This document shows positions 1 through 64,000 of a DNA stretch of 64,000 bases, piece after piece. A model generated the notes under the pieces. The model saw nothing but the letters and a program-made list of their open reading frames with translations, made no database searches and had not been told where the DNA came from. Numbering within the stretch: position 1 is the first letter of the stretch; the number at the start of each line of letters is the position of its first letter. The stretch comes from Spirosoma sp. Lineage in GTDB: Bacteria; Bacteroidota; Bacteroidia; Cytophagales; Spirosomataceae. Both the position numbers and the translations under genes were made by a program. The stretch covers positions 647,648 to 711,647 of the forward strand of contig NZ_JAPLET010000022.1 in NCBI RefSeq assembly GCF_026391055.1, read 5' to 3'.

Positions 1-360
1 GGCAGACTCACTAAATACATGAAACTGGGTTGGTATCAGGAACCCAAAGTAAACCGAACCGGAAAAATATTTATGTGGGTTCTACGCTGCCCGATATGAG
101 TCCAAACAAGCAGGATTTACACCACCAAAATCCCGAAAAATGGGGCTTATCTGTTCATTTAAAGGGATTTTATACAACAAATACGAACTGTGAATGAATA
201 TGTATTGTTAAGCATGTATACCCCCTCCTGCGACACTAAAATCTCCTGCCTAGTTTTGGCGTATATATACTGACTTGCATAAGTCAGTGCTTTTGCGTCT
301 ATATTTGACCTGATTCGAGGGAGAAAAGGAGCGGAGAGAATATCAACCTGACCATTAATT

Positions 361-3039
361 ATGTCGAAAAACTTAGTCATTGTGGAGTCGCCGGCAAAGG
401 CAAAAACCATAGAAGGCTATCTTGGAAAAGACTTTACAGTGAAGTCCAGCTTTGGTCACGTTCGCGATTTACCCAAAGATGGGTTAGCCGTTGACGTCAC
501 CAATGGCTTCCGGCCGTCTTACGAAATTTCGCCCGACAAGAAGAAGTTAGTCAGTGAACTTAAATCACTGGCCAAGTCGGCAGAGGAAGTATGGCTGGCA
601 ACGGACGATGACCGCGAAGGGGAAGCTATTTCGTGGCATCTAAAAGAAGCACTGGGTCTCCGCGATAACACCAAACGGATCGTCTTCCGCGAAATCACCA
701 AAAATGCGATATTGAATGCCATCAAATCGCCCCGCACCATTGATGTTGATTTAGTGAACGCCCAGCAGGCCCGCCGGGTACTTGACCGTCTGGTTGGCTA
801 CGAGCTTTCGCCGGTTCTGTGGCGGAAGATTAAAGGCGGAAGTACGGGTCTGTCGGCTGGTCGGGTGCAGTCCGTTGCGTTGCGGCTCGTGGTCGAACGC
901 GAACGGGAGATCGACAAGCACTCGGCTAAATCGTCGTTTAAAGTGACGGCGCAGTTTATTGTCGACGGCAATAAAGTACTGAACGCCGAACTGCCCAAAA
1001 ACTTCGCTATAGCGGCTGAAGCCCGGTCTTTTCTGGAAGCCTGCGTTGGGGCAACGTTCACCATCAAAAACCTGGAAACACGCCCCGCCAAAAAATCACC
1101 CGCTCCGCCGTTCACGACCTCTACCCTACAACAGGAATCGTCGCGTAAACTGAGTTACTCGGTCGATCGTACCATGCGAATTGCGCAGAATTTGTACGAA
1201 GCCGGTAAGATTTCGTACATGCGTACCGACTCAACCAATCTCTCGCAGGAAGCCATCGATAAGGCCGTAGCGGAAATCGGTACTGAGTTTGGCGAAAAAT
1301 ACATCCAGACCCGACAGTTCAAAACCAAGAACGAATCGGCACAGGAAGCCCACGAAGCCATCCGTCCAACAAATTTCAACGACCGCAGTGCCGGGGGCGA
1401 CCGCGACCAAAAGCGTTTGTATGAACTGATCTGGAAACGGGCCATAGCTTCCCAAATGGCCGATGCGCAACTCGAACGGACCACCGTAACGATTGGCATA
1501 CGCTTCGCCAATGGCGCTACTACCACCTTTCAAACGAACGTAGACGATAGCCCGTTTGTCGAAACGCCGAAAAGCGAGAACCGGTCATTCCCCAACGAAC
1601 TGGTAGCGCAGGGCGAGGTTATCAAGTTTGACGGCTTCCTGCGCGTTTATCTTGAATCGAAAGATGATGAGGACGACGAAGACGCCAAAGGCATGCTGCC
1701 TCCGCTGAATATCGGCCAGGGACTCAATCTGGGTCAAATGAAAGCGACGGAAAAATTCACCCGTCCGCAGCCTCGTTACGCCGAAGCATCCTTGGTAAAG
1801 AAACTCGAAGAAATGGGCATCGGTCGTCCTTCAACCTACGCACCGACCATTTCGACCATCGTCAACCGGGGATACGTCACCAAACAGGACAAGCCCGGCC
1901 AGGAGCGGAAATATACTGAATACACGCTGCAACAGAATCAGATCAGCGAAACCAGCGGGAAGGAAACCTACGGCTCCGAAAAAGCCAAGCTATTCCCGAC
2001 TAATACCGGCATTGTTGTAAACGACTTCCTGGTCGAATACTTCCCCGACATCGTGGATTACAAATTCACGGCTTCTGTTGAGAAGGAATTTGATGAGATT
2101 GCCGATGGCCGGATGAACTGGCAAACGATGCTTCAGGATTTCTACGGCGATTTCCATAAAAACATTGAAGATATTCAGGGCTCATCGGTGGTCGCCTTTA
2201 AAACCGGTGCCCGCGACCTGGGCATCGACCCCCGTTCGGGCAAGAAAATATCAGCCCGACTGGGTAAATACGGTGCCTATGCTCAAATCGGAGAATCGAC
2301 CGACGACGAGAAGCCCCAGTACGCCAACCTGCGAGATGGTCAATTAATCGAAACGATTACCTTGCAGGAGGCCCTCGATCTGTTCTCGCTGCCGCGCGAA
2401 GTTGGCTTCTTCGAAGATAAACCGATGACCATCGGAATCGGAAAATTCGGGCCGTATGTGAAGCACGACGATAAATACGTGTCGCTCACCAAAGAAGACG
2501 ACCCTTACACAATTGACGAAAGCCGGGCTGTTCAGCTCATTCAGCAAAAACGGGCCGAAGCCGTTAGTGAAGCTCTGGGCGAATTTGAAGGCAAGATGGT
2601 ATCGACGGGAAAAGGACGGTTTGGTCCTTATGTCAAGTTTGAAGACAAATATATTTCGCTACCGCGCAACGAATCCCTCGCCGGCCTTACGCTGGAACGG
2701 GCCATTGAACTGATCCAGGCCAAGCGCGTTGTGGAAGCGAATAAATACATTAAGGAATTTCCGGAGAATCCGGCCGTGAAGGTCATTAACGGACAATACG
2801 GCCCCTATCTGGCCATCGGCAAACGAAACGTTAAAATCCCGAAAGACGTGGACCCCGCTTCGCTAACCCTGGAGGATTGCCTGAAACTGGGTGGTGATGA
2901 ACCAGCCGCCAAAGCCCCGGCCAAGAAGGCTGCTGCAACGAAAGCAACAGCCACGAAGGCAGCAGCAAAACCCAAAGCAACGGCCACCGCGACCAAAAAA
3001 CCGGCAGCAACGGCGAAAAAGGCGGTAACGAAAAAATAA
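361..3039 (+). CDS. topA: DNA topoisomerase I (type IA) with zinc-less C-terminal repeats and a basic Lys/Ala/Thr tail
   Basis: 892-aa ORF. Toprim motifs 'LVIVESPAKAKTI' and 'DDDREGEAI'; active-site region 'ISYMRTDS'. Four C-terminal 'G(K/R/Q)(F/Y)G(P/A)Y' repeats without Cys. Tail is AKAPAKKAAATKATATKAAAKPKATATATKKPAATAKKAVTKK. Confidence 0.97.
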   Translation: MSKNLVIVESPAKAKTIEGYLGKDFTVKSSFGHVRDLPKDGLAVDVTNGFRPSYEISPDKKKLVSELKSLAKSAEEVWLATDDDREGEAISWHLKEALGLRDNTKRIVFREITKNAILNAIKSPRTIDVDLVNAQQARRVLDRLVGYELSPVLWRKIKGGSTGLSAGRVQSVALRLVVEREREIDKHSAKSSFKVTAQFIVDGNKVLNAELPKNFAIAAEARSFLEACVGATFTIKNLETRPAKKSPAPPFTTSTLQQESSRKLSYSVDRTMRIAQNLYEAGKISYMRTDSTNLSQEAIDKAVAEIGTEFGEKYIQTRQFKTKNESAQEAHEAIRPTNFNDRSAGGDRDQKRLYELIWKRAIASQMADAQLERTTVTIGIRFANGATTTFQTNVDDSPFVETPKSENRSFPNELVAQGEVIKFDGFLRVYLESKDDEDDEDAKGMLPPLNIGQGLNLGQMKATEKFTRPQPRYAEASLVKKLEEMGIGRPSTYAPTISTIVNRGYVTKQDKPGQERKYTEYTLQQNQISETSGKETYGSEKAKLFPTNTGIVVNDFLVEYFPDIVDYKFTASVEKEFDEIADGRMNWQTMLQDFYGDFHKNIEDIQGSSVVAFKTGARDLGIDPRSGKKISARLGKYGAYAQIGESTDDEKPQYANLRDGQLIETITLQEALDLFSLPREVGFFEDKPMTIGIGKFGPYVKHDDKYVSLTKEDDPYTIDESRAVQLIQQKRAEAVSEALGEFEGKMVSTGKGRFGPYVKFEDKYISLPRNESLAGLTLERAIELIQAKRVVEANKYIKEFPENPAVKVINGQYGPYLAIGKRNVKIPKDVDPASLTLEDCLKLGGDEPAAKAPAKKAAATKATATKAAAKPKATATATKKPAATAKKAVTKK

Positions 3040-3065
3040 GCCGCTCCCGATTTAACAGACGGTAC

Positions 3066-3100
3066 CAAAAACCTTCCCTAACGGAAGGTTTTTGTTTTTT
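3066..3100 (+). terminator. Rho-independent terminator after topA
   Basis: Stem CCTTCC / GGAAGG (3072-3077 / 3083-3088) with loop CTAAC, followed by TTTTTGTTTTTT. Confidence 0.7.
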
Positions 3101-3167
3101 AACCCCTTTCCGCAAAATCATTGCTATTTTGCCAGCTAAACCATAGCACAGTTGCTTTTACCCCCGC

Positions 3168-5456
3168 ATGAAACATTTGCTTTTTCTGCTTCTCCTGTCC
3201 AGTACTGTCTTTGCCCAATCTGAAAACGAATACAACCTTATTCCCTTTCCTGCCCGGTTCTTGGGGCAAAACGGCCAGTTTCCCCTCTCGGCAACAACCC
3301 GAATCGTCGTATCAGACCCAACGGTAAAGGCGGTTGCCCAGACATTTGCCGGTCAGGTCAAAGCCTCTACTGGTATTACCCTCACCGTAGCGTCGGCCAG
3401 TCCGGCGCTCACCAAAGGCGCGAATGTTTTCTTTACTCTGAACAAAAAACTGGCTGTAGGCGACGAGGGCTATAAACTGACCGTTACCCCTACCCGTGTT
3501 CAGGCCGAAGCCTCGACACCCAAGGGGTTATTTTATGCGGCCCAAACGATTCGTCAATTGATACCTCCCGGTGCCTCGGCCACTGCCGCGCTGCCCGCCT
3601 GCGCCATTACGGACAAACCACGATTTGGCTACCGGGGCCTAATGCTCGATGTAGGGCGTCATTTTATGCCGGTTGCGTTCGTCAAAAAGTTCATCGACCT
3701 AATGGCGATGCACAAACAGAACACCTTTCACTGGCATCTGACCGAAGACCAGGGCTGGCGAATCGAAATAAAGAAATACCCTAAATTAACCCAGATCGGT
3801 AGTAAACGAGCTGAATCCATCGTGGGCCAGTATTATCAGAATTACCCCCAGCAGTTTGACGGCAAACCTATTTCGGGCTTTTATACCCAAGAAGAAATAA
3901 AAGATGTGGTGCGGTATGCCCAAAGCCGGTTTGTGACAATTATCCCGGAAATTGAAATGCCCGGTCACGCACAGGCCGCCCTGGCCGCATACCCCGAACT
4001 GGGCTGCGACCCCGCCAAAGGCTATCAGGTATTCACAAAATGGGGTGTTTCGGAAGACGTTTACTGCCCCTCGGAGAAAACGTTTACGTTTCTGCAGGAC
4101 GTATTGACGGAAGTGATCGCCTTGTTTCCGGGAAAATATATTCACATTGGGGGCGATGAATGCCCTAAAACAGCCTGGAAACAAAGTGCCTTCTGCCAAG
4201 AGCTGATGAAAAAGAACAATCTGAAGGATGAGCATGAACTCCAGAGTTATTTTATCAGGCGTATTGAAAAATTCCTGAACAGCAAAGGCCGCTCCATCAT
4301 CGGCTGGGATGAAATTCTTGAAGGCGGTCTGGCTCCCAACGCTACGGTCATGAGCTGGCGCGGTACCGAAGGCGGTATTGCCGCTGCCAAACAAAAGCAC
4401 AATGTGATCATGACACCCGGCGGCACCTGCTACCTCGATCAGTATCAGGGCAATCCGGCCACCGAGCCGCTCGCCATTGGTGGCTATCTCCCCCTCGACA
4501 AAGTTTACGGCTATGAGCCCATGCCTACCGAACTGGCGACTGCCGAGCAGAAATACGTGCTGGGTGTACAGGGGAACATCTGGACCGAATACATGCCCAC
4601 AGCGGAATCTGTCGAGTATATGGCGTTTCCGAGAGCTATCGCCTTAGCCGAGATCGGCTGGATGCAAGCGGGCACGCATAATTTTGAGGATTTTAGCCAG
4701 CGGCTCAAAAATCACCTGCCCCGGCTCAAAAACGTGAACTATGCCAAACGCCTGTTCGACATTACGGCCAGTACACAAGCCGGTGATCAGGGGCAGATTC
4801 AGGTCGTTTTGAAGAAGCTGGACAGCGATAGCCGAATCCTTTATACGACCAATGGAAAAGAACCGAATGAGCAAAGTCCCGAATACATTGGCCCCATTAC
4901 ACTAACAAAGACAACGACTATACGGGCTAAGACATGGACTGGGGGGCAGCCAACCGGCGGGCAGCTTACCCAAACGTTTGTGTTGCACAAAGGGAAGAAC
5001 AAACCTTACACATATGGCACACCGCTGGACAAGTACAGTGACCCAAAATCAGCGAAGTTAACAGATGGCGTTCGGGGCGATACCCCCCGGAGTCGGCAGG
5101 AATGGGTAAACGTGTACGGCAACGACATGGACGTTACCCTCGATCTCGGTAGTGTGACGAGCGTGACCAAAGTATCCTTGAACTTCCTTAAGGTCATTCT
5201 GGAGAAAGGTTTCCCGCCAAAGTCGGTGGAAATTGCCTTGTCGAAGGATGGCAGCGACTTTAAAGAGGCCATTGCACAGCCCGTAGTGTATGAACTAAAC
5301 GGCCCCTGGGCTATTTTACCCGTTGTTGCGGACTTCAAAACAGCCCGAGCCCGTTATGTACGAATTCAGGCGAAAAATGCGGGAATTTGCCCGCCTGAAC
5401 ACCCAAATGCGGGCGAAAAAACCTGGTTTTCTATCGACGAAATTGTGGTGGAATAG
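3168..5456 (+). CDS. GH20 beta-N-acetylhexosaminidase with C-terminal discoidin-like domain
   Basis: 762-aa ORF. Signal peptide MKHLLFLLLLSSTVFAQ. GH20 catalytic motif 'IHIGGDECPK' and 'FHWHLTEDQGWR'. C-terminal beta-sandwich-like region ends 'WFSIDEIVVE'. Confidence 0.9.
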   Translation: MKHLLFLLLLSSTVFAQSENEYNLIPFPARFLGQNGQFPLSATTRIVVSDPTVKAVAQTFAGQVKASTGITLTVASASPALTKGANVFFTLNKKLAVGDEGYKLTVTPTRVQAEASTPKGLFYAAQTIRQLIPPGASATAALPACAITDKPRFGYRGLMLDVGRHFMPVAFVKKFIDLMAMHKQNTFHWHLTEDQGWRIEIKKYPKLTQIGSKRAESIVGQYYQNYPQQFDGKPISGFYTQEEIKDVVRYAQSRFVTIIPEIEMPGHAQAALAAYPELGCDPAKGYQVFTKWGVSEDVYCPSEKTFTFLQDVLTEVIALFPGKYIHIGGDECPKTAWKQSAFCQELMKKNNLKDEHELQSYFIRRIEKFLNSKGRSIIGWDEILEGGLAPNATVMSWRGTEGGIAAAKQKHNVIMTPGGTCYLDQYQGNPATEPLAIGGYLPLDKVYGYEPMPTELATAEQKYVLGVQGNIWTEYMPTAESVEYMAFPRAIALAEIGWMQAGTHNFEDFSQRLKNHLPRLKNVNYAKRLFDITASTQAGDQGQIQVVLKKLDSDSRILYTTNGKEPNEQSPEYIGPITLTKTTTIRAKTWTGGQPTGGQLTQTFVLHKGKNKPYTYGTPLDKYSDPKSAKLTDGVRGDTPRSRQEWVNVYGNDMDVTLDLGSVTSVTKVSLNFLKVILEKGFPPKSVEIALSKDGSDFKEAIAQPVVYELNGPWAILPVVADFKTARARYVRIQAKNAGICPPEHPNAGEKTWFSIDEIVVE

Positions 5457-5501
5457 CGGTATATTTAGAAGAAGAAAGAGGCAGTTTCTTTACCAAACTA
5501 T

Positions 5502-6209
5502 ATGTCTACACGAAAAAAAATAGTTGTTCTTTCGGGCGCGGGTATCAGTGCGGAAAGTGGCATTCCAACGTTTCGTGCATCGGACGGGCTGTGGGAAAAC
5601 CACCGCATTGAAGATGTAGCCACCCCCGAAGCCTGGCACCGGAATCCGACGCTGGTCCAGGATTTTTACAACCAGCGTCGCAAACAGGCCCTGAGCGTTC
5701 AGCCCAATGCGGGCCATCTGGCTTTGGTAAAGCTGGAAGATAAATTCGACGTGACGGTCATTACCCAGAACGTAGATAACCTGCACGAAAAAGCCGGTTC
5801 GTCGAAGGTAGTTCATTTGCATGGCGAGTTATTCAAATCCCGCTCAACAGTCGATGAGTCGTTAATTTATGCTATTGAGGGGTGGGAGATTAAAGAGGGC
5901 GATGTGTGCGCCAAAGGTTCACAGCTCCGGCCGCACATTGTCTGGTTTGGCGAAGCCGTTCCCATGATGGACATCGCGCTCGACATTACCGAGCAAGCCG
6001 ATCTATTTATCGTTGTCGGCACATCGCTCAACGTCTATCCGGCTGCCGGGCTGGTCTACGCTGTTCGGGACGGTGTGCCGGTGTATGTCGTTGATCCCAG
6101 CATTCCCGACATGCACAAAAAAAATAACGTCACGTTCATTGCCGAACCGGCTACCGTTGGCCTAACCCGGCTTGCGGTGCAACTCATGTCAGACGCAGAC
6201 AACGCCTGA
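5502..6209 (+). CDS. cobB: NAD-dependent protein deacylase, Sir2/CobB family, lacking the Zn-ribbon Cys tetrad
   Basis: 235-aa ORF. Motifs 'GAGISAESGIPTFR', 'TQNVDNLH', catalytic 'HLHGEL' and 'RPHIVWFGE'. The whole protein has a single Cys. Confidence 0.9.
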   Translation: MSTRKKIVVLSGAGISAESGIPTFRASDGLWENHRIEDVATPEAWHRNPTLVQDFYNQRRKQALSVQPNAGHLALVKLEDKFDVTVITQNVDNLHEKAGSSKVVHLHGELFKSRSTVDESLIYAIEGWEIKEGDVCAKGSQLRPHIVWFGEAVPMMDIALDITEQADLFIVVGTSLNVYPAAGLVYAVRDGVPVYVVDPSIPDMHKKNNVTFIAEPATVGLTRLAVQLMSDADNA

Positions 6210-6236
6210 ATGAACGGACAGATCTGATATCCAGAT

Positions 6237-6275
6237 AAAAAGCCGCTTCCGGAGTCACGGGAAGCGGCTTTTTTA
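6237..6275. terminator. Bidirectional rho-independent terminator
   Basis: AAAA-AGCCGCTTCC-ggagtcacg-GGAAGCGGCT-TTTTT: a perfect 10-bp stem flanked by an A-run and a T-run. Confidence 0.8.
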
Positions 6276-6335
6276 GTTAAAAATAGCCCGACGATATCCT
6301 AAACGAGCAATCAGATTCCCAGTGTTACCAACCAG

Positions 6336-6746
6336 TCAATTTGACATCATCTTTGCCCACATCGAATTTAATCGCTTGCTGGGATGAGGCAACAAGTCCG
6401 GCGAGATGTAGGACTGCCGAAGTAATACCTGCCGGACACAGATTTCCAGTTCGGTTAGATCGCAGTCGCACGATAATAACCCCTTAACATGATCGGGCAG
6501 AGAATCAGATACCGAGACCGATGCAGTGAGCAACCAGATCTGGCACCCATACGACGGCATAAACGATGGCCTGGGTAACTTATCTGTCAATAAAACGGTC
6601 GACGGCCAATCTGCCGGGCGTATTGTTTCCCGGGTTTCGACCTGGAAACCTTTGCTTAATAAGAAATACGTCAAAAGGCTTTGCTCGAGCCGCTGGTTCA
6701 TGTCAAGTACTAGCATATCGGTGAATGTGAAGGTAACAACAGACAA
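6336..6746 (-). CDS. Hypothetical protein; degenerate NarL/FixJ-type receiver-like sequence (possible pseudo-receiver or gene remnant)
   Basis: 136-aa ORF with a receiver-like layout ('MLVLDMN', 'VLLTD', 'IWLLTAS', 'GLLSCDC...LEICVRQVL'). The acidic pocket and conserved Lys are substituted, and the expected LuxR HTH is missing. Confidence 0.3.
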   Translation of the reverse strand: MSVVTFTFTDMLVLDMNQRLEQSLLTYFLLSKGFQVETRETIRPADWPSTVLLTDKLPRPSFMPSYGCQIWLLTASVSVSDSLPDHVKGLLSCDCDLTELEICVRQVLLRQSYISPDLLPHPSKRLNSMWAKMMSN

Positions 6747-6964
6747 TTAACAACTTTTCACCTATAGACGCTGGGTGCTTGCTTTCGCCACAACTTTCCA
6801 GAAAAATATACCCGCTTACTTTACGATAAATACCTGTTTGTTAACCACCTGAAAGTACATTTATACCTTATTAGAGGCTCCTATATTCCTTCAGAAAAGA
6901 AATGGTGAGACAGTCAGCGAGCGTTCGTATCTTACCTATTCTATAAAGTATAGCCACGAAGAAG

Positions 6965-7375
6965 ATGAGACCCCTGATTTTTATAGTTGTTTTGCTTTGT
7001 ATGAGCAATATGCCTCCTCTAAATTTTATTTTAAGGGTTTTTAGCGGAGACACCCTGATGCCAGGCATGAGCGAACGCTTTTACATAAGCAAAGACCTGA
7101 GGTATGTTTATCAGGGGGATTTAAGCGACACACTTACAAATGCTTGTTATATACAGTATAAGGCGCTTTCGCCCTCATCAAGTCATAAGCTGTATAGACT
7201 CCAACTCATCGAACCCTGGAAGTTTTGGAAATGGAAAGAGTACCTAGTTGACGAAAAGTGGAAGCAGCCCTATCAGCATGTATCTGAACGAGAACTAAAG
7301 CAAGCACTTGATTTTTTCTCAAAAGCTTACCAGTCTCCGGATGGAACACTTTCCTGTAGTCAGGTTGATTTATAG
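6965..7375 (+). CDS. Hypothetical exported protein
   Basis: 136-aa ORF with a hydrophobic N-terminus (MRPLIFIVVLLCM) in an AT-rich segment. No recognisable motif. Confidence 0.35.
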   Translation: MRPLIFIVVLLCMSNMPPLNFILRVFSGDTLMPGMSERFYISKDLRYVYQGDLSDTLTNACYIQYKALSPSSSHKLYRLQLIEPWKFWKWKEYLVDEKWKQPYQHVSERELKQALDFFSKAYQSPDGTLSCSQVDL

Positions 7376-7426
7376 GTAACAACGGCCTACACAGGAAGCA
7401 TCCTGCCATACGGGATTCCCGGCTAG

Positions 7427-9460
7427 TTACCGAACCAGTGGAAACTGAGAAATGCGCAGCGTAGTGCATCCATACGGAATCAACGTAACTTCCTCCTCCT
7501 TTTCTGTTTCTAACCCGTTTGTCAGGCTGTAGGGAATAGGGCCAGTCATGTCATTATACAGTTGCCAGGAAGGTATTCTGCGAGCCTTCACCCGTATTTC
7601 TGATGGTGCATTTGTAGGATTCCACGGAAAAGCAGCTACCGCTCTTTTTTGTATAACGTTTACCGCCTTTTCTAGTTTATCCTCAGGAACAGCCACCAGA
7701 CCAAAATTCCAGGGCGACAACGACCGCACTTCGGTATATTCGTTTCCGTAATTGATCGGGTCTCTGTCATTCTTTACCGTTTTGGTTTCTTCCTCCATTT
7801 TCAGCGCATACGTCAGCGGGCCGCGTTCTATGGAGACCGAATTCTCGTACCAGGTATTTCTCATAACATGCATCGGCAGGTGAAGTTCAACCACATCCCC
7901 TGACTTCCAGCTACGGTTAACCGTCACAATCTGATTGCCGGCAGTTTCTTTCAAGACGCTGCCATTTATGGTAATGGTCGCTTTGGTACACCAGGCTGGA
8001 ATGCGCATGTGAAATGGAAAGGCAAGCGATGCAGCCCGCTTATCTGTCGTCAACGTGAATTTGATTGTCTCGTCGAAGGGATAATTGGTTTCTTCAGTAA
8101 AGGTAACCGCATTACCACCCGCTACGTTGGCACTAACTTCGCTGGGCGAAAAAACCAATGCCGCCAGTCCCTTATCGGGGGTAGCATACCACAGGTTTTG
8201 GGTAAACTTGGGCCATCCCTGGTGCATATTTGACGTACAGCAGGGATAACCCGTAAGCAGGCCCATACACACATCCGTTCCCCCGTGGTTCTGGTCGAAA
8301 TTGCGAACGTGCCGCGTAAGCATCACCTGATTAGCCTGTTGAAAATACTGCCGACCCATAAAATCGTCGGTAACCTGCGCTGGTAAGGCGTTGAAAGCGA
8401 TTTTCTCCAGTTGGTCGGCGTACGCCACGCGACCGGTAATGTTCAGCATACTTTCCAGACTGAACATCATCTCGACGGCGCTGCACAATTCCGAACCCTG
8501 CGTTGGGTTGTTTCCGTGCAGAGCTTCGTCGCCCCCGTACAGGCCATGCGCCATACCGTTAAAATGACGTAAATCGGCAAGGCCTTTATCAACCGCCTTC
8601 ACATATTTTTGGTCCGGGTGCTGCTGGTAATAGATCAGCGGCTCTTTGAAACCCTGCGCCAGATTGACACAGTGGATACTCCCCTGCTGGCTCAACAGAC
8701 TGGTGTTTAGAAAGCTGTTGGTATAATCGAACGTTTGTTTGTGCAGCAGATCAGCTAGTTGAAGCAAAAATGCATCACCGGTATGGTTGTAGAGCCAGTA
8801 AACGACCATCAGATTGTCACCGCCCCGGTACCGCGCCCAGAACGTCCAGTGGTCGAGCGGGTGCTTCGGCAACTCCCGCAACTGGTATTTGAAATAGTTG
8901 GTCATCAGGTTGATAACCCGCTGATCCTGAGTTGCCGAGTAATACTGCTTCAGAATCTTGAGCATCACCATCTTGGGCCACCAGTCCTGGCAGTTGTTCC
9001 GCTGAACGCCCGCTTCCTGCGGATAATCGGTTAATGGGCCAAAGTAGCCATTGGGTTGCTGGCTATTAATGGCCCACTCTACCCAGGGTTTCACTTTAGC
9101 AATCAATTCCGGGTCATTAAGGATATATGCCAGCGGCAGAAGCCCATCGATCCAATATGGCCCGCGCTCCCACTGGTCACCATCGCCACCCAGCCAGCCA
9201 TTTCGTTTGCCCATAACGAGGGGATAAAGCTCATCAAGCCGTCCCGATGCACCCGTTTTTTGCCGAAGCAGCATTTCCTTTAACCAACCCTGCGGCCTGA
9301 TAGACCCCAACGGTAACTCAATGTATGGATTGGGCTTCAAGGGGGCTCTGTTGGTAACATATTCGGCAAAAGGAGCAGACTTTTTCGGGCCTTTGGCCTG
9401 AGCAAGGATACCGTTTTGCAGCCCCAGACAGAGCATTATGACGAGAGATACGCGCAGCAT
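7427..9460 (-). CDS. GH127-like (DUF1680, beta-L-arabinofuranosidase family) glycoside hydrolase
   Basis: 677-aa ORF. Signal peptide MLRVSLVIMLCLGLQNGILAQA. 'GSELCSAVEMM' (E-x-C) and 'GYPCCTSNM' (Cys-Cys) match the Zn-site and nucleophile arrangement of GH127 HypBA1-type enzymes. Confidence 0.72.
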   Translation of the reverse strand: MLRVSLVIMLCLGLQNGILAQAKGPKKSAPFAEYVTNRAPLKPNPYIELPLGSIRPQGWLKEMLLRQKTGASGRLDELYPLVMGKRNGWLGGDGDQWERGPYWIDGLLPLAYILNDPELIAKVKPWVEWAINSQQPNGYFGPLTDYPQEAGVQRNNCQDWWPKMVMLKILKQYYSATQDQRVINLMTNYFKYQLRELPKHPLDHWTFWARYRGGDNLMVVYWLYNHTGDAFLLQLADLLHKQTFDYTNSFLNTSLLSQQGSIHCVNLAQGFKEPLIYYQQHPDQKYVKAVDKGLADLRHFNGMAHGLYGGDEALHGNNPTQGSELCSAVEMMFSLESMLNITGRVAYADQLEKIAFNALPAQVTDDFMGRQYFQQANQVMLTRHVRNFDQNHGGTDVCMGLLTGYPCCTSNMHQGWPKFTQNLWYATPDKGLAALVFSPSEVSANVAGGNAVTFTEETNYPFDETIKFTLTTDKRAASLAFPFHMRIPAWCTKATITINGSVLKETAGNQIVTVNRSWKSGDVVELHLPMHVMRNTWYENSVSIERGPLTYALKMEEETKTVKNDRDPINYGNEYTEVRSLSPWNFGLVAVPEDKLEKAVNVIQKRAVAAFPWNPTNAPSEIRVKARRIPSWQLYNDMTGPIPYSLTNGLETEKEEEVTLIPYGCTTLRISQFPLVR

Positions 9461-9546
9461 TAGATACAGAAACAGTGAATAATTTCAAACAACACCACTT
9501 AGACAATCACCTGATCATCAAACGCAAACTATTTGCCAGCCAAAAA

Positions 9547-10761
9547 CTACAGTTTTAACCGTACGCCTACCCTGTTCAACAGGCCCGTTATCCAGACACA
9601 GAGCAGTGCGAACAGGAATGATTTTAACAAACCGATTCCGCCGGTCAGTAACGCATCGGGAAGGTGAAGGTTTAACAGCGTGGTAAATGCGTAAGCAAAG
9701 TAGGGAATCAGGTAGCAGAGCAGGGTATCCGTTCCGGCGGGTTTTATGAAGTTGAATTTGCGGGCATTTCCTTCCTTGTCTACCAGCCAGTAGATCGCCA
9801 GAAACGCAAGCATGGTAAAGGCGCTACATAAAAAAAGCCAGGCTGGCGTAGCGCCCAGCTTACTCAGCCCCCAAAACGTTCGGGTGTATATGGATACCCC
9901 AATTAATAAGACAGCCGCCAGCAGAAAAATGAGTGTCATCCGCTTATGATTAGCTTGCCCCCGGAAGTAGTCAAAGAGCGTAGACACCACAACGCCCCCC
10001 ATCGTGAGCCCTACTAGCGTACCTCCCCGTATAGCACTGGGAATAAACGAAAGAGCTTCGGGAAGCAGATCGGCTGCGGATACCATACTCAGAATGCTGA
10101 AGCCAACCCAGGCCGCCAGTAAAATACTGATTCGATTCCGGGCAAATATGGTTACCAGGGCTGCGGCCAGATACGACCAGCCGATTAAACCCAAGATTCC
10201 CCACCAGTGCGTCGCAAACCGCTTTTCCTCTTCTCCCCGGTATACGAAAGCCAGTAGGATGAGCGTGGCAACAGCTACGCCTTTGGCGACGGCAACTACC
10301 CATTTGGCCGTTGTTCTGGGATAGGCGTTCCAGAGCAGAATAAACGACCCGCACGACAGTACATTCCATACGAGCCGGTTGATCCCCGTTGCCTTTTCGT
10401 CGATTGACTCCCCATTGACCAGAAAGACGCCCATCACCAGTAAGGCAATTGAACGCATGACAACGTGGCTCATGAGGGCGCTATTCGTATCGCCTTTCTG
10501 CCGTCGGGCATTCATTGCGAACGGCAGCGACATACCCACGATGAACAGAAACCCAGGAAAGACAACGTCCGCCAATCCAATCCCGTCAACACCCTGGGGC
10601 ACGTGTTCCAGCCAGTCGGGGATAGCGGTCAGCGACCAGAGATCATTGACAAAAATCATCAGAATCATGGTCATGGCCCGGATAATATCGATGGCATCGA
10701 CCCGCATGGATACGGTAGATGATCGGTAAGCCTGGCGATCGGCGGTTTCCAGCTGTGTCAT
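9547..10761 (-). CDS. Polytopic membrane protein, HGSNAT / DUF5009-DUF1624 acyltransferase-like
   Basis: 404-aa ORF with about 11 hydrophobic helices. N-terminal 'RVDAIDIIRAMTMILMIFVND' is typical of heparan-alpha-glucosaminide N-acetyltransferase-like proteins. Confidence 0.68.
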   Translation of the reverse strand: MTQLETADRQAYRSSTVSMRVDAIDIIRAMTMILMIFVNDLWSLTAIPDWLEHVPQGVDGIGLADVVFPGFLFIVGMSLPFAMNARRQKGDTNSALMSHVVMRSIALLVMGVFLVNGESIDEKATGINRLVWNVLSCGSFILLWNAYPRTTAKWVVAVAKGVAVATLILLAFVYRGEEEKRFATHWWGILGLIGWSYLAAALVTIFARNRISILLAAWVGFSILSMVSAADLLPEALSFIPSAIRGGTLVGLTMGGVVVSTLFDYFRGQANHKRMTLIFLLAAVLLIGVSIYTRTFWGLSKLGATPAWLFLCSAFTMLAFLAIYWLVDKEGNARKFNFIKPAGTDTLLCYLIPYFAYAFTTLLNLHLPDALLTGGIGLLKSFLFALLCVWITGLLNRVGVRLKL

Positions 10762-10792
10762 AGGTGTTTGCGTACATTTCGGGGCACGGCAT

Positions 10793-10840
10793 AAAAAACG
10801 AGAAAGGCCCGATAATCTACCGGGCCTTTCTCGTTTTTTA
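10793..10840 (-). terminator. Rho-independent terminator after the M61 peptidase gene
   Basis: Perfect 13-bp stem CGAGAAAGGCCCG / CGGGCCTTTCTCG (10799-10811 / 10821-10833) flanked by an A-run and a T-run. Confidence 0.78.
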
Positions 10841-10888
10841 TGCGCTATCTACTGTCAACGCGTCGAACCGTCGACACTCCTCGTGTTA

Positions 10889-12745
10889 TCAGTTAATATA
10901 CAACCATTTCGCATACAACGCTTTTTGGGCGGCTGTCTGGTTGCTCAATGGTTCGATCCGGTAACTGGCCAATGGGTTTTGGGTGAGGGTAACGGGTAGT
11001 TCGCGAAGTTGACCCGCCCGGTTAACCAGCACAAGCAATTTATCGCCCACCCGACGGCCGCTGACAAACCGCAGCAGATCATCGCCAACCCGGAACCCGT
11101 CTACCGAAATAACTTCATCACCTACATTCAGGCCATCCCGGTAAGCCGCCGACCCGCGCCGAACGGATGAAATGGTCGCTTTTCCGTTTGCCATCGTCGT
11201 GGCAGCGCCAAGAAAACCATCCTGCGTTCTGGCCGCTACGTTGATCAACTGCATACCCACCGGCTCAAAGTACGCATTGTAATTAATTGGTTCGGCACTG
11301 TTAACTCCGATGTTAAAAAAGTTATCGAGTTTACGACCGGCCACCTGTTCGGCCGCTTTACGAAACTCATCGTCCGTAAACCCACGTTTCTGTTTTTTGT
11401 AGTATTCCGTATACAGGAGACGCATCAGATCGTCCATATTGCGCTCACCGTTGCTTCCACCTAGAATAGCCAGATTCAGCAATGTTCCAAGCACACTGCC
11501 TTTGCTGTAATACGAAATTGTGGTGTTGCTGGAGTTTTCATTGGGCCGGTACCCTTTGATCCAGGCATCCCAACTGGACTCAGCCGCCGATTGCACCCGC
11601 GTACCGGGCTGGTTCTCAATATCAGTTATGCTGCTAGCCACCAGATTGAGGTAGGATTCGGGCGAGTGAAAACCCGCTCTTCGCAGGATATATTCCTGAT
11701 AGAACGACGTGCAGCCTTCCGACAGCCAAAGCATGTGCGTGTAATTCTCATTCTCATAATCGAACGGGCCCAGCGCAACGGGACGAATCCGTTTTACATT
11801 CCAGAGGTGAAAATACTCGTGGGCTACCAGCGACAGAAACCGCTTGTAGTTGGCTTCGGTGGCGTAGGCATTACGGGTCGTTTCGAGGGTTGTGGAGTTC
11901 AGGTGTTCGAGACCTCCCCCACCCGGCGGAATGTGATGAACGATAAAGGTGTAATGTTTGCAGGGGTGCTCGCCAACGACGGTTGCGGCTGCTTCGCAAA
12001 CCCGCTTATAATCGGCCGCCAGTTGCTTCTCATTATAATTTACATCGCCAAACATAGATACCGAATGCGGAACATTCGACGCCGTGAAGGTGAACGTAGC
12101 ATGATTACCAATCTCAATGGGTGAATCGACCAGAATATCGAAATCGGCCGCTTCGTACGTATACGACTGACCAGCAACGGGTTCTAGGCCTGTCGCCACG
12201 TTTTTCCAGTCTTTGTACGGTTGTACAACTACGCGCAGCGGAATATTTTTCAGTGCATCGTGGTACATGAACACACCTGCGGGGGTTACGTAACCGTGGT
12301 CGGCATCAACAAAACTCGTCCGAACGGTCAGCTCATTGGCATACACCCGGTACTTGATGGTCAGGTTATCGTCGGTCGACTGGACACGCCAGGCATTTTT
12401 CCGGATTTTTTCGCTGGGAACCGTCTTACCGCCAGCCGATGCCGTAAACGCTTCTACATTTTTGGCGTATTCACGAATCAGGTAAGAACCGGGGGTCCAA
12501 ACCGGCATTTTGATGTCTACATAGCCATTTTTCTTCGCATTGGTGGCAGCGGCCACATTCTTCAATTGCATTTCCACCTCGAAATAATGCGTCTGCGGCT
12601 CAGGCATCGAGAGCACATACGTTACGGTAGGCGCGGCTGCCGGTGGGTTTTCTTCGTCGGCAAGTGTAGGGGTAGCAGTTGATGAAAATGGAGTGAAAAA
12701 TGTCCAGACAGTAAGTAAATACAGAAGCCGGGCGTTTTTTTTCAT
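10889..12745 (-). CDS. M61 glycyl aminopeptidase-family metallopeptidase with C-terminal PDZ domain
   Basis: HExxH in 'VAHEYFHLWNVKR'; PDZ-like 'GLNVGDEVISVDGFRV'. Likely start is MKKNARLLYLLTVW (signal peptide) at 12745 rather than the ORF-track start at 12832. Confidence 0.9.
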   Translation of the reverse strand: MKKNARLLYLLTVWTFFTPFSSTATPTLADEENPPAAAPTVTYVLSMPEPQTHYFEVEMQLKNVAAATNAKKNGYVDIKMPVWTPGSYLIREYAKNVEAFTASAGGKTVPSEKIRKNAWRVQSTDDNLTIKYRVYANELTVRTSFVDADHGYVTPAGVFMYHDALKNIPLRVVVQPYKDWKNVATGLEPVAGQSYTYEAADFDILVDSPIEIGNHATFTFTASNVPHSVSMFGDVNYNEKQLAADYKRVCEAAATVVGEHPCKHYTFIVHHIPPGGGGLEHLNSTTLETTRNAYATEANYKRFLSLVAHEYFHLWNVKRIRPVALGPFDYENENYTHMLWLSEGCTSFYQEYILRRAGFHSPESYLNLVASSITDIENQPGTRVQSAAESSWDAWIKGYRPNENSSNTTISYYSKGSVLGTLLNLAILGGSNGERNMDDLMRLLYTEYYKKQKRGFTDDEFRKAAEQVAGRKLDNFFNIGVNSAEPINYNAYFEPVGMQLINVAARTQDGFLGAATTMANGKATISSVRRGSAAYRDGLNVGDEVISVDGFRVGDDLLRFVSGRRVGDKLLVLVNRAGQLRELPVTLTQNPLASYRIEPLSNQTAAQKALYAKWLYIN

Positions 12746-12996
12746 ACGGAAACAGGAATACCTTCGTTTTTTGTCCAGATTTGACGTGATATTTGTCAAT
12801 TTGTCGGCGAAACTACGACTCAAATCAGACAAAAAGTAGTTTCAGGGCCAATGTTTCCTGTTTGATCGGGACCACCCGAGGGTACGTTTCTTTTCGGCCG
12901 TACGTTAAACTTGCCACATCGACCCGGAACCATTGAACCAATTTTTGCTCTATGCCCTATTCAACCACCCAAACGGGTCACTACCAATTTTCCAGC

Positions 12997-15900
12997 ATGG
13001 TCTTTAATCGGTTGCTGTTTACGCTGGCCCTTGGGTTGCTGGCTACCCTATCGGCTTCGGCCCAGCGCACCCAAAGTAATGTTGAACCCGATTACCACTA
13101 CCGGAATGGACTCGAACTCTTCGAGAAAGCCAATTATGCCGCTGCCCGCTACGAATTTAGGCAATACCTGGAACCCCGGCGGGGCGATGGTGCCAAATCG
13201 CTATTGAACACCAGTGATCAAAATGCTGTGGAAGCCGAATACTACATCGCCCTGACGAGTCTTTACATCGACGAACCGGGAGCCGAGCTTTTAGTTGACC
13301 GCTTCGTTAAGAACAACAGCCAGCACCCCAAAGCAGGACAACTTTACGGCGATCTGGGGACCTACTACTATAACCGCCAGGACTACACCAAAGCTATCGA
13401 CTTTTTGGAAAAAGCCATCCGGCAGGGAGGCAGTTCAGCACAGCAGTCGGGCTACAAATACCAGTTGGCGCTCTCGTACTACAACACGCAGAATCTGCAA
13501 AAGGCCCTGCCCCTGCTGAACGAAATTAAAGTTGACCCCAACTCACCCAATGCACCGGCCGCATCGTACTATGCCGGGACTATTAACTTCCGGAACAAGA
13601 ACTTCAACGAAGCGGTCGCCGATTTTCGTCGGATCGAAAACAACCCAACCTACCAAAATCAGGTACCAAACTGGATTGCCCAGTCGCTTTACCGTCAACG
13701 TCGGTACGACGATTTGCTGGCCTATACCGAGCCGCTGCTCAAGCGAAACAATGGAGCAGGGATGAACGAAGTGGCCCTGTTCACGGCGGAAGTGTTTTAC
13801 CAGCAAAACCAGTTTGCGAGGGCTATACCCTATTATAAGTCGTACGTAAACACCGCGGGTGCCAAAGCACCCGGAGCAGTTAAGTTTCGGTATGGTCAAT
13901 CGCTGTTCCGCACGGGTGCTTATAACGACGCCATCGCACAGCTAAAGACACTGGCGGGCGGAAAAGATACGACCGCTCAATATGCAGCGTATACCCTGGG
14001 CGTCAGCTACTTACAAACCCAAAACCCAACGTATGCCCTGAACGCCTTTGATCAGGCAGGACGGTTATCGTTTAACCGGGAGATTCAGGAAGAAGCGCGT
14101 TTTAACCACGCCAAACTTCAGCTCGACCAGAACAACGGGGCCGATGCCGTGAAAGAGCTGACTGCCTTTCTGAAGCAATACCCCGATAGTAAGTTCGAAA
14201 ATGAAGCGAATGAACTGGTTGGCGAAGCCTATTTTGCTTCCAACAATTACCCGGCTGCTATCGCTTACATTGAAGGGCTGAAACGCCGGACACCGAAAAT
14301 TAACGCGACTTACCAGCGGCTCACCTACAACCAGGGGATTAACGATTTCAACGCCGAACGGTACCAGCAGGCAGTTGCCAACTTCGATAAGTCGCTGAAA
14401 TATCCCGTCGAGAATAGCCTCCAGCAGGCAGCCCAGTTCTGGAAAGCGGAATCGTACTCGGCGGGCAAACAGTATGATACGGCCATCCCCCTTTATGCCA
14501 GCATTTCCAAATCGGGCGGGGCAGATACGTACGCGACCAAGAGTCTGTACGGCCTCGGATACGCCTATTTCAACAAAAAAGACTACACCCGCGCCCTGCC
14601 TTACTTTCGGGATTTTGTAAGTCGGGGGGGCGATGCTGATGACAGAGTTCAGGTTCAGGATGCGACTATCCGGCTGGCCGATACGTACTTTGCAACGAAA
14701 CAGTACGAAAATGCCCTTCGGTCTTACGAACAGGCCATTGCGCAGAATGCCCCGGATAAAGATTATGCTTCCTACCAGAAGGCGGTGATTCTGAGTTATG
14801 TTGGTCGGGATGCGGAAGCCAAAGCCCAGTTTGACCAAGTGCAGCGGCAATACCCGAATTCCCGCTTCGTGGATGAATCGCTGTTCCAGAAAGCGAATGT
14901 CGACTTCGAGAAAGGTTCGTATCAGGTAGCCATCCAGGGATTTACCAAGTTGATTCAGGACAAGCCAAACAGTGCACTTATTCCGGCTGCTTTGCTGAAA
15001 CGCGCGATTGCCTACGGAAACCTGCAACAGTACGATCCGGCAGTGGCCGATTACAAACGTATTCTGGACAACTATGGCGAGTCTGACCAGGCGCAGAGTG
15101 CCCTGCTCGGTATTCAGAATACCCTCAATGATGCTGGTCGGCCGGAGGAGTTCTCGCAGGTGCTGGGCCAGTATAAGAAAGGGAATCCAGGCAGCACGGA
15201 TGTTGAGCGGGTTCAGTTCGAAAACGCCCGGAATATTTACGCCAGTGGTAAATACGATCAGGCTATACAATCGTTCCTGAACTTCATGCAGGAGTACCCG
15301 GCCAGTCCAAATACCAATCAGGCCCGGTATTATGTGGCAGAATCCTACCGCCAAACCAACGATGTGGCAAATGCTCTCCGGTATTACAACCTGGTGATTG
15401 CCGATAACAAGTCGGATTACCTGGTTCGGGCCGCTACACGGGCCGCGGAACTGGAAGTTAAACAGAAAAATTATGGCCGCGCGGTTCGTAACTACCAACT
15501 TATCCAGAGCCGGGCTGGCAGCAAGGCAGAGCAGGTTACGGCTCAGCTAGGGCTGATGGATACGTATTTCGTGTACCCGAAACTGGATTCGGCAGCGATT
15601 GTCGCCCGCGAGATTGCGGCTGGTGGCAATGTAGTTGCGGGCGCTCAGAATCGGGCTCAGTTAATGCTCGGAAAAGTAGCCCTTAGCCGGAATGATTACA
15701 AAACCGCTCAGGGTGACTTCGATAAAACGATTGCCCTTGCCAAAGATATTTATGGAGCCGAAGCCCAGTATTATCTCGGCGAAATCCTGTACCGCCAGAA
15801 AAAGTACAAAGAGTCGGTAGCGACGCTGTTGAAATTTAACGAACAGTTCAGTGATTTTGAGTACTGGAAAGGCAAAGCGTTTATTCTGGTTTCTGACAAT

Positions 15901-16026
15901 AACGTCGCCCTGGATGAACCGGCCCAGGCCAAAGCCGTTTTGAACTCCATTATTGAAAATTCATCCGACGAAGCCATCGTTACCGAAGCTAAGCAAAAGC
16001 TGGCAACGCTGGATTCTAAAAATTAA
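12997..16026 (+). CDS. Large exported tetratricopeptide-repeat (TPR) protein
   Basis: About 1009 aa counted from MVFNRLLFTLALGLLATLSASAQ (the ORF track starts at 12952). Repeated TPR-like 'A...Y..G..Y......Y..A' units run the whole length. Confidence 0.85.
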   Translation: MVFNRLLFTLALGLLATLSASAQRTQSNVEPDYHYRNGLELFEKANYAAARYEFRQYLEPRRGDGAKSLLNTSDQNAVEAEYYIALTSLYIDEPGAELLVDRFVKNNSQHPKAGQLYGDLGTYYYNRQDYTKAIDFLEKAIRQGGSSAQQSGYKYQLALSYYNTQNLQKALPLLNEIKVDPNSPNAPAASYYAGTINFRNKNFNEAVADFRRIENNPTYQNQVPNWIAQSLYRQRRYDDLLAYTEPLLKRNNGAGMNEVALFTAEVFYQQNQFARAIPYYKSYVNTAGAKAPGAVKFRYGQSLFRTGAYNDAIAQLKTLAGGKDTTAQYAAYTLGVSYLQTQNPTYALNAFDQAGRLSFNREIQEEARFNHAKLQLDQNNGADAVKELTAFLKQYPDSKFENEANELVGEAYFASNNYPAAIAYIEGLKRRTPKINATYQRLTYNQGINDFNAERYQQAVANFDKSLKYPVENSLQQAAQFWKAESYSAGKQYDTAIPLYASISKSGGADTYATKSLYGLGYAYFNKKDYTRALPYFRDFVSRGGDADDRVQVQDATIRLADTYFATKQYENALRSYEQAIAQNAPDKDYASYQKAVILSYVGRDAEAKAQFDQVQRQYPNSRFVDESLFQKANVDFEKGSYQVAIQGFTKLIQDKPNSALIPAALLKRAIAYGNLQQYDPAVADYKRILDNYGESDQAQSALLGIQNTLNDAGRPEEFSQVLGQYKKGNPGSTDVERVQFENARNIYASGKYDQAIQSFLNFMQEYPASPNTNQARYYVAESYRQTNDVANALRYYNLVIADNKSDYLVRAATRAAELEVKQKNYGRAVRNYQLIQSRAGSKAEQVTAQLGLMDTYFVYPKLDSAAIVAREIAAGGNVVAGAQNRAQLMLGKVALSRNDYKTAQGDFDKTIALAKDIYGAEAQYYLGEILYRQKKYKESVATLLKFNEQFSDFEYWKGKAFILVSDNNVALDEPAQAKAVLNSIIENSSDEAIVTEAKQKLATLDSKN

Positions 16027-16135
16027 TGAAGGGTGAAGAATGAAATTTGACTGGTAGCCAGGTAGACAGCTTCTTAAGAAACTACGTGGTTTTCACTATT
16101 CATGCTTCACTCTTCACTACTTTTCACTCTTCACT

Positions 16136-17812
16136 ATGATCGTACGTCCCCTACTCACCCTGACCCTGCTTTCCTTATCGGCAACGGTTTTTGCCCAGCA
16201 GCCCAAACGTCCTGTTAAGGAAGGCGAGGTGGACAATCAGGAAATTACCGTTGAAAAGAGCCGAAAGATTGACTTGCCCCCGGCCAATCGGATTTTCAAC
16301 AAGATTCCATCCAGCAAGCCTTCCGCCGAACAACGGAAGCTTACCTACGAATTTGAAGACCGAAAACTTACCGTTGGTGACCCACGGATTACGCCGGGGA
16401 TACTGGCGCCCACCCTCGGCCAGGCGGATGAAACACCAGCCTATACCAATTACGTCAAGCTGGGAGCGGGGAATTACAGTTCGTTTCTGGGAGAAGGATT
16501 TTTCGGGATTAACAACCAGTCAAATCTTGCACTCGAAGGATCTGCCCGACATTTATCGTCGGCGCTGGGACCGGTTGACGGCAAGAACTCGGCCCAAAGC
16601 GACACCCGCATTCGCGTGACCGGCAAATACTTGGCCGAAGCGTTCAAGCTACAGGCCGACCTTGGTTACGACCGTAACGCCTATAACTTCTACGGGTACA
16701 GCCGCGAGTATGCTGCCCAACCCTCTTTTAATGCCGACCTGATTAAACAACGGCTTAATACGGTCAACTTCAAGCTCGGCATTGAAAATACAAATTCAGA
16801 GAATTCCATTGACTACTCTCTGCGTACGGGAATCACCTCGTTAAAGGATCGCTTTAACGCATCCGAAACGGACTGGGGAACAAATCTGAATGCATCAGTA
16901 GGCATTTCCGATAACTTCTTTGCCTTACTTGCGGCCGATGCATTCGTAACGCAACGGTCCGATGGCTCTATTGTCGATAATCGAAACCTATTTCGGGTGA
17001 AGCCGACCTTTAAGTACACATCGCCGATGTTCACCGTCACCGCCGGTATCAATGCTGTCAATCAAACCGACCAGCGGCAGGGCATCAACGAGACACGCGC
17101 CTTTCCGGTCATTGACCTGGACGTCGTTCCATTTAGCAACGTTCACATTTTTGCAGGTGTCGATGGCGATATCAATCGAAACACGCTTCGATCGTTGTTA
17201 GGTGAGAATAAGTGGCTTGCGCCACAAGTGTTGCTGGTTAACACCGTTAAGTCTTGGGACATTTATGCTGGTTCAAAGGGAAATCTTGGGGGTGGCTTCT
17301 CGTATGAAGGAAAAGCGTCGTATGCCCGGTACAGGAACTTCTCGACCTTTAACAACACCATTCCGGACACGACCAAATTCTTTGTCCTGTATGATGGGGG
17401 CGTTTCTAATGTGCTGACTTTTTCGGGACAGCTGGGTTATGCCCAAAAAGACAAGTTCCGTTCGACACTCAAAGCCGATTACTTTAACTACAGTCTCGAT
17501 AGATTAGAAGCCGCCTGGGGGCGCCCTCAGGTAGCCGCCACCTGGAGCAACTCGTACATTCTGAATAAAAAATTATTTGTCACCGCTGATTTGTATTTTT
17601 ATCAGGGGATCAAAAACAAGAACTTCACCTCTGGGGCAGTCTATACGTTAAAACCCATTTATGACGCTAACCTGAAAATTGACTATTTCCTAGGAAAACA
17701 GATCTCGGCTTTTGTTGCGTTAAATAATATCTTCGGTCAGAACTACGAGCGGTATTTGTATTATCAGACCCAAGGGCTTAACTTTCTGGGAGGAATCAGC
17801 TATTCTTTTTAA
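16136..17812 (+). CDS. Outer-membrane beta-barrel protein (putative porin-like)
   Basis: 558-aa ORF. Signal peptide MIVRPLLTLTLLSLSATVFAQ. Alternating amphipathic strands rich in Y/G/N. C-terminal 'GGISYSF' has a terminal Phe. Confidence 0.7.
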   Translation: MIVRPLLTLTLLSLSATVFAQQPKRPVKEGEVDNQEITVEKSRKIDLPPANRIFNKIPSSKPSAEQRKLTYEFEDRKLTVGDPRITPGILAPTLGQADETPAYTNYVKLGAGNYSSFLGEGFFGINNQSNLALEGSARHLSSALGPVDGKNSAQSDTRIRVTGKYLAEAFKLQADLGYDRNAYNFYGYSREYAAQPSFNADLIKQRLNTVNFKLGIENTNSENSIDYSLRTGITSLKDRFNASETDWGTNLNASVGISDNFFALLAADAFVTQRSDGSIVDNRNLFRVKPTFKYTSPMFTVTAGINAVNQTDQRQGINETRAFPVIDLDVVPFSNVHIFAGVDGDINRNTLRSLLGENKWLAPQVLLVNTVKSWDIYAGSKGNLGGGFSYEGKASYARYRNFSTFNNTIPDTTKFFVLYDGGVSNVLTFSGQLGYAQKDKFRSTLKADYFNYSLDRLEAAWGRPQVAATWSNSYILNKKLFVTADLYFYQGIKNKNFTSGAVYTLKPIYDANLKIDYFLGKQISAFVALNNIFGQNYERYLYYQTQGLNFLGGISYSF

Positions 17813-17829
17813 TTTCACCGATAAGCACT

Positions 17830-18978
17830 ATGGCCGCCGTAAATGATTACCTCAAAAAGTTGCTGTATCAATACGACTGTGTTGTTGTTCCTGAGCTGGG
17901 GGCTTTCCTGACCCATTACCAGTCGGCAGCTTTTACGGAAGCCAGTGGTTTATACCTTCCTCCCCGCAAACGGGTTGCTTTTAACGAAGCACTCCGTTTC
18001 GACGATGGTATTCTTGCCAACTATATCATGTTGCATGAACCACTGACCCGAGAAGGGGCACAGCGGCACATCAGTCAGTTTGTTACTGAACTGCGTAAAC
18101 AGGTAGAAACGGCAGGTCGGTTCGAAATTGAAGGCATTGGTACATTTACCTGTAATGACGAAAATCGCCTGCAATTCGACCCGAGTTTCCGGCATAATTT
18201 CTTTGGTGAAGCGTACGGCATGAGTGCGGTATCAGCCCGTTTGGTTAACCGGAGCCCACAAGTTGAACCAGCACTCGAAGCGGTACCGGTTACAACTCTG
18301 GGACCCGTTCTGGTTCGTGAAGATGATACCACGCTGACGCCGTATCGCCCCGCACGAACCTACTGGCGTGCAGCCGCGATAGCTTTACTGGTTGGTTCGT
18401 TGGGAGCCTTCAGTTATTTCTCGGTTTTAAATCCGGGCCAGCCGTTTCAGAGTAGCTTGAACCCGGCCAACCTGATCCGGATTCCAGCTTCGCTGCTTGA
18501 CCGGTTCTCAACAAAAGCTATTGAAACAGTAACACCTGAAGCGCCTTCTTCATCCACTGAAGCAGCAAAGACAGTAACCACTGCTCTACCTGAACCAGCA
18601 TCTGCTGTTGCTACAGCGCCGACAACCCCGGCTCAACCCACTGCCGTCACTTCATCCGAAACGCTTAACGCTTCAGTAGAAGTGGCTCCGGTAGCAAAAG
18701 TAGCAAGTCAGCAGGTTGTCGAAACGGCTAAACCCGTTCGGACGGAACCCTACTATACCATTATTGCCGGTAGTTTTACCAGCAAACGAAATGCCCTGCG
18801 CCTTAAACGTCAACTCCGTAAAGCGGGTTATACCGATGCGTTTGTTATTGCGCCAGCCAGAAAGGGGCAGTTGTATAAAGTGGCCGCTGCCGGTTCGGCC
18901 GACCGGGATGAAGCGATTGCACACATGGCAGCCATTGACCAGCTGGCAGGTATCGAATCCTGGATTTATAAGAATTAA
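17830..18978 (+). CDS. HU-like (HU-CCDC81 type) N-domain / TM / Pro-Thr-Ala linker / C-terminal SPOR peptidoglycan-binding protein
   Basis: 382-aa ORF. 'VVVPELGAFLTHY' and 'FEIEGIGTFTCNDENRLQFDP' modules; TM segment 'AAAIALLVGSLGAFSYFSVL'. C-terminal SPOR-like 'YYTIIAGSFTSKRNALRLKRQLRKAGYTDAFV'. Confidence 0.8.
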   Translation: MAAVNDYLKKLLYQYDCVVVPELGAFLTHYQSAAFTEASGLYLPPRKRVAFNEALRFDDGILANYIMLHEPLTREGAQRHISQFVTELRKQVETAGRFEIEGIGTFTCNDENRLQFDPSFRHNFFGEAYGMSAVSARLVNRSPQVEPALEAVPVTTLGPVLVREDDTTLTPYRPARTYWRAAAIALLVGSLGAFSYFSVLNPGQPFQSSLNPANLIRIPASLLDRFSTKAIETVTPEAPSSSTEAAKTVTTALPEPASAVATAPTTPAQPTAVTSSETLNASVEVAPVAKVASQQVVETAKPVRTEPYYTIIAGSFTSKRNALRLKRQLRKAGYTDAFVIAPARKGQLYKVAAAGSADRDEAIAHMAAIDQLAGIESWIYKN

Positions 18979-19018
18979 TTGTAGCTAAAAGGCATCCAAT
19001 ATCCTTTTGGCTACTCAT

Positions 19019-19057
19019 AAAAGAAGAGACCACCTTGTTCGGTTGGTCTCTTCTTTT
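19019..19057. terminator. Bidirectional terminator between convergent genes
   Basis: AAAAGAAGAGACCA-ccttgttcgg-TGGTCTCTTCTTTT hairpin flanked by A and T runs. Confidence 0.75.
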
Positions 19058-19096
19058 ATATAATAAGTGTGTGGATAGACTGCCTATTTGCTAGCG

Positions 19097-19432
19097 TTAG
19101 GAAAGAACATTCATCAAAATGATAGCAAGATGAACGACTGTACTTAGCGCAAAGGCTGGAAATATATTTTTTACGGGCATGGCGGATAAAACCGGAACCA
19201 GTATGGCCAAAAAGCCGAACATGCTAACCAGAAATTGCCAGTCTCCCCCACCAAAATACGCCATCGTTAACAGAAGTACCGGCGATAGAATACAACCCTG
19301 AACAGCCATGGCGGTAATTGCCCAACCAATTCGATTGAATTCGGCTTTTTGCACGTAGCTGTTATAAGTAGTGAGCCAGTTTGATTCGGTTGAACTGGTA
19401 TAGGAAGTTGTTGAATGAGAAATCGTTGCCAT
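19097..19432 (-). CDS. Small membrane protein (hypothetical)
   Basis: About 111 aa counted from MATISHSTTS, with three hydrophobic helices. The longer ORF-track start at 19489 is less plausible. Confidence 0.45.
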   Translation of the reverse strand: MATISHSTTSYTSSTESNWLTTYNSYVQKAEFNRIGWAITAMAVQGCILSPVLLLTMAYFGGGDWQFLVSMFGFLAILVPVLSAMPVKNIFPAFALSTVVHLAIILMNVLS

Positions 19433-19530
19433 GATTAGTTGCGTCTGAATTATGACACAAAGTAAAGCCACGCTCGTCTGGGGCTGCATGAAGCCGATCA
19501 GCTGGCAATTTGATTATCATCAGAAGACGA

Positions 19531-19571
19531 ACTGACAAAAAACGGGGAAGTAGCGGTACCGCTACTTCCCC
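19531..19571 (-). terminator. Rho-independent terminator after acs
   Basis: 28-nt perfect palindrome GGGGAAGTAGCGGTACCGCTACTTCCCC, followed on the minus strand by GTTTTTTGT. Confidence 0.82.
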
Positions 19572-19614
19572 AACTCACTCCTTATGAAAACACAACCAAC
19601 TTTTCTACAGCATA

Positions 19615-21525
19615 CTACACCACGCCTTCTTTGATTTCCTCGACTACAGCAGGGTCGAGTAAAGTCGACGTATCTCCCAAACTCCCAAGTTCACCTTCGG
19701 CTATCTTGCGCAGAATCCGACGCATGATCTTTCCGGAACGCGTTTTCGGCAGACCAGCCACGAACTGAATTTTATCTGGTTTGGCGATGGGACCAATGAT
19801 TCGGCTCACGGTAGCCAGAATATCCCGCTTCATCAGATCGGTGTCATTGTCGACAGGGGCCTGATCAATAATAACATAGGCATAGATTCCCTGCCCTTTA
19901 ATATCATGTGGATACCCGACTACAGCACTTTCAACCACACCCGTGTGCATGTTGATGGCATTTTCGACTTCAGCGGTTCCAATTCGGTGCCCGGACACGT
20001 TCAACACGTCATCCACCCGCCCGGTGATCCGATAATAACCATCCTCATCCCGCAGGCAGCCATCACCGGTAAAATATAATCCCGGATAGGTGGCGAAATA
20101 GGTCTGCTTGCATCGGTCGTGGTCGCCGTAAGTTGTCCGGAGCATACCAGGCCAGGGGAACTTGATACACAGATTACCGCTCACGCCGTTTCCTTCGATC
20201 TCTTTACCGTTTTCATCGACCAAAATGGGTTGAACGCCCGGTAACGGCAGGGTTGCGTAAGCGGGTTTTAACGGTGTGACATTGGCAATGGGTGAAATCA
20301 TCAGGCCACCAGTTTCCGTTTGCCACCAAGTGTCGACAATCGGGCAGCGGTTTTTGCCAATGTTGTCATCATACCAATGCCAGGCCTCTTCATTGATAGG
20401 CTCACCCACGGAGCCGAGTACCTCCAGGCTGCTCAGATCATGGTTCACAACCTTATCCAGCCCAAAGCTCATCAGCGACCGGATGGCGGTGGGTGCCGTG
20501 TAGAGGATGTTAACCGCGTGCTTGTCGACAATGTCCCAGAAACGACCGGCATCAGGCCAGGTGGGGACGCCTTCAAATAACAGTGACGTGGCGCCACAGG
20601 CTAACGGACCATAAACGATGTAGCTATGTCCGGTAATCCAGCCAATGTCGGCTGTGCAGAAATGTACCTGCGGACCCGTCCGACCGTCCTGCTTATACTG
20701 GAATACGTTCTGGAAGGTATAGGCTGCATAAACCATGTATCCACCAATCGTATGCACCACGCCTTTGGGCTTTCCGGTTGAGCCGGAAGTGTACAGGATA
20801 AAGAGAATATCTTCGGCGTCCATCTCTTCGGCCGGGCAATGCGCAGTGACCTGTTTTAGCTCCTGCTCCATCCACACATCGCGGCCCTTAAACATGGCAA
20901 TGGGCGTGCGGGTACGGGTCATAACAATAACCCGCTGCACACTGGGGCAGCCAATCAGGGCATCGTCGACCGTTCCTTTAAGCGTAATTTCCTTGTTTCC
21001 ACGGTAAGCTCCGTCGGCGGTGATCACGAGCTTGCACTGCGCGTCATTGATTCGGTCGGCAATGGACTGGGCCGAGAACCCGCCGAATACAACGGAATGT
21101 ATGGCACCGATTCGGGCACAGGCCAGCACGGATATGGCCAGCTCAGGAACCATAGGAAGGTAGATACACACCCGATCGCCTTTCTGAACGCCGTTGCGCT
21201 TGAGCACATTGGCCATCCGGCATACCTGGTCATGCAGCATTCGGTACGTAAGCGTACTACTGGCTTCGTGCGGGTCGTTGGGTTCCCAGATGATAGCAGG
21301 CTGGTCGCCACGAGTTGCCAGATGACGGTCCAGGCAATTTTCGGTGATATTCAGTTTGCCCCCAACGAACCACTTTATAGTAGGTTCTGTGAAATTCCAC
21401 TGAAGCGTTTTCTTCCACGGTTTACGCCAGTGAAATTCCTGGGCAATTTCGGCCCAGAATGATTCTGGGTCGTCGACACTGTGTTTGTAAGCCGCCTGGT
21501 ACTCGTCAAAAGTTTTAATTACCAT
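19615..21525 (-). CDS. acs: Acetyl-CoA synthetase (AMP-forming)
   Basis: 636-aa ORF. Motifs 'YTSGSTGKPKG', 'WWQTETGG', 'DDVLNVSGHRIGTAEVE'. C-terminal 'PKTRSGKIMRR' contains the regulatory acetyl-lysine position. Confidence 0.97.
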   Translation of the reverse strand: MVIKTFDEYQAAYKHSVDDPESFWAEIAQEFHWRKPWKKTLQWNFTEPTIKWFVGGKLNITENCLDRHLATRGDQPAIIWEPNDPHEASSTLTYRMLHDQVCRMANVLKRNGVQKGDRVCIYLPMVPELAISVLACARIGAIHSVVFGGFSAQSIADRINDAQCKLVITADGAYRGNKEITLKGTVDDALIGCPSVQRVIVMTRTRTPIAMFKGRDVWMEQELKQVTAHCPAEEMDAEDILFILYTSGSTGKPKGVVHTIGGYMVYAAYTFQNVFQYKQDGRTGPQVHFCTADIGWITGHSYIVYGPLACGATSLLFEGVPTWPDAGRFWDIVDKHAVNILYTAPTAIRSLMSFGLDKVVNHDLSSLEVLGSVGEPINEEAWHWYDDNIGKNRCPIVDTWWQTETGGLMISPIANVTPLKPAYATLPLPGVQPILVDENGKEIEGNGVSGNLCIKFPWPGMLRTTYGDHDRCKQTYFATYPGLYFTGDGCLRDEDGYYRITGRVDDVLNVSGHRIGTAEVENAINMHTGVVESAVVGYPHDIKGQGIYAYVIIDQAPVDNDTDLMKRDILATVSRIIGPIAKPDKIQFVAGLPKTRSGKIMRRILRKIAEGELGSLGDTSTLLDPAVVEEIKEGVV

Positions 21526-21575
21526 GGGTAGTGAATGTAGTAGAACGGGGTAAGAAAAGTATAAGGATCTCTTGT

Positions 21576-23492
21576 TTAATCAATTTCGAACGACTGACCG
21601 ATTCTGCGCCTGACCAATGCGTCTTTTATCTCGTCCAGAATCAGTGGATCATCAATAGTAGCCGGGGTTGTGTAGACTTCGCCATCCGCTATGTTCCGGA
21701 TGATCTTCCGGAGAATCTTACCGGACCGGGTCTTCGGTAATCGTTTCACTGTCAGCGCATTTCGAAAACAGGCGACCGCTCCGATCTGATCGCGGATGAG
21801 CGTTACCAATTCCGTTTCAAGGGTTGCCTCCTTGGTTTTATACCCGTCTTTCAGGACAATAAATCCAACGGGGCGCTGTCCCCGCAACGGGCAGACAATG
21901 CCTACCACGGCACATTCGGCAACGGCAGGATGACTGCTCACAATCTCTTCCATTTCACCGGTCGACAAGCGGTGTCCGGCTACGTTTATCACGTCGTCGA
22001 CGCGTCCCATGATAAAGACATAGCCTTCTTCATCAACATAACCGCCATCGCCCGACAGGTAGTAGCCGGGGAACCGGCTCAGGTAGGAAGCCCGGAACCG
22101 CGCATCGTCCTGCCAGAGCGATGGTAGGCAACCGGGCGGAAGGGGTAGTTTAAGGCAAACCAATCCCATTTCATGTGGACCTAGCTGCTGCCCGTCTTCA
22201 TCCAGAATCTGTAAATCATAACCACAAACAGGTTTGGTAGCCGAGCCGGGCTTCACCGGCAGCTGCTCTATTCCCAGCGGATCTGCCACCATAGGCCAGC
22301 CCGATTCGGTTTGCCACCAGTGGTCGATGACGGGCACGTGAACAATAGATTGCAGCCATTGAAGGGTTGGCGGGTCGCACCGCTCCCCAGCCACGAATAC
22401 ACTTTGCAGGGATGACAGATCGTAGTTACGGCTGAGTACGGCCTCAGGATCTTCTTTTTTAATGGCCCGAAATGCAGTGGGCGCGGTGAACAACACATTG
22501 ACCCCGTAGGTCTGCACTACCCGCCAGAATGTACCGGCATCGGGCGTTCGAACGGGTTTTCCTTCCAGAATAACCGATGTACAGCCCTGCAGCAGCGGCC
22601 CATAAACCGAATAGCTATGCCCAACCGCCCAGCCAAAATCAGACGCGGTAAACATCACCTGTCCGGGCTGTAGATTATACACCGCCTGCATACTGTATTT
22701 AATAGCGACGGCATGGCCACCATTGTCGCGCACGATCCCTTTTGGCTTGCCGGTAGTACCGGACGTATACAAAATATAGAGCGGGTCGGTCGCTTTGACG
22801 GGCACACAGTCGGCGGGTTGCGCCTGACTGACCAGCAACTGCCAGTCATGATCCCGGCCTATTTGCAGCTCGGCGGCACATTGCGGGCGCTGCAAAATTA
22901 GGCAATGCTCGGGTTGGAAGCTGGCCCGCTGGAGGGCATCATTCAACAAGGGTTTGTAAGGAATAACTGTCGTAAACTCAATACCACAGGATGCGGACAA
23001 AACAACTTTGGGCCGGGCGTCGTCAATACGCAGCGCCAGTTCGTGGGGTGCGAAACCACCAAACACGACCGAATGAATAGCCCCTAACCGGGCACAGGCC
23101 AGCATGCCAAAGGCCGTTTCGGGAACCATCGGCATGTAAATCACGACTGTATCGCCTTTTGTAACGCCCAATGCCTGCAATACTCCGGCCAGCCGGGCCA
23201 CTTCATCGCGCAATTCTCGGTAAGTAAACTGCCGGATGGTATTCGTAACGGGCGAATCATGAATGAGGGCTACCTGATCGGCCCGGCCATTCTCGATGTG
23301 GTAATCAAGAGCGGCATAACAGGTATTGAGCTGCCCATCCATAAACCAGCGCATCAGGCCATTTTCATCGGTCGATAGGATTTGCGCGGGCGGGGTAAAC
23401 CAGGGGATATTCCTGGCTTGCTCAGCCCAGAACGCTTCCGGATGAGTCAGGCTGTACTGGTGCCAGTCGGTATAGGTAAGGGGTAGATTCAT
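21576..23492 (-). CDS. prpE: Propionyl-CoA synthetase-like short-chain acyl-CoA synthetase
   Basis: 638-aa ORF. 'RIDDARPKVVLSASCGIE...IPYKPLLNDAL', 'YTSGTTGKPKG', 'VPVIDHWWQTESGWP', 'DDVINVAGHRLSTGEMEE' and 'PKTRSGKILRK' closely track E. coli PrpE. Confidence 0.82.
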   Translation of the reverse strand: MNLPLTYTDWHQYSLTHPEAFWAEQARNIPWFTPPAQILSTDENGLMRWFMDGQLNTCYAALDYHIENGRADQVALIHDSPVTNTIRQFTYRELRDEVARLAGVLQALGVTKGDTVVIYMPMVPETAFGMLACARLGAIHSVVFGGFAPHELALRIDDARPKVVLSASCGIEFTTVIPYKPLLNDALQRASFQPEHCLILQRPQCAAELQIGRDHDWQLLVSQAQPADCVPVKATDPLYILYTSGTTGKPKGIVRDNGGHAVAIKYSMQAVYNLQPGQVMFTASDFGWAVGHSYSVYGPLLQGCTSVILEGKPVRTPDAGTFWRVVQTYGVNVLFTAPTAFRAIKKEDPEAVLSRNYDLSSLQSVFVAGERCDPPTLQWLQSIVHVPVIDHWWQTESGWPMVADPLGIEQLPVKPGSATKPVCGYDLQILDEDGQQLGPHEMGLVCLKLPLPPGCLPSLWQDDARFRASYLSRFPGYYLSGDGGYVDEEGYVFIMGRVDDVINVAGHRLSTGEMEEIVSSHPAVAECAVVGIVCPLRGQRPVGFIVLKDGYKTKEATLETELVTLIRDQIGAVACFRNALTVKRLPKTRSGKILRKIIRNIADGEVYTTPATIDDPLILDEIKDALVRRRIGQSFEID

Positions 23493-23556
23493 AGCTGAAA
23501 GCGTCCGTTTGGCGAGGTCGGTAGGGTTTTACAGATTGCCGTTGCCAGCAAACTCA

Positions 23557-23928
23557 TCATATCTTCGGCAGTATGTTCAACTCGTTGACTTTAGCGATCA
23601 GCTCGCGGGTAGAGAATGGTTTGGGGATATACAGGTTAGCACCCAGGTCAAGTCCTTTCTGTATATCCTTCTCCTTACTCTTTGCACTCAGAAAAATCAC
23701 TTTACAATGCTGGTAATCGGGTGATTGCTTAACAAAGCGGCATACTTCGTAGCCATCGACCCGCGCCATCATTACGTCAAGAATCAGTAGATCAGGCACT
23801 TCCTGGCGAATAATATCGAAAGCTTCGTCGCCATCACGGGCAATAAACACGCGGTATCCTTCTTTTTTCATCAGGAATTCCAGGGAGAGCAGAATACTCG
23901 GCTCGTCGTCAACAATCAGCACCTTCAT
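23557..23928 (-). CDS. Single-domain response regulator (receiver only, CheY-like)
   Basis: 123-aa ORF. 'VLIVDDEP', phospho-acceptor context 'LLILDVMM', 'FLSAK', 'IPKPF'. No output domain. Confidence 0.9.
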   Translation of the reverse strand: MKVLIVDDEPSILLSLEFLMKKEGYRVFIARDGDEAFDIIRQEVPDLLILDVMMARVDGYEVCRFVKQSPDYQHCKVIFLSAKSKEKDIQKGLDLGANLYIPKPFSTRELIAKVNELNILPKI

Positions 23929-24012
23929 AATGAGTTGAAATGATTTTGGCTAAAATAAGGAGTAAATGGCCTTTATCTTACCCTAATTTCCCGTTCCCAT
24001 CAAAACCAGTCT

Positions 24013-26733
24013 TTATTCACAGGTAGGCAGCGAACAGGTAAATTCAGCCCCTTCTCCGGGCACACTGTTAACCGTAATTTGCCCATAATGCAACGCAATG
24101 ATCTTTTTTGTAATTGCCAGACCCAGTCCGCTTCCCTTGGGCTTTCGTAGTGTCTGGTTATTTGCCTGATAAAATTTTTCAAAAATGAGTTGCTGTACGT
24201 CCGGCTCAATACCAACACCGTTATCGCGGACGGTCAGGTTAACTCGTTCATCACGGAGCGTCAAACAAACTGTAACATGACCGGTATCAGCCGGTGAGAA
24301 CTTGATAGCGTTGGAAAGCAGATTGATCAGCACCTGCATCAGTCGGTCGCGATCACCATCCACAAAAGGTTGTGCCTGTGTGGGGCAGATCTCCAGCGTT
24401 ACCTGTTTATCACGCGCTAACTGCGCCACATTCTCGACGGCCTCGGCCACTAAATCGACCATCGCAATTCGTTCAGTACTCAAGTGATATCGACCGGAAT
24501 CGTACCGCTCCAAATCAAGTACCTGGTTAATGAGCCGGGAAAGTCTCTCCGTTTCCCGAATAACCCGGCTCAGAAACTCCTGTCTCATGGACTCATCCAT
24601 GTCCGCCTGATCGTGCAGAATTTCCGACAACGCCCGAATCGACGTCAGGGGTGTTCTGATTTCGTGCGTAACGGTCGAGACAAAATCATCCTTCTGCTCA
24701 TCGGACTGTTTAAGCCGTTCGTTGGCCAGACTTAGCTGCTGGGTCATCTGCTGTAACTCGGCCGATTTGCGCGTCAGCTTCTTGTTAACCATCATCAATT
24801 CCTGCGAGGCCTTCAGAATATGAATCACCTCATCCACAGAAAGCGGCTCTTCGTTCGCCACCGACGACACCAGGATACGCGCTGAGGCCGTTCCAATAGC
24901 GCCCGCCAGCCATTTTTCGGCATACGCCACCAACCTTGGATCGGCGTAGGCACTGCCAGCCTCCAGCTGGTTGCGCTGAATATACCGATCAAGCGCCCGC
25001 TGGGTGGCTTCTTTCCCGAAAAAGGTATTCAGTAACGACCGCAAATCAGTGGTTAAGGCCTGCCCATTCCAGGGCGTCGTTTGCTCCGTAGTACGCGAAA
25101 AATGAAATACATCGACGAATAAATTGGCCTGCGACTGGTCGAGTGCCCGCTGTGACCAATTTAGCGACCCCCAGATGTACCCGCCAATGTTGAAAAACAT
25201 CGACCAGAACAACGCGTGTGCTATGGGGTCGAGCCCCGTAAGACCGAGCAATTCGTATGGTTTCAGAAAAGTCAGGCCTAATGGTCCTTCGCTAATAAAG
25301 GTGTCGGGCAGCAGGCCAGCCGTCACCAGCGAGGGAGCGATTAAGGTGTATACCCAAATCAGTGCGCCCATCAGCAGCCCAAGTTTGGCCCCATAGCGGG
25401 AACCCCGTTTCCAGAACAATCCACCAATCATGGCGGGCGTAAACTGGGCCACCGCAACGAATGAGATAACCCCAACCGACACCAGAGAGAAATGGTTGGC
25501 TACATAATGGTAGTACACATAGGCCAGCAACAATAAGCCCACGATGGTTACCCGCCGGATGGTAATTACCAGACCCCTTCGCGAAGGAGTTCCGGACGGT
25601 GGATCAAATCGGGCCAGCCAACCGGGTCGACTTACCAGTAAAGGCATCACCACGTTGTTGCTGATCATGACGCTCAGCGCAATCGTCTCAACGATGATCA
25701 TACTCGTTGCCGCCGAAAAGCCGCCAATATAGCCCAACAGAGCCAGGTTGGTTTGCCCATACTGTAGCGGCAGCGACAATACATAATTGTCGGCGTCGAC
25801 CAGCGGACCAAGCATCAGCTTACCGGCAAACATCAGCGGCAGTACGAACAGGTTTATCAGAAACAGATACAACGGAAAGAGCCACATAGCTTTGTTCAGG
25901 TGCTTTTCATCCACATTTTCGACAACGGCTACCTGAAATTGCCGGGGCAGAAACAGAACGGCCATCATGGATAAACAGGAATACCAGAACCAGTTGGTCG
26001 TGGAGGCCGATGAACTGAACGTAAACAGACGGGCCAGTGAAGGGGCAGCCGCAGCCCGCGTAAAAAGATCGGCTGGTCCGTTGAACAGAAAGAACGTGGC
26101 AAAGACCCCGATTGACAAAAAAGCGATCAGCTTAATCACCGACTCAAACGCAATGGCCGTTACCAATCCTTCGTGCCGCTCAGTAGCTTCCAGCTTCCGC
26201 GTACCAAACAAAATAGTGAATAACGCCAACACCAGACTGATTACCAGCGCCTGAGTACTTAGAAAAGAAGCCGACGTTCCGCTCACTGAATGGCCAGTCA
26301 TCACCGCAAAACTGGTCGTGACAGCTTTCAGCTGAATGGATATGTACGGTACGGCCCCCATTACGCAGAGTACGGTTGCCATTACGCCCAACAGTCGGCT
26401 TTTCCCGTACCGCGACGAGATAAAATCGGCAATACTGGTGATGCGCTGCGTTTTGCAAATCCGGATAATTTTACGCTGGATAGTCCACCACAGGGGTGCA
26501 CCAACCGTTGGGCCGATGTAAGCCGTCAGGTACTCGATACCCTCAGAAGCAGCCCGTCCAACACTCCCGTAAAATGTCCAGGCTGTACAATACACAGAAA
26601 TAGACAACGCATATAGGTACGGATTGTTGACCAAGCTCCTACCCGTTTGCGGGCGGTTTTCGGCCCAGTAGGCTACTCCGAACAACAAACACAGGTACAA
26701 CAAAGAGCAAACGACCAGAGCGAGACTATTCAT
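24013..26733 (-). CDS. Sodium:solute symporter (SLC5/SSS)-domain-fused sensor histidine kinase (CrbS/CbrA-like architecture)
   Basis: 906-aa ORF. About 13 TM helices in the first ~520 aa, then a helical linker and coiled coil. H-box 'STVTHEIRTPLTSI', N-box 'LLSNAIKFSP', 'DNGVGI', 'GSGLGLAI'. Confidence 0.9.
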   Translation of the reverse strand: MNSLALVVCSLLYLCLLFGVAYWAENRPQTGRSLVNNPYLYALSISVYCTAWTFYGSVGRAASEGIEYLTAYIGPTVGAPLWWTIQRKIIRICKTQRITSIADFISSRYGKSRLLGVMATVLCVMGAVPYISIQLKAVTTSFAVMTGHSVSGTSASFLSTQALVISLVLALFTILFGTRKLEATERHEGLVTAIAFESVIKLIAFLSIGVFATFFLFNGPADLFTRAAAAPSLARLFTFSSSASTTNWFWYSCLSMMAVLFLPRQFQVAVVENVDEKHLNKAMWLFPLYLFLINLFVLPLMFAGKLMLGPLVDADNYVLSLPLQYGQTNLALLGYIGGFSAATSMIIVETIALSVMISNNVVMPLLVSRPGWLARFDPPSGTPSRRGLVITIRRVTIVGLLLLAYVYYHYVANHFSLVSVGVISFVAVAQFTPAMIGGLFWKRGSRYGAKLGLLMGALIWVYTLIAPSLVTAGLLPDTFISEGPLGLTFLKPYELLGLTGLDPIAHALFWSMFFNIGGYIWGSLNWSQRALDQSQANLFVDVFHFSRTTEQTTPWNGQALTTDLRSLLNTFFGKEATQRALDRYIQRNQLEAGSAYADPRLVAYAEKWLAGAIGTASARILVSSVANEEPLSVDEVIHILKASQELMMVNKKLTRKSAELQQMTQQLSLANERLKQSDEQKDDFVSTVTHEIRTPLTSIRALSEILHDQADMDESMRQEFLSRVIRETERLSRLINQVLDLERYDSGRYHLSTERIAMVDLVAEAVENVAQLARDKQVTLEICPTQAQPFVDGDRDRLMQVLINLLSNAIKFSPADTGHVTVCLTLRDERVNLTVRDNGVGIEPDVQQLIFEKFYQANNQTLRKPKGSGLGLAITKKIIALHYGQITVNSVPGEGAEFTCSLPTCE

Positions 26734-26938
26734 GGGAAGTCGGCGAATCGTCGGAGTTGCGTGTACGGTGAATTAACCAGCCGATACCTCCAATTAAACT
26801 TGCCCATACAGTAAACACGTATAAATAAAGGACCGGAATACCCAGTACCCGCTCAGGTCGGTTTGCTATTGCGAGAATCGGACTATTCAGCAACAGCATG
26901 AATAACATACTGATTAGTAAAAGTCGACTTTCTTTCAT
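26726..26938 (-). CDS. Two-TM micro-protein resembling the DUF3311-type small partner of SSS transporters
   Basis: 70-aa ORF whose stop overlaps the kinase start by 8 nt. 'ANRPERVLGIPVLYLYVFTVW' resembles the N-R-x-E-P...G-x-P...W core as I recall it for DUF3311. Confidence 0.5.
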   Translation of the reverse strand: MKESRLLLISMLFMLLLNSPILAIANRPERVLGIPVLYLYVFTVWASLIGGIGWLIHRTRNSDDSPTSHE

Positions 26939-26961
26939 GGTATGAAGTACCGGCCAGCCTT

Positions 26962-27180
26962 TTACTCTTCGTCGTAATCGCCAGCGAGTGCGTACCGGCC
27001 AAAGGTGATTAAACCACCAACCACTATAGGCACCAGTACCAGTAAAACCACCCAGCCAAAAACGTTATCTTCCAGTTTTTCGCTGGCAATTTTGACTAAG
27101 CTGTCCAGAATTCGGTCGTAGGCAACGAGTAAGCCCAGTAAAATCCAGACAAAGCCCATGTATTTTTTTATCGCTTTCAT
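26962..27180 (-). CDS. Two-TM micro-protein (hypothetical)
   Basis: 72-aa ORF with two hydrophobic helices and an acidic C-terminus (GDYDEE). It lies between the MFS gene and the sensor-kinase genes. Confidence 0.45.
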   Translation of the reverse strand: MKAIKKYMGFVWILLGLLVAYDRILDSLVKIASEKLEDNVFGWVVLLVLVPIVVGGLITFGRYALAGDYDEE

Positions 27181-27313
27181 ATCTTTTAAGGCTTAGAAGA
27201 AGCCAGCGGCTGCCGGCCTCTGTTTACGTGAGAATTGAGTTAAATTTCATCTGGCAGAAACAGACATCTGCCAGGCCCATTGTTTAATATTTTCCACCTC
27301 TGAAGTCAGGCCA

Positions 27314-28900
27314 TTAGTCGCGCTCGACGGCCTTGGCGCGGTTACTCAGGTAAAGCAGGCCAATCACAAAGGACACACTAGCCACAATAATCGGGTACCA
27401 GAGTCCTTCCAGATAGGCTTTGGAAACAACGGGAGCCGCACCGGCCGCAGCAGCAGTTTCATTCGCCTTCGTAGCGGTGGCCACCAACGCCGTAGCAATA
27501 AAGGGGACCAACCCACCAAAAACACCGTTGCCAATATGATAAGGCAACGACATGGAGGTGTAACGAATCCGGGTTGGAAACAACTCAACCAGAAAGGCGG
27601 CTATCGGGCCATATACCATCGTTACGTACAACACCTGAAGCAGCACCAGAAGAATCATTACCATTAAATCACCCGTCGACATCGTCACCGATTTAACCAC
27701 CTCGGGTTTAGACCTCTCCACTGACGCATCGGCCAGAACGGTCTGTTTCGACACTTCCTTGTAAGCGGTACCATCGGCGAAGGCTTTGGTCGTCGTAGTG
27801 GTAATCAGCGAATCGGCCGTATTCGCTATCAACGCTTTTTTAACGTCTACTTTCGTCTGTTCAGTCAATTCCTGTTTGGCCTTTAAATCCGTCAGGCTGT
27901 ACATCTTCTCGTAAATGGGCCGGTAGGTCAGAATGCCCAGCGCCATACCGGCCAGCATGATGCCTTTCCGACCAATTTTATCCGACAGACCACCAAATAT
28001 TACGAAGAAGGGTGTGGCAATCAGCAGGGCCACCGCCACGACAATATTGGATTGAACAAATTCGACATTACAGGCTTTCTGTATAAACGACAGGGCATAA
28101 AATTGACCTGTATACCAGATAACGCCTTGCCCCATGGTAGCCCCAAACAAGGCCAGTAAGACCATTTTCAGGTTTTCGCGCTTGCCGAAGCTCTCGGCCA
28201 GTGGGTTTTTGGATGTTTTCCCTTCTGATTTCAGCTTGGTAAATACCGGCGACTCCGACATTTTCAGGCGTATATAAATAGACACCCCTACCAATAATGC
28301 CGATAACACAAACGGTATCCGCCAGCCCCATTTGGCAAAATCCTCAACGCCCACCAGTTGTCGGGTAGCAACGATCACCCCCAGCGATACAAACAGACCC
28401 AGCGTTGCCGTTGTCTGTATAAAACTGGTGTAGTATCCCCGGCGGCCTTCGGGAGCATACTCGGCTACGTAAGTGGCCGCCCCCCCGTATTCGCCACCCA
28501 GTGCGAGACCCTGTATCAGGCGAAGCAGAAGCACGAGTAGCGGTGCCCAGAAGCCGATGGTTTCATAACCGGGAATCAGACCAATAAAAAACGTCGATCC
28601 GCCCATCAGCACCAGCGTGACCAGAAATGTATATTTCCGGCCAACCAGGTCGCCTAACCGGCCAAAAACCAGCGCTCCGAACGGACGCACGATGAAACCG
28701 GCAGCAAACGTCGCCAGCGTTGACAGCAGAGCGGCTGTTGGATTATCTTTCGGAAAAAACTGCGTTGACAGAATAGCGGCCAAGCTGCCAAAGATGTAAA
28801 AATCGTACCATTCAATGAGGGTTCCCAGCGAAGAGGCACCAATTACACTCAACAATGTTTTGGTACCGGCTACCGATTTGGGGGTTTGTTCTACTATCAT
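27314..28900 (-). CDS. MFS transporter, metabolite:H+ symporter (MHS) family
   Basis: 528-aa ORF. 'WYDFYIFG', MFS motif A 'GRLGDLVGRKYTF', 'LGGEYGGAATYVAEYAP'. Large central cytoplasmic loop. Confidence 0.9.
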   Translation of the reverse strand: MIVEQTPKSVAGTKTLLSVIGASSLGTLIEWYDFYIFGSLAAILSTQFFPKDNPTAALLSTLATFAAGFIVRPFGALVFGRLGDLVGRKYTFLVTLVLMGGSTFFIGLIPGYETIGFWAPLLVLLLRLIQGLALGGEYGGAATYVAEYAPEGRRGYYTSFIQTTATLGLFVSLGVIVATRQLVGVEDFAKWGWRIPFVLSALLVGVSIYIRLKMSESPVFTKLKSEGKTSKNPLAESFGKRENLKMVLLALFGATMGQGVIWYTGQFYALSFIQKACNVEFVQSNIVVAVALLIATPFFVIFGGLSDKIGRKGIMLAGMALGILTYRPIYEKMYSLTDLKAKQELTEQTKVDVKKALIANTADSLITTTTTKAFADGTAYKEVSKQTVLADASVERSKPEVVKSVTMSTGDLMVMILLVLLQVLYVTMVYGPIAAFLVELFPTRIRYTSMSLPYHIGNGVFGGLVPFIATALVATATKANETAAAAGAAPVVSKAYLEGLWYPIIVASVSFVIGLLYLSNRAKAVERD

Positions 28901-28949
28901 TTTTTATTTAGGTATTGAGGGTTTGGAATTCATATGTAAAATAGAGCTT

Positions 28950-30317
28950 TTAGAAAGAATATACTGTTGTAAGCAGCAAACGAGTGTTTGTTATTTGCTC
29001 AGCAGCAGTAACCCTGGCATCTGTTGACGACGTGCCGTAGCCAGCCGTTGTTAGCTCCAGCTCGGTCCCGATGCGAAACCGGCCCGAAACGACTTCCAGT
29101 CGGGGTGCTATCCGAAACAGGTTATCGATACCACCCCGTCCGCCAATCCCAATGCCGCGTCCGTACGCAGCCACCGCATTGGGATCGTTTCCGGTATTCT
29201 TACTATATCCGACAAAAATGGCCGGAATAATGGTTTTGCCATTGCCCATCAGCTCAGCCCATATTGACGTAATACCCGTTGGCTTATAAGCTGTTTCGAG
29301 GGCGGGCGTAGTGCCTGCCGCAGGTGTACCATAGGCCAGAAAGCCACCCAGCATGACATGATCCGTCATATTCGAGCCTTTGAGCGCTTCGATCTTTAGC
29401 GTAGTAGCTCGTCCAATTACTTTCAAATACGCCATAACAGCCGAACTACCTACAGTAGCCTTGCTAACTAGTAGAGACGTACCACTGCCGGTCGAAAGTC
29501 GTGGCCGAATCACTTTGTAATCGAATGCCAGACCAGCCACCACCCGATCTCTCTTTAATTGTAGCTGGGCATGTAAATTAGGTACCGCCGAATTCCGAAT
29601 ATACTCAGACGAACCTCCGTTTAGGCCAATACTGGTAAAATCACGTTGAGCAATCAAGGCCAAAATAAGGCTGATATCTTTACTTAGATGTTCGGTAAGG
29701 CGAATCTGCGGACTCCGGTTAAACGGCTGAAAAGGAATGCCCGTATTAAAGTTGACCACTCCGGGAAATACCTCGGGCACAAACAATGGGTGCCAGAACT
29801 GCCCGAACGCCAACTGTCGTTTCGGCCAGTCCAGCTTGGCCCAGGCGTGCCGCAGCCGAACACCGCCCACGGCAGCATCTGAGGGGCCAAACCATTCCAT
29901 TTCCAGCAACCCCGAGGTTTTAGCGCCAAACGCATCGGGGCCGGTAAACACCGCACCCAGCCGACTATTGATGGCCAGCATGTTAAAATTTGTGACCGCA
30001 TTCACATCCAAACCATTCACGTCGACTTGCTTATCCCGTGGGTATAAATCCACCGAGGCTTCACGCAGGTTGACCGTTTGGCGGGAATCGAACGAAAAAT
30101 CGTTTCGTACAAAGCCGGTAAATTTCAGGGTGACTGCCGACGTTTCGGCGGGTTTGTTGGTACCGACTGCCTGTCCGGCATTTGAGGGTGGTATGGAGTT
30201 CAGCGTTGTTACGGGCGTAGCGACAGTCGACACCTGAGGAGCCGTCGACTGCGGCCAGGCCGCTCCCGACAAGAGCAGTCCAAGGCTTGCAAGCGTGAAC
30301 GAATAAGACAGTTTCAT
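28950..30317 (-). CDS. Outer-membrane porin-like beta-barrel protein
   Basis: About 455 aa counted from MKLSYSFTLASLGLLLSGAAW. Low-complexity Thr/Pro/Ser N-region followed by amphipathic strands. C-terminal 'LLLTTVYSF'. Confidence 0.62.
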   Translation of the reverse strand: MKLSYSFTLASLGLLLSGAAWPQSTAPQVSTVATPVTTLNSIPPSNAGQAVGTNKPAETSAVTLKFTGFVRNDFSFDSRQTVNLREASVDLYPRDKQVDVNGLDVNAVTNFNMLAINSRLGAVFTGPDAFGAKTSGLLEMEWFGPSDAAVGGVRLRHAWAKLDWPKRQLAFGQFWHPLFVPEVFPGVVNFNTGIPFQPFNRSPQIRLTEHLSKDISLILALIAQRDFTSIGLNGGSSEYIRNSAVPNLHAQLQLKRDRVVAGLAFDYKVIRPRLSTGSGTSLLVSKATVGSSAVMAYLKVIGRATTLKIEALKGSNMTDHVMLGGFLAYGTPAAGTTPALETAYKPTGITSIWAELMGNGKTIIPAIFVGYSKNTGNDPNAVAAYGRGIGIGGRGGIDNLFRIAPRLEVVSGRFRIGTELELTTAGYGTSSTDARVTAAEQITNTRLLLTTVYSF

Positions 30318-30514
30318 GAAGCTTAGGTAGGGTTTTGAGAAGTCATTTGATGCTTCAAAACACCCACATAGCGCGTTAACTGTCAACTGATTGACATAGA
30401 TACGCTAAAATCCTATAGATATCTTTAGTTGGGAAGGAGTTTACTAATCAGAATCTTTTCTCTATTTATGTTTTATAGGCAGTATTTTTTGCTCTATTAT
30501 GCGTAAACGGGCAC

Positions 30515-30934
30515 TTATTCCTTAAAGCGCTCCCACTTGATAAGCATAAATTTGTCACCCAGTTCGGTTACGATCATCCCTGCCCCTTCCGTGTTTTTTC
30601 GATCTGAATAAAAATCTACTAACTCTCTGTGGTTAAGTATTTTATATGTCGGATGATACGTATTATTCTCGGGGATTTTAATCTGGTACTTCTTGACCCA
30701 ATTCATAACGGACACATGGCTGATACCAAGTAATCGTTCGATTTCGCGAAAGCTAACCCCCTCAATATAAAGCTGTAAGGCTTTGATGACGTAGTAAGTG
30801 CTAATCCCTTTACCAACTTTACCAACGGTAAAATTATAGTTACATTTCTTACACCTAAAACGCTGACGCTGATTAACAATACCGTTTCTGACTGCGTCTA
30901 CTGCATTACATTTCGGACATTTTAACGTAGCCAT
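30515..30934 (-). CDS. IS1 InsA-like zinc-ribbon + HTH protein (orphan; no InsB/DDE partner)
   Basis: 139-aa ORF. 'CPKCN...(17 aa)...CKKCN' Zn ribbon, then HTH 'VSFREIERLLGISHVSVMNWVKKY'. Same layout as IS1 InsA. Confidence 0.72.
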   Translation of the reverse strand: MATLKCPKCNAVDAVRNGIVNQRQRFRCKKCNYNFTVGKVGKGISTYYVIKALQLYIEGVSFREIERLLGISHVSVMNWVKKYQIKIPENNTYHPTYKILNHRELVDFYSDRKNTEGAGMIVTELGDKFMLIKWERFKE

Positions 30935-31274
30935 CTTACTCTAAAAATCATCTATATACTATTAGCAAATATATAGCAAATTAGCAGAATGAGTCATTTT
31001 TTTCTAGAAAAAGTTAAATTTAGAAATAGGTTATACTCACACTAAGCGCAAATTGTTGTTTAAGGCCGAAGCTGAATTATGTGTTTGGTTGTACCTACTG
31101 GTTGAAACCCGTATATGACAACAGGCCGAATCACCGGCTAAAGCCCGTGGTGAAAACCAGGCACCCAATTCAGGGAACTCGACCATATAACTTCAGCTTA
31201 TCGACCATAACTACAAGTTGGGTAACAAGCGAACTAATGAAGGGGTTAAATCCATTATACTTGCAAGGAAATCG

Positions 31275-31302
31275 ACGCCGGGGCTTACCGGCGTTTCGTT
31301 TT
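31275..31302 (+). terminator. Terminator-like hairpin in the leader of the sulfite reductase gene
   Basis: ACGCCGG-ggctta-CCGGCGT followed by TTCGTTTT, 43 nt upstream of the ATG at 31345. Confidence 0.45.
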
Positions 31303-31344
31303 AATAGATTAGTTGATTAAATCTATAGACTATATACCTTACCT

Positions 31345-33507
31345 ATGTCTATCCTATTGACCGACAACGTTAGTCCGGCAGCCAGACGCGATATTCTGGA
31401 CCTTGAGCAGAAGATTAGTTCGTTCCGTTCGGGCGAAATAGCCGACGAAGCCTTCCGTAAATTCCGCCTGACACGCGGTGTATACGGTCAGCGGCAACCG
31501 GGTGTGCAGATGATTCGCATCAAACTGCCCCACGGCCGTATCTCAGCCAGCCAGCTTGTGCGTATTGCCGATCTGTCGGATAAATACGCAACTGGCAATC
31601 TCCATGCTACTACCCGGCAGGATATTCAACTGCACTTTGTAAAACTGGCCGATTCTCCTCAACTCTGGGCTGAACTGGAAGATGCCGGTATTACCCTGAA
31701 AGAAGCCTGCGGAAACACCGTTCGTAACGTGACGGGATCGGCCCGCGCCGGTATCGACCCGCTAGAGCCTTTCGATATTACGCCTTACGCCTATTATGTT
31801 TTCGATTATTTCCTGCGTAACCCAATCTGCCAGGATATGGGGCGTAAGTTCAAAATTTCGCTTTCATCGAGCGAGAAAGATTCAGCTTACGGCTACATGC
31901 ACGATGTGGGTCTCATAGCTCGCATTCAGGATGGCAAACGAGGCTTTAAGGTAATGCTGGGTGGCGGCCTTGGCGCACAGCCTTTCTCCGCACAAACGGC
32001 GTTTGAATTTCTGGAAGAAGACCGGATTATTCCGTTCATCGAAGGTGTAATTCGGGTATTTGATCGGTACGGCGAACGCCAGAAGCGTCACAAAGCCCGC
32101 ATGAAATACCTTCTCAATGACATTGGTCTGGAGGAGTTGCTACGCCGAATAGAGGAAGAAACACCTGCCCTGAAAAATAAACTTTTCTCGGTCGATAGTG
32201 CGCCTTTTTCGGTGAGTGAACAGTATGTCGACCGCCCCGAAGTAAGCGGTTATATACTCGAAACCGAGAATCAGAAGCTAAATAACTGGTTCAAAACAAA
32301 CGTTTTCGAGCAGAAACAAGCCGGTTGGTATGCCGTTCAACTACGGGTATTACTGGGCGATATGCACTCCGATACCGCCCGGGCATTGGCGCAGATCGTT
32401 AAACAGTATGCCGCCGACGACATCCGGGTAACGGTTAACCAGGGCTATTTACTGCGGTTTATTCGGCCGGAAAACCTGCCCGCTATGTTCGAAGCGCTCG
32501 ACGCTCTTGGCTTGGCAGAACCCGGTTTCGATACCACGGCCGACATCACAACCTGCCCCGGTACCGATACCTGTAATCTGGCTATTTCAAGCAGCTACGG
32601 TATTACCCGGGCTCTGGAACGGATGATGCACGACGAATTCCCGGATCTGGTGTTTAATGATGATATCAAGATCAAGATTTCGGGCTGCATGAATGGTTGC
32701 GGTCAGCACTCGGTTGCGAACATCGGCTACCACGGCTCTTCGTTAAAAAACGGTGCTTACGTATTGCCTGCTCTGCAAGTGCTGCTGGGTGGTGGTTTTA
32801 ACGGCAAAGGCGAAGGATTGATTGCCGACAAAGTCATAAAAATTCCGGCAAAACGTGGTCCGGAATCGCTACGGTCCCTCCTGCGCGATTTTGAAGCCAA
32901 CGCTTTCGACGGAGAGTATTACAGCGATTATTACGCCCGGCAGGGAAAAAATTACTTTTATCAGTTACTCAAACCCATCGCGGATTTGAAAACGCTGGTA
33001 GATAGCGACTACATCGACTGGGACCATACCGAGCAGTACGTAACGGAAGTGGGTATCGGCGAATGCGCCAGCGTACTCATCGACCTGGTAGCTACAACCC
33101 TGACCGAGGCCAGTGAAAAGCTGGGCTGGGCACAGGAAGCGCTTGCGGAAAACCGGTGGGCCGACGCGCTCTATCATGCTTACAATGTATTCATCACTGG
33201 GGCACGGGCCGCGCTGATGAGCCGCGATATTCCAACCAATACGCAGCACGGTATCGTCAGCGATTTCGATAAAACGTTTGCTGGCGGACCGTCGCACGGA
33301 AATGGAGTGGGTTTCCACGATGCAGAAGGTGACTTCAAATCGCTGGTATTCAGCATTAATAAACAGGAGCCTTCCGAAGAATTTGCCCGTCATTTTATCG
33401 CCCAGGCAGAAACATTCCTACAGGCCGTTCAGGCGTACCGCAATCAGCAGATTGAACAGGAAGGCGCTCCTGAATTGCAGGAATTGACTCAGGCACAGGA
33501 TAGTTAA
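31345..33507 (+). CDS. Sulfite/nitrite reductase hemoprotein (siroheme-[4Fe-4S]) with ~165-aa C-terminal helical extension
   Basis: 720-aa ORF. Cluster-binding Cys motifs 'TTCPGTDTCNLA' and 'SGCMNGCGQH'. Duplicated NiR/SiR ferredoxin-like halves. Confidence 0.9.
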   Translation: MSILLTDNVSPAARRDILDLEQKISSFRSGEIADEAFRKFRLTRGVYGQRQPGVQMIRIKLPHGRISASQLVRIADLSDKYATGNLHATTRQDIQLHFVKLADSPQLWAELEDAGITLKEACGNTVRNVTGSARAGIDPLEPFDITPYAYYVFDYFLRNPICQDMGRKFKISLSSSEKDSAYGYMHDVGLIARIQDGKRGFKVMLGGGLGAQPFSAQTAFEFLEEDRIIPFIEGVIRVFDRYGERQKRHKARMKYLLNDIGLEELLRRIEEETPALKNKLFSVDSAPFSVSEQYVDRPEVSGYILETENQKLNNWFKTNVFEQKQAGWYAVQLRVLLGDMHSDTARALAQIVKQYAADDIRVTVNQGYLLRFIRPENLPAMFEALDALGLAEPGFDTTADITTCPGTDTCNLAISSSYGITRALERMMHDEFPDLVFNDDIKIKISGCMNGCGQHSVANIGYHGSSLKNGAYVLPALQVLLGGGFNGKGEGLIADKVIKIPAKRGPESLRSLLRDFEANAFDGEYYSDYYARQGKNYFYQLLKPIADLKTLVDSDYIDWDHTEQYVTEVGIGECASVLIDLVATTLTEASEKLGWAQEALAENRWADALYHAYNVFITGARAALMSRDIPTNTQHGIVSDFDKTFAGGPSHGNGVGFHDAEGDFKSLVFSINKQEPSEEFARHFIAQAETFLQAVQAYRNQQIEQEGAPELQELTQAQDS

Positions 33508-33594
33508 TTTAAAAGCGAAAGAGCGGAAGCATAAAAGAGGGCCTGTCGCATTCTCTCACGCTCTTTCGCTCTTTCATCCTTTCCCTCTTTAATT

Positions 33595-34341
33595 ATGAAA
33601 CTCACTCTCGTCGGAGCCGGACCAGGTGATCCGGACCTGATAACGGTAAAGGGAATTAGGGCATTGCAGCAGGCCGATGTAGTCATGTATGATGCCCTGG
33701 TCCATTCCGATTTGCTGGATTACTGCCGCCCCGATGCCCTTAAAGTATACGTGGGAAAACGGCGGGGGGCTTACTCCTGCATGCAGGAGGATATCAACCC
33801 GCTTATCGTCCATTATGCTCAGCAATATGGGCATGTGGTGCGTTTAAAAGGAGGTGACTCATTTGTATTTGGCCGTGGGTTTGAAGAAGTAGAATTTGCC
33901 CGTCAGCATGGCATCGAGACACAAGTGATACCAGGCTTGTCGAGTAGTTATTCGGTACCGGCCTCAGCCAATATACCGCTTACCACGCGGGGGGTGTCAG
34001 AAAGCTTTTGGGTGGTTACGGGCACCACGAAAGCTGGACAGCTTTCCAATGACCTTAATCTGGCTGCCCAGTCGACAGCTACTGTTGTTATCTTAATGGG
34101 TATGCACAAACTGGCGGATATAATGGCTGTTTTTGCACAACATGGCAAAAGCGATACCCCGGTCGCCATTATCCAGAACGGAACCCTCCCCAACCAGCAA
34201 ATGGTTGTTGGTCGTGTGCAGGATATTATTGAAAAAGTAAAAGAATCGGGCGTAGGCAACCCGGCCATTATCGTCGTCGGTGAAGTAGCCGGACTTAAAC
34301 TAACTGAGGTTCAGGCTATTGCAGTATCAAATCAGGCATAA
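33595..34341 (+). CDS. cobA: Uroporphyrinogen-III C-methyltransferase (SUMT, siroheme branch)
   Basis: 248-aa ORF. 'LVGAGPGDPDLITVKG', 'VVRLKGGDSFVFGRG', 'VIPGLSS'. Confidence 0.9.
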   Translation: MKLTLVGAGPGDPDLITVKGIRALQQADVVMYDALVHSDLLDYCRPDALKVYVGKRRGAYSCMQEDINPLIVHYAQQYGHVVRLKGGDSFVFGRGFEEVEFARQHGIETQVIPGLSSSYSVPASANIPLTTRGVSESFWVVTGTTKAGQLSNDLNLAAQSTATVVILMGMHKLADIMAVFAQHGKSDTPVAIIQNGTLPNQQMVVGRVQDIIEKVKESGVGNPAIIVVGEVAGLKLTEVQAIAVSNQA

Positions 34342-34352
34342 AATTTTCTTCA

Positions 34353-35123
34353 TCATTTTTCTAATCCCCATAAAATGGCGTTGCCAACCATTTTTGTGAA
34401 GGCTTCAACGTTTAGTAAGCCTGCTGAGTGGCCCATTAAAAAATAGACATTCTTTGCCTTCTTTTTTTCATTACTCCATATTACCGGATGATCGCCCATT
34501 TTGATATCCGATGTCGGCTGGTAACTATTCTCATCAACATGGGCCAATACGCTTACATTGACGCGTGGATTCCTGTCAAATGTGTACCATTCATCATCAG
34601 GTATGACGAACTGATTGGGTAAGTCCTTCATTACCGGATGGGTTGCGGCTTCCGTCTTTACAGTGGCCGTGGCTTTTTTAGCGATATAGTTCTTGAAGCG
34701 AATGCCTCCCATAAACTCTGAAAACCAGTTCCACATCGGAAAGCCGTCAAATTCGCCCAATAAGGTGGCATGATGAAAGCCAATCCAAGAACCCTGCCCT
34801 TCATCTATGTATTTCTCAAAAGCCGTCCTTGTTTTGTGTGTCCAGTTGTAGGGTGGATAATTTAACTGAATAAAAAGCGAGTAATCGCTTAGTAGTTCAT
34901 TGTCTACTTCTCCGGGATGGTTGATTACTTTAATTTCCAGATTATGCTTTTGGGCAAAGCTATCCAGCCATGGTAAAGCAGCCGCTACAAAACCCTCGTG
35001 CAGTCCACCTCGCTCAGTAAGAACCAATACTTTTCGTTTAGCCAGGGATTGGGGCTGTGAATAAGCATGTACCTGCCCAAGAAGCAGACTGATTAGTAAA
35101 CAAACGAGCAGATGCTTTTTCAT
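34353..35123 (-). CDS. Exported ThuA-like (GATase1-like fold) protein
   Basis: About 256 aa counted from MKKHLLVCLLISLLLGQVHA (the ORF-track start at 35270 overlaps the upstream gene). 'WIGFHHA', 'DEWYTF', 'HPVIW'. Confidence 0.72.
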   Translation of the reverse strand: MKKHLLVCLLISLLLGQVHAYSQPQSLAKRKVLVLTERGGLHEGFVAAALPWLDSFAQKHNLEIKVINHPGEVDNELLSDYSLFIQLNYPPYNWTHKTRTAFEKYIDEGQGSWIGFHHATLLGEFDGFPMWNWFSEFMGGIRFKNYIAKKATATVKTEAATHPVMKDLPNQFVIPDDEWYTFDRNPRVNVSVLAHVDENSYQPTSDIKMGDHPVIWSNEKKKAKNVYFLMGHSAGLLNVEAFTKMVGNAILWGLEK

Positions 35124-35166
35124 ATTGGCAGTTTCTTTAAGTAACTCCAGGAGCTGTAAAGATGGC

Positions 35167-35985
35167 TTATTTGGTGAAAGGATTCCCTTGCTTATCGTTG
35201 CTAAGCACCCACTTGAGTGCATTGATGATAAGTAGCTTCTGCGTGGCATCGGAGTAGATCTCATCACCATGGCCCATGTTCAGATAAATCATCCGGTATT
35301 GCCGATTGGTCCACACTACCGGAAAATCGCCAAAGTTTATAACATCTTTAATACCTAGCGGATAATTGTCGGCAGAAAGAGAGAGAAGGATGTCAATATT
35401 CTTGTTCAAACGCGGACTCGGATTCCATTGATACCATTCACTTGCCGGAGCGGTCCAGGTTAGGGGCAGGTTTTTGGTAATCGGGTGGTTCGGCTGATCT
35501 ACCTTAATTTTGGCAGGCTGTGGCGGCCAGTTGTTACAATAAAAAACACCACCCCCTAAAAAGTTTACAAACCAGGGCCAATGGGTATCTTTGTCATTGT
35601 AGCCTGACTCGTGAAAGCCCATCCAGCCACCGCCCTTCTCCATATATTGCTCAAACACAGCCCGTTCTTCTTTTTTGGTTGGATACCCATCGGGCATTAT
35701 CACGATCTGGTAGTCCTTCAGCTTTTCGTAACTGTAATTGCCAAAATTCTGGGTGGTATCTAACAGAAAACCATCTCCTACGGTTAGCTTTTGCAGGTAG
35801 TCAATGGTTTGATGGGCAAAGATTACGTGGGCACCTTCTTTTCGATCACTAAAATAAATCAGTGCTTTGAAACGAGGTGCTTTGGCATAATTGGCCGAAT
35901 AATTCGCCGGCACTTGTGCCGTCAGCTGAAGCTTAAGCAAAAGCAGTAAAGCGAACGTACTGATACTGTTTCTACACGTAATCAT
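35167..35985 (-). CDS. Exported ThuA-like protein (paralog)
   Basis: 272-aa ORF with a signal peptide. 'WMGFHESG', 'SEWYQW', 'FPVVWTN' parallel the motifs of the neighbouring ThuA-like gene. Confidence 0.7.
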   Translation of the reverse strand: MITCRNSISTFALLLLLKLQLTAQVPANYSANYAKAPRFKALIYFSDRKEGAHVIFAHQTIDYLQKLTVGDGFLLDTTQNFGNYSYEKLKDYQIVIMPDGYPTKKEERAVFEQYMEKGGGWMGFHESGYNDKDTHWPWFVNFLGGGVFYCNNWPPQPAKIKVDQPNHPITKNLPLTWTAPASEWYQWNPSPRLNKNIDILLSLSADNYPLGIKDVINFGDFPVVWTNRQYRMIYLNMGHGDEIYSDATQKLLIINALKWVLSNDKQGNPFTK

Positions 35986-36024
35986 AAAGGGTTTTCTAAA
36001 TATTAAAAACTTGTTTTGACGGTG

Positions 36025-38523
36025 TTAGTATTCTGCCAGCAGCGACAACCACTTGCCAGCTGAGGTAACCCACACTTCTTTATAGGTGGCATTATTGATA
36101 GCTGGCCACCAGGGAATATCTTCATTATCTATTGTTCGTATGCCTACCGGGATTTCGCCTGTTATTTCTCCGGATGAAAAACTATTCATTTGCGGATACC
36201 TATTTCCCTCCCCATAAATCAACGATTGACCAAATGGGTTTTTACCCACCGTCCAGTATAACTGTTCGCGCCCTATTTGACGTAACACTTCATCATTTAA
36301 AAAATGCCCACAAATAGCAGCCGCCTTCCCGGTAGAAAGATGAACCGTTGTATTGCCATTGAAAATACCGAACCAAACGGGAAACCTTTTTAGATAATGC
36401 TGTTCATCCAGCTTTACCCCTTTTGTCACCTGTTCTTTGTATAACTCCTTTGCGTTAGCTGGCGGAAATAAATGCAGCGAGTAGAATGCCGACGAGTCAG
36501 ATGCTTCTTCTGTATGATACACGCCACTGGGTATCATTCCGTAAGGAGCCGTGTAAACCATAATGTCTTTTATATAATTGCCGTAAAGCTGCACGGCCAG
36601 ATACCACTTCTGATAATCGGGATGACTACGCTGGGTTTCGCACAAGAGAATAAGTGCCTGCATGTACACCTGGTCCCGGGACTGATGGACGAAATGCACG
36701 ATGGATGTTTGGGTCGTATCTCGGTAAAAAAAACCTTTACTACCCCTGGCATTGCCCAGCGGAGCTGTGCGTTGGCAGTTAAGTGTATAACGGATGAAAT
36801 CGGCCGCCGTTTGGGCATATTGCTGTTGACCGGTCAACTTATAAAGCATGCTGGCAGCCCAGGAAATAGTAGCCATATACTGGCTTTTCGACGTGTTATA
36901 GCTATGCTCATACAACTGCGAAAATCCGCCATACCCACTTTCTTTATACGTTTTCATCGCAAAAGAGAAGTCTTCCCGTGCTATTTTACCCAGGTATTCG
37001 CTAAAGGCAGGGTCCTTGTCAAGGGTCATGGCGGCATAAGCCTCGTAAGCGGCATACAGGAAATTGTCGAATGAGTTATTATGCACCCGCACCGAGTGAA
37101 TATCATCCAACGAGCCAATCAGGCCATCCTGCCAAATAAGCAATCCCATGCTGCTGGCCCGGTACCCATCGCCATAACGGTTCTTCAACACAAAATTAAG
37201 TCCCCATTCGGCCTCTTCCCGCAAGCGGGCTGCCAGTAGCGGATTTTTCGTCCGCTGCTTTTTATACGATTCCAGCAAGGCAAAACTAACATCTGCCGTT
37301 TGCAAGGTTTGCTGAGACAGGTCGCCCGCGTCATGCCAGCCACCGCTGTAAGAAATCTTTTTCCCATTGTGCTCAGAAAACAGATCAACATGACATTGCC
37401 CGTGCTTCTGAGGCACCGCATAGCCACACCGCTGACAGAAAATATAATTTAATACCCGCCATTGGGAAGACGTCCAGATACTTGGGTTAATCCCAAAGGA
37501 AGCGGTTTTCATCGTGCCGAAGACGATATGGTAGGTACCGGCTTTACTGAAATCACTGAAATCAAGTACCTCGTACTTACCCGTAGAAGTTTGCACCAGC
37601 TTCGGCTTTGCTTGATAAGCTACCTGCTGAGTCACTTCATTGATCAGTTGAAAAGAGGCATTGCTTAGAGCGATTGGCCGATTGGCAATAGCCGTTTTTT
37701 TCCCTTCGGTCATGTAGCCCGATGTCGAATAAACAATACTATTGGGGGCTGGCATCCACCCGTGGCTTATTTCCGGCGTTTGTATTTGTTTTAAAACGGG
37801 CTGATCAATGTAATAGATGACAGAGTCGCCGTTGGTTAGGTCTTTTCCTTTTAATGACACGTAAAAGGCAATTTCTGCCACTTTATCTCGACGAAGGTCC
37901 GATAGATCCAGGTAACAGCGGTTCCATTGATGGTTCGTCAAATTTAAAAGATGATCGGCCGAGTCCATAAGTGTTCCGGTTTTGGCTAATCCGGCTTGAT
38001 TACGAACGCTAATGTTGATATTCACGACCTGGGCACCTTCGGCGTCAGGATAAATGAAAAATTCGAGCCGGTTATAGGCTTCCCAATTTTGCCCGTTCAA
38101 ATTCAACTGCATACGGCAATTTCCGTAGGTGGCATAGTCCGGGTCAGTCTTTGAACCAACGGCCCTTTTTCCGGTAAATGTTGGGAAACTCAACCGCAAA
38201 GCTGGCTGTCCGGATTTTGTCTTTACATCAGCCATTGTCAGCTTTCCGTAACCAGTATGTTTCCAGTTACTGAAGATAGACGCTACTGTCAGGGGTTTCG
38301 AAAGTAGTACAGGCTTTTCCAGCGAAACGGCTTCGTAAGAACGGGAAAAATCCAGTGATAGCGGGCGATGAATCACCCCACTTTGGATAACCTCCTTGTA
38401 TAAGTTTATCTTGATACCATCTTTTTGGATTTGGGCGTAACTGGCGGAAATAGTACAGGCAACCAGAAACGTGCAGAGTAATCTTACCGTCATTAGTAAC
38501 ACTTCGTCGAGAATGTAATTCAA
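36025..38523 (-). CDS. Glycoside hydrolase family 9 with Ig-like (CelD_N-type) module and long N-terminal region
   Basis: 832-aa ORF (alternative start MTVRLLCTFLVAC at 38493). GH9 signature 'YSGGWHDAGD'. Ig-like 'YEVLDFSDFSKAGTYHIVFG...SFGI'. Confidence 0.85.
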   Translation of the reverse strand: MNYILDEVLLMTVRLLCTFLVACTISASYAQIQKDGIKINLYKEVIQSGVIHRPLSLDFSRSYEAVSLEKPVLLSKPLTVASIFSNWKHTGYGKLTMADVKTKSGQPALRLSFPTFTGKRAVGSKTDPDYATYGNCRMQLNLNGQNWEAYNRLEFFIYPDAEGAQVVNINISVRNQAGLAKTGTLMDSADHLLNLTNHQWNRCYLDLSDLRRDKVAEIAFYVSLKGKDLTNGDSVIYYIDQPVLKQIQTPEISHGWMPAPNSIVYSTSGYMTEGKKTAIANRPIALSNASFQLINEVTQQVAYQAKPKLVQTSTGKYEVLDFSDFSKAGTYHIVFGTMKTASFGINPSIWTSSQWRVLNYIFCQRCGYAVPQKHGQCHVDLFSEHNGKKISYSGGWHDAGDLSQQTLQTADVSFALLESYKKQRTKNPLLAARLREEAEWGLNFVLKNRYGDGYRASSMGLLIWQDGLIGSLDDIHSVRVHNNSFDNFLYAAYEAYAAMTLDKDPAFSEYLGKIAREDFSFAMKTYKESGYGGFSQLYEHSYNTSKSQYMATISWAASMLYKLTGQQQYAQTAADFIRYTLNCQRTAPLGNARGSKGFFYRDTTQTSIVHFVHQSRDQVYMQALILLCETQRSHPDYQKWYLAVQLYGNYIKDIMVYTAPYGMIPSGVYHTEEASDSSAFYSLHLFPPANAKELYKEQVTKGVKLDEQHYLKRFPVWFGIFNGNTTVHLSTGKAAAICGHFLNDEVLRQIGREQLYWTVGKNPFGQSLIYGEGNRYPQMNSFSSGEITGEIPVGIRTIDNEDIPWWPAINNATYKEVWVTSAGKWLSLLAEY

Positions 38524-38799
38524 AGGTATAAAATACCATCTATAGGCACCCTATGCCTATACCCTGAATGTCTTGCGATACGGATAGTCGTTGACAGAAA
38601 TTAAAATCAGGGTTACATAAGATATTGATGTTCTAATTTCTGTCAAACTACAATCAGTCACATACGCAACTAAACAAAACTGGAGCATACAACAGTTATC
38701 GTATAGCGTACCAAGAAAGAACGATAATTTTTAGCGAAATTTTAGAGTGTTTCTTTTTAATTTAAAATCGTATTTGTTCTACCTTACAAGTCAGTAATT

Positions 38800-39114
38800 A
38801 TGACAAGAGAAGAATTTTATGCTTCTGGATGGTCTCTAAACACAATAAATAAGGTGATTATCCACCTAAAAAATAATGCCGAACCTATATTTCCCGCTAG
38901 ATTGGTCTACCCAATTTTACGTGAGTCCCCATTGGAAACCGTTCATCAAGAGGGCGAAGATGAACTTCACCAAACACCCTCAGCGGTAATAGCACTTTCT
39001 CTCAACTTCGAGGTTTTAACTAAGGTCGAATCATCAACAGTAGATTATTCACCCCAATGGGTTCCAGGAAGTATCCCTTTAGAATCCGTAGAGTCGATCA
39101 ATCGCCTGACTTAA
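38800..39114 (+). CDS. Hypothetical protein
   Basis: 104-aa ORF in an AT-rich region. No motif recognised. Confidence 0.3.
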   Translation: MTREEFYASGWSLNTINKVIIHLKNNAEPIFPARLVYPILRESPLETVHQEGEDELHQTPSAVIALSLNFEVLTKVESSTVDYSPQWVPGSIPLESVESINRLT

Positions 39115-40033
39115 AACATAAAATTTAAAGAAGGCAGAGCGTCCGAATCCATAAGCGGGCATTCTGCCTGGGATTCATCTGTGTTTAAACCAGATAAGCA
39201 ACCCTAATTAGCGTTCATGAACATTAGTCCACTTCCTTTTGAGGTTACCGGCGCCAGATTGAGATAGCTGTAAGTGTTCAACTTTTTATGCCTTTTCTTT
39301 TTCTAGAATAGCATTTTTCGAGACGAGCAAGACACCCGTGTGACATAATCACTTCCTTCATGGGTATACATCCGTCGTTTGTTGACCTTATTGGTCAGGC
39401 AAACCCGATCTTTGGGTTTTATACTAAATGAAGCTAGGTGTTGCCTCACCAAAAGATCAAAGTTAAATGCCCTTACCATTCCCGGCTAACCCTAGCTACT
39501 TGTAGAAGCGCAGCTACGAAGCCGAAGTTACTTTTCCAATTCTACAGGCCGTCTAAAAATGTTAGCGGTAAGGCACGGTGTCCCACCAATATGTCTTAAA
39601 CTCCATGAGTAAAGCTTGCCAAGCCGTTGCTTCCATTATTTGACCAGATTGGACGTTATCCCCGCCAATAGCCCTCCGCAATATCGGGGTAAATATCCCC
39701 TGTCATGATAGCCTCAAATCTTGACATTCTATCGTGTAGAAGAGTCCCACTAAAAAATATTCGGGGCCAGAAATCGTATGCGACTGGTAAAATTGACAGT
39801 CATTAGAGTTGTTATCAATAATGTTTCTGCGTCTCACTAATGATGGTTTTTATAAAAGACTGATTTTTAAACATCTGTCAGACTCAATCAGTCGGATACT
39901 GGTGCAACACAACTAAGCAAAATGGTCAAACAATTATTGCATGGACACAATTTGTGACGTCTAGGTTAAATCTAGTTTTAAACTAGACAGATGATCCTTA
40001 TTTTTACTAAATTTTCCTCATTCAGTTTTACCA

Positions 40034-40897
40034 ATGGCCAATACGATAACCGAATTACTGAAAAAAAACAAGACCCAGCTTCTCGACAGATGGATTCACG
40101 TGCAGTTGACGAGTCAAACGCTTCGAGATGATCTAATGTCCGATGATGAGCTGCGGGCGCAATCTGAAGAACTGGTTAATGCCTTGGCAAAAGTGATCAC
40201 GGAGGAAAACAGTAATCAACCCGATTCGGCCGACTTCGATGAAGTTTTTGAAATTTTATCGACCATTTCCATGTCACGCGCCCGCCAGGGCTTTTCGCCC
40301 CGCGAAACTGGCACTTATATTAATAGTCTGCGGGAAGCTATCATAAACTTGCTTCAAGAGCAATTGTTGGAGTCGCCAGCTCAACTCTTTGCCGAAAGTC
40401 AGAAACTAACCCGGCTGCTGGACCATTTTAGCGTTATTACGTTCGAAACGTTTATTAAAGGCCGGGAGGAAGTGATTTTCAGGCAGACCGAGGAAATTAG
40501 TGATATCTCAACCCCAGTGATTCAAATATGGGACGGCATTCTGGCCTTGCCCATTATTGGCACGCTGGACAGTTCCCGAACCCAGGTCGTGATGGAAAAC
40601 CTCTTGCAAAAGATTGTCGATACTGGCAGCAGCATTGCTATTCTGGATATTTCCGGGGTGCCGGCGGTTGACTCATTGGTAGCCCAGCATCTAATCAAGA
40701 CCGTCAGTGCTACCCGACTCATGGGGGCCGACTGTATCATTAGTGGTATCCGTCCCGAAATTGCCCAAACCGTTGTTCATTTAGGTATCGATCTATCAAA
40801 CATCATTACAAAAGCATCGTTGGCCAGTGCACTCAAACATGCCTTTAGCTTGCAAAAGCTCGTAATTAAACGGTTGGAAGGAGATAAGATACGGTAA
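40034..40897 (+). CDS. rsbR: RsbR-type stressosome co-antagonist (RsbRD_N-like sensor domain + STAS)
   Basis: 287-aa ORF. N-terminal 'LLDRWIHVQL'. STAS 'ILDISGVPAVDSLVAQHLIK...GIRPEIAQTVVHLGIDL' is collinear with B. subtilis RsbRA. Confidence 0.9.
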   Translation: MANTITELLKKNKTQLLDRWIHVQLTSQTLRDDLMSDDELRAQSEELVNALAKVITEENSNQPDSADFDEVFEILSTISMSRARQGFSPRETGTYINSLREAIINLLQEQLLESPAQLFAESQKLTRLLDHFSVITFETFIKGREEVIFRQTEEISDISTPVIQIWDGILALPIIGTLDSSRTQVVMENLLQKIVDTGSSIAILDISGVPAVDSLVAQHLIKTVSATRLMGADCIISGIRPEIAQTVVHLGIDLSNIITKASLASALKHAFSLQKLVIKRLEGDKIR

Positions 40898-40912
40898 CTG
40901 CGTAAACATACA

Positions 40913-41311
40913 ATGGACAAAATACCCATCCTTCGAATGGGGACCTTCTTACTGGTCACTATTCAAGTTGATTTATACGATCGGCTAGCTTTAAATCTGG
41001 AAAGTGATTTGATCAATATGGTCCATAAAACGGGTGCTCGGGGCGTGCTGATTGATATTTCGGCTGTATCAATCGTGGATTCGTTTATGGGACGTATACT
41101 GGGCAATATTGCCTGTATGACCCGGGTGCTGGATGCTGAAACGGTCGTTGTCGGAATGCAACCGGCCGTAGCCATTACCCTCATCGAACTAGGTTTATCG
41201 TTGAATGGCGTCTATACAGCACTCGACGTGGAACGAGGCATTAGTTTATTGCAAACCAAGCTTGGTCCCAACGACGAACTGGCAGACGACGATGCTGACG
41301 ACACTGAGTAG
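40913..41311 (+). CDS. rsbS: RsbS-type STAS scaffold / antagonist
   Basis: 132-aa ORF. 'IPILRMGTFLLVTIQ...GVLIDISAVSIVDSFMGR...GMQPAVAITLIELGL' aligns along its full length with B. subtilis RsbS, including the phospho-Ser in 'VDSF'. Confidence 0.93.
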   Translation: MDKIPILRMGTFLLVTIQVDLYDRLALNLESDLINMVHKTGARGVLIDISAVSIVDSFMGRILGNIACMTRVLDAETVVVGMQPAVAITLIELGLSLNGVYTALDVERGISLLQTKLGPNDELADDDADDTE

Positions 41312-41705
41312 AGACAGGCTGACCATAACCCGGGAACAAGACGTAGTTCCGTGTCGGAACCGGGTTAAAGAAGCGGCCGTGAGAATTGGGATGGGGATCG
41401 TCAACCAAACCAAATTGATTACAGCAGCCAGCGAACTGATTCGGAACATGCTTCGGTACGCTGGTGGGGGCGAGCTTTTGATCGAAGTCGTTTGCAAGGG
41501 ACGCGAATCCGGCATACGACTTACGTTTACCGATCAGGGGCCGGGCATAGCTGATATTCAGCTGGCCATGCAGGATGGGTATTCGACCGGAAAAAGTTTG
41601 GGCTTAGGGTTACCTGGTACTAAACGTCTGGTTAATGAGTTTGATCTCGAAAGTATATTAGGCCAAGGAACAACAATCACTATACTAAAATGGAAAAATG
41701 GATAA
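41292..41705 (+). CDS. rsbT: RsbT-type GHKL serine kinase / switch protein
   Basis: 137 aa counted from MLTTLSRD; the ATG at 41292 overlaps rsbS by 20 nt. 'SELIRNMLRYAGGG', 'DQGPGIADI', 'GLGLPGTKRLVNEF'. Confidence 0.9.
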   Translation: MLTTLSRDRLTITREQDVVPCRNRVKEAAVRIGMGIVNQTKLITAASELIRNMLRYAGGGELLIEVVCKGRESGIRLTFTDQGPGIADIQLAMQDGYSTGKSLGLGLPGTKRLVNEFDLESILGQGTTITILKWKNG

Positions 41706-42738
41706 CTCCGCGCATACTCAATTTCGAGCCCCAGATCGGAGTTATTTGGCTCAACTAAAAAAAGGAGTTGGTCAAATGGCCATTAAGGCTGGCTTCCAAC
41801 CGCAGCGATTAGCAGAGATTGATATAATTGTTGCAGAAATGGCCACCAACCTGATTAAGCATGGTGGCGGTGGCGAACTACTGGTCCGCCACATTCAGAC
41901 CACTCCGCAGGCGGGTCTGGAGTTGATCAGCATTGACAGTGGCCCAGGGATGACCGACACTACCCGAGTGTTTCAGGATGGTATCTCGACGACCAATACA
42001 TTGGGCCAGGGCCTGGGCTCGATCAAACGCTTAGCAGATCAGGTGCAGCTGTTCTCCATAAAAGGTTGGGGTACCATTTTGCTGGCCCGCATTTTTCTTC
42101 ATCCACTACCCGATAACGCTTCTATTCGCCTGTCAGGTTTTGAATTCCGGTCGTTACTGGTTGCTAAACCCGGTGAAACCCTGTGTGGCGATGGAGTTTA
42201 TGTAAAAATAACGCCCACTCACCTTAAGCTTTTTTTGGGTGATGGGTTAGGCCACGGACCTGAAGCTTACTTAGCAGTACAGACCGCCGTAAATGCTTTC
42301 CGGCTTTGCCCGGATCATCGTCCCGTCGATATTTTGCGGCAAATGCACCGCTCGGTTACGAAAACCCGCGGTTTGGTTGGCTCGGTGGTTGTTTATGATG
42401 TGGCGAGTCAACAATGGAACTGGTGCGGAGTGGGTAATATCACGACTAGGATTAGTGGGCCTATGGCTACCAAAAACTTTCTATCCTACAATGGCATTAT
42501 TGGCATGAACCTGCCAGCAACCATGAATGATCATACCCTGCCCTTTGAGCGGGGGCAACTCCTAATTATGTGCTCGGACGGGCTCCAATCGCGTTGGGAT
42601 CCTACTAAATATCCACATATTCACCGCTACGATCTATCGATCCTAGCTGCGGCCTTATATAAAGATTATGCCCGACAAACTGATGATAGTTCCTTGTTTG
42701 TTGGGCGTTCACAGGGAGATCATGGAAGAATTAGTTAA
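41698..42738 (+). CDS. Fusion of an RsbT/RsbW-like GHKL kinase domain with a PP2C (SpoIIE/RsbX-like) phosphatase domain
   Basis: 346-aa ORF whose start overlaps rsbT by 8 nt. N-half: 'AEMATNLIKHGGGG', 'DSGPGMTD', 'GQGLGSIKRL'. C-half: 'GDGVYV', 'LGDGLGHGPEA', 'MCSDGL'. Confidence 0.85.
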   Translation: MDNSAHTQFRAPDRSYLAQLKKGVGQMAIKAGFQPQRLAEIDIIVAEMATNLIKHGGGGELLVRHIQTTPQAGLELISIDSGPGMTDTTRVFQDGISTTNTLGQGLGSIKRLADQVQLFSIKGWGTILLARIFLHPLPDNASIRLSGFEFRSLLVAKPGETLCGDGVYVKITPTHLKLFLGDGLGHGPEAYLAVQTAVNAFRLCPDHRPVDILRQMHRSVTKTRGLVGSVVVYDVASQQWNWCGVGNITTRISGPMATKNFLSYNGIIGMNLPATMNDHTLPFERGQLLIMCSDGLQSRWDPTKYPHIHRYDLSILAAALYKDYARQTDDSSLFVGRSQGDHGRIS

Positions 42739-44386
42739 AGGTACGCTTGACAATGAAATGGACCTGATTCTGGCCCATAAGCGGGCGATGAGACTGGCCG
42801 AGCTGGCGGGCTTGTCATTAGCGGCTCAAACTACGTTTGCGACGGCCATTTCTGAGGTGGCTCGCTATGCCATTGAACTAGGGACTGGACCCGTATTAAC
42901 ATTAGGTATTGACCGCTCCCAAGGGCATCCGTTCTTAGTCGCCCTCATTGAAGACCCTCATCTTCCAGTTGCTAACCCTCTGAATCAGGCACTTTTATAC
43001 GCCCAGCGGTTGGTCAGTAAGTTGGAAATAACCCATACTGGTAAAGGCGGAACAATTAGCTTATACCATAGCTTACCCATCGCTCGAAACATAAGTCAGC
43101 AGCAGGTAAACCGCTGGCGGTTATACTTCGAGGCTACTCAACCGCTCTCGGCCTATGATGAAATTAAGCGAAAAAATGAGCAACTGCAGGAATTAGCCCT
43201 GCGGCTCCAGGCCAGCGAACAACATTACCAACGGGTAACGGACTCACTGCCGCTTTTAATTTTTACCACTAATCAAGCGGGGCAGCTTCTGTACACCAAC
43301 ACCTGGCTAACCGAACTGACGGGTTATTCCATTCAAACCATTAATCAAGCTAGATGGGCTAATATCATCCACCCCGAGGACTATGATGAATTCTGGCGAC
43401 TTTGGACCAAACAAGCGTCTAGTTATCGGCCCTTTCAATACGAATGTCGCCTTAAAAAGGGTGGCCGTGAGCACTATATCTGGCATCTGATTACGGCCCA
43501 ACCGGTAAAAAGTGAGCCTGGTAAGGTAGCGGCCTGGAGCGGATTCGCCGTTGATATTCAGGCACAGAAACTGGCCGAACAGACCCTTCGACAAAATGAG
43601 GAACTAGTTCGGGCCAAAGCCAGTCTGGAGCAATCGCAACACGAATTAACGCTAACCATACGGGAATTAAACCGGAGCAATGAGGAGTTGAGCCAGTTCG
43701 CCTACATTGCCAGTCACGATCTGCAGGAACCCTTGCGTAAAATCCAGCAATTTGGTGACTTGCTTCAGGCACGAGAAACAAACTTATCATCAGATTCAGT
43801 GACCTATTTGAATCGCATGCAAGAGGCAGCCAGTCGAATGTCGATGCTAATTAAAGATTTGCTAAGTTTCTCCCGACTGTCCACGCGTCGGGAATCCATA
43901 AGGTCCTTATCTCTAACGAATCTGCTTCACGCTTGTCTAGACGATTTATCGCTACTGATTAGCGAAACGAATGCCCAAATCCATATTCAACCGCTACCTA
44001 CCATTGAAGGAGAAGCTACGCAGCTTGGTCAATTATTTCAAAATTTACTCAGCAATGCGCTCAAGTTTCGTCAAAAGGGAGTCATTCCCCAAATTTGGGT
44101 TAATTATCAGGCTATTCCGGCCACTCATCTACCCGCTTTCTGGAAGCCTGCCAGTGCCAACGGTATCTATCATAAAATAGAAATAGCTGATAATGGGATA
44201 GGCTTTAATGAAAAATACCTGGATCGGATTTTTCAGGTTTTTCAGCGTTTGCATGGAAAAAATGAATTTGCGGGTACTGGTGTCGGTCTGGCCATTTGCC
44301 AAAAAGTGGTAGCCAATCATGGTGGTATGATTACGGCGACTAGCCAACCAGGTAAAGGATCCACGTTTATCGTCTACTTGCCGTAA
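42722..44386 (+). CDS. Cytoplasmic sensor histidine kinase: degenerate RsbT-like N-domain, coiled coil, PAS, HisKA, HATPase
   Basis: 554 aa counted from MEELVKG; the ATG at 42722 overlaps the upstream gene by 17 nt. PAS 'LLYTNTWLTELTGY'. H-box 'ASHDLQEPLRKI', 'NLLSNALKF', 'DNGIGF', 'GTGVGLAI'. Confidence 0.9.
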   Translation: MEELVKGTLDNEMDLILAHKRAMRLAELAGLSLAAQTTFATAISEVARYAIELGTGPVLTLGIDRSQGHPFLVALIEDPHLPVANPLNQALLYAQRLVSKLEITHTGKGGTISLYHSLPIARNISQQQVNRWRLYFEATQPLSAYDEIKRKNEQLQELALRLQASEQHYQRVTDSLPLLIFTTNQAGQLLYTNTWLTELTGYSIQTINQARWANIIHPEDYDEFWRLWTKQASSYRPFQYECRLKKGGREHYIWHLITAQPVKSEPGKVAAWSGFAVDIQAQKLAEQTLRQNEELVRAKASLEQSQHELTLTIRELNRSNEELSQFAYIASHDLQEPLRKIQQFGDLLQARETNLSSDSVTYLNRMQEAASRMSMLIKDLLSFSRLSTRRESIRSLSLTNLLHACLDDLSLLISETNAQIHIQPLPTIEGEATQLGQLFQNLLSNALKFRQKGVIPQIWVNYQAIPATHLPAFWKPASANGIYHKIEIADNGIGFNEKYLDRIFQVFQRLHGKNEFAGTGVGLAICQKVVANHGGMITATSQPGKGSTFIVYLP

Positions 44387-44681
44387 TAAAACCAGTACGT
44401 ATGCTAAGTAAACTAGTTGACAGGTAGTAAAACAAGCCGTCCAATTAAACGCCCCATTTATGAAGCAGTTGAAAAGAGAGCGCTTATAGCTCTTTAAGTA
44501 ACCACAGAAGTATCTTTATATGCCTTGTCAATCTATGAAGCTGAATTGAAAAATGGGATTCGAAGGTCCGCGCATAAACGGGGTCTTTCGGGTAATGCAA
44601 CCTATTTACACCGGTGTAGCTAAGTCAAATATTTCGCGTCAGGAGCGTTTTGTGGCATATTAATTATTTACTTATCTTCTA

Positions 44682-45272
44682 CTAGGATTTAAAGAGTACT
44701 CGGATAATTAGGCCCTTACGTTCATTCATCAACTCCTTAAACGCTGATTCTGAAAGGCCAAAGAACTGACCATAAAGCGGGGCCATGATCAGGGGATAAG
44801 AGAGAAGCGAAAACAGATTCATAAGAAAATGAATCGGGTTCATCGGCTCCAGGGTTCCATTCACCATCTCCTGTTCTATTTCGGCCATAAACGACTTGAC
44901 AGGGTCTATCTGTATATGCTCGATCAGTTGATGCCCTACGGTATTGAGCTGAGTAACCATAAAGGTTTCCTGGTAGGGGTAAGTGCCCATGTCGATTAGA
45001 AAAACCTCGATCAGTTCCTGGATTTTCTCCCGGAACGGTTGGGGCGATTTCATGGCGGTGGCCAACCGTTGGCTTAGCGCCTGCATGGCTTCCTGAAAAA
45101 CCGTGTCAATTAACTGGTCTCGCGACCGGAAGTAGTAATGCAGGGCCGCCCGGTTAACACCTGCCGCATCGGCTATATCCTGCGTGGTGGCATGTAGTCT
45201 GCCTTCGGCAAATAGAATCCGCTTCGCCGTTTCTTTAATCAGTTGTTCAGTTCCAGTGTCTTTTGATGGCAT
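44682..45272 (-). CDS. TetR/AcrR-family transcriptional regulator
   Basis: 196-aa ORF. HTH 'ATTQDIADAAGVNRAALHYYFRSRDQL'. Confidence 0.9.
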   Translation of the reverse strand: MPSKDTGTEQLIKETAKRILFAEGRLHATTQDIADAAGVNRAALHYYFRSRDQLIDTVFQEAMQALSQRLATAMKSPQPFREKIQELIEVFLIDMGTYPYQETFMVTQLNTVGHQLIEHIQIDPVKSFMAEIEQEMVNGTLEPMNPIHFLMNLFSLLSYPLIMAPLYGQFFGLSESAFKELMNERKGLIIRVLFKS

Positions 45273-45299
45273 GTGCGTAAGGGTAAACCATTCATTTAT

Positions 45300-46889
45300 T
45301 CAGGCGACGCGAATCCGGCTGTCAATCCCTACTTGCTGGATAAAATAGGAATCGTGCGAGATCACCAGTAATGTACCGTTGAAATTCTTCACGGATGCTG
45401 TAAACACATCTAGGCTTTGTCCATCAAGGTTATTAGTCGGTTCATCCAATATCAGCATATCGGGTGTGTGATTGCTGACCGATAGACAGCATAAAGCCAG
45501 CTTCATTTTTTCACCCCCACTTAATCCACTACATTTCCGGTCGAACAAATCTCGCCCGAACTTTGAATAAATAAGCAATGATTTTACCTCGTGTTCAGGT
45601 AAGTGGCGGCTATTAAAGTGCTCCACTTGTTCATAAACCGTTCGGTTGGGATCGATCAGGGTATAGTCCTGGTCAAGATACAGGTAAGTGAACGAAGCTC
45701 GCTGAATTGTGCCCTGTACTGGCTCCAGCTTACCAGTTAGAAGGCGCAACAGGGTTGTTTTACCTGCCCCATTATCGCCCTCAATTCGGATACGGTCGCC
45801 CGAGCGGATCTGAAATGTCAGCGGCTTCCACAAGGGAGTGTTGCCGTACCCAAAACTAAGTTGCTCGGCATCGATCAGCATCTTTCCGCGGTGGAGGGTA
45901 GAAGCGCCAATATCGATTTTCAGTACGTGATAGGACTGAATCTGCGACCGAATCTGCCGGATATTTTCAGCGATTCCAGCTACTTTTTCACTATGAGTGT
46001 TTAACAGGTTAGCGGTGCTTTGCTCAGCTTTACTTTTCCGTCCACCGGCAATGATGCGCGGCAGCGATTGGCTCTGGCCGACTACCCTGCCGTTGGCTTC
46101 CTTTTTTTGACGCTGTTCGACCATATCCCGCGCTTTTTGCTGACTTTGTTTCAAGGTTTTAGACTGCTCATCCAGTTGGGCTTGCAAAGCCCCAACCTGG
46201 CCATTTTTCTGTTCGCGGTAAAAATCAAAATTCCCACCGAATACGGTTAGGCCACGCTCACTAAGTTCTAGGGTTGTCGTCAATAAATTGAGCAACGTGC
46301 GGTCATGACTGACAACCAGCAACGTTGCTGTACTCGACTTGATAACCTCATATAATTGCTCCCGGCTACCCACATCCAAATGATTGGATGGTTCGTCGAG
46401 TAAGATGATCCCCGGCTTGTGAAGGGATATGCCTGCCAGAAATACCTTCGTTTTTTGCCCACCACTCAGTTCGTCTAACCGCTGATCAACCGTTATGTGC
46501 GCCAAATCCCAGTTCGAAAGGGCAGTAGACACAGCCTCTTCGATCTCCCAGTCATCGGCCAGGTCCGTAAAAAACTGTGGGTCAGTTTCGCCGGACAGGA
46601 TAGCCCGGATACTGCGCAGCTTTTGGTCAACGCCCAGCACCTGGGCAACCGTCAAGCTGTCGTATTGGCCCAGGTGCTGGGGTACAAACCAGGGCTTTTC
46701 GGTCGCCATGATTTGACCCGCTGATGGAAGCAATTTTCCGGCAAGGAGCTGCAAAAGAGTTGATTTCCCTGTTCCGTTGTTGCCTACCAGCGCGGCTTTC
46801 TCACCGGAGTTTAGGGTAAGGTTTAACCCCTCAAACAGCAACGTCTTATCGGGATGTCTATAGGTTAGCAACCTGGTCGTCAAACTCAT
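45300..46889 (-). CDS. ABC-F family ATPase (two ABC domains, no TMD)
   Basis: 529-aa ORF. Walker A 'GNNGTGKST' and 'GDNGAGKTT'; signatures 'LSGGQKTK' and 'LSGGEKMK'. Charged inter-domain linker of about 90 aa. Confidence 0.92.
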   Translation of the reverse strand: MSLTTRLLTYRHPDKTLLFEGLNLTLNSGEKAALVGNNGTGKSTLLQLLAGKLLPSAGQIMATEKPWFVPQHLGQYDSLTVAQVLGVDQKLRSIRAILSGETDPQFFTDLADDWEIEEAVSTALSNWDLAHITVDQRLDELSGGQKTKVFLAGISLHKPGIILLDEPSNHLDVGSREQLYEVIKSSTATLLVVSHDRTLLNLLTTTLELSERGLTVFGGNFDFYREQKNGQVGALQAQLDEQSKTLKQSQQKARDMVEQRQKKEANGRVVGQSQSLPRIIAGGRKSKAEQSTANLLNTHSEKVAGIAENIRQIRSQIQSYHVLKIDIGASTLHRGKMLIDAEQLSFGYGNTPLWKPLTFQIRSGDRIRIEGDNGAGKTTLLRLLTGKLEPVQGTIQRASFTYLYLDQDYTLIDPNRTVYEQVEHFNSRHLPEHEVKSLLIYSKFGRDLFDRKCSGLSGGEKMKLALCCLSVSNHTPDMLILDEPTNNLDGQSLDVFTASVKNFNGTLLVISHDSYFIQQVGIDSRIRVA

Positions 46890-46948
46890 GTAAATCGGCG
46901 TAAAGGCTTGTAAATGGCACTAACATCCATCAGTTTGATGAACGGAAG

Positions 46949-46991
46949 CGCAAACCTAACAAATTTGTTTAACAAATTTGTTAGGTTTGCG
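46949..46991. promoter_or_regulatory. 43-bp perfect palindrome (candidate TetR operator and/or terminator)
   Basis: CGCAAACCTAACAAATTTGTT-t-AACAAATTTGTTAGGTTTGCG. It contains two copies of the 12-bp palindrome AACAAATTTGTT and lies 60 nt upstream of the ABC-F start. Confidence 0.5.
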
Positions 46992-47202
46992 TAATAGAAC
47001 TCAGCTTAAAACCTTGTTGCGCCAATATTCAAGCCTACTATACTCCAGCTCATAAGAGGGAGAATTAGCATTCCTGCTTGTTTCAAGCATATATGAGAAG
47101 AGGGCTACTCTGGCGATACTCCGGAAGTCTAGAAGAGCTGGCTTGAAATCGCACCGCTTTTTGGCCCACTACTTTCCAGTCCTAAGGTCGCACGACGGTT
47201 GT

Positions 47203-47619
47203 TTAGGCCAGGGCCTTTTCGCGGGCGAGCCGTTGGTACTTTTCAACGGCTGCATCTTTCCCAAGCTGTAGTTCTTCTAGTAAGCCTGGGTCGACGACGG
47301 CGGGGCCATGCTTAGTGCCCCACAGAATGAGCTCTATAATAATGGGGACTGTTTCAACACCTTTTTCTGTCAAGCGGTAGGTGAACTTCGACTTCTTATC
47401 GGAGGCCACTGCCTTGGTTAAGATACCTTGCGACTCCAGGACTGCCAGGCGGTCGGCCAGAACGTTGGTCGCCATTTTCTCCGCTGACTGCAGGAATTGG
47501 CCATAAGTAGACTTACCCGCAAACACCATATCCCGCAGAATGAGCAGGGTCCATTTGTCCCCCAACACATCGAGCGACGTGCTGATAGGGCAAGTAGAAC
47601 GCTGTTTTAGCGCTTTCAT
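47203..47619 (-). CDS. HxlR-family (MarR-like wHTH) transcriptional regulator
   Basis: 138 aa counted from MKALKQRST. 'CPISTSLDVLGDKWTLLILRDM'. The ORF-track start at 47700 would overlap the divergent promoter. Confidence 0.88.
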   Translation of the reverse strand: MKALKQRSTCPISTSLDVLGDKWTLLILRDMVFAGKSTYGQFLQSAEKMATNVLADRLAVLESQGILTKAVASDKKSKFTYRLTEKGVETVPIIIELILWGTKHGPAVVDPGLLEELQLGKDAAVEKYQRLAREKALA

Positions 47620-47637
47620 AAAAAACGATTTATCTTT

Positions 47638-47690
47638 TACTTGCTTTTTGCAAGTATTACGCCCTATCTTTACACTTGTAATTTGCAAGT
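47638..47690. promoter_or_regulatory. Two ACTTG-N7-CAAGT inverted repeats in the hxlR/nmrA-like divergent promoter (candidate HxlR operators)
   Basis: TACTTGCtttttGCAAGTA (47638-47656) and ACTTGtaatttgCAAGT (47674-47690). Identical half-sites and spacing, 35 bp apart. Confidence 0.5.
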
Positions 47691-47720
47691 AAATATACAC
47701 GAATTTTATTTCTTTCTATC

Positions 47721-48584
47721 ATGATTCTAGTGACTGGAGCCACCGGTGGATTAGGCCGCCAAACCATCGACTTTTTACTCACAACCACCCCAGCCGCAGA
47801 AATCGTCGCACTGGTGCGCGACCTCAGCAAAGCCACGGACCTCGTCAGGCGGGGCGTGGATGTCCGGCAAGCCGACTACTTTGACTACCCCGCCCTTGTA
47901 CAAGCCTTTCGAGGCATTGATAAGGTGCTGCTGGTTTCAGCCGTGGCCTTTACCGACCGGCTGCGCCAGCACCAAAATGTCATCGATGCCGCTAAGGAAG
48001 CCGGGGTGAAGCACCTTTTTTACACCAGCATCCAGCGCAGCACACATTTTGTCATGCCGGAGGTCACGGAAAGCGACCTGGCCACTGAAGCCTACCTCAA
48101 AGCCTCCGGGCTGATCTACACCATTCTCAAAAACGGCTACTATTTTGAAGGCCTTGGCTACCTGATTGGAAGCGAGGTGCCGGACACCGAACTACTTTTC
48201 CCGGCGGGAGAAGGCAAGATCGCTTTCGTTAAGCGAACCGAATTGGCAGCCGCTACGGCCGCCCTGTTAACCAGCGCAGGGCATGACAACCAGGAGTATA
48301 CACTGTCGGGGAGCGAAGCCTATTCGTTTCACGATATCGCCCGGGAACTCTCCGCGTTAGCGGGCCGACCTATCGTTTACAAAAGTAGCGAGCTGGCGCC
48401 CTACATCGCCCAGAAAGTAGCTGCAGGCTTCCCCGAAGTCGTCGCCAACTTCTTTGCTCAGTGGGGTGCTGCCGCCAAACACGGCATGCTGGCCGGGACA
48501 CACGATACCGTCGAGCGTATGCTGGGCCACAAGCCAACTTCACTTCGGGAGTACCTGAAAACGACTTATTTCCCGGGTGCCTAA
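47721..48584 (+). CDS. NmrA-like / atypical SDR NAD(P)H-binding oxidoreductase
   Basis: 287-aa ORF. 'ILVTGATGGLGRQ' Rossmann motif. Divergent from an HxlR regulator, which is a common pairing. Confidence 0.85.
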   Translation: MILVTGATGGLGRQTIDFLLTTTPAAEIVALVRDLSKATDLVRRGVDVRQADYFDYPALVQAFRGIDKVLLVSAVAFTDRLRQHQNVIDAAKEAGVKHLFYTSIQRSTHFVMPEVTESDLATEAYLKASGLIYTILKNGYYFEGLGYLIGSEVPDTELLFPAGEGKIAFVKRTELAAATAALLTSAGHDNQEYTLSGSEAYSFHDIARELSALAGRPIVYKSSELAPYIAQKVAAGFPEVVANFFAQWGAAAKHGMLAGTHDTVERMLGHKPTSLREYLKTTYFPGA

Positions 48585-48817
48585 CAGCTTTTAGGGGCAG
48601 TCAATTCTCCCCGCATTAATTCATACAGGCTAGGCAGGTGACTTTGCACAGAAGCTCACTCGCCCGGCCTGGCCATCCCCCAAGACCCCTATCATGCCCC
48701 CGGCGCGGCCCTGTCGGCTAGGCGCTGGCAGCGAAGATTGAGCAAGCAGGTAACCCCAACTTAATCAGAAGACGATAAGCTCCAAAAGGTTAATTGATTA
48801 ACAGGCGTACAGTTACC

Positions 48818-49684
48818 TTAACTCCTTGTAATAGCATCAATAGAGGTAAAACCGGTAGCGAGTGTAACGGCTTTCCAGTTTTCCATATCCTGCTGGACGG
48901 CCTGTATCTTACTATTCGCCAGATCATAAGCGTCCTGACCTAGCAACAAGTGCAGGGGCGGGTTTGAGGTGTTAGCCACACCAATGATAGCAGCTACCGC
49001 TTTTTTGGGATCACCAGGTTGATTTCCCCTGATGTGTTCCCGATGGAGCGCTTCGGATTCCCGCACCAACTCGTATTCGGACAACTGTTCTTGAGCGACC
49101 CGCATTGACCCCGATGATAGGAATTCTGTTCGAAAATATCCCGGCTCAACGATCGTTACCTTCACTCCGAAGGGGGCCACCTCGGCCGCTAGCGACTCGG
49201 ACAAACCTTCAACAGCAAATTTAGTGGCGCAATAAATACCCCAGCCGGGAAAACTGCCTGTAATACCGGCAATCGAGGAGACGTTTATGATATGCCCCGA
49301 CTGCTGTTGCCGCAAGTGAGGCATAACCTGTCGGATTACATTCAGCATCCCAAACACATTGACCTCAAAATTGCTCCGAGCTTCGTCATTGGTCACCTCT
49401 TCCAGACTACCTAACTGACCATAACCTGCGTTATTGACCACCACATCAATCTGGCCAAACTGCTTGACGGTGGCGTTGATGGCTTTGCTAACGCTGGCTT
49501 CGGCAGCTAACTCGACGGTTAATGGTAAAAAATCAGTCGAGTGGTGGCCAACGGCTTGCTTTAATTCGTCAATACTGCGGGAAGTTGCTGCCACCGCATG
49601 ACCCGCCTGAAGGAGTTGATTGACTAATTCAAGACCTAAGCCTTTAGAAGCTCCCGTAACCAACCATACTTTTTTGTTTTCCAT
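48818..49684 (-). CDS. Short-chain dehydrogenase/reductase (classical SDR)
   Basis: About 288 aa counted from MENKKVWLVTGASKGLG. 'NNAG', catalytic 'YCATKFAVEG'. Confidence 0.88.
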   Translation of the reverse strand: MENKKVWLVTGASKGLGLELVNQLLQAGHAVAATSRSIDELKQAVGHHSTDFLPLTVELAAEASVSKAINATVKQFGQIDVVVNNAGYGQLGSLEEVTNDEARSNFEVNVFGMLNVIRQVMPHLRQQQSGHIINVSSIAGITGSFPGWGIYCATKFAVEGLSESLAAEVAPFGVKVTIVEPGYFRTEFLSSGSMRVAQEQLSEYELVRESEALHREHIRGNQPGDPKKAVAAIIGVANTSNPPLHLLLGQDAYDLANSKIQAVQQDMENWKAVTLATGFTSIDAITRS

Positions 49685-49767
49685 TTTGTTTTCGTGTTTA
49701 ACGGCCACAAAGGTCGGTTAGCAGGACTTGTAACGGCTTTCGCGATTCAAACCGTTACTTACCAAAT

Positions 49768-50670
49768 TCAAACAGTGCGAAAGGCTGATGGAGTCAGAAG
49801 GGTATGCTTTTTGAAGAAGTAGGAAAAATGGGCCGGTTCGTCGAAGCCTAAGCAGTAGCTAATTTCGGCGATGTTCCAGTCGGTATGTTTCAATAAAGCC
49901 GTGGCTTCGCCGATGAGCCGCTCGGCGATGTGTGTTGTCGTCGTTCGGCCTGTCGTATCGCGCACAGAGCGGTTCAGGTGATTGACATGGACCGATAATT
50001 GCCGGGCAAAATCACTGGCAGACCTTAACCGGAACCGCTGACCCGGCAACTCAATGGGGAACTGCCGTTCAAGCAATTCGATAAAGGCAGCCGTCGTGCG
50101 GGACTTGGCATTAGGGTGTTGATAGAGGTTGTGAGAGGGTTCAAACTTCAGGGCGGTATGAATCAATTCGGTTAGATAGCTGTGGAGCAGATCATATTTG
50201 TAGATATAGTCTGAGTTTACCTCGCTTAGCATTTTCTCAAAAAGCTTGCTTATTATATCATCCTGTGCCTTGTCAAGCAGATAAGCAGGCCTGCCCCCAA
50301 GACGGAACATAGGCAATTCATGCAGGTTTCCCCGCATATGTTCGGCCATAAAAGCATCTCGAAAAATACAGAAGAACCCGGTTTGATTATCCGAACGAGG
50401 CTCCCAATTATAAGGCACTTGCGGATTAAAAAATAGCAGTGCGGCTCCGTTAACCCGGATACTTTTATCTGCGTAATGATAGAGGTTGTCGCCCCGGATG
50501 AGTGAGACTTTATAATAATCACGGCGGCTGTACTGGATTGGAGCGGTTCCCTGATCCAGACAGTCTTCCAAGCGGAAGACGTTTATATGAGTAGCTTCGT
50601 TGTGCTGACCACTCGGTTGTTGATTGAATTTTATTCGATAAAAGTCGGCTATTGTTTCAACAGGTCTCAT
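49768..50670 (-). CDS. AraC-family transcriptional regulator
   Basis: 300-aa ORF. C-terminal double HTH '...WNIAEISYCLGFDEPAHFSYFFKKHT'. Confidence 0.88.
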   Translation of the reverse strand: MRPVETIADFYRIKFNQQPSGQHNEATHINVFRLEDCLDQGTAPIQYSRRDYYKVSLIRGDNLYHYADKSIRVNGAALLFFNPQVPYNWEPRSDNQTGFFCIFRDAFMAEHMRGNLHELPMFRLGGRPAYLLDKAQDDIISKLFEKMLSEVNSDYIYKYDLLHSYLTELIHTALKFEPSHNLYQHPNAKSRTTAAFIELLERQFPIELPGQRFRLRSASDFARQLSVHVNHLNRSVRDTTGRTTTTHIAERLIGEATALLKHTDWNIAEISYCLGFDEPAHFSYFFKKHTLLTPSAFRTV

Positions 50671-50983
50671 TCAACAAACTTACATGAATCAACCAAAACT
50701 TCCTTATTTACTTTCCAGAGTAAATGATGCGCTCGCGAAGTGGCTTTACTAGGGCTTCAGCGCCTTACTGTACAAGTAATTTCGGGCAACTATTTTCGGA
50801 TGCCGTTGGACCGTATGCGACTTACTGGAGTTAACAGCTGTTAAACATAATCGTCCCATAAATGCCCCATTTAAGAAGCACTAGCATGATGCTCCCATCG
50901 TCTCAAGTGCGAGGTTTTTTGCGCGACACTGACTTTTTTATATCTGTACAATGCAGTTAGTAACATACGCCAGGGTTCAATTA

Positions 50984-51457
50984 CTAGTTGAGTGATCTTC
51001 TGATTGAAGGTAGAAAAAGGAGTCTCAAAATCATCAAGCCCATTAGCGCGTCAAGTACTTGGTAAAGAGTACGAAAACCTACCAGCCAGATTAACCCTAA
51101 CGTCCACAACAAGAGCAGAGTTGCTAAACCGACTGTAGCCAGCCAGGCCCAGTGATAGTCCTTATCACCGAAAATCATCTCCGCTAACGGCCATCGCAGA
51201 CGAGTCAGCATGGCATAACTTAAGAAAATGGGTGCAAAGCCAAAGAAGATAAAAATATAAAGACCAGGTAAAAAAAAATCGCCTATCCATTGATTGAATA
51301 GAATGGGAGAAACCGCTAGCCAGTGACCCGAGGGCTCTGCCATCAGATGCCAGCCGCCCTGAAAGCCACCTACAGAAAGCAGACCTAAAAGAGCCAGTAA
51401 CCCATAAAATGATCGGGATCTTTTCGCTATCGGGGATGCTTGTGTCTTACTACTCAC
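50984..51457 (-). CDS. Four-TM membrane protein (hypothetical)
   Basis: 157-aa ORF with four hydrophobic helices. Confidence 0.5.
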   Translation of the reverse strand: MSSKTQASPIAKRSRSFYGLLALLGLLSVGGFQGGWHLMAEPSGHWLAVSPILFNQWIGDFFLPGLYIFIFFGFAPIFLSYAMLTRLRWPLAEMIFGDKDYHWAWLATVGLATLLLLWTLGLIWLVGFRTLYQVLDALMGLMILRLLFLPSIRRSLN

Positions 51458-51551
51458 TGGAAAAACGTCTTATGAAAGTCTTTAAAGCTACTAGTGAAAA
51501 CCGGCCAAGTGTATGACAGTAATCGTGAGTAGCTTGTATGATTTATAATCT

Positions 51552-51685
51552 CAGTGGCTGTTGCAGAAGCCTGAAAGGGATGTGATATCCCTAGCCTAGT
51601 TGCCAACTCTACGCCATTTGTAAGACAACAATTGCTTACCTGGCAGCTGGCTTCGTAGGCCTGTTGGCTTATGCAACACCTATAT
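51552..51685. repeat. 134-bp TIR repeat element, copy 1 (right end degenerate)
   Basis: Starts CAGTGGCTGTTGCAGAAGCCTGAAAGGG. The interior aligns with copy 2 (e.g. CCATTTGTAAGACAACAATTGCTTACCTGGCAG vs CCATTTACAAGGTAAAACCAGCTTACTTGGCAG). Confidence 0.72.
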
Positions 51686-51697
51686 ATATGTGTTAAG

Positions 51698-51910
51698 CTA
51701 AATCTTGTGTCTGAGCCAATCGGTAAAGCTTCCAGGACGACGATCAAGCCAACTGTACCAGAAAGCTAACCCAGAGTTAATCAATAATCCTGTCAGAGCA
51801 ATACAGAACTTGCCTCTGAAATTAGTAGCTCCCCAGAAAACGATACCGGTTATCGGAATGACTAACGTCATTACGACCGTGATTAGCCATTTAGTTAGTG
51901 AAGTAAGCAT
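51698..51910 (-). CDS. Two-TM micro-protein (hypothetical)
   Basis: 70-aa ORF with two hydrophobic helices, flanked on both sides by copies or fragments of the 134-bp repeat. Confidence 0.4.
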   Translation of the reverse strand: MLTSLTKWLITVVMTLVIPITGIVFWGATNFRGKFCIALTGLLINSGLAFWYSWLDRRPGSFTDWLRHKI

Positions 51911-52932
51911 TGCTTAGTGTTGTATGATCGATTGTTAGGTTGACCTGACTTCTGCAAAGCCGCTATTGGGTGGCCTACACAGGCTTACGTTGAAAAATAA
52001 GCGATTGTATTTCCAAATAAGCAAAAATCAGCTTATACAGACAAATAACTCGTTGGCGGCCTAGTTTTATCTATATGTTTCACTCAAAGTAGTCCTAGAT
52101 GCACTTACTTAAAACGCAGCCATAGGCCTGAATACAGAGCACAAAGGAAGCCTGATGACTCCTAGGCTGTCTGGCTTTTAATTTCTCTTCAGACAGAGTT
52201 GTGTAGCAGCCACAAGCCTTTTAGAAGACAATTATTTAATATTTGTCAACGACACCCCCTAGCCTACGAACAGGTTTGCCGGTATAGCAGGACATCCTCC
52301 GGCTTCGTATCACCAAGTTTACCTGACACATATTGCGCAAATTGAGGATAATATTACGTGAATTACGCAGCACTCTTTTTTCGTAGTTCGTACCTTTGAG
52401 TAGACGCTTATACTACTTTTCAAGGATTACATTAACCTTTAACTAGCTATTCGGGTAGACTCTGCTTGTTATAAACGTTCACACCTTTCTGAAAGGATAG
52501 TCAGTGATCCTATACCCGTAAACTATGTCCTCAACCTATCGCGATTTACTTTGGTATTAGTGCGGTTGAGTATGCCGATCTATGGTGGATACGGCCTATC
52601 CCCTAGCCTAAACCGACGACGCGACAAGGAAACAAGGTACTGAAAGTCATCACCAATGGGTAGATGCGGCCAAGTTCCAGGGTCGCCTTTCGGGTAAATT
52701 TATGCGGGAAAGGACCAACCCAAAACGTAGCCAAAGCAAGTATTAACTACTCATAAATGGTACAAATTGTCATAAAAGACAAAACATCAGCGTTTAAAGA
52801 ATACATCGGTATTAATATTCGGGCGATCAATTAAGCGAGGACGAAGGCATTCACGCTTCAAAAGTTTTGCTGAAACGAGTAGGACAGACTGTTTAATTTT
52901 CAAGTAATTCGATTTCTAAATCTTTTAATTCT

Positions 52933-53472
52933 ATGCAACGACGTTATGCTCTGAAAGGCTTGGCAATGAGCCTTGGCGGCTTAGTTAGCTTACCTGCCTG
53001 GGCTTCCGGCTGGACAGGCAACTCTTTAGGAAGCGTTTCTCTGGTATCATTTGACGAGCAAACCCTGTTAGGTGAGATCGTAGAAACATTTATTCCAGAG
53101 ACAAACACACCCGGTGCTAAATCGCTCAACGTGCATCAGTTTGCCTTACGAATGATTAAAGACTGTTTCGGCGAAGCTGCTCAAACTACCTTAAAGCACG
53201 GCCTTGATTTAACGGAAACTACCGCTCAGCAAACTTACACCAAAGCATTTGCCGACTGCGACGCCCCCAAACGAAGGGACATTCTGTTGAAACTGGCAGC
53301 ATCGACCGATCCGGCTGGCAAAGCTTTCATCGATATGATCAAACGGCTTACTATTCAGGGCTATACAAATTCTGAATACTACCTGGTGAATGTCCAGAAA
53401 TTTAATATGGCTCCTGGCTTTTATCACGGCTGCGTCCCAGTACCAAAGTTGGCTGTAAGCGGAACTAAGTAA
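52933..53472 (+). CDS. Tat-signal small subunit of a GMC oxidoreductase (gluconate 2-dehydrogenase subunit 3 family)
   Basis: 179-aa ORF. Twin-arginine leader 'MQRRYALKGLAMSLGGLVSLPAWA'. Sits immediately upstream of the GMC flavoprotein gene. Confidence 0.78.
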   Translation: MQRRYALKGLAMSLGGLVSLPAWASGWTGNSLGSVSLVSFDEQTLLGEIVETFIPETNTPGAKSLNVHQFALRMIKDCFGEAAQTTLKHGLDLTETTAQQTYTKAFADCDAPKRRDILLKLAASTDPAGKAFIDMIKRLTIQGYTNSEYYLVNVQKFNMAPGFYHGCVPVPKLAVSGTK

Positions 53473-53513
53473 TCCAGTTGACTCTATTTATTTACCCTTT
53501 ATCTCGAAAATCG

Positions 53514-55232
53514 ATGTCTTTTTTAAATATAGATTCAGTTAAGGAGCGTACGTTTGATGCAATTGTGGTTGGTTCAGGCATCAGTGGTGGCTGGGCAGCC
53601 AAAGAGCTGACGGGTCATGGGTTACGTACTCTCGTTCTGGAGCGGGGTCGCGATGTGAAGCACATTACCGACTATCCGACCACAATGATGCAGCCCTGGG
53701 AGTTTGCGCATGGGGGGCAGCTAACCAAAGAATACCGAGACGCTAACCCCATTGCTAGCCGATGCTATGCGAACCGGGAAGATGCCAGTCATTTCTTTGT
53801 CAAAGATGCCGAGCACCCTTACGTACAGGAAAAGCCGTTTGACTGGATACGCGGCTATCAGGTTGGCGGCAAATCGTTGATGTGGGCACGGGGAACCCAA
53901 CGCTGGTCACAATATGATTTTGATGGTCCCGCCCGCGATGGTTTTGCCGTTGAGTGGCCTATTGGCTACGCGGACATTGCCCCTTGGTATAGCTATGTTG
54001 AAAAATTCGCCGGTATCTCCGGAAACCGGGACGGCCTGGCGCAACTACCTGATGGTGAGTTTCTGGCTCCTCATGAGCAGTCATGTGTAGAAAAGCACTT
54101 TACCGACCAAATGGCAAAGCACTATGCCGGTACTCGCCCCATTATTATTGGTCGTTGCGCTCATTTGACTAAGCCGCAACCCATCCACTACCAACAGGGC
54201 CGCGGTCAGTGCCAGAACCGTTCATTATGTCAGCGGGGTTGTCCGTATGGCGGCTATTTCAGCAGTAATTCATCTACGCTGCCCTGGGCGGCTAAAACCG
54301 GGAAAATGACATTGCGCCCTGACTCTGTGGTGCATTCGATTATCTTCGATGAGAAGAAAAATAAAGCGACGGGCGTTCGTGTTATTGACGCCCATACCAA
54401 GGAAATAACCGAGTATTACGCCAAAATTATCTTTGTTAATGCGGCTTGTTTAAACACCAATCTTGTTCTGTTGAACTCAAAATCAAACCGGTTCCCTAAC
54501 GGCCTTGGTAATGACAACGGCTTGCTTGGTAAATATGTAGCGTTTCATAATTTCCGAACGACTATATCGGCTGAACACGAAGGTTTCCAGGATACAACCA
54601 CCGAAGGTATTCGCCCTAACGGCAGCTACATTCCCCGCTTTCGTAATGTATTCAAGCAGGAAACAGACTTTCTGCGCGGCTACGCGGCCGGGTTTGGCTC
54701 CAGCCGTATGACTTCTACTGATACATCGGGACTGGGTGAAGACCTAAAGGCAAGTCTGATGCAGCCTAAGTATGGTAACTGGCAGGTAAGTTCGCATATG
54801 ATGGGAGAAACCATTCCCAAAGAGAGCAACTACGTGCAGTTGGATAAAAGTTTGACTGACGCCTGGGGGATTCCACAACTGAAAATATCTGTCGCCTATG
54901 ACGATAACGACGAGAAAATGATTCGGGACTTCCATGAACAGATGAGTGAGATGTTAACGGTATCCGGCTTCAAAAACATACGTACCAATGACCGGCCTGA
55001 TAAAGCTCCGGGCCTGGACATTCACGAAATGGGTGGAGTTCGTATGGGCAAAGACCCCAAGACATCTCTGTTAAATAAGTGGAATCAACTTCACACTTGT
55101 AAGAACGTATTTGTTACGGATGGTGCCTGTATGACCTCAACGTCCACTCAAAATCCATCGCTTACATTCATGGCTATCACGGCCAGGGCTGCCGATCACG
55201 CAGTAAAAGAGTTAAGGAAAGGAAATTTGTGA
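53514..55232 (+). CDS. GMC-family FAD-dependent oxidoreductase
   Basis: 572 aa counted from MSFLNIDS. FAD motif 'FDAIVVGSGISGGWAAKEL'. C-terminal 'NVFVTDGACMTSTSTQNPSLTFMA'. Confidence 0.9.
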   Translation: MSFLNIDSVKERTFDAIVVGSGISGGWAAKELTGHGLRTLVLERGRDVKHITDYPTTMMQPWEFAHGGQLTKEYRDANPIASRCYANREDASHFFVKDAEHPYVQEKPFDWIRGYQVGGKSLMWARGTQRWSQYDFDGPARDGFAVEWPIGYADIAPWYSYVEKFAGISGNRDGLAQLPDGEFLAPHEQSCVEKHFTDQMAKHYAGTRPIIIGRCAHLTKPQPIHYQQGRGQCQNRSLCQRGCPYGGYFSSNSSTLPWAAKTGKMTLRPDSVVHSIIFDEKKNKATGVRVIDAHTKEITEYYAKIIFVNAACLNTNLVLLNSKSNRFPNGLGNDNGLLGKYVAFHNFRTTISAEHEGFQDTTTEGIRPNGSYIPRFRNVFKQETDFLRGYAAGFGSSRMTSTDTSGLGEDLKASLMQPKYGNWQVSSHMMGETIPKESNYVQLDKSLTDAWGIPQLKISVAYDDNDEKMIRDFHEQMSEMLTVSGFKNIRTNDRPDKAPGLDIHEMGGVRMGKDPKTSLLNKWNQLHTCKNVFVTDGACMTSTSTQNPSLTFMAITARAADHAVKELRKGNL

Positions 55233-55236
55233 TTTT

Positions 55237-55278
55237 CGGTGGTGGTTGAACTGTGTTGATGACGTTCAGCCACTACCG
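55237..55278 (+). terminator. Stem-loop immediately after the GMC oxidoreductase gene
   Basis: 15-bp stem CGGTGGTGGTTGAAC / GTTCAGCCACTACCG (two G-U pairs) with a 12-nt loop. No clear U-tract. Confidence 0.45.
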
Positions 55279-55379
55279 AATAAGTTAAACCGTAAACTTT
55301 TGATTATAAGTTAATAGACCAACTACGTTTCGTATTAAGCCAGGAAATACTAGTTGATAAAATGTATTTTTGGTCATAA

Positions 55380-55427
55380 CTGTATGTCGTCAGCCGCATC
55401 TGTACACTTCCGGTTGACGACATACAG
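55380..55427 (-). terminator. Stem-loop downstream of the minus-strand membrane-protein gene
   Basis: Perfect 13-bp arms CTGTATGTCGTCA / TGACGACATACAG with a 22-nt loop. Confidence 0.45.
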
Positions 55428-55495
55428 CTGTTGCCAGTTATTAAAACAATCCTTCTGCTGATATATTCTATTCATAAACACATATTGGAATAGTT

Positions 55496-55771
55496 TTAAC
55501 CGATTGCGTCTTTGAGCATAAGTATAAATTCAAATCCTGTCCACAAAATACCCATTGCAAATCCCACCGAAGCGAAAGTCTTTTTGTCGGTCAGTTTGTT
55601 AGTTGCGAAAGCGTATAACAGCAAGAGAGGCCCTGAAAAAAAGACAGCGAAATAGACGATCCCGATGTTAGGCCCACCGGGAGTTTTATAAAACTTCTCG
55701 CTAATCATGATGAGTATCGGTAAAATCAGCAGAGTGAGTATAGCAACATGCAGGTAAGAAGATCGGTCCAT
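55496..55771 (-). CDS. Three-TM small membrane protein (hypothetical)
   Basis: About 91 aa counted from MDRSSYLHVAILTLLILPILIM. The ORF-track N-terminal extension to 55915 is read-through into repeat copy 2. Confidence 0.5.
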   Translation of the reverse strand: MDRSSYLHVAILTLLILPILIMISEKFYKTPGGPNIGIVYFAVFFSGPLLLLYAFATNKLTDKKTFASVGFAMGILWTGFEFILMLKDAIG

Positions 55772-55790
55772 CTGTTTTGTTGTATAAGTG

Positions 55791-55924
55791 CAGTGGCTAT
55801 TGCAAAAGTCTGAAACGGGTGTGACTGCCTTGGATGAATGGCTAATTTCACTCCATTTACAAGGTAAAACCAGCTTACTTGGCAGGAGTTTTCGTAACCC
55901 TGTTGACTTTTGCATCAGCCACTG
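55791..55924. repeat. 134-bp TIR repeat element, copy 2
   Basis: Ends CAGTGGCTATTGCAAAAGTC ... GACTTTTGCATCAGCCACTG; 18 of 20 positions are complementary. Confidence 0.8.
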
Positions 55925-55937
55925 TCTTTATATTCAG

Positions 55938-56708
55938 CTATGGCAACGGATGCTTAGAGATATAGACCACCCCCCGCCCCTGCTTACTGTTGCAGAATGA
56001 AAAGGCTTCCCCCGAATTCCCCCGCCCACAGACCGCATCGGTACCGGCTATATAGAGCCGCTGTTGCTCATCCAGATACAGACTCTTCAGCTGATGCAAC
56101 TGAGGCAAATCAATTCGACGGCCGGTCGCCGTAACAACACCAGGCGTTTCGAAATTACCAGTTGTAGCGGTTGGCCCATCGAGGAAGACTCGGTTGATCT
56201 TATAGTTGTCTCCCGTGGTTGTCACAACTGGATTAACCAGCAGTCGTTTGTCAATAGTACCGGGGGCAGGCATCTCCGTTAGCAACCGGTTACGTCCCCT
56301 ATACGGTTGCCAAGTTTGGCCATCATCTAAACTGTAGTTGTCGGCCGTGATTAGAAACTGTGGGGACTCACTGGATACTTTCACGGTTTGGCTTGCTAGC
56401 CCGTTCATGGTAAACAGTGTATCGCCGTTCTGAACTACGCCAAACATAGCGATCGATTGCTGATGGACCTGTTGCCAATTCTTACCCTGATCGGTCGAGC
56501 GGAAAAGTAAATACCTGGTCGAAATCAATAAGGTCTTGTCCCGATTGCCCCACACTCCTTGAATATCTTTGTCCACTGGAGCTTTGAACGTGTACCAGTC
56601 TGGGTATTCGGCTAATACAGTGTCGTGCTTAGGATCGACGACGTCAGATTGAGTTTTTTTACAAGACAAGGTTAGTAGCAGTAAGCTACAGTAAAGTAAC
56701 GTTTTCAT
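55938..56708 (-). CDS. Lipoprotein with BNR/Asp-box repeats (beta-propeller-like)
   Basis: 256-aa ORF. Lipobox 'LLTLSCKK'. Asp-boxes 'STDQGKNW' and 'SLDDGQTW'. Confidence 0.68.
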   Translation of the reverse strand: MKTLLYCSLLLLTLSCKKTQSDVVDPKHDTVLAEYPDWYTFKAPVDKDIQGVWGNRDKTLLISTRYLLFRSTDQGKNWQQVHQQSIAMFGVVQNGDTLFTMNGLASQTVKVSSESPQFLITADNYSLDDGQTWQPYRGRNRLLTEMPAPGTIDKRLLVNPVVTTTGDNYKINRVFLDGPTATTGNFETPGVVTATGRRIDLPQLHQLKSLYLDEQQRLYIAGTDAVCGRGNSGEAFSFCNSKQGRGVVYISKHPLP

Positions 56709-56914
56709 GGTTGTTGAGTCATGGTTTTACTGCTTTTAAAAGGCAATAATAGCTGCTTATACTCCCTGATTTAACCAATGGTTATGCTGTGAACCTACTG
56801 AAATTCTATTAACATAATATTGATCTTTCGTCTCTCCTTTCCAAAGGACAATCCGGCCTCTTTTCACGGCTTATATAGAAGGGTTGATCTTGGAAATTTC
56901 ACATAACATAAGAT

Positions 56915-57048
56915 TAGTGGCTGTTGCAGAAGTCGGCACCGGCTTACACATTCCGTTTCAACCGTTTGTTTTTGAAGTTAAATTACGTGAAATGAGAGCT
57001 GTTGTTTGAGCCAAAAAAGCGCCTTTCAGACTTTTTCAACAGCCACTG
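56915..57048. repeat. 134-bp TIR repeat element, copy 3 (inverted relative to copies 1 and 2)
   Basis: Ends TAGTGGCTGTTGCAGAAGTC ... GACTTTTTCAACAGCCACTG. The subterminal CTTTCAGAC at the right end matches GTCTGAAA at the left end of copies 1 and 2. Confidence 0.8.
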
Positions 57049-57869
57049 TAGTTATACAAAAAATCTAGAGAGAGTATATAGTTTAATGCCATTTAGAAGA
57101 TAATACATTTTTGTATTTTAGCTTTAAAAGTACCAAATTAACTGAGCTTGTAAACTAATCGAATAGTCATTATAATAAGTTTTTGTCATGCTCAGATATA
57201 CACCAAATTTGTACGTTTTCTAGCTATATCGTATAACGAGTTCTATGTAAAATGTTACAAATTGTAAGACAAAAACTGCCATCTGTCTTCCAGTGTAAAA
57301 CGTAGTATAAGATTATTTAGCCGATAATTCTACAAGCAATTTCGTGGAGCAATAGGCCAATAAAACCTCTTATTCATGGTGAAAGTACATAAAAATTCCT
57401 CCATCTAATTTGGAGACATTTTGGAGAGAAAATGATTTTTAGCTATAGCTAATACAATCCAGTCGCGCACGTCGGGCAACTTCCTACTTCACGCGTTATA
57501 ATAAGCTAAGTGATTTACTTTACTCACTTTTGTAGAGAAGCTACTGGTTTCATCTAACAAGGGGTTAGGGTCTGTTGTTAATCAGGAACAGAGCTAATAA
57601 ACCTACTCACCACTTCACTTATGGAAAAGGAGCCGATTAACAAGAAGGTACTGGCCAACCACACAACACTAGTAGTTCTTAAACACGGTAATCCCGACTA
57701 AATCAAGGAAAAGCTAAAACTTATTGGGGAGAACATTAGCCATCTGGGTAGAACCATTGAACTAAAATTGATCAATACCAAACACTAGCTTTCTACTTCA
57801 TAGAGGGCTTATTGAGACACTAAGTTTTTAATATTTATACAACTCTAACCATTATATACGCATATAACA

Positions 57870-58607
57870 ATGACTGTAAGATTAATTGCCATGTGCTTGC
57901 TATTATCGGCATTTCAGCCGTTAAAAGCTCAATTTCGATTGGATTTAGAAGGAGGTTTAGTGTTTAGTACCAATTATAATGATATCCGGATACCCGGCAT
58001 TGGTGGGACGCTCATTGATGTAAGTGATCAGCTTACGGTAAAGCCTCAGGTCTTCTACCGGCTTCGGGCAGGTTACACGATTGCAAACAGACACACAATT
58101 TCAGCATTATATGCCCCTCTTACCGTAAATTATGACGGATCATTTGACCAAGACGTCAACTTCAATGAGGTTATCTACCGCAGAAATGAAGATGTAAGTG
58201 TGAATTATAAGTTCAATTCATATCGTTTGACTTATCGATATGATTTCATTGCAAATAATAGTTGGAGAGTTGGCGCTGGTCTGACTGGTAAGATCCGAGA
58301 CGCAGATGTCAGATACAGAAATGCGTCAAATGATCAACATTTCAGCAATATAGGTTTTGTCCCTCTTGTGAACTTTTACGTCGGTTATAAACCAAACGAG
58401 CATTGGACAGCCATTTTGGAAGGCGATGCTTTAGCTTCCAAATTTGGCAGAGCTGAAGATATCTTTGCTGGCGCATCCTACCACATAAATCAGAATTTTG
58501 GTATAAAATTAGGCTACCGCGTTGTCGAAGGAGGGGCCGATAATGACCAGATCTATAACTTCACCTGGATTAATTACGCTTCAGCGGGTTTGTTGATATC
58601 ATTTTAA
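57870..58607 (+). CDS. Small outer-membrane beta-barrel protein (hypothetical)
   Basis: 245-aa ORF. Signal peptide MTVRLIAMCLLLSAFQPLKAQ. Alternating aromatic/Gly strands. C-terminal 'AGLLISF'. Confidence 0.62.
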   Translation: MTVRLIAMCLLLSAFQPLKAQFRLDLEGGLVFSTNYNDIRIPGIGGTLIDVSDQLTVKPQVFYRLRAGYTIANRHTISALYAPLTVNYDGSFDQDVNFNEVIYRRNEDVSVNYKFNSYRLTYRYDFIANNSWRVGAGLTGKIRDADVRYRNASNDQHFSNIGFVPLVNFYVGYKPNEHWTAILEGDALASKFGRAEDIFAGASYHINQNFGIKLGYRVVEGGADNDQIYNFTWINYASAGLLISF

Positions 58608-58801
58608 AAACCTACGACAGAAGGCAAGATCAGTAAGCTGATTCTTTTATAAGCAATCCAGGAAAGCAGTGTTTAAAATAATTTCTGTTTTAAAAAGCGG
58701 ATACATGAACGTCCCTTCGTCGCACTCAGGAGAGTTTTAGTAAACGTTTTTAAACGTGGTTTAAGGCAGTTGCTTAAAGTACTTAGCCAAATACGGAAAG
58801 T

Positions 58802-59458
58802 TTATTTCATTAGATCAACGCCAACATTGAACGCAAGCCAAGCCTCTGATCTATCCCGGTACAAGTTAATAGAGGATGGTAATTTGCTGAACGTAATGGG
58901 ATTTTTAATTTGAAGGTATTGTACTGGGGCAACAATGGTGGCATTGCTGCCCGTTGAATAATTCAGTTGAAGCATAAAGTTAACCCGGTTGGGCCGACTT
59001 CTGAACGCGGGCAGTTCGGGACTGACATCCACTTTCTTGACCAACACCACCTCCCCCGGAGAAATCGGACTACCAACTGTTGAAGTACCAACTTCATAAA
59101 ATCCCGTCTGTAGACGCGAACCAACAATGGGGCTTTTCTTAGGGAGGAAACTGGCGGTATTGATGCGTCTGAAGTCGAGCGATACGTTATACAAATAGGA
59201 GTCCCCACTTGTTGAATGAATAATATCGACTGCCTTACTTTTGGGTAACTTCACGTTTGGACTGGCGGGCGTTATTTGGCCGACGATCTCCTGATTTTTT
59301 CCAAGAAAAGTTAGCCTCTGGATTTGAAATTCGCAGGGAAACGGTCTAGGCTGGCCATTATTCATTTTGCAAGGAAGAGGTGATGGCGGAGCAGTATCAA
59401 CAATAGATACTGCGGAAATCAAACTGGCTAGGAGTACAGCGAATAGACTTGTTTTCAT
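58802..59458 (-). CDS. Exported hypothetical protein
   Basis: 218-aa ORF. Signal peptide MKTSLFAVLLASLISAVS. No motif recognised. Confidence 0.45.
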   Translation of the reverse strand: MKTSLFAVLLASLISAVSIVDTAPPSPLPCKMNNGQPRPFPCEFQIQRLTFLGKNQEIVGQITPASPNVKLPKSKAVDIIHSTSGDSYLYNVSLDFRRINTASFLPKKSPIVGSRLQTGFYEVGTSTVGSPISPGEVVLVKKVDVSPELPAFRSRPNRVNFMLQLNYSTGSNATIVAPVQYLQIKNPITFSKLPSSINLYRDRSEAWLAFNVGVDLMK

Positions 59459-59785
59459 TGGTAAAGATCAGTGTATGGTTATCCGTAATGACATACTATA
59501 TTTTCGTTGATCTTTAAGATAGCTAAAAATCTGGTGTGTAGAAAGGTGCCTTTTTCGCTTTAGGCTTTTCTTTATTAACTATCTTCGCATTCACCATCTG
59601 TCAAACGTGATCCCTCAAATACGAGAGGTTTAATAACTCCGATTTAAATAAGAGATTTTCCAGATAGTAAAGCTTTGTTCCAATCCGGGTAGCACCAATA
59701 GTTCGTGCAAACTTCACCCTACTATGGCTCGTCATACCGGCACGTTTACCCCGTAAAAGTTACTCCACACACCTTAAGTTAAAGG

Positions 59786-60181
59786 CTATCTACTACTGTA
59801 AGCCACTTTCTTGAAGGGCGTCGGCTGCAAGGCGCCAGATCGTAATGGACACTCATCGTTGATTAGTTTTAAGACCAGCTGATCATCTTTTATAATTGCT
59901 TGATAGATACCAATCGCCTGGGTGTCGCAGGGACTACTTCCACTTACTTTTTTCCAGCTCAGCGTGTCCCCTTTCATCGTGTAGGTCATCGTTTCGAGCA
60001 ACTGCTGATCCGATGCCGTATACATAGAGATCGTGTCGGCGCCATACCGCATAATAACATTTACCAATTGGCTGGTCTCGACCGCACCTTGCCAGGCGGT
60101 ATGGGCTAATGGGTTTTTTACCTGGGCAGTAGCCGGTAGGCTAACCCACAGGAGAAGAATTATACCAAAGCATGGTTTCAT
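59786..60181 (-). CDS. Exported hypothetical protein (small beta-rich, lipocalin-like size)
   Basis: 131-aa ORF. Signal peptide MKPCFGIILLLWVSLPATAQ. Confidence 0.45.
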   Translation of the reverse strand: MKPCFGIILLLWVSLPATAQVKNPLAHTAWQGAVETSQLVNVIMRYGADTISMYTASDQQLLETMTYTMKGDTLSWKKVSGSSPCDTQAIGIYQAIIKDDQLVLKLINDECPLRSGALQPTPFKKVAYSSR

Positions 60182-60604
60182 AAGCTAACCTAGTAAGGAG
60201 TCGTTAAAGGAAGGTCAAATTTATTCCGATAAACCTATTGGCTTTAGCGTATAATTACCCGATTTTACCGGATGCGCCTAATTTAGCTGGGGTAGCCAGC
60301 CGGAATGCCAATTCGGGCCGGGTCGCACCACCACATGTGCAGGACAACCGGCTAAATAGTCATAAATCAGCCTTCTACGGAACGGGAAGCGTTAGTGATG
60401 TCTACCTACTTGGTGTCTATCCCTGCTTTTCTCTTCGTTATGCCCTATCTGATAGCAATTAATTTGTTGAACTTAGCCAACCGCAATCTTAGCAGGACTC
60501 ACTAAAGTGGATCAACAGACGCTCTCGTGTTTCACATGGGAGCATTTCCTGAGAATAATAACGTACCCGATACTGCAGTTAACGTTGTCGAATCTTAGGG
60601 TTGA

Positions 60605-61519
60605 TTAATTGAACGATCGCCTAAACTCCAGCGGGGAGAGTTTAGTCTTCGTTTTAAAGAGCTTACTGAACGACTGCGGATGCTCAAACCCAAGCTGATA
60701 AGCGATTTCGGCAATGGAGAGGGTGCCAGCACTCAATAAATCTTTCGACCTTTCGATAAGCGCCTGTTGAATATACTGCTGCGTATTCTGCCCAGTGAGC
60801 GAACGTAGCATGTCGCTCAGATAACGAGCAGATACATTGAGCTGAAAGCTGACGTACTGCACCGATGGTAAACCGGTTTGCTGGCTTTTATTCTCCTCAA
60901 AATACTGATCAAGCAAGTTGTCCAATGAAGAAATGATATCGTGGTTTACCGCTTTTCGCGTGAGAAACTGGCGATTATAAAAGCGGTGGCTGTAGTTGAA
61001 CAACACTTCAAGTTGTGATACCAATACATCCTGACTGAATGCGTCTATGTTGGTTTCCAGTTCGCTTTGTATGGCATCAAACAGGTGGCTGACGATCTCT
61101 TTTTCCTGTGCGGACAAGAAAAGTGCTTCATCAGCGGTATAGGAGAAAAACCCATAGCGGTTGATGGACTTGCTTAATGGATAGCCTCTAAGAAAATCAG
61201 GATGAACATATAACGCATAGCCTTCGTATTGGTTACTATCGTCAGAGGTAAAAACAACCTGGTTGGGCCTTAAAAAAGCGAGGCCTCCTTCGTCAAAATC
61301 ATAATAGCGTTGCCCGTATCTCACCCGACCTTTAAAGCTTTTTTTAAAAGACACTTTATAAAAATCAAGTATGATTTTTTCGCCCGTCTTTAAGACGTCA
61401 AAATGAGTCTTGCTATAATCGATTAGCGCGATCAAAGGATGTAAGGGCGGAAGATGTCCCACATGCTTCATAAGTTGGGAGATACTTCTAAAATGGTATG
61501 TACGAATACTATCTTTCAT
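60605..61519 (-). CDS. AraC-family transcriptional regulator
   Basis: 304-aa ORF. C-terminal HTH 'SIAEIAYQLGFEHPQSFSKLFKTKT'. Confidence 0.88.
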   Translation of the reverse strand: MKDSIRTYHFRSISQLMKHVGHLPPLHPLIALIDYSKTHFDVLKTGEKIILDFYKVSFKKSFKGRVRYGQRYYDFDEGGLAFLRPNQVVFTSDDSNQYEGYALYVHPDFLRGYPLSKSINRYGFFSYTADEALFLSAQEKEIVSHLFDAIQSELETNIDAFSQDVLVSQLEVLFNYSHRFYNRQFLTRKAVNHDIISSLDNLLDQYFEENKSQQTGLPSVQYVSFQLNVSARYLSDMLRSLTGQNTQQYIQQALIERSKDLLSAGTLSIAEIAYQLGFEHPQSFSKLFKTKTKLSPLEFRRSFN

Positions 61520-61546
61520 GTAAGTACTAACAATATCTTTTCAGGC

Positions 61547-62296
61547 TTAATCCTGTTTCGCAGGCCGGATAACAATGTCTCCTACTTCTACATCGGCTGG
61601 CTGACTGATCGCATAGATAACGGCATTAGCCACCGCAACCGGAGGTAATCCTAATCGCTCCATTGTCTGTAGAACCTGTTGGCGTTTTTCTTCATCTTTT
61701 ATCGTATTTACGAGGTTTGTCTTTACATAACCCGGCGATATACCCGTAATGCGAATGGTGCCATCCGACTCCTGGCGGAATGCTTCGGTCAGGGTTCGTA
61801 CGGCATTTTTAGTTGCGGCATACACTCCCTGCGTCGGAACAATCTTTAGGCCCGAGGTTGAGATAATGTTGATGATGTGACCGGACTGCTGCTGTTTAAA
61901 AACAGGGATGGCTGCTGCCATGCCATATAATACGCCTTTCAAGTTACTGTCGATCATTTCTTCCCATTCGTTCAGTTCCAGTTCATCAATACGGTTTATG
62001 TGCGTGACACCGGCATTATTGACCATAACATCCAGCCTGCCATAAGTATCTACAGCGGTAGTAACCAACCGAAGCAGGTCTTCTTTTTTCTTTACATCGG
62101 TCACTACATGCACGGCATCTCCGCCCGCTAGTTTTATCTGCTCGGCTACCTCTATCAATGCCGCTTTCGTGCGGGATCCTAACACTACTTTGGCTCCGTA
62201 TTTGGCCAACTCTACCGCAATGGCCTTGCCAATGCCACTTCCTGCACCCGTAATGGCAATTACCATATCCGAAACTTGCTTTTGCATATGCTTCAA
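61547..62296 (-). CDS. Short-chain dehydrogenase/reductase (classical SDR)
   Basis: 249-aa ORF. 'AITGAGSGIGKA', 'NNAG', 'YAATKNAVRT'. Confidence 0.9.
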   Translation of the reverse strand: MKHMQKQVSDMVIAITGAGSGIGKAIAVELAKYGAKVVLGSRTKAALIEVAEQIKLAGGDAVHVVTDVKKKEDLLRLVTTAVDTYGRLDVMVNNAGVTHINRIDELELNEWEEMIDSNLKGVLYGMAAAIPVFKQQQSGHIINIISTSGLKIVPTQGVYAATKNAVRTLTEAFRQESDGTIRITGISPGYVKTNLVNTIKDEEKRQQVLQTMERLGLPPVAVANAVIYAISQPADVEVGDIVIRPAKQD

Positions 62297-62504
62297 TTTA
62301 TTTTATGCAAAGGTCCCATTCAGGCTTGGGCAAAAAGTAGTCAGATCGGTAAATGCTGTAATCAGATCGGCAGGATCGGTTTTCAGTATGTGACATTTTA
62401 TCTAACGGAGGAGCGTTATTTGAAAATGGGCTTTCAGGAAAGTGAGGGCATTTGCCAAGGGCCGTACGGCTAAATTATTGACTAAGCACCTCTTAACGCA
62501 TGGG

Positions 62505-64000
62505 CTACGCCGGTAGGTAGATGGTAAAGGTGGCGCCTTGCCCCGGCTGACTCGTGGCCGTAATAGCGCCCCCATGATTGGCAACTACCTTCTCACAGAT
62601 GGCCAAACCAACACCTGTACCCGCATACTGGTTCTTACCATGCAGCCGCTGAAAGACCTGAAAAATGCGATCCAGGTACTGCTCATCAAAACCAATCCCG
62701 TTATCGGCTACCTCAAGCTTGTGATAAGCCCCGGATACGTAGCCCGGTTTGACGCCTGCCGGTAACTGATCAGCCGAGACCAGTTGAGCCCTGATCTCAA
62801 TCAGGGGAGTCACCAGAGCGCCTGCCTGGTTCGTGCGGTGAAACTTCAGGGCATTACTCAGTAGGTTCTGAAAGAGCTGACTTAGTTGCGAAGCATCCCC
62901 CGTAACGGTTGGTAACAGCCCCACCTGGATCTGAGCCCCTAATTCCTCCATCCGCAGCTCTAAGGTGCTCAGTACGCTCTCCACTACCGTTTGCAGCGAC
63001 ACCGAGTCATTGGCTTCCCGTTGAGTGGCAATCCGCGAGAAGTTCAGCAGGTCTTTAATCAGGATGGACATGCGGCTAGCCGCCGATTGCATTCGATCAA
63101 CGTACGCCAGCTCTTCCTTCTCTGACTCATTGTAGCGGGCCTTCAAAAGGTCGCCAAACTGCCGGATTTTTCGTAAGGGCTCCTGCAAATCATGACTAGC
63201 TACGTAGGCAAACTGCTCAAGGTTGTCGTTGGAGCGGTTGAGCAAAACGTTTGCTTCTTCTAACTCTTCGTTAATTGCCGCGTACTCTTCGTTGTTAGCC
63301 GACAACTCTTCATTTGTCGCAATCAGTTCGTTATTGGCCTCGGCTAGCTCCTGGGTGCGCTGGTTGACCAGGCTCTCCAGTTCGGCGGATAACTGTCGGT
63401 ACTGCTGTTCGCTTCGACGCACCTCGGCTTCGGTCCGGGTTCGGTCAACAGCCACCACCAGCCGCTCAGCGACCATCTCCAGCAGGCCCAGCTCGTCGTC
63501 TGACCAGGCATGCGCTTGCTTATAGTGAATGAACAACACGGCTACTAACTTTCCCCCCTTCATCAGAGGCTTGTTCAGGGTAGCCCCTAGCTGAAGAACT
63601 CGATGCGCTTCTTTTTCGGCCGTTGACAGGGCAGGATCCTGGGCAATGTCTGAGCGAACCACCGTACGACCCGCCAGAAACTCAGCCAGTAGCGGCCCAT
63701 AATCCGCATACTGGTAGGTACCCTGTAGATCAGGCACGCCGTTGATGTAGTTGCGCAGTACCACAATGGTATTGCCATTCCCCTGATCTTCGGCATAACC
63801 GACTCGGTTGGCTCCCAGGTATCGGCCCAGCAGACAGGCGGTATAATAGTAGACGTCCAGAGGATCGTTCAGGGATCGCAGGGTGTCGGACAGTTGCAGA
63901 ATGAAGCGTTGCTGTTCTTGGAGTCGCTCCAGCACTTGTTGAGCCAACACCTGTTGGTTGACTTCCTGGGCGATACCCGCGAACCGGTAAAACTCACCTG
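62505..64000 (-). CDS. Sensor histidine kinase (GAF, NEEL-rich coiled coil, HisKA, HATPase); 5' end outside the window
   Basis: The reading frame stays open to the window edge upstream of the first Met. H-box 'ASHDLQEPLRKI', 'NLLSNALKF', 'DNGIGF', 'GTGVGLAI'. Confidence 0.88.
   Translation of the reverse strand, partial: GEFYRFAGIAQEVNQQVLAQQVLERLQEQQRFILQLSDTLRSLNDPLDVYYYTACLLGRYLGANRVGYAEDQGNGNTIVVLRNYINGVPDLQGTYQYADYGPLLAEFLAGRTVVRSDIAQDPALSTAEKEAHRVLQLGATLNKPLMKGGKLVAVLFIHYKQAHAWSDDELGLLEMVAERLVVAVDRTRTEAEVRRSEQQYRQLSAELESLVNQRTQELAEANNELIATNEELSANNEEYAAINEELEEANVLLNRSNDNLEQFAYVASHDLQEPLRKIRQFGDLLKARYNESEKEELAYVDRMQSAASRMSILIKDLLNFSRIATQREANDSVSLQTVVESVLSTLELRMEELGAQIQVGLLPTVTGDASQLSQLFQNLLSNALKFHRTNQAGALVTPLIEIRAQLVSADQLPAGVKPGYVSGAYHKLEVADNGIGFDEQYLDRIFQVFQRLHGKNQYAGTGVGLAICEKVVANHGGAITATSQPGQGATFTIYLPA

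Follow-up and report, generated by a model that had tools for sequence, protein, structure and literature searches.

In Escherichia coli, the acs-yjcH-actP transcription unit joins a ligase, a small DUF485 protein with two transmembrane helices (2-TM) and a monocarboxylate permease of the SSS type, and is regulated by CRP, FNR and IHF. The carboxylic-acid porin DcaP of Acinetobacter baumannii, in which the N-terminal segment is a coiled coil, is encoded with a catabolic locus. Porins of the DcaP family are required for carboxylate catabolism (PDB 6EUS; PMC12338516). In Vibrio and Pseudomonas, the CrbS/CrbR (MxtR/ErdR) system links an SLC5-domain kinase to acs and to an acetate permease with a small membrane partner, there actP with DUF485 (PMC5436829, PMC5715377). 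CrbS is a hybrid kinase carrying a PAS domain and a C-terminal receiver, while CrbR is a LuxR-type DNA-binding regulator, and the system has a specific operator just upstream of the promoter. In Pseudomonas putida, the SLC5 domain of the kinase CbrA is bound by CbrX, a two-helix peptide of ~60-70 aa encoded just upstream of the kinase gene and overlapping its start (PDB 10ED; PMC13488458). CbrA contains STAC and PAS domains, has histidine as a ligand and signals to the NtrC-type regulator CbrB.

Acetate and propionate rank among the main carbon currencies of soils, waters and guts, and no description of their sensing and uptake in non-gut Bacteroidota was found in the searchable literature. 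The locus described here lies in Spirosoma sp., in a window of 64,000 nucleotides (the whole stretch of DNA that was analysed), and represents a previously undescribed variant of the CrbS/CrbR acetate switch. An earlier note on this DNA had supposed its layout to be new for Bacteroidota; in agreement, no paper describing the module in this phylum was found in the literature searched. We consider it probable that its nine genes form a chromosomally fixed module for the sensed uptake of short-chain monocarboxylates and their activation to CoA esters, under the control of an InsA-like protein. With a porin, a permease plus accessory peptide, a sensor and ligases, the locus presents a route that is complete and testable.

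Organization and conservation of the locus

Table 1. Features of the locus in the window
Feature	Position	Strand	Length and basis
acs	19615-21525	-	636 aa; ORF list
PrpE-type ligase	21576-23492	-	638 aa; ORF list
Receiver	23557-23928	-	123 aa; ORF list
SLC5-domain sensor histidine kinase	24013-26733	-	906 aa; ORF list
2-TM micro-protein, CbrX-like	26726-26938	-	70 aa; ORF list
DUF6814 2-TM micro-protein	26962-27180	-	72 aa; ORF list
Structured 133-nt spacer	27181-27313	-	RNA fold
MHS-type MFS transporter	27314-28900	-	528 aa; ORF list
Porin, outer membrane, type A	28950-30317	-	455 aa counted from ATG; signal peptide
Promoter-like elements, Bacteroidota-type	30356-30386	-	read from sequence
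Candidate operator	30395-30421	-	motif conservation
InsA-like Zn-ribbon/HTH gene	30515-30934	-	139 aa; Pfam and IS1 model
Intrinsic terminator at operon end	19543-19572	-	stem and T-run

The eight minus-strand genes of the earlier note, with spacers of 49, 133, 23, -8, 84, 64 and 50 nt, match the list of open reading frames exactly. The strong terminator that it placed 3′ of the array is real, with a 13-bp stem containing 8 G-C pairs, a 4-nt loop and a T-run. This terminator is the strongest match among those in a scan of positions 19000-31400, which revealed no strong terminator inside the array. The size of the unit had been underestimated, because a ninth co-oriented gene, encoding the InsA-like protein, belongs to it.

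Upstream of the porin gene, the elements TTGACA and TGTTTTG, separated by ~20 nt, were read from the sequence as a putative promoter, and a GTTTTGA box occupies the equivalent position in related loci. Scanning with an E. coli-type promoter model, which is unsuited to Bacteroidota, gave no more matches than in shuffled sequence. An alternative TTG start of the porin gene at 30386 would overlap the promoter. Further downstream, the spacer between the MHS transporter and DUF6814 genes is predicted to form two hairpins (-40.3 kcal/mol, z -2.15) and separates the uptake and sensor modules.

The order InsA-like gene, porin, transporter, small peptide, kinase, receiver, optionally prpE, and acs was found in 29 loci of the Cytophagales. 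Its repetition in 9 + 20 orthologous loci, which represent at least 10 Cytophagales families, shows that the arrangement is not due to chance, and the synteny check proposed in the earlier note thus reveals a layout that is both conserved and modular in related genomes. The locus is a real operon, kept across many Bacteroidota. None of the 29 orthologous loci lacks the acs gene, save where the contig ends, and the second ligase gene occurs in ~11 of them. In sister lineages, the MHS transporter and DUF6814 genes are replaced in place by a DUF4212 + SSS pair (TIGR03647 + TIGR03648), whose nearest named relatives are MctC and ActP.

Predicted uptake and activation genes

The array had previously been read as encoding an outer-membrane channel, an MHS transporter, Acs and PrpE, and all four assignments are borne out. 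The porin has 1343 relatives and no match to a Pfam or NCBIfam family. Its AF2 model (pLDDT 85) is a β-barrel predicted to fold as a porin, with DcaP as the best PDB fold (6eus_A, E 2e-15, TM 0.76), followed by PorB, OmpT, Omp32 and OmpF; 275 porin chains were matched at E<=0.001. The transporter is MHS-like, since its top family is TIGR00883 (metabolite:H+ symporter, TC 2.A.1.6; 367 bits in two stretches), although the cut-off of 443 is not reached, and Pfam Sugar_tr and MFS_1 are both matched above their cut-offs. In MHS-type loci, the gene following that of the transporter encodes the DUF6814 micro-protein (PF20664, E 5e-24; a single copy in the genome), which is probably an accessory subunit of the transporter.

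Acs exceeds the curated equivalog cut-off of TIGR02188 (950.5 bits for a cut-off of 724.95) and comprises the Pfam domains ACAS_N, AMP-binding and AMP-binding_C. The top families of the second ligase are the PrpE models TIGR02316 and NF007815, with 733 and 749 bits, both under the cut-offs of 827 and 955, respectively. Its best solved relative is 5gxd_A (813 bits, E 1e-243), which we take to be the PrpE of Dinoroseobacter shibae. In D. shibae, PrpE ligates CoA to propionate and also to acrylate (PMC5651017). Judged by its sequence, the second ligase would be a PrpE-type propionate(/acrylate)--CoA ligase scoring below the curated cut-offs, and a paralogue of Acs, with which it shares 39% identity; in the GSVGEP/VAGER motif it has Ala and Acs has Val.

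Neither isocitrate lyase nor malate synthase was found in the genome. Because these glyoxylate-shunt genes are absent, acetate would be co-assimilated, as a co-substrate for energy and lipid synthesis, and could not by this route be the only carbon source, and growth on acetate is a compromised readout for the locus. Propionate can enter metabolism via methylmalonyl-CoA mutase, which is present in the genome.

Sensor kinase, small peptide and receiver

The assignment of the kinase to the SLC5-domain type is supported by the homology of its N-terminal domain to the SLC5 domain of CbrA: residues 6-469 match the SLC5-STAC chain 10ed_A (E 2e-70; 4e-91 by profile), and many homologues of the kinase carry PF00474. 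Pfam places HisKA at residues 680-747 and HATPase at 793-904, shortly before the end of the protein at residue 906, and detects neither a PAS domain nor a C-terminal receiver over the 906 aa, hence the kinase is non-hybrid. Residues 530-640 form a conserved, probably helical region of 110 aa at the position of STAC; in a sequence search, a profile of the linker (525-665) matched neither the STAC region of 10ED nor other solved STAC chains at E<=10.

The start of the kinase gene is overlapped over 8 nt (ATGAATAG) by the gene of a 70-aa peptide with two hydrophobic (TM) helices. This peptide is conserved in most orthologous loci, and an overlap of 1-8 nt with the kinase ATG occurs in ~18/29 of them. 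It matched no Pfam or NCBIfam family, weak Pfam matches to DUF485 and DUF3311 being limited to single members, and a profile of 8 orthologues retrieved neither CbrX nor any PDB chain at E<=10. By analogy, i.e., by its size, its two helices and its overlap with the kinase start, the peptide may be called CbrX-like, sequence similarity to CbrX being undetectable. It could then represent a second, phylogenetically distant case of an SLC5 kinase having a CbrX-like partner peptide.

The receiver consists of a Pfam Response_reg domain (residues 3-114) and lacks an output domain. Its acidic pocket is full, with D7, D8, D51 and K103 invariant in 26 orthologues. Every receiver orthologue from the 301 Cytophagales and 401 Bacteroidota genomes searched is encoded by a short open frame (117-301 aa). 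A DUF294/exonuclease output for the receiver was considered and is unlikely, as DUF294 was not found in the genome.

The InsA-like protein and its candidate operator

The protein encoded at the head of the operon carries the Pfam domains Zn_ribbon_InsA and HTH and aligns with positions 1-127 of the 199 in the IS1 transposase model (80 bits), missing the cut-off of 100. Its gene is a single copy in the 8-Mb genome and keeps its place in dozens of genera. Conservation extends across families: in 33 orthologues, 52-93% identical to the copy in the window, mean column identity is 69%, the Cys and HTH residues are invariant and an extra C-terminal α/β domain of 45 aa is conserved. In the structural model, the HTH is followed by a small β-α-β-β domain, and Foldseek gave weak matches only, Lrp/AsnC-like and NrdR-like, at E ~0.03. 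The family numbers >2000 database proteins, labelled IS1 (family) transposase, transposase-like or generic. The transposase label is wrong.

The InsA-like gene and the kinase occur together in 65 of 301 genomes, the kinase only in 3 (65-92% complete), the InsA-like gene only in 12 and neither in 221, a statistic that overstates the support because related genomes are not independent. Both genes are within 10 kb of each other in 41 of these 65 genomes. In one genus, the InsA-like gene is unlinked to the operon and still co-occurs with it in 7/7 genomes. Outside the Cytophagales, a receiver orthologue is found ~4-7.5 kb from the InsA-like gene, on the same contig, in 16/16 carriers of the phylum sample. 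In genomes devoid of the kinase, the InsA-like gene lies directly 5′ of acs or MHS-acs; the 12 genomes having only this gene indicate that the InsA-like protein can do without kinase and receiver.

Between the InsA-like gene and the operon promoter lies a candidate operator, TATCTATAGGATTTTAGCGTATCTATG, with the unit CTATA-N4-6-TTAGC ... CTAT. Of the 39 loci examined, 18 contain the strict pattern in the 220 nt that follow the InsA-like gene, for an expectation of 0.019 per segment, and most of the remaining loci show clear variants. In one genome, the motif precedes the operon although the regulator gene is on another contig. A genome-wide scan (8 Mb) returned this one site and no further copy, hence no wider regulon was found. 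The conservation of the CTATA-N-TTAGC motif after the gene and just upstream of the promoter suggests that the InsA-like protein is a transcription factor, likely a domesticated, IS1-derived DNA-binding protein that controls the operon.

Proposed mechanism

The operon probably serves to import acetate and propionate and to form their CoA esters, with acetate as the constant substrate and propionate added where the second ligase is present. The acids would cross the outer membrane through the DcaP-like porin, predicted to have 16-18 strands, and the inner membrane through the MHS-type proton symporter, probably helped by the 2-TM DUF6814 peptide. In the cytoplasm, the PrpE-type and Acs ligases would trap them as propionyl-CoA and acetyl-CoA. 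The CbrA/CrbS-type kinase would use its transporter-like SLC5 domain as a sensor, bind the co-translated CbrX-like hairpin peptide and phosphorylate the bare receiver. A single promoter before the porin gene is expected to drive the operon, with the InsA-like protein acting through the CTATA-N-TTAGC element immediately 5′ of the -33 box.

Alternative interpretations

How the kinase and receiver would reach their target can be read in two ways. We tentatively propose, as one possibility, a split response regulator, in which the phosphorylated receiver docks on the C-terminal α/β domain of the InsA-like protein, which thereby becomes an activator at CTATA-N-TTAGC. If true, this would be a previously unknown class of two-component output, one that arose when an IS1 DNA-binding module was domesticated and that is widespread in the class Bacteroidia. 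Alternatively, and in our opinion rather unlikely, the two-component pair would have no transcriptional role: the phosphorylated receiver would bind and switch the adjacent acyl-CoA ligases or the transporter, while the InsA-like protein would regulate alone, perhaps sensing a metabolite by its C-terminal domain. The position of prpE or acs immediately after the receiver gene in ~24/29 loci, the 12 genomes with the InsA-like protein and neither kinase nor receiver, and the weak resemblance of its small domain to Lrp/AsnC and NrdR all point in this direction. However, no receiver-ligase fusion was found in the 301 Cytophagales and 401 Bacteroidota genomes, and kinase and receiver were not found without the InsA-like gene, save in the three incomplete assemblies. 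A complex prediction for the InsA-like protein and the receiver (score 0.01) gave no verdict and counts neither way.

The cargo could also be another one, such as pyruvate, lactate or dicarboxylates, with acs and prpE as mere neighbours and the kinase as a general sensor of carbon status like CbrA. SLC5 kinases are indeed not bound to acetate, since histidine is the solute sensed or transported by CbrA, and a pyruvate symporter is under the control of RpuS/R (PMC9100948, PMC13488458), while DcaP prefers di- and tri-carboxylates (PMC12338516). Moreover, the next matches of the MHS transporter are ProP, KgtP-like, ShiA and TcuC, i.e., named relatives that carry proline/betaine, alpha-ketoglutarate, shikimate and tricarballylate. 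Nevertheless, we judge this improbable: acs invariably accompanies the module, down to minimal pairs of the InsA-like gene and acs, the 39 loci examined contain no further linked gene for a catabolic enzyme, and the swap to an ActP/MctC-like pair supports a monocarboxylate cargo. Finally, it is hardly credible that the InsA-like gene is a decayed IS1 remnant, upstream by chance and without a role in the operon, as could be argued from the database labels and from the match to the IS1 model. Its single copy, its conservation, including the invariant residues and the extra domain, and its fixed place and co-occurrence with the module oppose this view, as does the failure to find longer DDE-bearing relatives; the search for longer proteins with the InsA-like module, whether DDE transposases or receiver fusions, returned none at E<=1e-5, which is weak evidence.

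Comparison with known systems

InsA of IS1, a repressor, is likewise a small DNA-binding protein with a CxxC...CxxC zinc ribbon followed by an HTH. In contrast, the gene described here is single copy, has no InsB/DDE partner, encodes the extra 45-aa domain and heads a metabolic operon at a fixed chromosomal place in many genera. From the position of the operator, we would guess that its product is an activator rather than a repressor. As judged from sequence, this would clearly exemplify how the DNA-binding domain of a transposase can be recruited to metabolic regulation. The porin model is structurally closest to DcaP, with 15% sequence identity, but has an N-terminal disordered Pro/Thr-rich stretch unlike the N-terminal segment of DcaP, and its cargo is likely monocarboxylates, unlike that of DcaP.

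As in E. coli acs-yjcH-actP, a ligase, a small 2-TM protein and a monocarboxylate permease are predicted to share one transcription unit. However, the SSS permease with DUF485 is replaced here by an MFS (MHS) transporter with DUF6814, and the E. coli unit is devoid of the porin, kinase, receiver and dedicated regulator. The CbrX-CbrA pair shares with this locus a homologous SLC5 domain and a two-helix peptide gene overlapping the kinase start, but CbrX has no detectable sequence similarity to the peptide, and the STAC and PAS domains, the NtrC-type partner and the histidine ligand are those of CbrA.

The parallel with CrbS/CrbR drawn in the earlier note holds for the SLC5 kinase, but not for the regulatory logic. 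Both systems link such a kinase to acs and to a permease with a small membrane partner, and both have an operator just upstream of the promoter, here a candidate one. Unlike the hybrid CrbS, the kinase described here has neither PAS domain nor C-terminal receiver, and the LuxR-type CrbR gives way to a receiver without output domain and, as candidate DNA binder, a transposase-derived Zn-ribbon/HTH protein. In contrast to CrbS/CrbR, all parts, including the porin, are gathered in one operon with acs.

Operon layout

The locus is real and ordinary-looking, it is undescribed, and it holds one mechanism of interest. In the literature searched, neither the locus nor DUF6814 nor the InsA-like regulator was found to be described. 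The locus lies on contig C22 of a 7.98-Mb Spirosoma genome (99.96% complete), where the eight minus-strand genes and seven spacers claimed in the earlier note were all reproduced from the ORF list, including the 8-nt overlap of the 70-aa ORF with the kinase gene. The terminator said to close the array is also borne out: it combines a T-run with a 13-bp stem in which 8 of the pairs are G-C. No other terminator-like site within 19000-31400 is as strong, and a scan of this interval found no comparable site inside the gene array. Just past the terminator is a 130-aa ORF without family, conserved at this position in two relatives of the genus Spirosoma (98% and 59% identity). Within the array, the 133-nt spacer between the MHS and DUF6814 genes is predicted to fold (z -2.15) into two hairpins that are rich in G+C but lack a clean T-run. 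This structure may be an attenuator or a processing site, which would set the level of uptake transcripts relative to that of sensor transcripts.

Features of the operon and its surroundings
Feature	Position	Strand	Basis or remark
InsA-like ORF	30515-30934	-	InsA zinc ribbon and HTH
Candidate operator TATCTATAGGATTTTAGCGTATCTATG	30395-30421		directly 3′ of the InsA-like gene, 8 nt upstream of the TTGACA box
Barrel (porin) gene	28950-30317	-	
MHS-like MFS symporter	27314-28900	-	family matches
Hairpin-forming spacer	27181-27313		
DUF6814 2-TM peptide	26962-27180	-	family match; single copy in genome
PrpE-type paralogue of acs	21576-23492	-	PrpE models are the best families, below equivalog cut-offs
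acs, acetate--CoA ligase	19615-21525	-	950 bits with TIGR02188 (cut-off 725)
Terminator	19572-19543		
130-aa ORF	19097-19489	-	

The InsA-like gene and its candidate operator

A ninth gene heads the operon and is proposed to regulate it. Its product aligns only with positions 1-127 of the 199 of the IS1 transposase model, below the cut-off, and the gene is present in a single copy in the genome. The ~2284 members of its family are named IS1 family transposase or transposase-like in databases, and a search of the family relatives found no longer or fused forms. Across 33 orthologues the Cys residues are invariant, the HTH is near-invariant and the C-terminal domain is conserved. This domain was modelled as beta-alpha-beta-beta, for which a fold search returned weak matches only, to Lrp/AsnC and NrdR.

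Of 301 Cytophagales genomes sampled, 68 contain a full-length orthologue of the kinase. The InsA-like gene accompanies the kinase in 65 genomes, while 3 contain the kinase only, 12 the InsA-like gene only and 221 neither, a co-occurrence statistic that overstates independence because the genomes are related. The three kinase-only genomes are all incomplete assemblies (65-92%). The two genes are at most 10 kb apart in 41 of the 65 genomes holding both; in genus g7 they are unlinked, yet co-occur in 7/7 genomes. In kinase-less genomes, the InsA-like gene is found directly 5′ of acs, of MHS-acs or of MHS-DUF6814-receiver-prpE-acs. In a phylum-wide sample it is present in 21 of 401 genomes, 20 of which also contain a receiver orthologue, and in 16/16 genomes outside the order one contig carries both the InsA-like and the receiver gene, separated by ~4-7.5 kb.

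The candidate operator is a CTATA-N-TTAGC-type unit, whose strict form occurs at most 220 nt from the InsA-like stop codon in 18 of 39 loci (expected 0.019 per segment), with obvious variants in most of the remaining loci. The site in the window is unique in the 8-Mb genome according to a genome-wide scan. Genome G030 has the regulator gene on a different contig, and a tandem copy of the motif unit is still found upstream of the porin gene. The TTGACA box, followed after ~20 nt by TGTTTTG, would form a Bacteroidota-like -33/-7 promoter pair, and the position of the operator favours a role of the InsA-like regulator as a putative activator. In the G+C-rich genome G121 (L036:8830-9350), short tandem repeats with CCGGAGGCCCCTCGGCTGCT and GGATTGCC-like units take up the interval that separates the InsA-like gene from acs, and the usual operator motif is absent there.

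Sensor kinase and receiver

In Pfam, the 906-aa kinase matches HisKA and HATPase only. Its residues 6-469 resemble chain 10ed_A (E 2e-70, or 4e-91 with a 15-member profile), which belongs to 10ED, a structure of the SLC5-STAC domains of P. putida CbrX-CbrA solved by cryo-EM (PMC13488458). Many of its >8000 homologues carry PF00474 or are named Na+/proline symporter/histidine kinase. As judged from its sequence, the kinase is non-hybrid and has no space for a PAS domain. Where STAC would be expected lies a conserved 110-aa region, in which no sequence similarity to solved STAC domains was detected. The 70-aa ORF is conserved, encodes two hydrophobic helices and found no family in Pfam/NCBIfam-type searches. 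In ~18 of 29 loci its 3′ end and the start of the kinase gene overlap by 1-8 nt, a layout shared with cbrX-cbrA of P. putida, in which CbrX binds TM3 and TM8 of the CbrA SLC5 domain (PMC13488458). No sequence similarity was detected between the 70-aa peptide and CbrX.

The gene following the kinase encodes a 123-aa receiver, whose acidic pocket is intact and which lacks an output domain. The main rival to an action of the receiver on transcription is that it would directly control the ligase enzymes encoded next to it, an explanation retained because the receiver gene is directly 5′ of a ligase gene in ~24 of 29 loci. However, no receiver-ligase fusions were found in 702 genome searches (301 order-level and 401 phylum-level, with a few genomes common to both). 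An output through the DUF294/exonuclease route is unlikely, as DUF294 was not found in the Spirosoma genome. In genome G287, the kinase and small peptide are lost, InsA-like-MHS-DUF6814-receiver-prpE-acs is retained and the phospho-acceptor Asp of the receiver is replaced (LLINAM versus the usual LLLDVM; L037:5340-5717), which is consistent with decay of the receiver after loss of the kinase.

Synteny and the uptake genes

In 29 fetched loci, the gene order is InsA-like, porin, transporter, small peptide, kinase, receiver, an optional prpE, and acs, with two modular slots, porin and transporter. Family f18 has an alternative order (peptide, kinase, receiver, InsA-like, porin, transporter, acs). 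In genus g31 (L045, L046), the InsA-like gene and acs are divergently oriented, and the receiver gene, beside the kinase, is on the opposite strand. In L022 (G009:C1:7149500-7166500), from a close relative whose genome is 94% complete with 5% contamination, prpE, acs and DUF6814 were each recovered by tblastn as two pieces in different frames, being either frameshift pseudogenes or assembly errors.

No family could be assigned to the barrel gene, which has 1343 relatives. The AlphaFold model of its product is a beta-barrel (pLDDT 85, pTM 0.82). In the PDB it is closest in fold to DcaP, a channel for carboxylates (6eus_A, E 2e-15, TM 0.76), with general porins and anion-selective ones ranking next. 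This type A porin occupies the slot in five loci (L021, L022, L024, L043 and the window) and an unrelated type B, weakly resembling the porin ExtI, in all others; the two types have no detectable sequence similarity, and neither has a Pfam family. The transporter slot contains either MHS and DUF6814 or DUF4212 and SSS (TIGR03647/TIGR03648). Among named proteins, the latter pair is closest to MctC, which transports monocarboxylates, and to the acetate permease ActP. No stronger argument is available for acetate or a monocarboxylate as cargo than this like-for-like swap beside an invariant acs.

Substrates and physiology

The PrpE-type paralogue is 39% identical to Acs, whose Val in the GSVGEP motif it replaces with Ala, consistent with a slightly larger acyl pocket. 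Its closest solved relative is 5gxd_A (E 1e-243, full length), which we take to be the PrpE of Dinoroseobacter shibae. The D. shibae enzyme is a propionate-CoA ligase that also activates acrylate (PMC5651017). Six-frame family searches of the 99.96% complete genome did not find isocitrate lyase or malate synthase, hence acetate is unlikely to be a sole carbon source via the glyoxylate shunt. Acetate is probably a co-substrate and not a sole carbon source, which bears on the growth tests proposed in the earlier note. Methylmalonyl-CoA mutase is present and methylcitrate synthase gave no match above the cut-off; judging by this gene content, propionate can be anaplerotic.

Comparison with known systems

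SLC5 kinases have been predicted in Bacteroidetes and studied only in Proteobacteria (PMC7918813, PMC9100948). Although the module has none of the features that define CrbS/CrbR (hybrid kinase, PAS domain and LuxR-type regulator), as a whole it resembles the CrbS/CrbR acetate switch and the acs-yjcH-actP operon combined.

Follow-up and report, generated by a model that had tools for sequence, protein, structure and literature searches.

A Spirosoma stressosome operon with a histidine kinase carrying a predicted RsbT-derived pseudokinase domain

The stressosome genes and their order

The 64,000-nt stretch of Spirosoma DNA analyzed here (the window) contains five open reading frames, all on the + strand, which together occupy positions 40034–44386. 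They encode RsbR (40034–40897), composed of an RsbRD_N sensor and a STAS domain; RsbS (40913–41311), a single STAS domain; RsbT (41292–41705), a free GHKL serine kinase of 137 residues with a HATPase_c domain; a GHKL–PP2C fusion (41698–42738) with HATPase_c_2 and SpoIIE domains; and a soluble histidine kinase (42722–44386) with PAS, HisKA, and HATPase_c domains. A 15-nt gap separates rsbR from rsbS, and the following genes overlap by 20 nt (rsbS/rsbT), 8 nt (rsbT/fusion), and 17 nt (fusion/kinase). This spacing is as described in the original prediction, whose proposed domains (RsbRD_N, STAS, HATPase_c, SpoIIE/PP2C, PAS, and HisKA) were all matched in Pfam; its assignment of the first three proteins as true RsbR, RsbS, and RsbT homologues is borne out by Pfam and PDB sequence matches. 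The absence of a sigma-B cascade also holds, as no further STAS, RsbW-like, or sigma gene lies in the window outside the operon.

The operon is real and widely conserved in Bacteroidota. The five-gene order, whose conservation across Cytophagales had been proposed as a check, is colinear in 72 of 73 complete loci from Cytophagales and also Chitinophagales, which makes it very probable that the histidine kinase serves as the output of the module. The 8-nt overlap between rsbT and the fusion gene recurs in 62 of the 73 loci, and the spacing between the fusion and kinase genes is about −16 nt (a conserved overlap of 14–20 nt), with 71 of 73 loci at 30 nt or less.

In RsbR, the RsbRD_N domain spans residues 5–108 (40046–40357; Pfam 3e-25) and the C-terminal STAS domain residues 161–263 (40514–40822; Pfam 3e-14). 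PDB searches with phmmer matched RsbR to Vibrio vulnificus RsbR (7o0i; 9e-36, 43% identity over 157 residues covering the STAS domain and the preceding helix) and, over the full length, to Listeria RsbR (7b0u; 3e-32). Ser214, in the AVDSL motif, had been placed at the position of RsbRA Thr171; the alignment instead pairs it with Listeria Thr209, the equivalent of RsbRA Thr205, and it is Ser180 (LDSS) that corresponds to RsbRA Thr171 and Listeria Thr175. RsbS matches the RsbS proteins of both Bacillus subtilis and Listeria (6jhk, 7e-33; 6qcm, 1e-32), and its predicted alignment to B. subtilis RsbS is confirmed, with 47% identity over 116 ungapped residues and Ser57, in the VDSF motif, at the phospho-acceptor position.

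RsbT is read from an internal ATG at 41292 within a frame that opens at 41205; in the loci of 79 relatives, RsbT matches cover 85% or more of the product of this start, and most begin at residue 1. The protein matches HATPase_c (2e-12) and HATPase_c_2 (1e-7), and its N, G1, and G2 boxes are intact, as predicted: Glu48, Asn52, D81xG83xG85, and G104xG106xxG109 are each invariant in 80 of 80 sequences.

The fusion protein consists of an RsbT-like GHKL half (residues 1–133, 41698–42096) and a PP2C half (residues 148–338, 42139–42711). The GHKL half shares 34% identity with RsbT (BLASTP 3e-19; hhalign 99.5%), and none of its catalytic residues varies in any of 80 sequences. The best PDB sequence matches of the PP2C half, which retains the GVGN motif, are MtX (3zt9, 5e-19) and RsbX (3w40, 5e-10), and the AF2 model of the fusion (pLDDT 84.5, pTM 0.85) retrieved 3zt9 (TMt 0.91), 3w40 (TMt 0.83), and SpoIIAB (TMt 0.77) in Foldseek. 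The fusion had been counted as part of the output wiring, a role rejected here on the basis of these MtX and RsbX matches; judged by sequence and model, it is an RsbX-type feedback phosphatase and not an output. As the PP2C half is of the RsbX type, the first four genes are assigned by homology to the known rsbRSTX module.

The histidine kinase and its N-terminal domain

The kinase starts at an internal ATG (42722) in a frame that opens at 42668, and its homologues begin at the same methionine. Residues 1–118 (42722–43075) adopt a predicted GHKL fold and are followed by a two-helix linker (residues 126–159, 43097–43198), in which the AF2 secondary structure places helices at residues 126–138 and 144–159, and homologues share the motif SxYEE(L/I)KRKNEQL. 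The PAS domain (residues 167–283, 43220–43570) matches PAS_3 (5e-8), PAS_9, PAS_4, and PAS (residues 167–279). The transmitter module (43688–44386), which ends at the stop codon, comprises a HisKA domain (residues 323–387; Pfam 1.6e-10) with the H-box SHDLQEPLR and a HATPase_c domain (residues 431–554; Pfam 9e-23), whose translation shows the N-box NLLSNALKF, G1 DNGIGF, and G2 GTGVGL. No Pfam family matches the first 160 residues of the protein, a region that had been overlooked previously.

The original prediction described a plain PAS histidine kinase; the N-terminal domain, however, is predicted to be a catalytically dead copy derived from RsbT. This domain (residues 1–118) matches no Pfam family at E ≤ 10, and its AF2 model (pLDDT 88.7) retrieved RsbW (6m36; TMt 0.88, rmsd 2.1), UsfX (8ih8), and SpoIIAB (1th8) as top Foldseek matches, all with a probability of 1.00. 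Profile comparison by hhalign aligned it to the RsbT family of the operon with 97.6% probability (E 3e-12, 108 columns), whereas the probability against the GHKL half of the fusion was only 39.7%. Intact relatives of the domain, when searched as profiles, next matched free RsbT proteins, and these three lines of evidence together point to RsbT as its origin.

The alignment with RsbT contains a 13-residue gap at the G1/lid region, corresponding to deletion of the G1 box and the ATP lid. The N-box asparagine is replaced by Tyr49, and this position is variable across the family (Asn 30, Tyr 12, Thr 11, Ser 9, and His 6 of 76). In contrast to this loss, a helix surface is retained, in which Thr37, Ala40, Thr41, Ser44, and Glu45 are each invariant (76/76) and Gln36 and Arg48 are near-invariant (75/76 each), and the domain has a higher median identity (47%) than the remainder of the kinase (PAS and transmitter, 41%). 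The variable asparagine, the deleted G1 box, the invariant helix residues, and the higher identity argue that the domain has been selected for binding and not for catalysis; it is predicted to be unable to bind ATP while keeping its invariant helix surface. This previously unannotated pseudo-RsbT domain on the output kinase is the most distinctive feature of the locus, and it suggests a signal route for stressosomes that have no sigma-B cascade.

A profile search with the N-domain yielded 840 cluster representatives, of which the best 150 are matched at or close to their N-termini. Sampled distant members combine an intact HATPase_c_2 domain with HisKA and HATPase_c, and reside in RsbR–RsbS–RsbT–fusion–kinase or kinase–RsbR–RsbS operons; the association of kinases carrying RsbT-like N-domains with stressosome genes is general. 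A separate RsbT is still kept in the operons of these distant relatives, which fits catalysis supplied in trans. A gene encoding only a Response_reg domain lies downstream of the kinase in 48 loci, nearly all from Chitinophagales, at a median distance of 31 nt. The description of the kinase as an orphan is thus correct for Spirosomataceae, in which no receiver adjoins it, but not for these 48 loci.

Relation to known stressosome systems

The rsbRSTX module is widespread, Bacteroidetes included, and two-component and phosphorelay outputs have been catalogued; experiments have been carried out on the V. vulnificus RSTX-D1-D2 locus, and an interaction between VvRsbT and VvD1 was not detected (Heinz et al. 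2022, PMC9237108). The earlier claim that such wiring has no characterized example was therefore overstated, although our literature search found no experimentally studied Bacteroidota stressosome. The V. vulnificus locus shares with that of Spirosoma the R-S-T-X order, the lack of a sigma-B cascade, a PAS-containing two-component protein without RsbU_N directly downstream, and the 43% identity of the RsbR STAS domain and preceding helix. The two differ in the RsbR sensor (a haem globin in V. vulnificus, RsbRD_N in Spirosoma), in RsbX (a single-domain PP2C versus a PP2C fused to an RsbT-like GHKL domain), and in the output, which includes a GGDEF protein in V. vulnificus and a stand-alone receiver in relatives of Spirosoma.

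The RsbR, RsbS, and RsbT proteins are homologous over their full lengths to those of B. subtilis and Listeria, an RsbX-type PP2C is present in all, and the phospho-acceptor positions are kept, with serine in RsbS and, in Spirosoma RsbR, serine at both threonine positions. Unlike these systems, the Spirosoma operon has no RsbU, RsbV, RsbW, or sigma-B, its phosphatase, encoded directly after rsbT, carries a fused GHKL domain, and a histidine kinase whose input has the RsbT fold, in place of the RsbU_N four-helix bundle, serves as the effector. Non-sigma outputs coupled through RsbU_N include the Moorella thermoacetica diguanylate cyclase MtG and proteobacterial RsbU_N histidine kinases (Quin 2012; Baral et al. 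2025, PMC12143880). In these, as in Spirosoma, an input domain at the N-terminus, together with a helical linker, connects a stressosome module with a dimeric signaling enzyme, and the Spirosoma phosphatase is most similar to Moorella MtX; the Spirosoma input domain, however, is an alpha/beta GHKL domain closest to RsbW and SpoIIAB and has no Pfam match. RsbW, SpoIIAB, and UsfX (HATPase_c_2), which share its fold (TMt up to 0.88), bind STAS partners, but the N-domain differs from them in its deleted G1 box and ATP lid, in its non-conserved N-box asparagine, and in being fused to PAS–HisKA–HATPase_c with no sigma factor. Mycobacterium tuberculosis Rv1364c (PAS–PP2C–RsbW–STAS; 3ke6), which is among the structural matches of both the N-domain and fusion models, likewise joins a PP2C and an RsbW-like GHKL kinase in one polypeptide; its order is reversed (PP2C, then kinase), and its phosphatase is RsbU-like and outside any stressosome context, whereas that of the fusion is RsbX-like.

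A proposed route from the STAS core to the kinase

No RsbU_N domain was found by Pfam in the operon proteins or the kinase N-domain; as the VvRsbT–VvD1 interaction was likewise not detected (Heinz 2022), another coupling route is needed. In the mechanism proposed here, RsbR and RsbS would form the STAS core, and free RsbT would be the catalytic serine kinase that phosphorylates Ser57 of RsbS and Ser180 and Ser214 of RsbR. The RsbX-type phosphatase would reset the core, and its own RsbT-like ATP-binding domain, which is intact, would serve to tether it to its substrate. By analogy with sequestered RsbT, the pseudo-RsbT domain would dock the kinase on unphosphorylated STAS domains, and three RsbT paralogues would thus compete for one scaffold. 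Upon stress, phosphorylation of the core by free RsbT would release or re-orient the kinase, and this change would reach the HisKA dimer by way of the conserved linker helices and the PAS domain. Phosphotransfer to a stand-alone receiver would follow; the receiver gene comes immediately after the kinase gene in most Chitinophagales loci and in Spirosoma presumably lies elsewhere in the genome. That the locus is one operon joining an rsbRSTX-type module to a dedicated two-component output, and that docking operates in this way, is jointly a tentative reading that falls just short of probable. Several points count against it. The ATP lid takes part in STAS binding in complexes of the SpoIIAB type, so that deletion of the lid region might have abolished or changed such binding by the N-domain. 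The full set of catalytic residues in the GHKL half of the fusion raises the possibility that this half acts as a second kinase and not as a tether, no receiver gene adjoins the kinase in the window, and we know of no icosahedral stressosome demonstrated for a Bacteroidota RsbR/RsbS pair.

GHKL anti-sigma kinases dimerize, and the N-domain could pair with free RsbT instead of STAS domains. Stress-freed RsbT would then bind the pseudo-RsbT domain as a GHKL heterodimer, comparable to the RsbW and SpoIIAB homodimers, and activate the kinase through the linker, as with RsbU_N. This possibility, which we consider rather unlikely, is favored by the separate catalytic RsbT in every locus examined, by the specifically RsbT-like character of the N-domain in hhalign, and by the QT..TA.SE..R helices conserved in both families, as a symmetric interface would predict; that RsbT can control a dimeric effector by way of a linker is, moreover, established for RsbU (PMC12143880). 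The known RsbT receptor, however, is the four-helix RsbU_N bundle absent here, no evidence of RsbT dimerization was found in the literature consulted, and RsbT did not interact with D1 in Vibrio (Heinz 2022), although D1 may or may not carry this N-domain. It is improbable that RsbT or the kinase domain of the fusion instead phosphorylates the histidine kinase on Ser/Thr, with the N-domain as only a transient docking site. Such phosphorylation has been suggested for Vibrio D1 and outputs without RsbU_N (Heinz et al. 2022, PMC9237108), and the Moorella diguanylate cyclase is phosphorylated in an RsbT-dependent manner according to Quin et al. (2012), as cited in PMC4976288; yet RsbT-type kinases act on STAS domains, which the histidine kinase lacks, and an entire RsbT-fold domain with an invariant helix surface would be left unexplained.

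We give similarly little credence to a small partner-switching module, in which RsbR and RsbS would act as soluble anti-kinase antagonists, comparable to RsbV and SpoIIAA, that titrate three GHKL domains with no megadalton scaffold. The logic would work with dimers, and complex formation is a prediction here, but the full-length alignment of RsbR to Listeria RsbR and the identities given above for the V. vulnificus RsbR region and B. subtilis RsbS argue for a scaffold, as the Listeria, V. vulnificus, and B. subtilis counterparts form icosahedral cores in solved structures. That the histidine kinase is a mere neighbor, functionally uncoupled from the stressosome genes, is strongly disfavored by the colinearity across two orders, the conserved overlap with the phosphatase gene, the derivation of its N-domain from RsbT, and the distant relatives of other architecture, which still adjoin RsbR and RsbS.

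The RsbRSTX-type genes and their operon

The five plus-strand reading frames named in the original prediction are all present as described, and the Pfam domains, structure matches, and catalytic residues of the first three products identify them as homologues of RsbR, RsbS, and RsbT. RsbR (40034–40897) contains RsbRD_N and STAS domains and matches the solved structures of V. vulnificus RsbR (9e-36) and Listeria RsbR (3e-32, full length). Ser214 had been placed at the position of the RsbRA Thr171 phospho-site; it pairs instead with Listeria Thr209 (RsbRA Thr205), and Ser180 is the residue that pairs with Listeria Thr175 (RsbRA Thr171), so both phospho-site positions are occupied by serine. RsbS (40913–41311) is a single STAS domain that matches B. 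subtilis and Listeria RsbS at ~1e-32, with 47% identity across 116 ungapped residues and 6jhk as its best structure match (7e-33), and its conserved Ser57 sits in a VDSF motif. The rsbT gene (41292–41705) directly follows rsbS, overlapping it by 20 nt, and encodes a HATPase_c and HATPase_c_2 protein with complete N, G1, and G2 residues, the catalytic residues being invariant in 80 of 80 sequences. In a stressosome, RsbR and RsbS form a pseudo-icosahedral complex of ~1.8 MDa that sequesters RsbT.

Gene 4 (41698–42738) encodes a HATPase_c_2 and SpoIIE protein. The best PDB matches of its PP2C half, in sequence and in structure, are Moorella MtX (3zt9, 5e-19) and B. subtilis RsbX (3w40, 5e-10), with structural TM-scores of 0.91 and 0.83, respectively, and the half bears the GVGN motif, a signature of the “GN group II” (RsbX-type) PP2Cs (PMC4524716). 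The N-terminal half aligns with RsbT by BLASTP (34% identity, E 3e-19) and by hhalign (probability 99.5%), and each of its GHKL catalytic residues is invariant in 80/80 sequences, which identifies it as an RsbT paralogue. By sequence and predicted structure, gene 4 is an RsbX-type feedback phosphatase with an extra N-terminal GHKL domain, and not part of the output wiring, where the original prediction had placed it; together with RsbR, RsbS, and RsbT, it completes an rsbRSTX module. This module is widely conserved, Bacteroidetes included (Heinz et al. 2022, PMC9237108), but here, in contrast to the module of that study, RsbX is joined to an RsbT-like domain. The fusion shares 92% identity with its Spirosoma pulveris counterpart, and more than 1,600 homologues are found at E<=1e-10, many of them named “ATP-binding SpoIIE family protein phosphatase”.

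The spacing of the genes depends on two internal start codons. RsbT starts at an internal ATG (41292) of a longer ORF; matches in 79 related loci span 85% or more of the protein that starts there, and most begin at residue 1 by coordinates. The kinase starts at an internal ATG (42722) of a longer ORF, a methionine shared by its homologues. With these starts, the genes are separated by a 15-nt gap followed by 20-, 8-, and 17-nt overlaps, as originally described. With one genome taken per species, a scan gave 183 relatives, and the 80 best loci, which were analysed, are nearly all from Cytophagales (Spirosoma, Larkinella, Rudanella, Siphonobacter, Fibrisoma, Xanthocytophaga, and one Flammeovirgaceae MAG) or Chitinophagales. 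When the gene order was checked across these two orders, RsbR, RsbS, RsbT, fusion, and kinase were colinear on one strand in 72 of the 73 loci having all segments. Across the complete loci, the median spacing is −20 nt between rsbS and rsbT and −16 nt between the fusion and the kinase (<=30 nt in 71/73), and the spacing between rsbT and the fusion is −8 nt in 62/73. The five genes are a conserved operon rather than a chance neighbourhood.

Only two of the 80 loci have a large interruption in the operon: inserts of 1–1.7 kb separate rsbR from rsbS in Flavisolibacter ginsengisoli (L034, 2542–3573) and Sediminibacterium roseum (L060, 3828–5583). A typical Chitinophagales-like operon, with 52–54% identity to the fusion of the window, is also present on two contigs (L023 and L063) assigned to a Williamsia (Actinomycetota) MAG and a Moraxellaceae MAG; these assignments probably reflect binning errors rather than horizontal transfer.

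The absence of RsbV, RsbW, and sigma-B from the module, as first reported, is confirmed on a wider scale. The products encoded in the flanks of the operon are a GH9 enzyme, TetR, an ABC-F ATPase, HxlR, NmrA, an SDR, and AraC, HMMs built from the operon proteins detect no further RsbS (STAS) or RsbT copies in the 64-kb window, and the 80 related loci contain no conserved RsbU, RsbV, RsbW, or sigB genes.

The RsbT-like N-terminal domain of the histidine kinase

The kinase (42722–44386) is a HisKA-type enzyme with PAS, HisKA (1.6e-10), and HATPase_c (9e-23) domains in Pfam, and the H-box histidine and the N, G1, and G2 boxes are legible in the translation. Its N-terminal region is overlooked by current domain models: residues 1–160 have no Pfam match even at E<=10, and the N-domain (residues 1–118) gives only a faint NCBIfam match to the RsbA anti-sigma family (E 0.011), no significant BLASTP alignment with RsbT (E 2.3) or the fusion GHKL domain (E 0.99), and no relevant match in a profile search of PDB sequences. 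Its relationship to RsbT emerged only through structure prediction followed by Foldseek and through family-against-family hhalign. An AF2 model built from 33 homologues (pLDDT 88.7) matches RsbW best (Foldseek probability 1.00, TMt 0.88, rmsd 2.1 Å), with UsfX, SpoIIAB, and the RsbW domain of Rv1364c among the other top matches; the best PDB matches are STAS-binding GHKL serine kinases throughout. The N-domain family aligns with the operon RsbT family over 108 columns (probability 97.6%, E 3e-12), whereas the alignment with the fusion GHKL domain is far weaker (39.7%). These comparisons identify residues 1–118 as a predicted Bergerat-fold domain homologous to RsbT.

The catalytic motifs of RsbT are not preserved in this domain. 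In the alignment to RsbT, the G1 box and the ATP lid are lost in a 13-residue deletion and the G2 box is degenerate, while the N-box asparagine position varies across 76 orthologues (N30/Y12/T11/S9/H6) and is Tyr49 in the window. With the asparagine replaced, G1 deleted, and G2 degenerate, the N-domain is a pseudokinase rather than an active GHKL kinase. Several residues of helix 2 are invariant or nearly so (Q36 and R48 each in 75/76 orthologues; T37, A40, T41, S44, and E45 in 76/76), and the median identity of the N-domain (47%) exceeds that of the remaining kinase, comprising PAS and transmitter (41%), a pattern typical of a pseudokinase retained for binding.

In Spirosoma telluris (L001), the nearest sequenced genome among the relatives from the genome scan, the kinase (7359–9019) is split, with the N-domain in frame 0 and the rest in frame 2, and the annotation lists the N-terminal piece as a hypothetical protein of 128 aa (P0001). 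Either a frameshift has made the gene a pseudogene, or the split is an error of sequencing.

The N-domain belongs to a larger family, overlooked by both Pfam and NCBIfam models, with 840 cluster representatives at E<=1e-3 and 173 at 1e-10 in a profile search. Among the best 150 of the 840 matches, the domain lies at or close to the N-terminus, and among the sampled members, some kinases lack PAS, some have several PAS domains, and some are hybrids bearing REC and Hpt domains. In more distant sampled members, the domain passes the Pfam HATPase_c_2 threshold with intact N, G1, and G2 motifs; a profile of these intact domains, one cyanobacterial member included, finds free “serine/threonine-protein kinase RsbT” proteins as its next matches. 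The family displays a natural series from active kinase domain to pseudokinase. Cytophagales and Chitinophagales both conserve the operon family. Relatives with intact domains come from metagenomes and a cyanobacterial MAG. On the contigs of the sampled members, stressosome genes are present once more: RsbS–RsbT–fusion–kinase in L082, RsbR–RsbS–RsbT–fusion–kinase with a PAS domain in L085, kinase–RsbR–RsbS in L081, whose contig ends after RsbS, and a fragmented copy followed by additional two-component genes in L086. A distinct RsbT gene is retained in L082, L085, and L086, and the possibility that the N-domain substitutes for RsbT was rejected because separate RsbT genes persist even alongside an intact N-domain.

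Proposed coupling of the stressosome core to the kinase

In characterised systems, unphosphorylated STAS domains of RsbR and RsbS hold RsbT, which phosphorylates them and is then freed; freed RsbT acts by way of a helical linker to switch on effectors that bear an RsbU_N domain, and RsbX resets the stressosome core (PMC9237108; PMC12143880). The Spirosoma effector differs from these RsbU_N effectors. The RsbU_N four-helix bundle was not found on the kinase (Pfam at E<=10, residues 1–160), and the predicted fold of the N-domain is alpha/beta GHKL; instead, a conserved two-helix linker connects the RsbT-fold domain to PAS-HisKA.

Stressosomes with two-component outputs have been catalogued by Pane-Farre 2005, according to the papers citing it, and by Heinz et al. 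2022 (PMC9237108). The Vibrio RSTX-D1-D2 locus, the only Gram-negative system known to have been studied, has been examined experimentally, and the original statement that such wiring has no characterised example goes too far. Heinz et al. did not find an interaction between RsbT and D1 (VV2_0077) of the V. vulnificus locus, and explicitly left open how outputs without RsbU_N are coupled (PMC9237108). The literature search returned nothing specific on an RsbT-like domain of histidine kinases or on Bacteroidota stressosomes, and the literature searched, to which Pane-Farre et al. 2005 did not belong, makes no mention of an RsbT-derived kinase input domain or of the three-paralogue arrangement. 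For signal transfer outside Bacillales to proteins without RsbU_N, the effector's own RsbT-like domain is a candidate and testable answer.

The reading favoured here, which we hold tentatively and at a little less than an even chance, is that the pseudo-RsbT domain docks the kinase onto the STAS core, that phosphorylation of the core by free RsbT releases or re-orients the kinase, and that the phosphatase is likewise targeted through its own RsbT-like domain. The N-domain could then afford to lose its catalytic motifs, since catalysis would come in trans from RsbT, and the retention of RsbT in the loci (the L081 contig ends after RsbS) fits this. The main rival, which we consider unlikely, is that the pseudo-RsbT domain of the kinase is the partner of released RsbT; this would keep freed RsbT as the messenger, as in the RsbU_N systems, and the same helix 2 conservation and two-helix linker could serve such a pairing.

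The docking model may extend further, although this wider form is rather doubtful: RsbU-less stressosomes would signal not via released RsbT but via effectors with RsbT-derived docking domains, which in the histidine kinase is a pseudokinase and in the RsbX phosphatase an intact copy. The STAS scaffold would itself hold and let go of these effectors, and three RsbT paralogues would compete there for shared sites. Were this true, a widespread signalling hub would have a second means of output that has gone unrecognised. Its defining mark would be an unannotated domain family with several hundred sequence clusters, and it could also account for coupling in Vibrio-type systems.

Receiver genes and the surroundings of the operon

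A gene encoding only a Response_reg domain lies 3′ of the kinase on the same strand in 48 loci, all from Chitinophagales or the Flammeovirgaceae MAG, at a median distance of 31 nt. No receiver gene adjoins the kinase in the window or in the Spirosoma, Larkinella, Rudanella, Siphonobacter, and Fibrisoma loci, where the kinase is followed by a convergent TetR gene. The kinase is thus an “orphan” only in that lineage: the original description stands for the window and Spirosomataceae, but not for the 48 loci with a receiver. This stand-alone receiver is the first candidate output for a putative Bacteroidota stressosome.

In the metagenomic locus L086 (8779–11730), the assembly of which is broken up by frameshifts, three products come after the kinase with the RsbT-like domain. 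One combines HATPase_c with a receiver and may be a piece of that same frame-shifted hybrid kinase, one is a REC-HisKA-HATPase_c kinase, and one is a stand-alone receiver. Such a layout points to multi-step phosphorelays as the output of some lineages.

The sole receiver in the window (23557–23928, minus strand) was rejected as the missing partner, as a membrane kinase of its own is encoded immediately upstream and its score is that of any receiver. That kinase (24013–26733, minus strand) has 906 residues, a long multi-span hydrophobic N-terminal region, and only HisKA and HATPase_c domains in Pfam; on the other side, the receiver adjoins an acetyl-CoA-synthetase-like gene (21576–23492, minus strand), and an MFS transporter gene lies at 27314–28900. 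The stretch from 21576 to 26733 is a second two-component unit unrelated to the operon, and its layout resembles that of acetate-switch systems of the CrbS/CbrA type, to which it may belong.

Upstream of rsbR, a 104-aa ORF without a Pfam match (38800–39114, plus strand) lies between the GH9 gene and the operon and is followed by ~920 nt (39115–40033) without an ORF of at least 60 aa; GC content is low (0.41 over 38001–40000). No conserved gene precedes the operon in the relatives, and no Rfam RNA family is found in 38000–45500. A sigma-70 promoter scan, which is ill-suited to Bacteroidota promoters, returned 12 sites against 11.5 expected. A TAAATTTT motif ~20 nt before the rsbR ATG might be a candidate Bacteroidota −7 element.
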